Origin: Candidatus Omnitrophota bacterium | GTDB lineage: Bacteria; Omnitrophota; Gorgyraeia; Gorgyraeales; Gorgyraeaceae | Assembly: GCA_030649895.1 (NCBI GenBank) | Contig: JAUSEX010000057.1 | Coordinates: forward strand, 5,880 to 37,879 | DNA length: 32,000 bases | Reading direction: 5' to 3' | Part shown: piece by piece, positions 1 to 32,000 of the stretch | Numbering within the stretch: the first letter of the stretch is position 1 | Layout of the letters: each line of letters opens with the position of its first letter | The notes under the pieces: model-generated | Databases searched by the model: none | Seen by the model: the letters and a program-made list of their open reading frames with translations, nothing else | Told to the model about the DNA's origin: nothing | Position numbers and translations under genes: made by a program

Positions 1-1
1 G

Positions 2-352
2 GTAGAGGTTTACGAGGCGCTATGCGCAAGCGAATCATTAAAAAAAGAAAATATTTCAGCCAGGGTTATAAATCTGCATACAATCAAGCCTATCGATAAA
101 GATATTATTATTAAGGCAGCAAAGGAAACAGGCGCTATTGTGACAGCGGAAGAGCACACTATAATGGGGGGAATGGGCAGCGCTGTTTCTGAGGTGGTGT
201 CGCAGAACCTTCCCGTGCCTATGGAATTTGTCGGGGTAAAAGACAGGTTCGGAGAATCAGGCGATCCGAAAGAGCTGTTCAAGTTGTTCGGCCTTACAGC
301 CGATGATATTGTAAAAGCCGCGAAGAAGGCTATAGCAAGAAAAAATGCGTGA
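2..352 (+). CDS. Transketolase C-terminal subunit, 3' part (gene starts upstream of the window)
   Basis: The frame is open from nt 2 with no stop. VEVYEALCAS..INLHTIKPIDKDIIIKAAKETGAIVTAEEHTIMGGMGSAV..GVKDRFGESGDPKELFKLFGLTADDIV matches the conserved C-terminal end of two-subunit transketolases. Stop TGA 350-352 overlaps the ispE start. Confidence 0.8.
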   Translation, partial: VEVYEALCASESLKKENISARVINLHTIKPIDKDIIIKAAKETGAIVTAEEHTIMGGMGSAVSEVVSQNLPVPMEFVGVKDRFGESGDPKELFKLFGLTADDIVKAAKKAIARKNA

Positions 353-1205
353 AATCAGAGTTTACGCTCCTGCGAAACTGAATCTTTATCTGGATGTTTT
401 GAAAAAAAGGCCAGACGGTTATCATAATATAGAAACGATCTTTGAAAAAATAGATTTAAAAGACGAGATAATAATAAAAGAAAAGGGCAAAGGCTTAAAA
501 GTCAGGGCGACGCCTTTTAATTGCAGCCAGGGTAAGGAAAATACAGTTTATAAGGCTGCTAAGGCGCTTTTTAAAGAATCAGGCGTTGATTTAAACCTGG
601 ATATAGAGATCAAAAAGCGTATACCTGTTTCAGCCGGCCTTGGCGGAGGTTCAAGCGATGCCGCATCTGCGCTAAAAGCCATAAATGAGATTTTTAAGCT
701 CGGAGTCAGCGCAAAAAGGCTTTTTACTATATCTTCGGATATTGGCAAGGATGTGCCGTTTTTTATGCTCGAAACCCCTTTTGCCGTAGGGAGAGGAACA
801 GGAGAGAGGTTAGAAAAAATAAAGTTAGACAAAGATTTTTTTCATATATTGATAAAACCTTCTATCTCTCTTTCAACAAAAATGATGTATCAAAGAATAG
901 ATAAGCAGGGTTTTCCCGGCAGCCGGCATTCTCTTAAAAGCGCGCTTTACGCGCTGGAAAACGGCGCAGAAGAACTCGCGGAAACTTATTACAATATTTT
1001 TGAAAGCGTTCTTGCCGGGAACAGTGTTCACATAAACAGGGTAAAGGCCTTGTTATCCAGGGCAGGAGCACAGCGCAGTCTTTTGTCGGGAAGCGGGCCA
1101 ACTGTATTTTGCACGTTTGAAAACAAGGAAGAAGCGAGAGTTGTTTTTAGAAAAATGCCTAAGGACAGAAAGATAAGCGTTTTTTTAGTAAAGACTTATA
1201 GGTGA
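345..1205 (+). CDS. ispE: 4-diphosphocytidyl-2-C-methyl-D-erythritol kinase
   Basis: 286 aa. N-terminal APAKLNLYLDV..RPDGYHNIETIF and the GHMP-kinase motif IPVSAGLGGGSSDAASAL are typical of IspE. Confidence 0.93.
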   Translation: MREIRVYAPAKLNLYLDVLKKRPDGYHNIETIFEKIDLKDEIIIKEKGKGLKVRATPFNCSQGKENTVYKAAKALFKESGVDLNLDIEIKKRIPVSAGLGGGSSDAASALKAINEIFKLGVSAKRLFTISSDIGKDVPFFMLETPFAVGRGTGERLEKIKLDKDFFHILIKPSISLSTKMMYQRIDKQGFPGSRHSLKSALYALENGAEELAETYYNIFESVLAGNSVHINRVKALLSRAGAQRSLLSGSGPTVFCTFENKEEARVVFRKMPKDRKISVFLVKTYR

Positions 1206-1291
1206 ATGAAGGATAAATGTCTCTCGCCGCATATTTGCAGGTATTATGGCGGCCCGGGACGAATTTTGTTTCACAAAATTCGGAGGCATCT

Positions 1292-1690
1292 ATGGAGATA
1301 ACAGAGGTTAGGATTTTTTCGAAAGAAGGATCGAATAATAAATTAAAGGCATACGCCACTATAACTATCGACAATGCTTTCGTGGTTCGTAATATAAAAA
1401 TTATAGAAGGTAAAACAGGACTTTTTATTGCAATGCCATCCCGCAAAATAAAAGAGCCATGCCCTAAATGTAATCATAAAAATGTAGTCCATAGTAAATT
1501 CTGCAATGAATGTGGAGAGCGCATCCCTGTGTCGGCACAGGCTGTTTCTCCGGCTCCTGAAGAGACGCATGATTTAAGGCAATCAGAGCATAAGGACATA
1601 GCTCATCCTATCACTGTGCAGGCAAGAGAGTATATTCAGAAGAAGATCCTGGATGCGTATCAGACGGAGAAGAGTAAGTTAATTATTTAA
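1292..1690 (+). CDS. spoVG: SpoVG-family protein with an internal Cys4 zinc-ribbon insertion
   Basis: GGAGG at 1282-1286 precedes ATG 1292; the ORF-track start at 1217 has no RBS. MEITEVRIF..LKAYATITIDNAFVVRNIKIIEGKTGLFIAMPSRK and KDIAHPITVQAREYIQKKILDAY match the two conserved SpoVG blocks. Between them lies a ~48 aa insert with CPKC..CNEC. Confidence 0.85.
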   Translation: MEITEVRIFSKEGSNNKLKAYATITIDNAFVVRNIKIIEGKTGLFIAMPSRKIKEPCPKCNHKNVVHSKFCNECGERIPVSAQAVSPAPEETHDLRQSEHKDIAHPITVQAREYIQKKILDAYQTEKSKLII

Positions 1691-1750
1691 GGTCCTTCGA
1701 CAGCTAAAATGCCCGCTACCCGCTCGCATTTTCTGGCGCTGCCTCAGGAT

Positions 1751-1773
1751 CAAATTTTACTTCATAAAATTTG
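1751..1773. repeat. AT-rich palindrome/hairpin (9 bp stem CAAATTTTA / TAAAATTTG) abutting the tRNA-Gln 5' end; near-identical copy at 23863-23885
   Basis: caaattttac-ttca-taaaatttg read directly. The 3' arm overlaps tRNA nt 1-2. 22 of 24 nt are identical to the element upstream of cysK. Confidence 0.7.
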
Positions 1774-1845
1774 GGACGTCGTCCAAAGGTAGGACTCGAG
1801 AATTTGGATCTCGCTATTGTGGTTCGAATCCACACGTCCCAGCCA
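1772..1845 (+). tRNA. tRNA-Gln (anticodon UUG), CCA encoded
   Basis: Hand-folded cloverleaf, 74 nt. Acceptor TGGGACG/CGTCCCA; D arm GTCC-AAAGGTA-GGAC; anticodon arm CGAGA-ATTTGGA-TCTCG (anticodon TTG); variable loop CTAT; T arm TGTGG-TTCGAAT-CCACA; discriminator G; CCA. Confidence 0.9.
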
Positions 1846-1903
1846 AACTTTGCGAAGCAAAGTTTGATCCTAAGGATGCGACTAAAAGGAGCATCCGAAG
1901 GAC
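1840..1903 (+). repeat. tRNA-trailer module, copy A (last 6 nt of tRNA-Gln plus two hairpins plus CCGAAGGAC)
   Basis: A gapless 64-nt alignment with 3267-3330 gives 52/64 identical positions (hand count). Hairpin 1 is 1844-1866 (10 bp perfect stem, GAA loop). Hairpin 2 is 1874-1896 (GGATGC/GCATCC). Confidence 0.8.
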
Positions 1904-1938
1904 CTTCCAGATAAATTCCAGATGGAGAGATAAGATTA

Positions 1939-1972
1939 ACCCTGATCGACAATGCTGATCAGGGTATTTTTA
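1939..1972 (+). terminator. Intrinsic terminator after tRNA-Gln
   Basis: ACCCTGATC (1939-1947) pairs with GATCAGGGT (1957-1965), a 9 bp stem, followed by ATTTTTAT. Confidence 0.7.
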
Positions 1973-2000
1973 TGTCGCGATGTGTCAAAGGGTTAGGGAA

Positions 2001-2034
2001 AAAATAGGGACTGTCCCTATTTTGTCCCTATTTT
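2001..2034. repeat. Inverted repeat AAAATAGGGAC / GTCCCTATTTT with an extra tandem copy of GTCCCTATTTT
   Basis: Read directly: aaaatagggac-t-gtccctatttt-gtccctatttt. A-run/T-run flanks give it the look of a bidirectional terminator-like hairpin. Confidence 0.6.
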
Positions 2035-2301
2035 GTTTGACTCAATCTTTTTCGTTTAAAATAGCCGGATAAATCTCACCAGCCTATCTCTTTATCTCTG
2101 AATCGCCTTTTAGTTAATGCTTCCTAGTTAAAGGAGAAGCATATTCATGGTTTGGTCCCCCAAAATCCCTCTAACTATTGCTATTATCCAGCAATCATTA
2201 CCTGTAAAAAATTCCAAAAATATTTGAAAGAAAACCGCCTCCAAGTGTGTCTTATATGTAGAGACAGCACAACGTTGTCCCTATAACCGAGGAGGCGTAA
2301 C

Positions 2302-2706
2302 ATGACAGAAAGGGAATTATGGCAGTTTTTGGAACGCTCATGGCAAAGGAAAGGGAGGGCTGCGCAGATATCAGGTATGATAGATACGCCTGATGATCCA
2401 CAGCTACAGGCACAGGGAGAATACATAATGAGCCATGCTGTATTGCCGAACGATTACGACAAAATGCCGAAAGAAATAATAATCGAGATGGGCAATCTTC
2501 TTTTTTACAGGGAGATCAAGCAAAAAACCAAAGAAACCATTATGGTTATCCTTGCCCATCAGAAGCGAAAAGAGGCCCTGGATATTCTTCAAAGATACAA
2601 TAAGATGCCTGATAGCGGATTAGAAGTATTTGCTGAAATGGCATTGGATGAATGCATAGGTTGGAATAACGGCTCAGAAAGGATAGGATTATGGAATATA
2701 AGCTAA
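2302..2706 (+). CDS. Hypothetical protein (134 aa), no family recognised
   Basis: Strong RBS GAGGAGG 6-7 nt before ATG 2302. The ORF overlaps the start of the next ORF by 16 nt. I recognise no motif. Confidence 0.55.
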   Translation: MTERELWQFLERSWQRKGRAAQISGMIDTPDDPQLQAQGEYIMSHAVLPNDYDKMPKEIIIEMGNLLFYREIKQKTKETIMVILAHQKRKEALDILQRYNKMPDSGLEVFAEMALDECIGWNNGSERIGLWNIS

Positions 2707-3262
2707 TTTTTGATAAAGAATACAAGGCTTTATTTGCGGATATTAAAGCAAGAATTCGCAGTACCCAGATAAAAGCGGCATTGAGCGTTAATAGCGAATT
2801 GCTTAAGCTTTATTGGAGCATCGGCGTAGATATTGTTTTCAGACAAAAAAGCGCCAAGTGGGGAGACAGTTTTTTGCTGCGGCTAAGCAAAGATTTAATG
2901 GCAGAATTTCCTGATCTGAAGGGATTTTCAGAACGCAATTTGAAATATATTCGTCAATGGTATTTGTTTTATAGTGAGGGAAAAACAATTGGGCAACAAG
3001 TTGTTGCCCAAATTACCTAAATTCCCTGGGGCCACAACATCGTTATTATTTCTAAATGCAAAGCTGTCAAAGAAGCCCTATTTTATGTGCAGAACATAAT
3101 AAGACACAGTTGGAGCAGAAATGTTCTTGTCCATCAGATTGAAAGTGGCCTGCATAAACGGAAAGGAAAGGCAATTACCAATTTTCCGCTAACTCTTCCA
3201 AAACCTCAATCCGATCTTGCCCATCAAACCTTAAAAGACCCTTACATCTTTGATTTCCTCTT
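2691..3262 (+). pseudogene. DUF1016/YhcG-family (PD-(D/E)xK nuclease) gene remnant: in-frame TAA and 3' truncation
   Basis: ORFs 2691-3020 and 3087-3359 are in the same frame. Reading through TAA 3018-3020 gives ..GQQVVAQIT*IPWGHNIVIISKCK..EALFYVQNIIRHSWSRNVLVHQIESGLHKR..LKDPYIFDFL, the conserved N-terminal half of YhcG-like proteins. Similarity stops at about 3260, where the trailer-repeat copy B begins, so the C-terminal nuclease domain is absent. Confidence 0.75.
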
Positions 3263-3266
3263 AGCG

Positions 3267-3330
3267 CAGCCAAATTTGCCGAAGGCAAATTTGATCCTGA
3301 AGATACGACGAATAGGAGTATCCGAAGGAC
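3267..3330 (+). repeat. tRNA-trailer module, copy B (no tRNA attached)
   Basis: 52/64 nt identical to 1840-1903. Hairpin 1 is 3271-3293 (CAAATTTGCC-GAA-GGCAAATTTG, 10 bp perfect). Hairpin 2 is 3302-3322 (GATAC/GTATC). Confidence 0.8.
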
Positions 3331-3413
3331 ATTCTAAATACTCCTGTAGATTTATTTGAAAATAAGCTTTTTATAGGGCATACTTATATATAAAGAACAT
3401 ATATTCAAACCAT

Positions 3414-3447
3414 ATAGCCTTAATAGAAGAACAAGGCTATTTTTTTT
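3414..3447 (+). terminator. Intrinsic-terminator-like hairpin
   Basis: ATAGCCTT (3414-3421) pairs with AAGGCTAT (3433-3440), followed by T7 (3441-3447). It ends 10 nt before ATG 3457. Confidence 0.55.
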
Positions 3448-3456
3448 GCCGCCATT

Positions 3457-5457
3457 ATGATTAACTTTAAAAAAGCCTATCGCAGCTTAAAAGTTATATG
3501 TCTGATAATAAGCATAGAGGTCTTATTTAACTGTAATGCTTATTCAAAATACGGATTGCGCCTTCCGTTAGGAGATAGCGACGATACCTTGGGCCGCGTC
3601 AAGTTAACAGAATTAATACAGGTATCAGAAAGACATCTAAGAGATGAAATAGTAAAAAGAAAACATGCCCACATCCAGAAAGTAATAAGTTTTATGGAAC
3701 GTTTTGTTGCCCATGATTTTGATAGGTTATATGAGACGTTTGACTCGGAAATAAAAACATCCGTTGACAAAGGGGAATATAAAAAATTACTGGAAGAACT
3801 CTTTTTTATTTATAAAAACTTGTCGCCTAAGGCAAAGGAAGTTTTAAAAGTTGCTACTGTTTTTCACGATATAGGCGCTATAAAAACTTCACGCGATTGG
3901 ACGCATAATGAAATAGGAGCAAAAAGAGTAAAAGATATTCTTAAAAGATCCGGCTACGCTGAAGAATTTATTGAAAAGGTTTCGAAGGTTATTTTATACC
4001 ATGGTTTTTATGCTAATATGGGTGTGGATTATCTACCAGAAGGTTTTTCAGGTTTAACGGAAGATGAAAAAGAGATATTACTTTTTCTCGGGATATTTGA
4101 CGGGAGCGCCAGAGCAAGAGGCAACAGGCTGGTTCCTTGGAAGATAAAAAAACTAAAGGGACTGAAGGATACGGAAATAGAAGGCTTTCTAAAAAAAAGG
4201 GATTTTTATAAATATAGATTTCAAAATTTATTATCACCCGTAGTTTTTACAGAGCCCGATCAATCATCCAAAGATTTAGAAGAAGTAATAAAAATTTTAA
4301 ATAACAGGGGATATTTAACAGATTCATTTATAGATCTTTGGAATAGTCATATAAGGGTTTATGTTTTTGCTTTATTTCAGGCTATAGGAAAAGTTTCTTA
4401 TGAGGATTTTGTGAAATTAATAAAGATTATTAGCGATACGGCATTAGTATTTAAGGAGCTTTATCCGGAATTGGATGAATTAATCATCGATACGGATTTA
4501 GATTTTATGGGTATAGAAGACGACAAGAAGCGGGAGCCTTATATTAATTACATGAAGACAATATTGGCTTCAATGCCGGATGATATAAATATAGATTTAA
4601 TCCGGGCTGACTTGAGAGAAAACAATTATACAAAAGTCTTGGGGTTACCTGTTCATTTAGAATTAGATGGCAATCGGATTATTATTGATTTAGAAGCGTT
4701 AGGCAGACAATGCAATCTTTATTATCAAAAAATTTTCGTTTTTCTTGCAGAACAAGAAGAGTTGCCTACGCCTGCTAATCCTGCTGATATATTGCTCCTT
4801 TTTGGCAATGACGACATTAGGACCATAGAAGAAGCTGCGAAGATCTATAGGGAAGGCAGGGTTAAGAATATAGTAGTTTCTGGTTTCAAGGGCAGTCTTA
4901 CTGACGATCTAATAAGACACGCACAAGAGGCTGGGTATGTTTTAGATGGAGCTAGCGAAGCAGCTATTATGAAACAAATACTTATAGCTAAAGGTGTTTC
5001 AGCTGATGAGATTATAATGGAGGATAAATCAACAAATACGCCGGATAATGTAGATAAAACAAAGGCTTTGCTTGAGGCTATGGGAATTGAGCACAAAACT
5101 ATGATCTTAATGCAAAAACCATTACAGCAAAGACGCGCAAGATTAACTTTTGAAAGAACATTTGAGAGGGAGATTGCAACAAATGAGATTAAGTTTATAA
5201 GCTATGCAGCCTATGTGCCAGATGCTGTAAGCATTTCCAGCGAACAGCTAACAAGCAATATACAATTAGTCATAGCTGAATTTAGAAAATTTGAAGAATA
5301 TGGACCAAGAGGCAAGAATCATATGAAAGCAGCCATAATTCCAGAAGAAATTAAAGAAGCTTACGCGTATCTTTCTGAAATCGAGGCACTACAATCTTCG
5401 AAAGAGACAATAGATGAACAAAGACAAGCAGAAAAAGTTACTGCAAGCCAGCTTTAA
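3457..5457 (+). CDS. Signal-peptide/anchor protein with a GlnD-like HD domain and a C-terminal DUF218 (YdcF/ElyC/SanA-like) domain
   Basis: 666 aa. Hydrophobic N-terminus KVICLIISIEVLFNCNAYS. HD-type block ATVFHDIGAIK..HNEIGAKRVKDILKRSGY..VSKVILYHG. C-terminal block ADILLLFGNDD..EGRVKNIVVSG..SEAAIMKQILIAKGVSADEIIMEDKSTNTPDNV..TMILMQKPLQQRRA fits the DUF218 pattern. No clear SD precedes the ATG. Confidence 0.75.
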   Translation: MINFKKAYRSLKVICLIISIEVLFNCNAYSKYGLRLPLGDSDDTLGRVKLTELIQVSERHLRDEIVKRKHAHIQKVISFMERFVAHDFDRLYETFDSEIKTSVDKGEYKKLLEELFFIYKNLSPKAKEVLKVATVFHDIGAIKTSRDWTHNEIGAKRVKDILKRSGYAEEFIEKVSKVILYHGFYANMGVDYLPEGFSGLTEDEKEILLFLGIFDGSARARGNRLVPWKIKKLKGLKDTEIEGFLKKRDFYKYRFQNLLSPVVFTEPDQSSKDLEEVIKILNNRGYLTDSFIDLWNSHIRVYVFALFQAIGKVSYEDFVKLIKIISDTALVFKELYPELDELIIDTDLDFMGIEDDKKREPYINYMKTILASMPDDINIDLIRADLRENNYTKVLGLPVHLELDGNRIIIDLEALGRQCNLYYQKIFVFLAEQEELPTPANPADILLLFGNDDIRTIEEAAKIYREGRVKNIVVSGFKGSLTDDLIRHAQEAGYVLDGASEAAIMKQILIAKGVSADEIIMEDKSTNTPDNVDKTKALLEAMGIEHKTMILMQKPLQQRRARLTFERTFEREIATNEIKFISYAAYVPDAVSISSEQLTSNIQLVIAEFRKFEEYGPRGKNHMKAAIIPEEIKEAYAYLSEIEALQSSKETIDEQRQAEKVTASQL

Positions 5458-5558
5458 GCAATGTTTTTCTATGTCCGCATCCTTAATAGAATCAGGAATG
5501 CTTTAGCTAAAACATACCGGGCAAAACTTCCCAAGCTTAAAAAAGTTTAAAAAAATAC

Positions 5559-5587
5559 TTGACAAAATATAATCAAAATGATAAACT
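5559..5587 (+). promoter_or_regulatory. Sigma70-like promoter candidate P1 (TTGACA, 17 nt spacer, extended -10 TGaTAAACT)
   Basis: TTGACA at 5559-5564 and TAAACT at 5582-5587 with TG at 5579-5580. An A/T-rich tract lies upstream. Confidence 0.45.
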
Positions 5588-5688
5588 CTACTATGTTGAT
5601 AGAGATAATATAGTAAATTCCAGCTGTTTATTTACGCTTGATTATTACTATTCTAGAAAAGTAACCTAAAGATTTTCTTGATAAAAGG

Positions 5689-5717
5689 TTGAGAAATACA
5701 AGGAAGGAGGGTATAAT
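5689..5717 (+). promoter_or_regulatory. Sigma70-like promoter candidate P2 for the cysH string (TTGAGA, 17 nt spacer, TATAAT)
   Basis: TTGAGA at 5689-5694 and consensus TATAAT at 5712-5717, about 75 nt upstream of the cysH ATG. Confidence 0.5.
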
Positions 5718-5791
5718 TTAGCTATAGCGCCTGATAAAATAACTAAGATATGAAACCAATTGTTTACCAAATATAAAAAAGGAGGGGAGTT

Positions 5792-6514
5792 ATGAGTTTG
5801 CTGGAAAATAAAGATGATTTGAAGGAATTAGTAGAAACGCTGAATTTTAAAGAAAAGGTTGAGAGGTCTTTGGCGCTTATAGAAGAGGCTTATGAAAAGT
5901 ATGGAGACGGGCTGGTGGTTGCAAACAGCCTTGGCAAAGATTCGGTGGTAGTGTGGGATCTTGCTAAAAAGGTGAACCGGAAGATCAGAGGGTTTATTGT
6001 TACCACGAGGTTTAAACCCAAGGAGACTGTAGAATTCATGAATCAGGTTGTGGCGCGATATCCGGAATTGAAAGTCTATAAAAATGACTCAAAAATAGCA
6101 GACAAGCTTTATGAAACCAGCCCTGACAAGTGCTGCGATATATTAAAAGTAGAACCGGTCAAACGGGCTGTTGAGGAAATGAAAGTTACATGCTGGGTTA
6201 CTGGTTTACGCTGCACAGAAGGAAGGACTCGAACAGATTTTAAAGAGGTTGAAGAGCGTGATAAGGGCCTTATCAAGTTGAATCCTATCCTTATCTGGAA
6301 AGAAAGAGAGATATGGCAGTATCTGGCGCTTAATGAGGTTAAGGTGAACCCTCTTTATGCAGAAGGTTACAGGTCGCTTGGATGTTCGCCATGCACAAAG
6401 ATAACCAATGAAGAAGATGAGCGCGCAGGCCGCTGGATCGGGACAAGTAAATGTGGCGGCGAATGCGGCATACACACAAGGCCTTTAAAGACAGTTATAG
6501 GCGCAGGGATATAA
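5792..6514 (+). CDS. cysH: Assimilatory adenylylsulfate (APS)/PAPS reductase, Fe-S cluster type
   Basis: 240 aa. PP-loop-like ANSLGKDSVVVWDL. Cys pairs CCDILKVEP and GCSPCT are characteristic of the Fe-S APS reductases. C-terminal redox motif ECGIH. RBS AAGGAGGGG lies upstream. Confidence 0.9.
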   Translation: MSLLENKDDLKELVETLNFKEKVERSLALIEEAYEKYGDGLVVANSLGKDSVVVWDLAKKVNRKIRGFIVTTRFKPKETVEFMNQVVARYPELKVYKNDSKIADKLYETSPDKCCDILKVEPVKRAVEEMKVTCWVTGLRCTEGRTRTDFKEVEERDKGLIKLNPILIWKEREIWQYLALNEVKVNPLYAEGYRSLGCSPCTKITNEEDERAGRWIGTSKCGGECGIHTRPLKTVIGAGI

Positions 6515-6532
6515 TATGGCTAGGAGCGGTCA

Positions 6533-7504
6533 GTGATTAAATATATTATTTTAATCTTTGTAATGGTTTTTTTCAGCCTTAATATGGGTGCATCAGGCAT
6601 TGCGCCTTCGTTTGCTTCAACTTATGGCGCCAGGCTCATAAAGAAGAAAACCGCTATTTTTCTGTTCAGTTTTTTTGTAATATTAGGCGCTGTTATCCTG
6701 GGTAGAAACGTAGCTATTACTTTAGGAAAGGATTTATTGCCTAAGGAAGTAATGAGGTTTGATGTTGTGCTGGTGGTGCTTGTGGCTGGCGCCCTGAGCC
6801 TTTTTTTGGCAAATGTCCTGAGGATACCTCAGTCCACGAGTCAGGTTACGGTAGGCGCGATTGTGGGCGCCGGGTTGTACTTCAGGCAGATAAACCTGAA
6901 GGTGCTTTGTTTTAAAATACTTCCGGCGTGGGTTATCTTGCCTTTAGTGTCGTATTTTTTAACATTATTGATTTACAGGGCAATATACCCGCCTAAGCAC
7001 GATAATTTTCATATATATGAGAAAATATTTGCCAATGAAAAGAAGATGAAAATTGCTGCCCTGGTGGTCAGCGCATATGTAAGCTTTGCTATCGGTACGA
7101 ATAATGTCGCAAATGCGGTTGGCCCGTTATCAGGCGCAGGGCTAATTGGGATAGGTGCAGGGCTTTTAATTATTGCCCCATTTTTTGGCATAGGCGCTTT
7201 TCTTATGGGGGATGGGCCTCTTGAGACTGCAGGGAAAGAGATAGTGCCCCTGGGGTTAATGTCCAGCACCCTGGTATCTTTTGTTACCGCAACATTGCTT
7301 ATAGTTGCTTCAATTATCGGCATACCTCAGTCATTGGTGCAGCTTAACCTTGCCGCTATATTTGCGATAAGCTGTTTGAAAAACGGCCACAAGTATACCT
7401 GGGACCAGCATATCGTGAAGAAAACTTTTTTCGTGTGGACAATCACGCCTTTACTTTCCGTGGCAGTATCGTACCTGTTATTAAACCTGTTTTTGAAAAG
7501 ATAA
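6533..7504 (+). CDS. cysP: PiT-family anion permease, probable sulfate permease (as B. subtilis CysP next to cysH)
   Basis: 323 aa polytopic membrane protein. It carries the duplicated PiT signature (GASGIAPSFASTYGA and GTNNVANAVGPLSGA). GTG start 6533 follows AGGAG. The gene lies directly after cysH. Confidence 0.75.
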   Translation: MIKYIILIFVMVFFSLNMGASGIAPSFASTYGARLIKKKTAIFLFSFFVILGAVILGRNVAITLGKDLLPKEVMRFDVVLVVLVAGALSLFLANVLRIPQSTSQVTVGAIVGAGLYFRQINLKVLCFKILPAWVILPLVSYFLTLLIYRAIYPPKHDNFHIYEKIFANEKKMKIAALVVSAYVSFAIGTNNVANAVGPLSGAGLIGIGAGLLIIAPFFGIGAFLMGDGPLETAGKEIVPLGLMSSTLVSFVTATLLIVASIIGIPQSLVQLNLAAIFAISCLKNGHKYTWDQHIVKKTFFVWTITPLLSVAVSYLLLNLFLKR

Positions 7505-7902
7505 TGCTTATATTAAAAAAATATTTAGCGGATGAAATAATAGATCATTGTAAGAGAGAATTCCCAAACGAGGCCTGCGGGATACTCGCGGGCAAAGAGG
7601 GAAAGGCTGAAAAGGTTTATGAAATGAAGAATGCCGATGCCAGCCCTTCTACATTTCTCATGGAGCCGAAAGAGCAGCTTTGTATCATGAAGGATATGCG
7701 GAATTCCGGCGTTCAGATGACAGGCATTTATCATTCGCATGTGGCGAGCCAGGCGTATCCTTCAGAACATGATGTGAAGATGGCTTTTTATCCGGAAGTT
7801 TCATACGTGATTATTTCGCTGAAGGATGATAAGAATCCTGTTATAAGGTCTTTCAAGATACAGGATGGAAAGATTAAAGAAGAAGACGTGAGGGTGGGAT
7901 GA
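7504..7902 (+). CDS. JAMM/MPN+ metalloprotease (Mec+/HcyD/CysO-hydrolase type)
   Basis: Start ATG 7504 overlaps the cysP stop (TAATG). EACG glutamate plus HSHVASQAYPSEHD (the HxHx7Sx2D JAMM zinc motif). 132 aa single-domain protein. Confidence 0.88.
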   Translation: MLILKKYLADEIIDHCKREFPNEACGILAGKEGKAEKVYEMKNADASPSTFLMEPKEQLCIMKDMRNSGVQMTGIYHSHVASQAYPSEHDVKMAFYPEVSYVIISLKDDKNPVIRSFKIQDGKIKEEDVRVG

Positions 7903-8930
7903 ACCTGATCGTAGTAGGCGCTAATCATAAATACAGCCCTGTAGAGTTCAGGGAAAGTATGTATTTTTCCAGAAAAAGCTCAGGCGACAGCCTTGATCTC
8001 TTAAAGGAAAGGAGCGTTATTGATGGCGCTGTGATTTTATCTACCTGCAACAGGGTTGAGATATACGTCAGTTCGGAGGATCTGGAAAACGCTGTAGGCG
8101 AGATAAAAGATCTGATTTCCAGATGTCATGGAATAGATATCAGCAGATTTCCTTCATACCTTTATATATATAAGGGCGTTGATGCAGCCAGGCATTTATT
8201 TTCAGTTGCATGCGGCATGGATTCTATGATACCTGGAGAAACGCAGATACTCGAGCAGGTAAAAAACTCTATCGCGGAATCCTGCGGCAAAGGTTTTTTA
8301 GGCTGTTTTTTAAAGGAAATATTTTATTCAGCTGTATCATTCGCGGATAAAATGCATGCCGAAAGCAAGATTTTTAAAGATAGCACATCCATAGGGGCTA
8401 TCGCGGTGGAATTTATAAAAGAGAAGGCCGGAGGCCTGGCAGGTAAAAATATCCTGATAATAGGCGCTGGCAAGGTTATAGAGCTTGTCACTAAACATTT
8501 AGAAAAAGAAACAGCCAGCGTGACATTCATAGCAACGAGGACATTTGAGAAAGCGGATCATCTGTCCAGACAGATCAGGGCGAAGGCAGCCAGATTTGAT
8601 GAGCTGGAAAAATTCCTGGAAGGAGTGGACATTATCATAACTGCCACAAGGAGCCCCTGTTTTATTATTAAACCAGAGATGTTGGGATGCGTAACAGGCC
8701 ATAAAATTTTTATAGTTGACCTTGCTATGCCAAGGGATGTTGACCCTGAGACAAAGAATGTAAATGGGGTGGAATTATTTTATCTGGAGGATTTAAAGAG
8801 CGCGGTTGAGAAAGAATCAGCCGGAAATATCAAGGCAATAGAAGAATTTAAAGAGATCGTAGATATAGAGGCAAAAAAATCATGGAAACGCCTTACAGAA
8901 TTGGAACCAGAACCAGCCTCCTCGCTTTAA
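7899..8930 (+). CDS. hemA: Glutamyl-tRNA reductase (short form, 343 aa)
   Basis: MNLIVVGANHKYSPVEFRE and the active-site STCNRVEIY, plus Rossmann ILIIGAGKV. ATGA overlap with the JAMM gene stop. Confidence 0.9.
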   Translation: MNLIVVGANHKYSPVEFRESMYFSRKSSGDSLDLLKERSVIDGAVILSTCNRVEIYVSSEDLENAVGEIKDLISRCHGIDISRFPSYLYIYKGVDAARHLFSVACGMDSMIPGETQILEQVKNSIAESCGKGFLGCFLKEIFYSAVSFADKMHAESKIFKDSTSIGAIAVEFIKEKAGGLAGKNILIIGAGKVIELVTKHLEKETASVTFIATRTFEKADHLSRQIRAKAARFDELEKFLEGVDIIITATRSPCFIIKPEMLGCVTGHKIFIVDLAMPRDVDPETKNVNGVELFYLEDLKSAVEKESAGNIKAIEEFKEIVDIEAKKSWKRLTELEPEPASSL

Positions 8931-9577
8931 AGCAGGTCGAAGAGGTATTGGGTCTGCTGGGTACTTTTTATCCTGACATGAAAGTGAAGGTTATAGGCAT
9001 AGATACTTATGGCGACAAGGACAATATTACGCCTATCTCAAAGATAGAAGGAACTGATTTTTTTACCAGAGAGATAGATGAGGCGCTCTTAAAAGAAGAG
9101 ATTGATTTTGCCGTTCATAGCGCAAAGGATATACCTGACATATTAAGCCCTGGATTGTCGATTGCCGCCTTTACGTGGTGTTTAGATCCGGATGACGCGC
9201 TGATTTCCAGAGACGGGAAAAAACTGGAAGAGCTTCCGGATGGCGCGAGGATAGGTACATCAAGCAGACGCAGAAAGGATGGATTGAAAAGGCTGAGGCC
9301 GGGTTTACATATCGTAGATATACGCGGAAATATCGAGCAAAGATTAAAGATGCTGGAAGAAAATAATCTGGACGGTATTGTGATAGCAGCCTGCGCTTTA
9401 ATGCGGCTTGGGTTGGAAAGCAGGATAACGCAAAGGATTGCGGCCAGGGATATTAAGCCTCATCCGATGCAGGGCAGGCTGGCAATAGTGACGCGGCAGG
9501 ATGAAAAAGATTTGGCGGGGTTATTTAGCGCTCTTGATGACAGCAGGAGATTATGCGGGGGAGTTGCTGAAAAATGA
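8882..9577 (+). CDS. hemC: Hydroxymethylbilane synthase (porphobilinogen deaminase), domains 1-2 only (231 aa)
   Basis: YRIGTRTSLLALKQ, DFAVHSAKDIP, IGTSSRRR, DIRGNIEQRL and GIVIAACALMRLGL match HemC. The ORF ends at ..LDDSRRLCGGVAEK, before the region that in E. coli HemC holds the cofactor Cys242 and domain 3. It overlaps hemA by 49 nt. Confidence 0.8.
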   Translation: METPYRIGTRTSLLALKQVEEVLGLLGTFYPDMKVKVIGIDTYGDKDNITPISKIEGTDFFTREIDEALLKEEIDFAVHSAKDIPDILSPGLSIAAFTWCLDPDDALISRDGKKLEELPDGARIGTSSRRRKDGLKRLRPGLHIVDIRGNIEQRLKMLEENNLDGIVIAACALMRLGLESRITQRIAARDIKPHPMQGRLAIVTRQDEKDLAGLFSALDDSRRLCGGVAEK

Positions 9578-11025
9578 AAAATTGTAAGGTTTATTTAATA
9601 GGGGCCGGCCCATGCGGCGCAGATCTGATTACAGTGCGCGGCCTTAAGATATTACGCCAGGCAGATGTGATTATTCATGATTATCTCGTGGACAAGGCGC
9701 TTTTAGAAGAGGCAAAGCCCGGTTCAGAGCTTATCTCGTGCGAAGGTTCCGGCAAAAAAAGTTATTCCGGAAAATCCGGACAGGCGCAGAAAAAGATAAA
9801 TGATTTAATAGTAAAAAAGGCTAACCAGGGCAAGCGGGTAGTGAGGCTCAAAAACGGCGATCCCTGCATTTTCAGCAGGATATCCGAGGAGATAAGTTCT
9901 TTGGTAAAAAATAAAATAGAATATGAAATTGTGCCGGGCGTGACCGCAGCTGATACAGCGGCTTCTTTCACAGGCGTTCCTCTTACAGACAGGCGTTTTT
10001 CTTCAAGCGTTGTTTTTGTGACAGGACACGAAGAGGCAAATAAGGGAGCTGATTCAATCAACTGGAAGCATATAGTGAATATAGGCACGATAGTCCTTTA
10101 TATGTCAGTCAGGCGCATAGCGGATATCGCGGGTAAACTTATGGCTCTTGGGAAATCCTGGGATACGCCGGTTATCGCTATTTCCAAAGCAGGTTCCATA
10201 GATCAAAAAATCTCAAGTTCGCGCTTGAAGGATATCTCTTTAGCGGTAAAGAAAGATGGTATTGTTTCGCCCGCTATATTTATAATAGGGGCTACAGCCG
10301 GTCTTGAAAAACAGTTTAACTGGTTTAGAAAAAATAAACGCATTTTATTCACAGGTCTGTCTGGCGAAAGATTTTTTATAAAAGGGACGTATTCTCACCT
10401 GTCTCTGATCAAGATAGAGCCTCTAGAAGACTATAACGAGTTCGACAATTATATAAGAACCATTTCCGACTCCGTGAGTCGCCGTGCGGGTACGGCGACT
10501 CACGGAGTCGGAAAGGCGTTCGATTGGATTGTTTTTTCAAGCCGGTTTGGCGTAGAGTATTTTTTTAAAAGGCTTAAAGGGCTCGGGCTAGACGCCAGGG
10601 CTCTTGTTGGCGTTAAAATAGCGGCCATTGGGAATTGTACGAAAGAAAGGCTTATGGATTTTACTATATCAGCTGACCTTGTGCCTGAGGAGGAATCTTC
10701 AAAAGGCCTGATTGATGAATTCAGGAAATTGGATATTAAAGGCAGGAAAATATTTTTGCCTCGTTCAGATATCTCTGATAAGGGCCTGGAAAGGGAGTTT
10801 GAAAAGCTTGGCGCCAAGGTAACCTCAAGCTTTGCATATAGAAACGTTATGGCTAAAGGCCTGCCTGATCTGGATATAAATTTGTTTGATGAAATAATGT
10901 TTACAAGCCCGTCAGGCGTAAGAAATTTTATAAAAAGATACGGCAAGCCGCTTAAAAGAGTTAGAATAACTTGCATAGGCGATGTTACAAAAAAAGAGGC
11001 GGAGAGATGCGGTTTGTTAGGTTAA
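9574..11025 (+). CDS. cobA/hemD: Bifunctional uroporphyrinogen-III C-methyltransferase / uroporphyrinogen-III synthase
   Basis: N-terminal VYLIGAGPCGADLITVRGLKILRQADVIIHDYLV, RLKNGDPCIF and VPGVTAA indicate SUMT. C-terminal ILFTG.., FDWIVFSS.. and IMFTSPSGVRNF indicate HemD. ATGA overlap with hemC. Confidence 0.9.
   Translation: MKNCKVYLIGAGPCGADLITVRGLKILRQADVIIHDYLVDKALLEEAKPGSELISCEGSGKKSYSGKSGQAQKKINDLIVKKANQGKRVVRLKNGDPCIFSRISEEISSLVKNKIEYEIVPGVTAADTAASFTGVPLTDRRFSSSVVFVTGHEEANKGADSINWKHIVNIGTIVLYMSVRRIADIAGKLMALGKSWDTPVIAISKAGSIDQKISSSRLKDISLAVKKDGIVSPAIFIIGATAGLEKQFNWFRKNKRILFTGLSGERFFIKGTYSHLSLIKIEPLEDYNEFDNYIRTISDSVSRRAGTATHGVGKAFDWIVFSSRFGVEYFFKRLKGLGLDARALVGVKIAAIGNCTKERLMDFTISADLVPEEESSKGLIDEFRKLDIKGRKIFLPRSDISDKGLEREFEKLGAKVTSSFAYRNVMAKGLPDLDINLFDEIMFTSPSGVRNFIKRYGKPLKRVRITCIGDVTKKEAERCGLLG
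10463..10514. repeat. Perfect 23-bp inverted repeat (6-nt spacer) lying in frame inside the HemD domain
   Basis: TTTCCGACTCCGTGAGTCGCCGT (10463-10485), gcgggt, ACGGCGACTCACGGAGTCGGAAA (10492-10514): exact reverse complements. Each arm is itself a small palindrome (CGACTC-nnn-GAGTCG). The repeat is GC-rich relative to its surroundings and encodes ..SDSVSRRAGTATHGVGK.. Confidence 0.9.
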
Positions 11026-11975
11026 GAAAAAACAGGATTAATCAGCGGATAAGGGATTTATCCAGCGAGACAAGGATCTCAGCAGGGGATCTGGTTATGC
11101 CTTATTTTGTTATAGAAGGAAAACATAAAGTTAAGCCGATAAAATCAATGCCGGGTATATCCAGGCTGTCCATAGATAATCTGGTCAGAGATATAAAAGA
11201 GGCCGGAAGATCAGGCGTAAGATCAGTCCTCCTTTTCGGGGTATGCGATAAGAAAGATAAGTTTGGCCTGGAGGCCTATTCAGAAACAGGCATTGTCCAG
11301 AGGGCTGTAGCGGCGGTCAAAAAAAATATAAAGGATATAACCGTGATTACCGATGTATGCTTATGCGGCTATACCTCTCACGGGCATTGCGGGATTTTAA
11401 AGGCTCAAGGAGATATTATCGATAATGATAAAACATTAGAGATTCTGGCGAAGATTGCTTTTTCTCATGCAGAAGCAGGCGCTGATTTTGTTGCTCCGTC
11501 TGCAATGATGGATGGCCAGGTAAAGGCGATACGAGAAGTCCTGGATAGAAATAATTTTAAGGCTGTGAAGATATTTGCATACTCGGCAAAGTACGCCTCA
11601 AATTTTTATTGGCCTTTCAGAGACGCGATGGGTTCAAGCCCGAGGTTCGGCGACAGGAAGGATCATCAGATGGATTTCAGGAATTCCGATGAGGCCTTGA
11701 AAGAGATCAGCGAAGATATCAAAGAAGGCGCCAGCGTAGTTATGGTAAAACCCGCCCTGGCGTATCTGGATATTATATCCAGGGCAAGGCAGGCCTTTAA
11801 CGTGCCTATCGCGGCTTATAATGTAAGCGGTGAATATGCGTTGTTAAAAAATTATAGCCAAAACCGGGAATCGGAGAAAAAACTGGTATTAGAAATACTT
11901 ACGGGCATAAAAAGAGCGGGTTCAGATATTATTATTACGTATCACGCAAAAGAGGCGGCAAGATGGTTAAAATAG
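11007..11975 (+). CDS. hemB: Porphobilinogen synthase (ALA dehydratase), zinc type
   Basis: Start ATG 11007 (MRFVRLRKN..) follows GGAGAG. Cys-rich zinc site DVCLCGYTSHGHCG and Schiff-base lysine context VMVKPA. Confidence 0.92.
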   Translation: MRFVRLRKNRINQRIRDLSSETRISAGDLVMPYFVIEGKHKVKPIKSMPGISRLSIDNLVRDIKEAGRSGVRSVLLFGVCDKKDKFGLEAYSETGIVQRAVAAVKKNIKDITVITDVCLCGYTSHGHCGILKAQGDIIDNDKTLEILAKIAFSHAEAGADFVAPSAMMDGQVKAIREVLDRNNFKAVKIFAYSAKYASNFYWPFRDAMGSSPRFGDRKDHQMDFRNSDEALKEISEDIKEGASVVMVKPALAYLDIISRARQAFNVPIAAYNVSGEYALLKNYSQNRESEKKLVLEILTGIKRAGSDIIITYHAKEAARWLK

Positions 11976-13174
11976 CGGATAAGGAATTATTTAATGAAGC
12001 TAAAAGGTATATCCCGGGCGGCGTCAATAGCCCTGTCCGCTCTTTTAAAACAGTCGGAGGGAGCCCCGTATTTATTAAAAAAGCAAAAGGCTCAAAGATA
12101 TACAGCGAAGATGGCAGGGTATTTATTGATTACTGCCTCTCGTGGGGGGCTTTGATCTTTGGCCATGGCTATCCTGATGTGGTTCGCGGGATAAAAAAAG
12201 CGGCGTCTAACGGCGTAAGTTTTGGCGCAGCTACAAAGTTAGAATCCGAATTCGCAAAACTTATCACAGCCGCTATGCCTTCTATAGAACAGCTCAGATT
12301 AACGAATTCCGGCACAGAGGCGGTAATGGCTGCGATAAGGCTTGCAAGGGCTTATGCTAAAAGAGACAAGATCGTTAGATTTCAGAACTCTTATCATGGC
12401 CATGCAGATTATCTTTTAAATTGCGAAGGGGTGCCGGAAGATTTTAAAAGGCACACCCTTACTGCGCCATATAACGATATAAAGAAAACAAAGGACCTGC
12501 TAATAAGACATGGAAAGGATATCGCGGCAATAATCGTAGAGCCTGTTACGGGGAATGCAGGCGTTATCCCGCCTGAAAAAGGCTTTTTGCAAAGTTTAAA
12601 AAAACTATCCGACAGGTTTGGCATTGTCTTGATCTTTGACGAGGTTATTACCGGGTTCAGGCTTTCCTACAGCGGCGCTCAAGGGCATTTTAATGTAAAA
12701 CCTGATCTGACATGCCTTGGGAAGATCATAGGGGGAGGATTGCCTGTAGGGGCGTTCGGCGGCAGAAAAGAAATAATGAAATTACTTGCGCCAATAGGGC
12801 CGGTATATCAGGCAGGCACCTTTTCAGGTAATCCAATTACAGTTACAGCAGGCATAGTTACTTTAAATGAGTTAAAAAGGCTTAGCCCGTATGAAGAGCT
12901 AAGCAGAAGAACAGAGCGGTTATCGAGCGCCATAAGATTAAAGGCAGAAGATTATGGCGTAAGGCTTAAGGTCAATAATGTCGGCTCAATGTTCAGCGTG
13001 TCTTTCAGCGATTCCGGTTTATTCAAAAGATTTTTTCATTGTCTTTTAAGCCTGGGGATTTATTTTTCTCCTTCGGAATCCGAAACAGATTTTTTATCAG
13101 CAGCGCACAGCGATGATGATATAAATAGTACATTAATTGCGGTTGACGAAGTTTTTAAAAATTTAAGGGGGTAA
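11963..13174 (+). CDS. hemL: Glutamate-1-semialdehyde 2,1-aminomutase
   Basis: YIPGGVNSPVRSFKTVGG, FDEVITGFR, and PLP lysine in CLGKIIGGGLPVGAFGG. Confidence 0.93.
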   Translation: MVKIADKELFNEAKRYIPGGVNSPVRSFKTVGGSPVFIKKAKGSKIYSEDGRVFIDYCLSWGALIFGHGYPDVVRGIKKAASNGVSFGAATKLESEFAKLITAAMPSIEQLRLTNSGTEAVMAAIRLARAYAKRDKIVRFQNSYHGHADYLLNCEGVPEDFKRHTLTAPYNDIKKTKDLLIRHGKDIAAIIVEPVTGNAGVIPPEKGFLQSLKKLSDRFGIVLIFDEVITGFRLSYSGAQGHFNVKPDLTCLGKIIGGGLPVGAFGGRKEIMKLLAPIGPVYQAGTFSGNPITVTAGIVTLNELKRLSPYEELSRRTERLSSAIRLKAEDYGVRLKVNNVGSMFSVSFSDSGLFKRFFHCLLSLGIYFSPSESETDFLSAAHSDDDINSTLIAVDEVFKNLRG

Positions 13175-13178
13175 TGGA

Positions 13179-14315
13179 ATGCCAAGCATATATCTGAACG
13201 GGAAAAAAGAGGAGCTTGAACCCGGCGTGACTATAGCCAGGCTTTTAGAAGTTAAAAAAATAAAGCCTGAAGCGGTTACGGTGGAATTAAACGAGAAGAT
13301 TATCGATAAAAACGAATATCCAACGGTTACGCTGAATTCCGGGGACAGGCTGGAATTTGTTTACTATATGGGAGGCGGCTCTCCTTTTTCAGACAGGGTG
13401 GCGGAGAATACCCTTGAATTGATCGGAAAGACCCCCATGGTGAAGCTGAATAAGATAGTTGAGCCTGGCATGGCGACTATTCTCGCGAAGCTTGAATTTT
13501 ACAATCCGGCCGGCAGCGTGAAAGACAGGATCTGCTTTTCAATGATAGATGATGCGGAGAAAAGAGGTTTGATTAAAAAAGGTTCAACTGTGATAGAACC
13601 TACAAGCGGCAATACCGGTATAGGCCTTGCAATGATATGCGCCGTAAAGGGGTATAAGTGTATTCTTACCATGCCTGAAACCATGAGCCTCGAAAGGATA
13701 TATACGCTCAAGTCCTATGGCGCAGAGGTAGTGCTTACGCCTGGCCAGGAGGGGATGGCAGGAGCCATAAAAAAGGCGGAGGAATTTTTAAAAAAGATTC
13801 CCAATAGTTTCATGCCGCAGCAATTTAAAAATAAAGCTAACCCTGAGACCCACAGGAATACTACAGCGAAAGAAATATTGGAAGTTACAAATGGGGAGAT
13901 AGGCGCGTTTGTCTCAGGCGTAGGGACAGGCGGCACCATAACCGGGGTTGGAGAGATATTGAAGCAAAAAAATCCAAAGATCAGGATTGTCGCTGTTGAG
14001 CCAAAATCAAGCCCGGTGCTTTCCGGAGGGAAGCCAGGGCCTCACAAGATCCAGGGTATAGGCGCAGGATTCGTACCTGATGTTTTAAACAGGGATATTA
14101 TAGATGAGATAATTACCGTGGATGACCAAAGCGCGTTTAAAACCTCAAAGGCCCTTGCAATGCAGGAAGGTTTATTTGTGGGTATTTCAAGCGGGGCAGC
14201 TGTGTGGGCGGCATTAAAAGTTGCAAAGGAACTAGGAGAAGGTATGGTTATAGTTGTGATCCTGCCTGATTCCGGGGGCAGGTATTTTTCAATGCAGCAG
14301 TATTTTGAGGCGTAA
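13179..14315 (+). CDS. ThiS-like sulfur-carrier domain fused in frame to a CysK-type cysteine synthase (O-acetylserine sulfhydrylase)
   Basis: Residues 1-67, MPSIYLNGKKEELEPGVTIARLLE..VTVELNEKII..LNSGDRLEFVYYMGGG, have ThiS length and pattern and end in Gly-Gly-Gly. Residues from ~75 on form a complete CysK ([71 protein letters not shown]). There is no stop codon between the two parts. Confidence 0.85.
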   Translation: MPSIYLNGKKEELEPGVTIARLLEVKKIKPEAVTVELNEKIIDKNEYPTVTLNSGDRLEFVYYMGGGSPFSDRVAENTLELIGKTPMVKLNKIVEPGMATILAKLEFYNPAGSVKDRICFSMIDDAEKRGLIKKGSTVIEPTSGNTGIGLAMICAVKGYKCILTMPETMSLERIYTLKSYGAEVVLTPGQEGMAGAIKKAEEFLKKIPNSFMPQQFKNKANPETHRNTTAKEILEVTNGEIGAFVSGVGTGGTITGVGEILKQKNPKIRIVAVEPKSSPVLSGGKPGPHKIQGIGAGFVPDVLNRDIIDEIITVDDQSAFKTSKALAMQEGLFVGISSGAAVWAALKVAKELGEGMVIVVILPDSGGRYFSMQQYFEA

Positions 14316-14337
14316 ATTAGCCAGGATAGGAGAAAAG

Positions 14338-15195
14338 ATGAGCGAATATACTTTAGGCGAATTAAAAAGCGGCGGTTTGATGAAACAGAAGGAAAAGGAT
14401 CTATTTTCTCTGCGGCTCAGAATAGTTGGAGGGTTTGTTAACGCCTGCCAACTGGTTAAGCTTTCAGAGATAGCGGATAAGTACGGCAAAGGGCATATAC
14501 ATCTGACTACCAGGCAGGGCGTTGAGATTCCGAACATTAATATTAAAGACGTTGAAAATATAAAAAAAGAGCTTGGCGAAGCCGGGCTCCAGATGGGCGC
14601 CTGCGGCCAGAGGGTAAGGACTGTAACCGCATGCCAGGGTAAAGAATGTTCGCATGGCTTAATAGACTGTTTTTCATTGGCTGAAGAGATTGACAGGGAA
14701 TATTTCGGCATAGGCGGCCATCCGCATAAATTTAAGATAGGCATTACCGGCTGCCCTAACGGGTGCATTAAGCCTCAGGAAAACGATTTGGGCATAATGG
14801 GGAAGTTGAGGAAAAAATTTATAAAAGAAAACTGTAATTTTTGCGGGTTGTGCGCCAGCGTATGCCCTGTAGGCGCCATAGAAGTAAACAAAAAACCTGA
14901 TGATATAGTGTTTAATGAAGGTAAATGCATAGGCTGCGGGGATTGTGTCCACAGCTGTCCTACAAATGCATGGCAAAAAAGGCAGGAGGGGTACAGCGTA
15001 TTTGTCGGAGGCAAAATGGGCAAGTTTCCAAAGCTCGGCATAAAGGCGTTTGATTTTATCGAAACAAAGAAAAAGGTTTTGGAGATCATAAAAAATACCC
15101 TGGAGTTTTATAAAAAATTCGGGGAAAAAGGCGAGAGGTTCGGGGATACGCTGGACAGAGTAGGTGTCGAGAAATATAAAAAGGCGGTTATATGA
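14338..15195 (+). CDS. Small assimilatory-type siroheme sulfite (nitrite/sulfite) reductase with inserted 2x[4Fe-4S] ferredoxin domain
   Basis: ATG 14338 follows AGGAGAAAAG. The block LRLRIVGGFV..QLVKLSEIADKYGKGHIHLTTRQGVEIP (NiR/SiR ferredoxin-like half domain) is followed by TACQGKECSHG and ITGCPNGC (siroheme-[4Fe-4S] cysteines). Two ferredoxin motifs are present: CNFCGLCASVCP and CIGCGDCVHSCP. Confidence 0.82.
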   Translation: MSEYTLGELKSGGLMKQKEKDLFSLRLRIVGGFVNACQLVKLSEIADKYGKGHIHLTTRQGVEIPNINIKDVENIKKELGEAGLQMGACGQRVRTVTACQGKECSHGLIDCFSLAEEIDREYFGIGGHPHKFKIGITGCPNGCIKPQENDLGIMGKLRKKFIKENCNFCGLCASVCPVGAIEVNKKPDDIVFNEGKCIGCGDCVHSCPTNAWQKRQEGYSVFVGGKMGKFPKLGIKAFDFIETKKKVLEIIKNTLEFYKKFGEKGERFGDTLDRVGVEKYKKAVI

Positions 15196-15428
15196 ATGAA
15201 ATAAAGCCCGATAGCGTATTAGACCTTAAGGGAGTAGCCTGCCCTAGTAATTTTGTAAGGGCAAAACTCAGGCTTGAAGATATGCAGAAAGACGAGATCT
15301 TGGAGATTATTATCGACGACGGCGAACCAATTAAGAATGTGCCGCGCTCTATAAAAGAAGAAGGCCATCAGATTTTAAAAGCGGAAAAAGTAGATAATTA
15401 CTGGAAATTGGTAATTAAAAAACAATGA
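15192..15428 (+). CDS. tusA: TusA/SirA-family sulfurtransferase
   Basis: 78 aa. VLDLKGVACPSNFVRAKLRLEDM carries the conserved TusA active-site Cys. ATGA overlap with the sulfite reductase stop. Confidence 0.8.
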   Translation: MNEIKPDSVLDLKGVACPSNFVRAKLRLEDMQKDEILEIIIDDGEPIKNVPRSIKEEGHQILKAEKVDNYWKLVIKKQ

Positions 15429-15438
15429 GGTGATTTTA

Positions 15439-16662
15439 ATGAGTTATGTAAAAGGGTTAAAATGCAGGGAGTGCGGAAGGCGCTATCCAAAAGAGCCGAT
15501 CTATGTCTGCGAATATTGTTTCGGGCCGTTAGAGGTGGATTACGATTACGAGAAGATAAAAAAGAAGCTGACTATAAAAGAGATAGAATCCAGGCCTAAA
15601 ACTATGTGGCGCTACAGAGAGCTTCTGCCTATTGATAAGGAACCTATAGTAGGGCTTCAGACGGGCTTCACCCCTTTAATAAGAGCCAGGAACCTGGAAA
15701 AGGCCTTGGGCGTGAAAGAGCTGTACTTAAAGGATGATTCTGTAAATCACCCGACCATGTCTTTTAAGGACAGGGTTGTAAGCGTGGCGTTAGCCAAGGC
15801 AAAAGAATTTGGATTTGAGACAGTGGCTTGCGCGTCTACAGGAAACCTTGCGAATTCAGTGGCAGCCCAGTCAGTAGTGGCTGGTTTTAAAAGGTATATA
15901 TTTATACCTGCCGATCTTGAGATGGGCAAGGTTATAGGGACCTTGATTTATAATCCGGTGCTCGTAGCAGTTGAAGGGAATTATGACCAGGTGAATAGAC
16001 TGTGTTCGGAAATCGCCATGAAATACAAATGGGCGTTTGTGAATATAAACATAAGGCCCTATTATGCTGAAGGCTCGAAGACTTACGGCTATGAGATTAT
16101 AGAGCAGTTAGGATGGAAAGCGCCAAGACATATTATAGTCCCCTGCGCGGGCGGGTCTCTTATTACTAAAATATGGAAGTCCCTGAAGGAATTCAAGGAC
16201 ATGGGTTTTATCGACAAGATTGATACAAAGATATACGCCAGCCAGGCTACAGGCTGCAGTCCGATAACTACTGCAATAAAAGAGAACCTTGAGATAATAA
16301 AGCCTGTTAAGCCGAATACTATTGCAAAGTCGCTTGCCATCGGTAACCCTGCTGACGGGGTTTATGCTATCGGGGCTGTAAAAGAATCCGGCGGCTGGGC
16401 AGAGGATGTGTCTGACGAGGAAATAGTGGAAGCAATTAAACTTTTAGCTTCAACCGAAGGGATATTCACCGAAACAGCTGGCGGGGTGACGCTGGGCACT
16501 GCAAAAAAACTTATTGAACAGGGAAGGATCCCGAAGAATGAGTCTATAGTTGTTTGCATAACAGGTAATGGCCTGAAAACGCAGGAAGCTGTTAAAGATA
16601 AGATAGGAAAACCGTTCAGGATAAAACCTGCGCTGGATTCTTTTGAACAGGCAATCAGTTAA
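15439..16662 (+). CDS. Threonine-synthase-family PLP enzyme with N-terminal Cys4 zinc ribbon (ThrC, or a sulfur-carrier-dependent homocysteine synthase of MetM type)
   Basis: MSYVKGLKCRECGRRYPKEPIYVCEYCFGPLEV, PLP lysine in HPTMSFKDRV, ASTGNLANS, and the glycine loop VPCAGGS. It lies immediately upstream of a MoaD-like carrier and an E1. Confidence 0.8.
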   Translation: MSYVKGLKCRECGRRYPKEPIYVCEYCFGPLEVDYDYEKIKKKLTIKEIESRPKTMWRYRELLPIDKEPIVGLQTGFTPLIRARNLEKALGVKELYLKDDSVNHPTMSFKDRVVSVALAKAKEFGFETVACASTGNLANSVAAQSVVAGFKRYIFIPADLEMGKVIGTLIYNPVLVAVEGNYDQVNRLCSEIAMKYKWAFVNINIRPYYAEGSKTYGYEIIEQLGWKAPRHIIVPCAGGSLITKIWKSLKEFKDMGFIDKIDTKIYASQATGCSPITTAIKENLEIIKPVKPNTIAKSLAIGNPADGVYAIGAVKESGGWAEDVSDEEIVEAIKLLASTEGIFTETAGGVTLGTAKKLIEQGRIPKNESIVVCITGNGLKTQEAVKDKIGKPFRIKPALDSFEQAIS

Positions 16663-16677
16663 AAAAAGGGGGTAGCT

Positions 16678-16956
16678 ATGTCAATAAAAGTCAGGATTCC
16701 AACGCCGCTTCAGAAGATGACTCAGAATAAAACTGAGGTGGAGTTAAGCGGATCCAATATAAGGGAATTGATCGATGACCTGGAGCGTAATTTCCCAGGC
16801 ATCAAGGAAAGGATCTGCGATGAAAAAGGTAAAATCCGCAGGTTTATAAACATCTATGTGAACGAAGAAGATATCAGGTTCTTAAAACAGGACCAGACCT
16901 CTCTTAAGGATGGCGACGAGATTTCAATAATTCCAGCTATCGCAGGAGGCTCGTAA
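16678..16956 (+). CDS. MoaD/ThiS/CysO-family ubiquitin-like sulfur carrier with C-terminal GG-Ser
   Basis: 92 aa. ..LKDGDEISIIPAIAGGS: the diglycine is followed by a single extra residue. RBS GGGGG lies upstream. Confidence 0.85.
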   Translation: MSIKVRIPTPLQKMTQNKTEVELSGSNIRELIDDLERNFPGIKERICDEKGKIRRFINIYVNEEDIRFLKQDQTSLKDGDEISIIPAIAGGS

Positions 16957-17768
16957 TGAAATTGCGCGATGACCAGATTGAAAGATATTCGAGACAGATA
17001 TTGCTTCCTAATATAGGAGGGAAAGGCCAGGAGAAATTGTTAAACGCAAAGGTCCTGGTGATAGGCGCGGGCGGATTAGGTTCTCCTTGCTTATTATATC
17101 TAGCTTCAGCAGGGATCGGGACGCTTGGCATCGTGGATTCAGATAAGGTTGAGCTGAATAATCTGCAGCGCCAGATAGTTCATTCCGTTAATACAGTGGG
17201 TAAGTCAAAGGTGGAGTCTGCGAAAGAGAGGTTGAGTGCTATAAACCCTGACGCGAAGATTATATCTTATGACGCAAGGCTCACATCAGCTAATATCCTG
17301 GATATTATCAAGGATTACGATATGGTTGTAGATGGTTCGGATAATTTTCCAACAAGGTATTTAGTTAATGACGCCTGCGTTTTTTCCAAAAAGCCATTGT
17401 CGCATGGCGGTATATTCAGATTTGACGGCCAGGCATTAACTATCTTACCGGGCAAGTTTGCTTGTTATAGGTGCCTGTTCCCAGAGCCTCCGCCTCCAGG
17501 ACTTGTTCCGAGTTGTCAGGAAGCAGGGATACTTGGCGCAGTTGCAGGGGTAATAGGTACTATACAGGCAAATGAAGTTTTAAAATACGTGCTTGGCATA
17601 GGAGAGCTGTTGACAGGAAAACTTCTTGTGTTCAACGCCTTGGACTCGTTCTTCCGGCAGGTAAAGGTTCCAAGAGACCCAAAATGCCCAGTATGCGGAG
17701 CAAATCCCAGCATAACCAAGCTTATAGATTATGAACAATTCTGTCAGATAAGAAAAAAGGAGGCGTAA
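16956..17768 (+). CDS. ThiF/MoeB/HesA-family E1-like adenylyltransferase (no rhodanese domain)
   Basis: RYSRQILLPNIGGKGQEKL..VLVIGAGGLGSP..DSDKVELNNLQRQ, and zinc cysteines CYRC .. CPVC. TAATG overlap with the carrier gene. Confidence 0.9.
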   Translation: MKLRDDQIERYSRQILLPNIGGKGQEKLLNAKVLVIGAGGLGSPCLLYLASAGIGTLGIVDSDKVELNNLQRQIVHSVNTVGKSKVESAKERLSAINPDAKIISYDARLTSANILDIIKDYDMVVDGSDNFPTRYLVNDACVFSKKPLSHGGIFRFDGQALTILPGKFACYRCLFPEPPPPGLVPSCQEAGILGAVAGVIGTIQANEVLKYVLGIGELLTGKLLVFNALDSFFRQVKVPRDPKCPVCGANPSITKLIDYEQFCQIRKKEA

Positions 17769-17772
17769 TAAA

Positions 17773-18012
17773 ATGGCTAAACAAATGCTGCATTTAATAT
17801 TTCCTCAGAAGCTGATTAAAAAGCCTGTAATTTACACTATGGCAAAGAAATACGATGTTGTGCCGAATATAAGAAGGGCGAAGATTACTGAAACAGTCGG
17901 GGAAGTTACGCTGGAATTAAACGCCACGGAAGAAAATCTTAAAAAGGCGCAAAGATATTTAGAAAAAACAGGGATTAAGATTGAACTTGTTGTGGGCGAT
18001 ATAGTAGAATAG
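17773..18012 (+). CDS. Stand-alone NIL-domain protein
   Basis: 79 aa. LIFPQKLIKKPVIYTMAKKYDVVPNIRRAKITETVGEVTLEL..LEKTGIKIELV resembles the NIL domain found at MetN C-termini and in the methanogen NIL-ferredoxin partner of COG1900. Confidence 0.7.
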   Translation: MAKQMLHLIFPQKLIKKPVIYTMAKKYDVVPNIRRAKITETVGEVTLELNATEENLKKAQRYLEKTGIKIELVVGDIVE

Positions 18013-18029
18013 AAGATAAATAGATACCT

Positions 18030-18135
18030 GAAGAAGGCGACGGGGAGGTTGCAGGCAGCAGCCTGAGAGTTCTGCTTATTTCTAGCAGATTACCCGGTAA
18101 ACCTGATCTGGATAATGCCAGCGTAGGGATGGATG
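18030..18135 (+). promoter_or_regulatory. TPP (THI-box) riboswitch aptamer
   Basis: CGGGGAGG..GCCTGAGAG..TTACCCGGTAAACCTGATCTGGATAATGCCAGCGTAGGGATGG contains the invariant CUGAGA, ACCUGAUCUGGAUAAUGCCAGCG and AGGGA elements. It lies upstream of thiE. Confidence 0.93.
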
Positions 18136-18139
18136 CGAT

Positions 18140-18174
18140 AGGCCCTTATGTTTTGGCGTAAGGGCCTTTTTTTG
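18140..18174 (+). terminator. Riboswitch expression-platform intrinsic terminator
   Basis: AGGCCCTTA (18140-18148) pairs with TAAGGGCCT (18159-18167), followed by a T7 run, 10 nt before the thiE ATG. Confidence 0.85.
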
Positions 18175-18184
18175 GAGAAAAAAA

Positions 18185-18823
18185 ATGCAGAAGATAGACG
18201 ATTATAGCTTATACCTTGTAATAAGCGAAGAGTATGGTCTTGGTAAAAGCGCGCTAGAGATAGCAAGGCTTGCTATCTTAGGCGGGGTTGATATTATACA
18301 GATGAGGGAAAAGAGCAAAACCGGGAACGAGCTGGCGAAACTCGCTTGCGAGCTTTCGATGCTTTGCAAAGAAAAAGGCGTCGCGTTCATAGTGAATGAT
18401 GACCCGTTGATAGCTAAAGAAAGCGATGCCAGCGGCGTGCATCTTGGGCAAGAAGATATGCAGAAATATACCGTAACCGGGGCAAGAAAAATTATCGGAA
18501 AAGGCAAGATAATTGGCATCTCAACTCATTCTGTAGCTGAAATAGAAAGGGCGAATAAAGATGACGTTGATTATATAGCTTTTGGGCCTATTTTCCCGAC
18601 AAAGGCAAAAAACTATTTTATAGGCATCAAGGATATTAAAGAAGCGTTAAAGGTTGCCAAAAAACCATTGGTTTTTATAGGCGGCATTAACCTGTCTAAT
18701 CTGGATGAGATTTTAAAAGAAGGCGGGAAAAATATAGCTTTGATCAGGGATATAATACAGGCTGAGGATATCGCTGGCATGGCTGGTAATTTTAAGAAAA
18801 GGCTTGAAAAAGAAAAGGGCTGA
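18185..18823 (+). CDS. thiE: Thiamine-phosphate synthase
   Basis: 212 aa. YLVISEE.., [38 protein letters not shown], and IGGI. Confidence 0.9.
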
Positions 18824-18830
18824 GGATCAT

Positions 18831-19619
18831 ATGGACGATATATTGACCATAGGCGGAAGAGAAATAAATAACCGGCTATTTATCGGCACCGGCAAGTTTT
18901 CCAGTTATTTGCTGATGAGAGACGCCCTGGAGGCCGCAGAGCCAGATGTCGTTACTGTTGCGCTGAGACGGATCGATATCGGTTCAAAGACAGACAACAT
19001 CCTGGAGTATATTCCAAAAAAATGCATAGTTATGCCGAATACTTCCGGCGCAAGGAACGCTGGCGAGGCTGTGCGTATCGCAAGGCTGGCTAAATCAGGC
19101 GGAGCAGGCAATTGGATAAAGGTGGAAGTGATACGGGACAACAAATATCTCCTTCCGGATAATCTTGAAACCTTGAAGGCCACCGAGGTTCTTGCGAAAG
19201 AAGGCTTTGTCGTGCTTCCGTACATGAGCCCGGACTTATCAATGGCCCAAAGGCTTGTTGATGCAGGCGCAGCCGCTGTTATGCCGCTGGGGTCTCCCAT
19301 AGGAAGTAATAGAGGAATCAAGACAAGAGAACTTGTCGACATAATGATCCGCGAGATAAGACTTCCTGTTATAGTAGACGCGGGTTTAGGTGTGCCGTCC
19401 GATGCCTGTGAGTGTATGGAGATCGGATGCGCGGCAGTGCTTGTCAATACCGCCATTGCTATAGCTAAAGATCCGGCTAGTATGGCAAAAGCATTCAGGG
19501 AGGCGGTTAGCGCGGGCAGGCGCGCATATCTTGCAGGCCTTTCTTCCGCCGGAAAACATGCGACAGCGTCTTCGCCGCTTACCGGGTTTCTGCGAAAAGA
19601 AGAAAGCGCGTCCATTTAA
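18831..19619 (+). CDS. thiG: Thiazole synthase
   Basis: Start ATG 18831 follows [47 protein letters not shown], and [12 protein letters not shown]. Confidence 0.92.
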
Positions 19620-19655
19620 GATACGGTCGCAGCCGTACCCGCAGGGAGGCTTGTA

Positions 19656-20768
19656 GTGAGTTTTTACGAAATCTACGCAAAATATAAAAACCTTCCATTT
19701 GAAGATATTTTTTATAATGTCTCGCCTAGAGACGTAGATGCGGCAATTAACTCCGAGAGGCGGGATGAAAGCCAATTTTTAGCGCTCCTTTCTCCGGCTG
19801 CTGAAAATTACTTGGAAGATATGGCTCAGGAGGCGCATAGTTTAACATTAAGGCATTTCGGCAAAACCATCCAGCTATACACGCCCATGTATTTATCCAA
19901 TTATTGTGAAAATGAATGCGCCTATTGCGGATTCAATTCCAGAAACGATATTGCCAGAAAAAAATTAAGCCTGGAAGAAGTGGAAAAAGAAGCCGCGTTT
20001 ATTACGTCAACAGGGCTCGAGCATATTTTAATACTGACGGGAGAGTCCAGAGAAAAGAGCTCGCCGGAGTACATAAGAGACTGCGTCAGGGTATTAAAAA
20101 AATATTTTAGCTCGATATCGATAGAAATATATGCGTTAACAGGAAGAGAGTATGCCCGGATAGCGGCCGAGGGCGTAGACGGATTGGCCTTGTATCAGGA
20201 AACATATGATGAGGGAATTTATGATAAGGTGCACAAGCGAGGGCCTAAAAAAGATTATTTATTCCGGCTCGACGCTCCGGAAAGGGCAGCAAAAAATGGT
20301 ATCAGGAATGTAAACATAGGAGTTTTATTGGGGCTGAATGACTGGCGGAGAGATATTTTCTTCATGGGGTTTCATGCGAAATATCTTCAGGATAAATTTT
20401 ATGATGTAGAAATAGGCGCATCTATACCAAGGCTCAGGCCTCATGCCGGGGATTTTAAGATATCGGGTGATCTCAGTGACAGGAATATAGCGCAGATAAT
20501 CACAGCTTTGAGGATTTTTCTGCCGCGCCTCGGGATTACGATATCGACGCGGGAAAGCCCTCAGCTCAGGGAAGGCTTGCTGCCGCTCGGCGTTACCCGT
20601 ATGTCAGCAGATTCCTCTACTGCGGTAGGCGGGCACACTATAAAACCTCGCGGGGGATTGAATTCGCCTCAATTTGAAATTTCAGATACTAGAAACGTGG
20701 AAGAGATAAAGGCCATGTTAACGGCGAGAGGATATCAGCCGGTCTTAAAAGACTGGATGCAAATATAA
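19656..20768 (+). CDS. thiH: 2-iminoacetate synthase (tyrosine lyase), radical SAM
   Basis: GTG 19656 lies 6 nt after GGGAGG. Radical-SAM CENECAYCGF. Length and position after thiG fit ThiH. Confidence 0.88.
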   Translation: MSFYEIYAKYKNLPFEDIFYNVSPRDVDAAINSERRDESQFLALLSPAAENYLEDMAQEAHSLTLRHFGKTIQLYTPMYLSNYCENECAYCGFNSRNDIARKKLSLEEVEKEAAFITSTGLEHILILTGESREKSSPEYIRDCVRVLKKYFSSISIEIYALTGREYARIAAEGVDGLALYQETYDEGIYDKVHKRGPKKDYLFRLDAPERAAKNGIRNVNIGVLLGLNDWRRDIFFMGFHAKYLQDKFYDVEIGASIPRLRPHAGDFKISGDLSDRNIAQIITALRIFLPRLGITISTRESPQLREGLLPLGVTRMSADSSTAVGGHTIKPRGGLNSPQFEISDTRNVEEIKAMLTARGYQPVLKDWMQI

Positions 20769-20907
20769 CGAGATAGGTGCTTATGCGTAATTATTTTTCT
20801 GCGGATCAGGGAGGCGGTAAAAATACCTTGCTAAATGTCGTGGTTTATGATAATTTTTATTATGTTTATAGCTTAGCCTAGCCGGTCAACCATCTCTTGG
20901 CCAGAAA

Positions 20908-22875
20908 ATGAAAAGAAAACCAAACAATAGACGAGCAAAAATCGACCAGATGCAGATTAAGCACAGGGGTGCAATGCGTAAGTATGAACTCCTGTCTTAT
21001 TTCATGGATAACATCCCGGATGTTATCTATTTCAAGAACAGGAAAGGGGAGCTGGTTTTAGTAAATCAGGCTCACGCGAAAGGTTTGGGCATGAAGTCCG
21101 AGGACGTTATTGGGAAAACAGATTTCGATTTCTTTCCAAAAAACAGGGCCCGGAGAATGGCCAAAGACGACTCGTTTGTTATAAGAACCGGAAAGCCCAT
21201 GATTGATAAAGTAGAGAGAGCTACGCGGCCTGATGGCGTGGATAATTATGTCTCTACGACTAAAATACCTATGCGCGACGGAAAAGGCAACGTTATAGGT
21301 TTAGCTGGCATCACCAGGGATATTACAAAACGCATGCAGTTCGAGCATTTAGAAAAAGAAAAGGCGCGCATCGAAAAAAAATTAGAAGTCCTGGAAACCA
21401 TGAATAAAGTAAAGTCAGATTTTATCTCGACTGTTTCGCATGAACTCAGGACGCCGCTGGCAATCATAAAACAGCTGGTTGCCCTTATTTTTGAAGAGGT
21501 TGCCGGCCAGATTAACGATAAACAAAAGGAGATAATTAAAAAGGTCGAAAATAATATAGAGCGTTTGAAAAAACTTATAGAAGATCTGCTTGATATGTCC
21601 AGGATAGACAGAGATAAGCTTGAATTGCACTATTCTTTAATTAATTTTTGCGACCTGTTGAAAGACTCCGCAGATTTTTATAAAAAGCTAGCGGAAGAAA
21701 AAGGGGTAAATCTGAAATACGATTTTCCGAATAAAGAGTTAAATCTTTTTATTGACGCGGATAGGATCAACCAGGTTATAGCGAATCTTATTAATAACGC
21801 CATAAAATTTACAGAAGAAGGCGGAAGCATTTCCATAGAGATAAAAGTCTTGGAGACAAAGATCAGGGTGGGAGTCATAGATACGGGTATAGGCATTTCT
21901 AAGACAGATCTGCCGCAGCTTTTCAATAGATTCGTACAGGTTTCTAATGATGGAGGCGCAGGGAGAAAAGGCGTAGGATTGGGGCTTTCAATAGTAAAAG
22001 AGCTGGTAAAAAGGCATGATGGAGAGGTCTGGGTCGAGTCTGAGCTAGGCGTAGGAAGTAAGTTTTACTTTACCTTGCCACGTTTTTACAGGCCTGACAT
22101 ATTAGATAAAGACGCCAAAGATAAGGTGGATAATTTCTTAAAAAAAGGCATATCCGTGCAGTTTGTTAATTTAATAATCGTTAATTATAAAGGATTCAAA
22201 GAGAGGATCAAAATTAATCCCGAGAAATTGTTCGGGGATTTAAAATTTATTATGAATACAGCATTCAAAGGGGCCAGCAAAGGTAATTTTAAAGGTTTTC
22301 CCCTTATATTGACGGACATAAAAAATGGAAAATGCAGTATCGTTTTTCCCAAGCTGGCAGAAAGGGAAAGTGCCAGGGCAGTCCAGTTGTTTAAGGATAA
22401 AGTAAAGAATTATTTTATGGAGCAAAAGGTTGAATCCGCCTTTGTAAATATAGGAGTTTTGTCTTGCCCGACCAAGGCTCGCTCGCCTGTGACCAGAAAG
22501 TTTTCCGCCAGCTTTACCGTAAAGGAAGTATATGTTGGTTTGGAGATGAGGCGGTTTAAAAGGGTTTTTTGTAAGATGAAGATTAAAATTTTTCTTCCGG
22601 GAAATAAAACGGAAACAATGCAGACTGTCGATATATCCGAAGGCGGAGTTTGTTTTATAACCAGAAAATTGTTAAAAGCGGATTCGGAGATAGATATTAA
22701 TCTGCGGTTTGATAAAACCAAAGAGTCTGTTATTCGCGCCAAGGCGCGCGTGGCTTGGATCAAAAAGATAGAATTGCTGTCAGGGGAGCCGGTTAATAAG
22801 TATAAAGTAGGAGTGGAATTTGTCGGCTTAGAAAGCAAGTATAGGAAAGTTATTTCTAAAGAGTTACGGTTTTAA
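20908..22875 (+). CDS. Cytoplasmic PAS sensor histidine kinase with an uncharacterised ~150-aa module and C-terminal PilZ domain
   Basis: PAS: IPDVIYFKNRKGELVLVNQAHAKGLG..GITRDIT. HisKA: FISTVSHELRTPL. HATPase: NLINNAIKFT, DTGIGIS, GVGLGLSIV. C-terminal PilZ motifs RRFKR (RxxxR) and DISEGG ((D/N)xSxxG). No TM segments were seen. Confidence 0.82.
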   Translation: MKRKPNNRRAKIDQMQIKHRGAMRKYELLSYFMDNIPDVIYFKNRKGELVLVNQAHAKGLGMKSEDVIGKTDFDFFPKNRARRMAKDDSFVIRTGKPMIDKVERATRPDGVDNYVSTTKIPMRDGKGNVIGLAGITRDITKRMQFEHLEKEKARIEKKLEVLETMNKVKSDFISTVSHELRTPLAIIKQLVALIFEEVAGQINDKQKEIIKKVENNIERLKKLIEDLLDMSRIDRDKLELHYSLINFCDLLKDSADFYKKLAEEKGVNLKYDFPNKELNLFIDADRINQVIANLINNAIKFTEEGGSISIEIKVLETKIRVGVIDTGIGISKTDLPQLFNRFVQVSNDGGAGRKGVGLGLSIVKELVKRHDGEVWVESELGVGSKFYFTLPRFYRPDILDKDAKDKVDNFLKKGISVQFVNLIIVNYKGFKERIKINPEKLFGDLKFIMNTAFKGASKGNFKGFPLILTDIKNGKCSIVFPKLAERESARAVQLFKDKVKNYFMEQKVESAFVNIGVLSCPTKARSPVTRKFSASFTVKEVYVGLEMRRFKRVFCKMKIKIFLPGNKTETMQTVDISEGGVCFITRKLLKADSEIDINLRFDKTKESVIRAKARVAWIKKIELLSGEPVNKYKVGVEFVGLESKYRKVISKELRF

Positions 22876-22890
22876 TTTAGGAGGCAGGAC

Positions 22891-23280
22891 ATGACAGTAG
22901 ATAAAAATTATAAGAAAAGGATTTTGCTTGTGGAAGATGAAAAGGATATGGCGTACGCTGTAACCCTTCAACTGGAGGCCAAAGGATATGAAGTAATTGT
23001 CGCTTCTGACGGCAGGGAAGGACTCGGTATGGCGCGTACGAAAAAACCGGATTTAATCATATTGGATCTGATGTTGCCAAAAATAGACGGTTATAAGGTT
23101 TGCCGTATGTTGAAATTCGATGATAAATACATGAAGATCCCTGTTATTCTGTTTACTTCCAGAGCTCTGGATTCAGATAAAAAGACAGGTAAAGAAGTCG
23201 GGGCTGACGCCTATATAACCAAGCCATTTGAGCCAAGCGTGCTTTTAGACAAGATTTGCGAATTACTAGCCGCATCATAA
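22891..23280 (+). CDS. Single-domain CheY-like response regulator
   Basis: ILLVEDE, phospho-acceptor context DLIILDLMLP, TS.., and YITKPF. 129 aa with no output domain. Confidence 0.9.
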   Translation: MTVDKNYKKRILLVEDEKDMAYAVTLQLEAKGYEVIVASDGREGLGMARTKKPDLIILDLMLPKIDGYKVCRMLKFDDKYMKIPVILFTSRALDSDKKTGKEVGADAYITKPFEPSVLLDKICELLAAS

Positions 23281-23297
23281 ATAAAATTGGTTTTTTC

Positions 23298-23325
23298 TTG
23301 ACACTCTTTTTTGTTATGTTATAAT
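23298..23325 (+). promoter_or_regulatory. Near-consensus sigma70 promoter for the Rrf2-cysK cluster
   Basis: TTGACA at 23298-23303, a 16-nt spacer, and an extended -10 TGtTATAAT ending at 23325. Confidence 0.65.
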
Positions 23326-23367
23326 CTATACCAAAGCAATAGAGATAATAGACATTAGAGGGCTTAG

Positions 23368-23820
23368 ATGAAAATAACATTTAAAGGCGATTATAGCTTA
23401 AAAGCAATGCTTGAATTGGCGCTTCATTATAATAAAGGAGTGCTTCCTATCCAGGATTTAGCCAAAAAGGGCGATATACCGTTTAAATTTTTAGAGCAAA
23501 TACTCCTGACTTTGAAAAAAGGCGGTTTTGTTGATAGTAAAAGAGGCATAGATGGAGGATATTTTTTAGCCAAGTCTCCAGAAACCATAACAGTAGGAGA
23601 TGTGATAAGATTTATCGAGGGCCCGATCGAGCCAGTGGCGTGCGCTAACAAGGATCGATATGAAGAATGTAAAGATTTTCCTTACTGTGTATTTAAGGAT
23701 ATTTGGAACAATGTTTATACGGCGACGTCTCTAGTGATAGACACTGTTACATTTGCCGAGCTCGTGAGAAGAGTCGGTAACATAAAAAGTAAAAGCGAAA
23801 ACGCTTCCTATTCTATTTAA
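23368..23820 (+). CDS. Rrf2-family transcriptional regulator (CymR/IscR-like) with three C-terminal cysteines
   Basis: MKITFKGDYSLKAMLELA.., the wHTH block FLEQILLTLKKGGFVDSKRGIDGGYFLAK, and a CANKDRYEECKDFPYC cysteine cluster in the position used for Fe-S ligation in IscR/NsrR-type members. Confidence 0.85.
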   Translation: MKITFKGDYSLKAMLELALHYNKGVLPIQDLAKKGDIPFKFLEQILLTLKKGGFVDSKRGIDGGYFLAKSPETITVGDVIRFIEGPIEPVACANKDRYEECKDFPYCVFKDIWNNVYTATSLVIDTVTFAELVRRVGNIKSKSENASYSI

Positions 23821-23862
23821 ACTTCTGGCCGCATACGCCTGGATTACGACAGGGCTCTGGGT

Positions 23863-23885
23863 CAAATTTTACTTTGTAAAATTTG
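23863..23885. promoter_or_regulatory. Perfect 10-bp palindrome CAAATTTTAC-ttt-GTAAAATTTG abutting the cysK Shine-Dalgarno (candidate operator or 5'-UTR hairpin)
   Basis: Read directly. GGAGGG at 23885-23890 and ATG at 23896. 22/24 nt are identical to 1751-1774. Confidence 0.55.
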
Positions 23886-23895
23886 GAGGGTAACT

Positions 23896-24822
23896 ATGGC
23901 AAAGATTTATAATAATATCATAGAGCTTATCGGCAACACGCCTTTATTGAGATTAAATAAAATAGCGCATGGCGTCGAAGCGGAGGTGGTTGTAAAATTG
24001 GAATCGTTTAATCCCGCCAGTAGCGTAAAAGACAGGATCGGCTTTGCCATGATAAAAGATGCCGAGGAAAAAGGTATTCTGAAAAAAGGCGGGGTTATAA
24101 TCGAACCAACAAGCGGGAATACGGGCATAGCCCTTGCTTTTATAGCAGCTGCAAGAGGATACAAACTTATAATTACAATGCCTGAGACTATGAGCCTCGA
24201 GAGGAGAAGCATCCTTAAGTTATTCGGCGTTGAGATAGTGCTTACCCCGGGAGAAAAAGGCATGAAAGGCGCTATTGAAAAAGCGGAAGAGCTTTTAAAA
24301 AATACAAAAGGGGCATTTATGCCTCAACAGTTTAAAAATCCCGCAAATCCTAAAATACACGTGGAAACTACTGCGGAGGAAATATGGAAGGATACGGATG
24401 GTAAAGCGGATATGCTTGTATCAGGCGTCGGCACAGGCGGTACGCTAACAGGCGTAGGAGGGGTTTTTAAAAAAAGAAAACCCGATTTTAAAGTGATAGC
24501 TGTCGAACCTTTTGATTCGCCTGTTCTTTCCGGAGGCAAGCCCGGGCCTCATAAGATCCAGGGGATAGGCGCAGGCTTTGTGCCTGATGTATTGGACAGG
24601 ACTTTGATAGATGAGATTATTAAAGTTAAAAATGATGACGCCATTGAAATGGCAAGGCGCCTGGCAAAAGAAGAAGGCGTTCTGGCGGGCATTTCCTCGG
24701 GAGCGAATGTGTTCGCAGCTTTAGAAATTGCAAAAAGGCAGGAGAATAAGAATAAAACAATAGTTACTATCATCTGTGATACCGGCGAAAGATATCTCAG
24801 CACTGATATGTACAAATTTTAA
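23896..24822 (+). CDS. cysK: Cysteine synthase A (O-acetylserine sulfhydrylase)
   Basis: 308 aa. [68 protein letters not shown], and ISSGAN. Confidence 0.93.
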
Positions 24823-24837
24823 AGGAGGATCCTGTAT

Positions 24838-26043
24838 ATGGCGAAAACAATCAAAGAGATCAATGAAAAGATTAAAAAAGGGAAAGCTGTGGTTGTAACC
24901 GCGGAAGAGATAATAGGCCTTGTTGAAAAAAATGGAGTCAAGAAGACCGCTGAAGAAGTTGACGTTGTAACTACCGGGACATTCGGCCCAATGTGTTCTT
25001 CCGGAGCTTATTTCAATGTCGGACATTCAAAACCAAGGATCAAGCTGGGCGGAGGCCATGTTACAGTAAACGACGTTCCCGTGTACGCAGGTTTCGCAGC
25101 CGTTGATTTATATTTAGGCGCGACTGCTATTCCGGACGATGACCCCAGGAATAAGGTGTACCCTGGGGAATTTAAATACGGCGGAGCTCATGTAATACAA
25201 GAATTAGTAGCCGGGAAAGATGTTGCGCTTAGGGCGACGGCTTACGGAACAGACTGTTACCCGCGTAAAAAATTGGAAACCTTAATCAATATTAAGGATC
25301 TCAACGAGGCGGTGCTTTTTAATATGAGAAACGTTTATCAAAATTATAACTGCGCCGTGAACCTTTCCGATAGAATGATTTATACTTATATGGGGGGCTT
25401 GAAGCCGAATCTTGGCAATGCGTATTATTGTTCAGCGGGTCAGATGTCTCCTTTGTTAAACGACCCGCATTATAGGACAATAGGTATTGGGACAAAGATA
25501 TTTCTTGGCGGAGGAATAGGTTATGTAGCGTGGCAGGGCACTCAGCATTCCCCTACTGTAAAACGTAAAGATACTGGAATTCCTCAGGCTCCAGCAGGTA
25601 CGCTGGCTGTAATAGGCGACCTGAAACAGATGAAGCCGGAATATCTTGCAGGCACTACGTTTCAGGGTTATGGCGTGACTCTTACCGTGGGCATAGGCGT
25701 TCCTATTCCTGTATTAAACGAGGAAATCTGCAAATTTGCAGCTGTTAAAGACGAGGATATATGGACGCAGATAGTGGATTACAGCGAAGCGTATCCGAAT
25801 TGTATCCCGGGAAGCCTTGGGGAGGTAAACTACGCGCAGCTAAAAAGCGGGAAAATATCTGTAAAAGGTAAAGAGGTGCCTGTAGGAGCGCTTTCCAGCT
25901 ATTCAAAAGCAATAGAGATAGCCGAGGAGTTAAAGACCTGGATTAAAAAAGGAGATTTTCTTCTTACAGAGCCTGTGGCGGCTATACCTGGCGCGGAATC
26001 AGGAATTACTTTTAAGGCCTTGAAGGAGAGGCCGATAGAATAG
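24838..26043 (+). CDS. COG1900/DUF39 homocysteine-biosynthesis protein (aspartate-semialdehyde sulfurtransferase family, MA1821-like)
   Basis: 401 aa. KAVVVTAEE, VDVVTTGTFGPMCSSGAYFN, INGVP-like NDVPVYAGFAAVDLYLGA, and YGVTLTVGIGVPIPVL match my recollection of DUF39 proteins. Confidence 0.75.
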   Translation: MAKTIKEINEKIKKGKAVVVTAEEIIGLVEKNGVKKTAEEVDVVTTGTFGPMCSSGAYFNVGHSKPRIKLGGGHVTVNDVPVYAGFAAVDLYLGATAIPDDDPRNKVYPGEFKYGGAHVIQELVAGKDVALRATAYGTDCYPRKKLETLINIKDLNEAVLFNMRNVYQNYNCAVNLSDRMIYTYMGGLKPNLGNAYYCSAGQMSPLLNDPHYRTIGIGTKIFLGGGIGYVAWQGTQHSPTVKRKDTGIPQAPAGTLAVIGDLKQMKPEYLAGTTFQGYGVTLTVGIGVPIPVLNEEICKFAAVKDEDIWTQIVDYSEAYPNCIPGSLGEVNYAQLKSGKISVKGKEVPVGALSSYSKAIEIAEELKTWIKKGDFLLTEPVAAIPGAESGITFKALKERPIE

Positions 26044-26050
26044 AGGTACA

Positions 26051-26083
26051 AAAGTTACAAAATTATACGCATTTTGTAACTTT
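26051..26083. repeat. 13-bp perfect AT-rich hairpin after the COG1900 gene (terminator-like, no U-run)
   Basis: AAAGTTACAAAAT (26051-26063), tatacgc, ATTTTGTAACTTT (26071-26083). Confidence 0.6.
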
Positions 26084-26131
26084 AAGCCCAATATTATCGG
26101 TTTTCCGGTTATTGGAAAAAAAGAGGATATC

Positions 26132-26350
26132 ATGAAAGAAAAAGTTGAAAAAGCGTTAGAGAAAATAAGGGTTTTTTTACAACAGGACGGGGGAGATATA
26201 GAGTTTGTCGAAGCAAAAGACGGTGTGGTAAAGGTAAAACTAAAAGGCGCATGTGGTTGCTGCCCCATGTCTCAGATGACGCTGAAAAACGGAGTTGAAA
26301 AGGCTTTAAAGGAAGCAATACCTGAAATAATAAGGGTGGAGGCTGTCTAA
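26132..26350 (+). CDS. NifU C-terminal (Nfu-like) Fe-S scaffold/carrier domain protein
   Basis: 72 aa. VEKALEKIRVFLQQDGGDIEFV..VKVKLKGACGCCPMSQMTLKNGVEKALKE has the Nfu CxxC motif. RBS AAGAGGA. Confidence 0.8.
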   Translation: MKEKVEKALEKIRVFLQQDGGDIEFVEAKDGVVKVKLKGACGCCPMSQMTLKNGVEKALKEAIPEIIRVEAV

Positions 26351-26356
26351 AATAGC

Positions 26357-26385
26357 TTGACTGAACAGAGCTGTTTATAGATAAT
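26357..26385 (+). promoter_or_regulatory. Sigma70-like promoter candidate for carAB
   Basis: TTGACT at 26357-26362, a 17-nt spacer, and GATAAT at 26380-26385 within ATAGATAAT. Confidence 0.5.
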
Positions 26386-26430
26386 ATATAGGGCTTTAGA
26401 ATACAATGCTTGTATTGATATTGAACAAAG

Positions 26431-26463
26431 ACGTTCTGCCTTTACCAGGCAGGACGTTTTTTT
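26431..26463 (+). terminator. Leader terminator/attenuator hairpin between the promoter candidate and carA
   Basis: ACGTTCTGCCT (26431-26441), ttacc, AGGCAGGACGT (26447-26457): 11 bp with one G-U pair, followed by a T7 run. It ends 18 nt before the carA ATG. Confidence 0.6.
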
Positions 26464-26480
26464 ATGCGCGTAGCTAATAT

Positions 26481-27641
26481 ATGAAAGCAATAATAGCGTT
26501 GGAAGACGGGACAATTTTTGAAGGCGTTTCTTTCGGGGCCGCAGGCGAAAGGATAGGAGAGATTGTTTTTAACACCAGCATGACCGGTTATCAGGAGATA
26601 ATTACAGACCCTTCTTACAAAGGCCAGATCGTTACAATGACATATCCTCTCATAGGCAATTATGGCGTAAATAAAGAAGACGTGGAATCTGCAGGGCCGC
26701 AGGTGGAAGGTTTTATTATAAAAGAGAGGAGTAAGATCGCAAGTAATTTTCGTTCTGTAAAAAGCCTGGGTCAATACCTCAAAGAAAATAATATCATAGG
26801 CGTAGAAGGGATCGACACGAGGTCTCTTACGTTGCACATAAGGACAAAGGGAGCGATGAAAGGGATTATTTCGACGATAGACTTGAATCCAAAGAGCCTT
26901 ATTAAAAAGGCGAAAGATTCTCCAGGGCTTATAGGCAGAGATCTGGTTAAAGAGGTCACCTGCGGAAAATCATACAAAGCGGAAACAGTGCTGGCTCCGG
27001 GCTCAAGGCTCAAGGCTCAAGAGAACAAAATACAGCCTTTAGCCTCGAGCCTTCAGCCAAGCGCTCGCTTTAAAGTAGTCGCAATGGACTTTGGCATTAA
27101 ATATAATATTTTGCGTTGTCTTGTGGATGCGGGTTGCGATGTGACAGTCGTGCCTGCAGATACAAAAGCGAACGAGATCTTAGCCAAAGATCCGGACGGT
27201 ATTTTCTTATCAAACGGGCCGGGAGACCCGGCAGCGGTCCTTTACGCTATAGAGGAGATTAAAAAACTTCTTGGTAAAAAGCCGATATTTGGGATATGCC
27301 TTGGCCACCAGCTGTTAGGCCTGGCGTTTGGAGGCAGGACTTTTAAATTAAAGTTCGGACACAGAGGCGCTAACCACCCGGTAAAAGATCTTAAGACCGG
27401 AAAGATAGAGATTACTTCGCAGAATCATGGGTTTTGTGTTGACATGAATTCTTTAAATAAAGACGATATAGAATCGACGCATATAAATTTAAACGATAAT
27501 ACCCTTGAAGGTATGGCGCATAAGAAATTGCCTGTATTTTCCGTGCAGTATCATCCTGAAGCGTCTCCCGGGCCGCATGATTCAAGGTATTTATTCAAAA
27601 GATTTATGGATTTAATGGATAGATATGCCAAAAAGAACTGA
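26481..27641 (+). CDS. carA: Carbamoyl-phosphate synthase small (glutaminase) subunit
   Basis: LEDGTIFEG.., [26 protein letters not shown] (catalytic Cys), and VQYHPEA. Confidence 0.95.
27000..27058. repeat. Heptamer-repeat hairpin element in frame in the carA interdomain linker
   Basis: (GGCTCAA)x3 at 27000-27020. After a 15-16 nt spacer comes an inverted, degenerate triple copy (reverse complement GGCTGAA GGCTCGA GGCTAAA) at 27037-27058. 19/22 positions are complementary. It encodes ..[20 protein letters not shown].. Confidence 0.8.
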
Positions 27642-30600
27642 TATACATAAAATTCTCATAATCGGTTCAGGCCCTATTGTTATAGGCCAAGCATGCGAAT
27701 TTGATTATTCAGGGACTCAAGCGTGTAAGGCGTTAAGAGAAGAAGGCTTCAAGATAATCCTTATAAATTCCAATCCAGCTACTATTATGACCGATCCTGA
27801 AACAGCGGATACAACGTATATCGAACCTATTACCCCTGAAGTAGTTGAAAAGATTATTGCAAAAGAAAAACCAGACGCGCTTCTTCCTACGCTTGGAGGG
27901 CAGACCGCCCTCAATACAGCTATGAAGCTTCAAGAAGCAGGCGTCCTTGATAAATATAACGTCAAGATGATAGGCGCTGACCATAACGCTATAAAAAAAG
28001 CGGAGAACAGAGAGTGTTTTAAAAATGCAATGCTTAAAATAGGCCTGGATCTTCCGAAAAGCGAGATGGCTCATAATATGGAAGACGCTAAGAAGGCCAT
28101 GAAAGAAATAGGGTTGCCGGTAATTATAAGGCCCAGCTTTACTCTTGGCGGCACAGGAGGCGGCATTGTGCACAGTGAAGAGGAGTTTAAAAAGATAGCA
28201 GCTTTGGGCCTTCAAAACAGTATGATAAGCGAAATTCTCATAGAAGAGTCTATTGTGGGCTGGAAGGAATATGAATTAGAGGTCATGAGAGACAAGAAAG
28301 ATAATGTTGTTATAGTCTGTTCTATAGAAAATCTGGATCCCATGGGCATACACACCGGCGATTCAATAACTGTCGCACCTGCCCAGACTCTCACTGATAA
28401 AGAATACCAGATGATGCGTGATGCAAGCATGGCGATTATCAGAGAAATAGGCGTTGAAACAGGCGGATCAAATATACAATTTGCGGTAAATCCAAAAGAC
28501 GGCAGAATGGTTGTCATAGAAATGAATCCCAGGGTATCCAGGAGCTCTGCTCTGGCAAGCAAGGCAACCGGGTTTCCTATCGCAAAGATTGCAGCTAAGC
28601 TCGCTATTGGGTATACGCTTGATGAAATAAGAAATGATATTACGAAAGTTACCCCGGCGTCATTCGAGCCTACCATAGATTACTGCGTGGTAAAGATCCC
28701 GAGGTTTACTTTTGAAAAATTCCCGGAGGCAAAAGATATCCTTGGGATATCAATGAAATCCGTGGGCGAGACAATGGCGATAGGCAGGACTTTCAAAGAG
28801 GCTTTGCAAAAAGGGCTGAGGGGCCTTGAGATAGGGCATATAGGCCTTGACAATAAACAATCCTACAAAAATATTTCTGACGAAAAAATCATCCATAGGC
28901 TGAAAGAGCCCAACGCCTCCAGGATTTTTTATGTTAAATACGCGCTGCAGAAAGGTTATAGCGTGGAAAAAATATACGGGCTTACGGGGATAGACCCGTG
29001 GTTTCTTGAGAATATAAAAGATATTGTGGAGATGGAAAAAAACATTACTCAGGGCTCTAGGCTGAAGGTTCAAGGGGAAAGAAAGACAAAAAAGAAAAGT
29101 TTATCCGCAGAATTGTTGTTAAAAGTTAAACAATACGGGTTTAGCGATGCCCAGATAGCAGAGTTGACAGGATCTAACGAGTTAGCAGTGCGTAATTATC
29201 GGAAGCGTCATTTTATAAAGGCTGTTTACAGGCTGGTTGACACATGCGCGGGAGAATTTGAGGCGCATACCCCTTATTATTATTCCACATACGAAACAAA
29301 AGACGAGGGTAAGCCTTCAAAGAGGAAAAAAATAATGATACTAGGCGGCGGGCCCAACAGGATAGGCCAAGGCATAGAGTTTGATTACTGCTGCTGCCAC
29401 GCGTCGTTCGCACTAAAAGAGCTAGGATATGAAACAATAATGGTTAATTCAAACCCTGAGACAGTTTCAACCGACTATGACACGTCCGATAAATTATATT
29501 TTGAGCCTCTTACGTTTGAAGATGTAATGAATATCATAGATAAGGAAAAGCCCGACGGCGTTATTGTGCAATTCGGCGGCCAGACGCCGCTTAACCTGGC
29601 AAGGAGGCTTGAAAAAGCGGGCGCCCCTATCATAGGCACAAGCGTAAAATCCATAGACATGGCAGAAAACAGAAAAAAGTTTTCCAGGCTTTTGAAAAAA
29701 TTGAAGATCAGCCAGCCCGAAAGCGGCTCCACCACTTCTGTATCCAAGGCTTTAAGTATTGCAAAAAAAATAGGATTTCCCGTGCTTGTCAGGCCTTCTT
29801 ATGTTCTGGGGGGCAGGGCCATGAAAATAGTCTACGACGAGAGCTCAATGCTTGAATTTATAAAAGAGGCGAAGGAGGTTTCTGGGAAACACCCGATCTT
29901 GATAGATAAATTTTTAGAGGACGCCATTGAAGTGGACGTAGACGCTATTTCAGACGGCGATATTACAGTGATAGGCGGGATAATGGAACACATAGAGGAA
30001 GCAGGGGTGCATTCCGGAGATTCAGCGTGCGTCTTGCCTCCGCATACGCTGGGAGATGATATTATAGAAGTAATAAAAAAATATACGTGCGTTATATCAA
30101 AAGGGTTAAAAGTCAAAGGTCTGTTAAATATACAGTTTGCTGTTAAACAGAACACGGTATATGTATTAGAGGTTAACCCAAGGGCGTCAAGGACAGTGCC
30201 TTTTGTGAGCAAGGCGACAGGCGTGTCTCTAGCTAAGATCGCAGCCAAAATTATGGTTGGAAAGACCTTGGAAGAGGCCGGCTTTACCGAAGAAAAGAAA
30301 CCAGCTCATATATCAGTAAAAGAGTCGGTTTTGCCTTTCTCAAGATTTTCAGGAGTTGATATACTTTTAGGCCCTGAGATGAAATCCACCGGAGAGGTTA
30401 TGGGTATTGATGATACTTTTGGGATGGCGTTCTATAAATCTCAGATAGCCGCAGGTCAGGCATTGCCGAAAAGCGGGAAGGTATTTATAAGTGTTAGAAA
30501 TCAGGACAAGCGCAATATAATATTTATTGCTAAAAAACTCGAAGATATGGGTTTTGAAATCATAGCCACAAAAGGCACTCATAAGGCGCTTATTTCAAAT

Positions 30601-30870
30601 AATATTAAAGCAGAAATAGCTGGAAAGATAGGAGAAGGTAACGCAAAAGTCCTAGATTATATCAGAAACGGCTCTATTGCATTAATTATCAATACGCCTT
30701 CAGGCCAGAAAAGCCAGTCTGATTCAAAGCCTATCAGGAGCGCTGCTGTTATGCGCGGCATTCCTTGCATAACCACTATCTCAGGCGCTCAGGCAGCTGT
30801 AAACGGAATCGAAGCAACATTGAAGAATGATTTTCAGGTAAAATCTATTCAGGAATATCTGGCCGAGTAG
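27625..30870 (+). CDS. carB: Carbamoyl-phosphate synthase large subunit
   Basis: 1081 aa. [24 protein letters not shown], duplicated ATP-grasp halves (second half [21 protein letters not shown]), and a C-terminal MGS-like domain. It overlaps carA by 17 nt. Confidence 0.96.
29053..29073 (+). repeat. Solo degenerate copy of the heptamer-triplet (GGCTCTA GGCTGAA GGTTCAA) in frame in carB
   Basis: 19/22 nt identical to carA 27000-27021 and in the same codon phase, encoding GSRLKVQ versus GSRLKAQ. It lies in the variable linker before ..[18 protein letters not shown]. Confidence 0.65.
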
Positions 30871-30879
30871 ATTTTTCCC

Positions 30880-30908
30880 TTGACCGGGATAGCTAAATAA
30901 TAGATAAT
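30880..30908 (+). promoter_or_regulatory. Sigma70-like promoter candidate for the second carB paralog
   Basis: TTGACC at 30880-30885, a 17-nt spacer, and GATAAT at 30903-30908 within ATAGATAAT, the same -10 context as the carA candidate. Confidence 0.5.
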
Positions 30909-31031
30909 TATATCCGATGTTAGTCAGAAATTGTTTAAATACAGGAAGGCATTTCTAGTCATATAACTGGGAGTGCCTTTTTTGTTTGCATATAAGCGCC
31001 TAAAGATTAGGTAAAATTAAAAGGAGCAATA

Positions 31032-32000
31032 ATGCCGAAGATAAAAGATATAAATAAGGTTTTGATAATAGGCTCCGGCCCGATTATTATAGGCCAGGCT
31101 TGCGAGTTTGATTATTCAGGTACACAGGCTTGTAAGGCTTTAAGAAGCGCCGGGTATAAAATCGTGCTTGTAAATTCCAACCCCGCTACCATTATGACGG
31201 ATCCCGGCATGGCTGACCATACTTACATAGAACCGTTAACGGTAGATTCTCTTACAGCTATAATTGAAAAAGAAAGGCCTGATGCGCTTTTGCCGAATTT
31301 AGGGGGGCAGACAGGCTTAAACATGTCGAGCGAGCTTTCAAAAAAAGGCGTCTTGAAAAAATACGGAGTGAGAATAATAGGGGTGCAGGCGGATGCCATT
31401 GAAAGAGGCGAGGACAGGATAATATTCAAAGAAACAATGAATAAGCTTAAAATTCCTATGCCGGCAAGTTCCCCTGCTTATAATGTAGAAGAGGCGCTTA
31501 AGATCGCGCGTGAACTCGGGTATCCTGTTATTGTAAGGCCTGCGTATACAATGGGCGGCACAGGCGGGGGGGCTGTTTACAATGACCAGGAGCTTGAGAC
31601 CGTAGCTTCGAGAGGCATCTCCGCAAGCCTTATAGGCCAGATATTGATAGAAGAATCTGTTATCGGATGGGAAGAATTAGAGCTCGAAGTGGTAAGGGAT
31701 TCAAAATCAAATAAGATCACAGTTTGTTTTATTGAAAATATAGACCCGATGGGCGTTCATACCGGAGATTCTTTCTGCGCTGCGCCCATGCTGACAGTAA
31801 AACCAGAGCTTCAGAAAAAACTTCAGGACTATTCTTATCAAATAGTAGACGCTATAGGCGTTATAGGGGGCACGAATATCCAGTTTGCGCATAATCCTGA
31901 CGATGACAGGGTTGTTGTAATAGAGATTAATCCGAGGACATCGCGCTCATCCGCTCTCGCATCAAAGGCAACAGGCTTCCCCATAGCTTACGTCTCTTCA
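31032..32000 (+). CDS. Second carbamoyl-phosphate synthase large-subunit paralog, 5' part (continues beyond the window)
   Basis: AAGGAG lies 6 nt before ATG 31032. I translated the frame by hand to nt 32000 with no stop: [94 protein letters not shown]. It is absent from the ORF track, probably because no stop occurs before the window ends. Confidence 0.88.
   Translation, partial: MPKIKDINKVLIIGSGPIIIGQACEFDYSGTQACKALRSAGYKIVLVNSNPATIMTDPGMADHTYIEPLTVDSLTAIIEKERPDALLPNLGGQTGLNMSSELSKKGVLKKYGVRIIGVQADAIERGEDRIIFKETMNKLKIPMPASSPAYNVEEALKIARELGYPVIVRPAYTMGGTGGGAVYNDQELETVASRGISASLIGQILIEESVIGWEELELEVVRDSKSNKITVCFIENIDPMGVHTGDSFCAAPMLTVKPELQKKLQDYSYQIVDAIGVIGGTNIQFAHNPDDDRVVVIEINPRTSRSSALASKATGFPIAYVSS

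Follow-up and report, generated by a model that had tools for sequence, protein, structure and literature searches.

A ThiS-type sulfur carrier fused to a CysK-type cysteine synthase in a sulfur-assimilation cluster of Omnitrophota: a probable precursor protein

Adenylation of a sulfur carrier by an E1 enzyme requires a free C-terminal carboxylate, and a carrier fused to a downstream protein cannot expose its Gly-Gly carboxylate unless it is processed. In the HcyS-Ala/HcyD/HcyF system of W. succinogenes, the QbsE-CF/QbsD system of P. fluorescens and the MetO/MetM/Mec/MoeZ system of Streptomyces, a JAMM protease reportedly trims the extra C-terminal residues of the carrier. In M. tuberculosis MoaX, D. 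radiodurans DR2607 and H. volcanii SAMP1-MoaE, a ubiquitin-fold carrier lies N-terminal to an enzyme. MoaX is cut between Gly82 and Ser83, and the cut is required for activity (PMC4326299); Deinococcus MoaD-MoaE and linear SAMP fusions are substrates of the JAMM proteins DR0402 and HvJAMM1, respectively (PMC8832034), and in these MoaD-MoaE systems cleavage by the JAMM/MPN+ maturase exposes the carboxylate. JAMM cleavage of fused ThiS and MoaD was explicitly predicted by Iyer, Burroughs and Aravind in 2006, who also noted that the classical thiamine pathway lacks JAMM proteases (PMC1779556). Furthermore, the chemistry of Mec+/CysO/CysM has been described (PMC3227635), a carrier thiocarboxylate is the sulfur donor for MetY in W. 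succinogenes (PMC8191291), and the MetM/MetO pathway is summarized in 10.1101/2024.10.14.618325. Here we analyze a gene of an Omnitrophota bacterium that joins a ThiS-type carrier to a CysK-type synthase. The original prediction took this arrangement to be uncharacterized, and we found no characterization of a ThiS-CysK fusion in the literature searched; the pairing is thus new, but the kind of system, a carrier-enzyme fusion cut by a JAMM protease, is already known from MoaX, Deinococcus MoaD-MoaE and the 2006 prediction.

The window, by which we mean the whole stretch of 32,000 nucleotides that was analyzed, contains the features listed in Table 1. As originally predicted, the fusion gene is a single unbroken ORF (positions 13,179-14,315, + strand) whose 378-aa translation runs from ThiS into CysK, and the sequence across the joint is ...YYMGGGSPFSDR. 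The ThiS-like identity of the first 67 residues and the completeness of the CysK part behind a short linker were both upheld by profile searches, in which each half scored above the curated cutoffs. The ThiS domain passes the NCBIfam thiS equivalog model TIGR01683 with 69 bits (cutoff 37.45), profile positions 1-64 of 64 aligning to residues 4-67 so that the profile ends exactly at G67, and Pfam ThiS PF02597 with 36 bits (cutoff 22.5); it shares its GGG end with B. subtilis ThiS. After a linker of 6-12 aa, residues 80-373 match the cysK equivalog TIGR01139 with 456 bits (cutoff 350.95), and the translation contains both the PLP lysine (SVKDR) and the substrate loop (TSGNTG). The top PDB matches of this half are 2egu and 2q3b, the latter being M. 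tuberculosis CysK1, and Foldseek comparison with CysK structures gave TM values of 0.88-0.90. The fused CysK is 58% identical to M. tuberculosis CysK1, placing it near sulfide-using enzymes. With the stand-alone CysK at 23,896-24,822 it shares 59% identity and the long identical blocks that had been quoted as a sign of paralogy. Its scores fall below the cutoffs of both cysM models (TIGR01138, 303 bits versus 394; NF008735, 300 versus 413). Judged by its sequence, the fused enzyme is therefore CysK-type and related to the CysO-dependent CysM at the family level only. The stand-alone CysK belongs to a "free-sulfide" set, Rrf2-CysK-HcyBio, at 23,368-26,043 of the same genome, and this set and the fused CysK parallel the CysK1 and CysM pair of M. 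tuberculosis.

Table 1. Positions of the fusion gene, its neighbors and the thi operon in the window
Feature	Positions	Strand	Basis or remark
PAPS/APS reductase and PiT-family permease, start of the sulfur-assimilation string	5792..7504	+	Pfam PAPS_reduct, PHO4
JAMM/MPN+ metalloprotease, predicted to mature both carriers and to hydrolyze adducts of carrier and amino acid	7504..7902	+	Prok-JAB
hemA, hemC, cobA/hemD, hemB, hemL (tetrapyrrole/siroheme branch)	7899..13174	+	Pfam
ThiS-type sulfur-carrier domain, aa 1-67	13179..13379	+	Ends in EFVYYMGGG; mature C-terminus predicted at G67
Linker SPFSDR, aa 68-73	13380..13397	+	Predicted cleavage site between G67 and S68
CysK-type O-acetylserine sulfhydrylase domain, complete, aa 74-378 and stop codon	13398..14315	+	TIGR01139
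Small sulfite reductase, predicted sulfide source	14338..15195	+	Pfam; NIR_SIR and two 4Fe-4S motifs; start per the gene call of L161 (longest ORF begins at 14305)
TusA-family sulfur-transfer protein	15192..15428	+	Pfam TusA, E 7e-21
Threonine-synthase-like PLP enzyme, N-terminal zinc ribbon	15430..16662	+	PALP and NinF ribbon; thrC-family scores
Free 92-aa MoaD/CysO/MetO-like sulfur carrier	16678..16956	+	C-terminal AIAGG-S-stop, Gly-Gly blocked by one residue
MoeB/ThiF-type E1 adenylyltransferase, predicted activator of both carriers	16956..17768	+	Pfam ThiF
TPP riboswitch, then thiE-thiG-thiH	18031..20768	+	Rfam RF00059; Pfam; TIGR02351 thiH

A search for further ThiS-CysK fusions returned many. 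The same fusion is present in all 120 best-matching protein clusters (73-100% identity) and in 62 of 80 genome loci, which come from different studies and phyla. Its carriers are Omnitrophota, Saganbacteria/Margulisiibacteriota, Zixiibacteriota, Dictyoglomaceae, Caldisericota, Ratteibacteria and Sumerlaeota MAGs, and in databases the fusion proteins are named "cysteine synthase A" only. The gene order of the sulfur-assimilation string is conserved across these loci (L001-L080), with hem genes between the JAMM gene and the fusion in most of them; the tetrapyrrole/siroheme branch that they encode is needed by the sulfite reductase. In L004 the sulfite reductase is fused to TusA.

Both the JAMM protease and the E1-like adenylyltransferase that the original prediction had placed in this gene string were confirmed. 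The JAMM protein matches Pfam Prok-JAB (E 8.5e-25), has an intact E..HSHVASQAYPSEHD motif with a complete HSHx7SxxD, and finds 2kks and PfJAMM1 (5lda) in the PDB; it occurs in 43 of the 46 loci whose flank reaches that far, and the motif is intact in 47/47. It is also found beside unfused forms of ThiS and is thus no hallmark of the fusion; its role could be confined to the hydrolysis of carrier-amino-acid adducts. The E1 matches Pfam ThiF (E 2.9e-85) and the MoeB subfamily model NF004281 (290 bits, cutoff 266) and is present in all 49 loci long enough to reach beyond the ThrC-like gene. Pfam detected no rhodanese domain on this 270-aa protein, and it scores 345 against the cutoff of 647 of the MoeZ model NF005902. 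The claim that the window holds no ThiS-type sequence besides the fused domain is wrong: the free carrier directly upstream of the E1 gene matches Pfam ThiS (E 8.6e-18) and the MoaD family TIGR01687. The argument from exclusivity fails, because this free carrier could in principle partner CysK. In the narrow sense of the thiS equivalog model and of a ThiS HMM built here, the fused domain is the sole ThiS of the window. The ThrC-like enzyme is a candidate MetM-type homocysteine synthase that may use the adjacent carrier, by analogy with the Streptomyces MetO/MetM/Mec/MoeZ system, whose layout is matched by the ThrC-like gene and the GG-Ser carrier (15,430-16,956); the match is one of domain families and gene order.

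The cluster resembles several described systems. With CysO/CysM/Mec+/MoeZ of M. tuberculosis it shares a sulfur-assimilation context in which carrier and cysteine synthase are neighbors and are accompanied by a JAMM hydrolase and an E1, and also a second, conventional CysK in the same genome. The resemblance to CysO/CysM/Mec+ proposed in the original prediction thus holds for the logic but not for the protein families, since a ThiS-type carrier stands in for the MoaD/CysO type and a CysK-type synthase for CysM, the E1 has no rhodanese domain as MoeZ does, and carrier and synthase are covalently joined. Like the HcyS, QbsE and MetO systems, in which PLP sulfhydrylases use a thiocarboxylate, the fusion lies in a sulfate-assimilation cluster with a sulfite reductase; however, the extension of those carriers is 1-2 residues, whereas here it is a whole enzyme of 311 aa. 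In common with MoaX, the joint has Gly-Gly followed by Ser (G82/S83 in MoaX, G67/S68 here), and as in the MoaD-MoaE systems an intact JAMM is at hand and cleavage is predicted. In contrast to MoaD-MoaE, the carrier is ThiS-type, and its partner is a PLP-dependent cysteine synthase rather than MoaE and is not an established client; the released carrier probably also serves the thiazole pathway.

Consistent with the original prediction, the TPP-riboswitch thi operon (riboswitch at 18,031-18,146, RF00059, 60.3 bits) contains no thiS, and thiF is missing as well; the ThiS HMM found no match in the window beyond the fused domain. As in the canonical ThiS/ThiF/ThiG/ThiH pathway, ThiG and ThiH are present, 4.5 kb downstream of the fusion and behind the riboswitch, but thiS, of a clade of its own, is joined to cysK outside the thi operon, and there is no dedicated thiF. 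Among 72 related thiG loci, 64 have thiS upstream and thiF mostly downstream. The remaining 8 without thiS, which also lack thiF, are the closest relatives of the window's ThiG and/or abut the sulfur cluster (Fisher p = 0.004), and thi operons without thiS are physically joined to the sulfur cluster in the window and in L004, L053, L089, L125 and L146. In two of these, L004 and L053, where the operon likewise lacks both thiS and thiF, ThiG has an N-terminal extension; these extensions gave no match to the ThiS HMM as a hidden ThiS and probably reflect the choice of the longest ORF. Because the thiG operons of this lineage lack thiS and thiF, thiazole synthesis probably draws on the ThiS released from the fusion and on the E1 of the cluster. 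Cluster-type ThiS makes up a clade apart, with only about 34% identity to the ThiS encoded beside thiG in sister lineages, and ends in EFVYYMGGG as opposed to the EI[IV]SFVGGG of thi-operon ThiS, a separation that would weigh against simply assuming that it fits ThiG as a partner. A canonical thiS-thiF pair may also be encoded elsewhere in the genome, the absence described here being an absence from the window.

The primary translation product carries 311 residues behind GGG, so that it offers no free Gly-Gly carboxylate, and several comparisons favor proteolytic release. GGG is kept in 62/62 fused loci and in 119 of the 120 clusters, whereas the first CysK helix follows it at a distance that varies freely among homologues (3-23 aa of unrelated sequence). 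Unfused orthologous ThiS proteins end in GGG-stop in some loci and in arbitrary tails in others (YAF, RYAF, VGLV, IYFIQELTVK...), and the close stand-alone relatives P0127 and P0129 are also tailed. The Gly-Gly of the second carrier is likewise blocked or E1-fused: across loci it ends in GG-stop in 12 cases, has 1-6 extra residues in about 30 and forms one protein with the E1 in 5. Finally, an intact JAMM accompanies nearly all clusters, as described above. An AlphaFold2 model predicts the ThiS/CysK joint to be disordered (pLDDT below 50 at residues 64-66, average 55 for residues 61-70); its pTM of 0.75 is dominated by the large domain and is uninformative on docking between ThiS and CysK. Two routes to separate products from the window gene that need no protease were rejected. 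Programmed frameshifting or readthrough would not give free ThiS, as no stop lies near GGG in either alternative frame. Internal initiation of CysK was discarded, residue 68 being Ser (TCT), the GTG at 13,398 lacking a properly spaced Shine-Dalgarno sequence and Met87 lying inside the fold. Met directly follows GGG in 42/120 homologues, with an upstream GGAGG made by the Gly codons; in those, internal initiation could be a source of free CysK and would not free ThiS. Thus, of the two possibilities originally put forward, precursor-style release is favored by the comparative data and a mechanism in cis is disfavored.

Taken together, we consider it likely that the gene encodes a precursor and not a permanently fused enzyme. 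What the sequences show is the domain architecture, how widely it is conserved, its gene neighborhood and the paired loss of thiS and thiF, whereas cleavage, the part of the JAMM in it, thiocarboxylation and the clients of the carrier are inferred. The 40.7-kDa product would be cut after Gly67 by the JAMM of the same operon, yielding a CysK of 33 kDa and a ThiS-type carrier of 7.5 kDa whose ...GGG end has its carboxylate free. The carrier would be adenylated by the cluster's single E1, and its thiocarboxylate would form with sulfide that the neighboring sulfite reductase supplies, perhaps through a TusA relay. We think it somewhat probable that ThiS-COSH would pass to ThiG/ThiH, since thiS and thiF have been lost from their operon, and put the chances slightly short of even that it would also pass to its birth-partner CysK in the manner of CysO/CysM, the ThiS-cysteine amide then being hydrolyzed by the same JAMM. 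The free MoaD-like carrier, ending in GG-Ser, would be matured by the same protease and serve the ThrC-like (MetM-like) homocysteine synthase. That one JAMM-freed ThiS donates sulfur for both cysteine and thiazole, with a single E1 shared with the homocysteine carrier, is put forward tentatively. The fusion itself may go back to an indel of one base in a thiS/cysK pair whose genes overlapped, and it would be tolerated because anything behind GGG is removed anyway.

A rather unlikely but serious alternative accepts cleavage and holds that the two halves are otherwise unrelated, ThiS serving thiazole synthesis only and CysK being an ordinary sulfide-dependent O-acetylserine sulfhydrylase; the fusion would then be a neutral one-base indel, tolerated since the maturase removes whatever comes after GGG. 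The split and fused forms of thiS/cysK indeed differ by a single base (the genes are split by one base in L067 and L072, and by an in-frame TAA in L060), and ThiS takes as fusion partner the gene that happens to follow it: CysK, TusA (L066 and P0136) or a MetY-like sulfhydrylase (L126). MoaD is similarly joined to its downstream gene, E1. The CysK half being of the sulfide-using type, and the thi operons lacking thiS and thiF, agree with such independence, as do the reduced clusters L079, L080 and L071, in which the partner CysK is missing but ThiS and E1 (and JAMM) remain, a remnant tail VLEFIG persisting on the ThiS of L079. However, adjacency or fusion of thiS and cysK has been retained across several phyla, a separate housekeeping CysK is already present in the genome, and cluster-type ThiS groups apart from the ThiS of thi operons. 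Furthermore, L126 encodes a ThiG with its own ThiS plus a second, cluster-like ThiS on the MetY-like sulfhydrylase, a class shown in Wolinella to use carrier thiocarboxylate.

The converse, that released ThiS is a CysO analogue serving the fused CysK alone while thiazole synthesis draws on another ThiS or sulfur source encoded elsewhere, strikes us as improbable. It would account for the separate clade with its distinctive EFVYYMGGG end and follows the carrier-beside-client logic of CysO/CysM and MetO/MetM, but the thi operons that lack thiS also lack thiF and are joined to the cluster, and the domain scores above the thiS equivalog cutoff. Still less credible is a fusion that is never cleaved, in which ThiS is a docking, regulatory or solubility domain or performs unprecedented internal Gly-Gly chemistry. 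Such a role has a parallel in the ThiF proteins with N-terminal Ub-like domains that, according to Iyer et al., co-occur with free ThiS and probably do something else; yet an invariant GGG before a free linker fits a cleavage or carrier site and not a structural hinge, orthologues exist as free GGG-stop proteins, E1 adenylation demands a free carboxylate, the thi operon needs a ThiS, and in the MoaX precedent the uncleaved carrier fusion is inactive. Lastly, a sequencing or assembly error hiding a stop or frameshift after GGG, for which one could point to the one-base and TAA splits of related loci, is ruled out by the recurrence of the in-frame junction in the 120 clusters and 62 loci and by its presence in a Logan assembly made independently from run SRR13727527 (a 14-kb contig inside the window).

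If the gene does encode a precursor as we propose, thiamine biosynthesis in several large uncultured phyla would rely on a deubiquitinase-like maturase and an E1 common to amino-acid sulfur assimilation, and the synthesis of thiamine, cysteine and methionine in Omnitrophota, Margulisiibacteriota/Saganbacteria and other candidate phyla would be tied to ubiquitin-style precursor processing and recycling. A CysK-type enzyme would have gained the use of thiocarboxylate independently of mycobacterial CysM, and the fusion would be the third experimentally approachable polyprotein-style sulfur carrier and the first to combine ThiS with a PLP enzyme. The case also offers a simple rule for annotation: the label "cysteine synthase A" hides the only ThiS of the locus, and as a result metabolic reconstructions call these organisms thiS-deficient and possibly thiamine auxotrophs. 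Moreover, with ThiS-CysK, ThiS-TusA, ThiS-MetY and MoaD-E1 fusions all occurring within one cluster family, the family would be a natural experiment in which obligatory C-terminal processing makes loss of a stop codon neutral and so promotes gene fusion.

The ThiS~CysK fusion is encoded, as the original prediction held, by a single uninterrupted ORF, and the profile searches proposed there placed both halves above their cutoffs. Residues 1-67 (…LEFVYYMGGG) exceeded the Pfam ThiS gathering score and matched the NCBI thiS equivalog TIGR01683 end to end with 69 bits (cutoff 37.45), the profile ending exactly at G67, while residues 80-373 formed a complete CysK part with 456 bits against the cysK equivalog TIGR01139 (cutoff 351). 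The first half thus qualifies as ThiS by sequence, apart from the free C-terminus, and the second as CysK. The predicted paralogy of the second half to the stand-alone CysK was confirmed by 59% identity of the catalytic part, including the identical blocks quoted earlier. The closest solved structures to the CysK part were ordinary CysK enzymes, 2egu and M. tuberculosis CysK1 2q3b (58% identity), and no PDB chain covered both ThiS and CysK domains of the fusion.

We searched a 5.8-billion-protein database and considered the best 120 protein clusters (73-100% identity). ThiS+PALP was found in all 120, with lengths of 376-384 aa and one of 419 aa; the named clusters among them were all 'cysteine synthase A' from Candidatus Omnitrophota MAGs, and one was identical to the window protein. 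An independent Logan per-run assembly (SRR13727527) contained the identical fusion protein in the same gene order. In an exhaustive HMMER pass with residues 1-120 over 1.84 billion representatives, the junction was spanned by one full-length representative, and several fragments had quite different linkers. A junction-centred alignment, run against a single genome for each GTDB species, yielded 80 loci, and ThiS and CysK lay within one stop-to-stop ORF in 62 of these. By record title the loci were mostly Omnitrophota, the others being Saganbacteria/WOR-1/Margulisiibacteriota, Zixiibacteriota, Dictyoglomaceae, Caldisericota, Ratteibacteria and Sumerlaeota. An artefact was ruled out by the 120 clusters, the 62 of 80 loci and the independent assembly. 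Thus, the fusion is real, not rare, and widespread in uncultured phyla. It is labelled simply cysteine synthase A in databases and is uncharacterised: a literature search gave no account of a ThiS-CysK fusion, in line with the earlier impression.

Nearly all loci shared one gene string: Rrf2 – PAPS reductase – PiT permease – JAMM – (hemA, C, D, B, L) – ThiS~CysK – sulfite reductase – TusA – ThrC-like – MoaD-like carrier – E1 – NIL. The JAMM metalloprotease gene was present in 43 of the 46 loci with sufficient flank to show it, with an intact motif in 47/47, and E1 was present in all 49 loci reaching beyond the ThrC-like gene. The predicted gene context of the window was borne out: JAMM carries the intact motif E…HSHx7SxxD, E1 is of the MoeB/ThiF type, and the TPP riboswitch is followed by thiE-thiG-thiH and no thiS. 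The claim that the fused domain was the only ThiS-type sequence in the window was wrong: a free 92-aa ThiS/MoaD-family carrier lies directly upstream of E1. Because an Rrf2-CysK-HcyBio set and a NIL protein share the window with the carrier cluster, the source organism seems able to make cysteine and homocysteine each by two routes running in parallel; an HcyBio/DUF39 pathway with NIL proteins has been described (PMC5764234). The interval from the thi operon to the Rrf2-CysK set encodes a PAS histidine kinase that ends in a c-di-GMP-binding PilZ domain, followed by a stand-alone receiver. Another window gene encodes a homologue of SpoVG in which a zinc-ribbon segment (Pfam DZR / Zn_Ribbon_1, aa 82-104) has been inserted into the SpoVG domain.

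Features of the window and of related loci (L numbers) or proteins (P number)
Feature	Location	Remarks
Conserved sulfur gene string	window 5792 to 18012	genes overlap or abut
JAMM	window 7504-7902	
ThiS~CysK	window 13179-14315 (+)	378 aa
GGAGG at ThiS end	window 13368-13382	
MoaD-like carrier	window 16678-16956	
E1	window 16956-17768	
NIL-domain protein	window 17773-18012	end of carrier cluster
TPP riboswitch	window 18031-18146	
SpoVG homologue	window 1217-1690	
PAS-PilZ histidine kinase	window 20908-22875	
Receiver	window 22891-23280	
Carrier-free sulfur set	window 23368-26043	Rrf2 regulator, stand-alone CysK (23896-24822), HcyBio/DUF39 homocysteine enzyme
MoaD-like~E1 fusion	L040 12370-13509; also L045, L051, L056, L064	Pfam ThiS+ThiF, single ORF, 368-380 aa
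ThiS-GGG~TusA fusion	L066 9977-10426; also P0136	L066 record titled Pacearchaeota
Sulfite reductase~TusA fusion	L004 11226-13553	775 aa
ThiE~ThiS fusion	L126 5166-6011	same locus as next
ThiS~MetY-like fusion	L126 10781-12223	
TAA between ThiS and CysK	L060 about 10190-10195	
ThiS with tail	L079 248-547	

The GGG motif was invariant in 62/62 fused loci and 119/120 best clusters. It was separated from the first CysK helix (ELIGxTP) by 3 to 23 residues, unrelated in sequence among homologues (SPFSDR…, EGNMKL…, QVS, AVA or GLDERKEKKCGVKV…). An AlphaFold2 model gave two good domains (mean pLDDT 84) with a drop in confidence exactly at residues 64-66, and the joint is therefore predicted to be flexible and exposed. 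thiS and cysK were separate, adjacent genes in about 17 loci. Some of the ThiS proteins in these loci ended in GGG-stop and many carried arbitrary tails past GGG (YAF, RYAF, VGLV, EENAK, IYFIQELTVK…); close stand-alone relatives ended in GGGIH or GGGYVSE. In two loci (L067, L072), thiS (…GGG-(R)YAF-stop) overlapped the cysK start (ATG CCT TTT AG. = MPFSDR) in the +1 frame, and deleting a single base yields the GGG-MPFSDR fusion found in 42/120 best clusters. The DNA thus shows how split and fused forms would interconvert. In one locus (L060), ThiS …MGGG was separated from CysK sequence (AGRTRRAKNILELIG…) just by an in-frame TAA that no start codon follows; a sequencing error, a pseudogene of recent origin or readthrough of the stop codon could each account for this. 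A Shine-Dalgarno-like GGAGG arises in the window and its homologues from the GGA GGC glycine codons that close the ThiS part. The residue right after GGG is Ser (TCT) in the window and Met in 42/120 homologues, and since Met there follows GGAGG, CysK might also start internally in those 42.

The second, MoaD/MetO-like carrier ended in AIAGG-Ser-stop in the window. Across related loci (L002-L077), it ended in GG-stop in only 12 and carried 1-6 extra residues in about 30 (R, SQ, GR, SR, AS, ASPANA...), and these extended carriers should need C-terminal trimming. They resemble HcyS-Ala, which reportedly needs such trimming, in having residues past Gly-Gly. In five loci the carrier was fused straight to the E1 N-terminus (…PAIAGG followed by TDFREDQIERYSRQ…).

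The sequence after the Gly-Gly of either carrier is thus evolutionarily free, as expected if that part were always removed, and the co-encoded JAMM protease would be the obvious agent removing it from both. Direct precedents exist for such chemistry: M. tuberculosis MoaX undergoes cleavage at the Gly82-Ser83 bond and has no activity when left uncut (PMC4326299), the Deinococcus JAMM protein DR0402 cleaves a MoaD-MoaE fusion and HvJAMM1 linear SAMP fusions (PMC8832034), and Mec+ hydrolyses the CysO-cysteine amide (PMC3227635). Iyer, Burroughs and Aravind (2006; PMC1779556) proposed that JAB proteins release ThiS or MoaD from fusions with other proteins and reported thiS adjoining cysteine synthase genes in Chlorobi; the accessible parts of that paper make no mention of a ThiS~CysK fusion. 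The mechanism is most likely a new pairing inside an established kind of system, JAMM-processed carrier fusions, of which the MoaD-MoaE fusions are the closest in mechanism. Closest in pathway logic are CysO/CysM/Mec+ and HcyS/MetY/HcyD. The predicted resemblance to CysO/CysM/Mec+ held for this logic but not for two defining features, a CysM-type synthase and an E1 rhodanese domain. In domain families and gene order, the ThrC-like/MoaD-like/E1/JAMM set matches a recently described thiocarboxylate pathway that makes homocysteine with MetM/MetO/MoeZ/Mec (Hasebe 2024, summarised in 10.1101/2024.10.14.618325).

We then considered what a released ThiS would supply. We collected 80 metagenome loci that encode a close relative of the window ThiG (67-85% identity); 72 had a usable upstream flank. 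thiS lay directly upstream of thiG in 64 of these, and thiF was present in 26 of 33 thiS-bearing loci with enough downstream sequence. The remaining eight, including the four closest relatives of the window ThiG (81-85%), were without thiS, and thiF was present in 0/3 judgeable ones. JAMM-sulfur-cluster genes flanked half of these eight compared to 4/64 others (Fisher p = 0.004). Two loci (L004, L053) had a layout like that of the thiS-less thi loci, and three reduced clusters (L079, L080, L071) kept ThiS and E1 without a partner CysK. In L079, which also kept JAMM, ThiS bears a tail (GGGERELGLVKHVLEFIGNKYTFD) left over from the N-terminus of a fused CysK that has been lost. Given this pattern of absence and the reduced clusters, ThiS and ThiF functions appear to have been outsourced to the sulfur cluster, and released ThiS probably supplies ThiG.

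Supply to CysK is a tentative reading, with a chance somewhat short of even. Retention of ThiS-CysK fusion or adjacency across phyla and a separate housekeeping CysK in the same genome argue for it. Cluster-type ThiS formed a separate clade of 80 tips, with about 57% identity within it and about 34% to thi-operon ThiS; its end signature is EFVYYMGGG, that of thi-operon ThiS EI[IV]SFVGGG. Locus L126 also speaks for the cysteine link: its ThiG has its own ThiS, C-terminal in a ThiE~ThiS fusion with a free GGG end (GGG-stop) adjoining thiG-thiH, yet a second ThiS-GGG, closer to the cluster type than to the thi-operon type, is N-terminal to a MetY-like O-acetylhomoserine sulfhydrylase (Cys_Met_Meta_PP) and adjoins CysK and E1. 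A Wolinella MetY-class enzyme takes sulfur from a carrier thiocarboxylate (PMC8191291). The catalytic domain, however, is CysK-type and not of the mycobacterial CysM type, and E1 has no rhodanese domain; because both count against the cysteine link, we rate supply to ThiG the likelier. The two are not mutually exclusive, and the finding would gain in interest if one precursor-derived carrier proved to feed both cysteine and thiazole synthesis.
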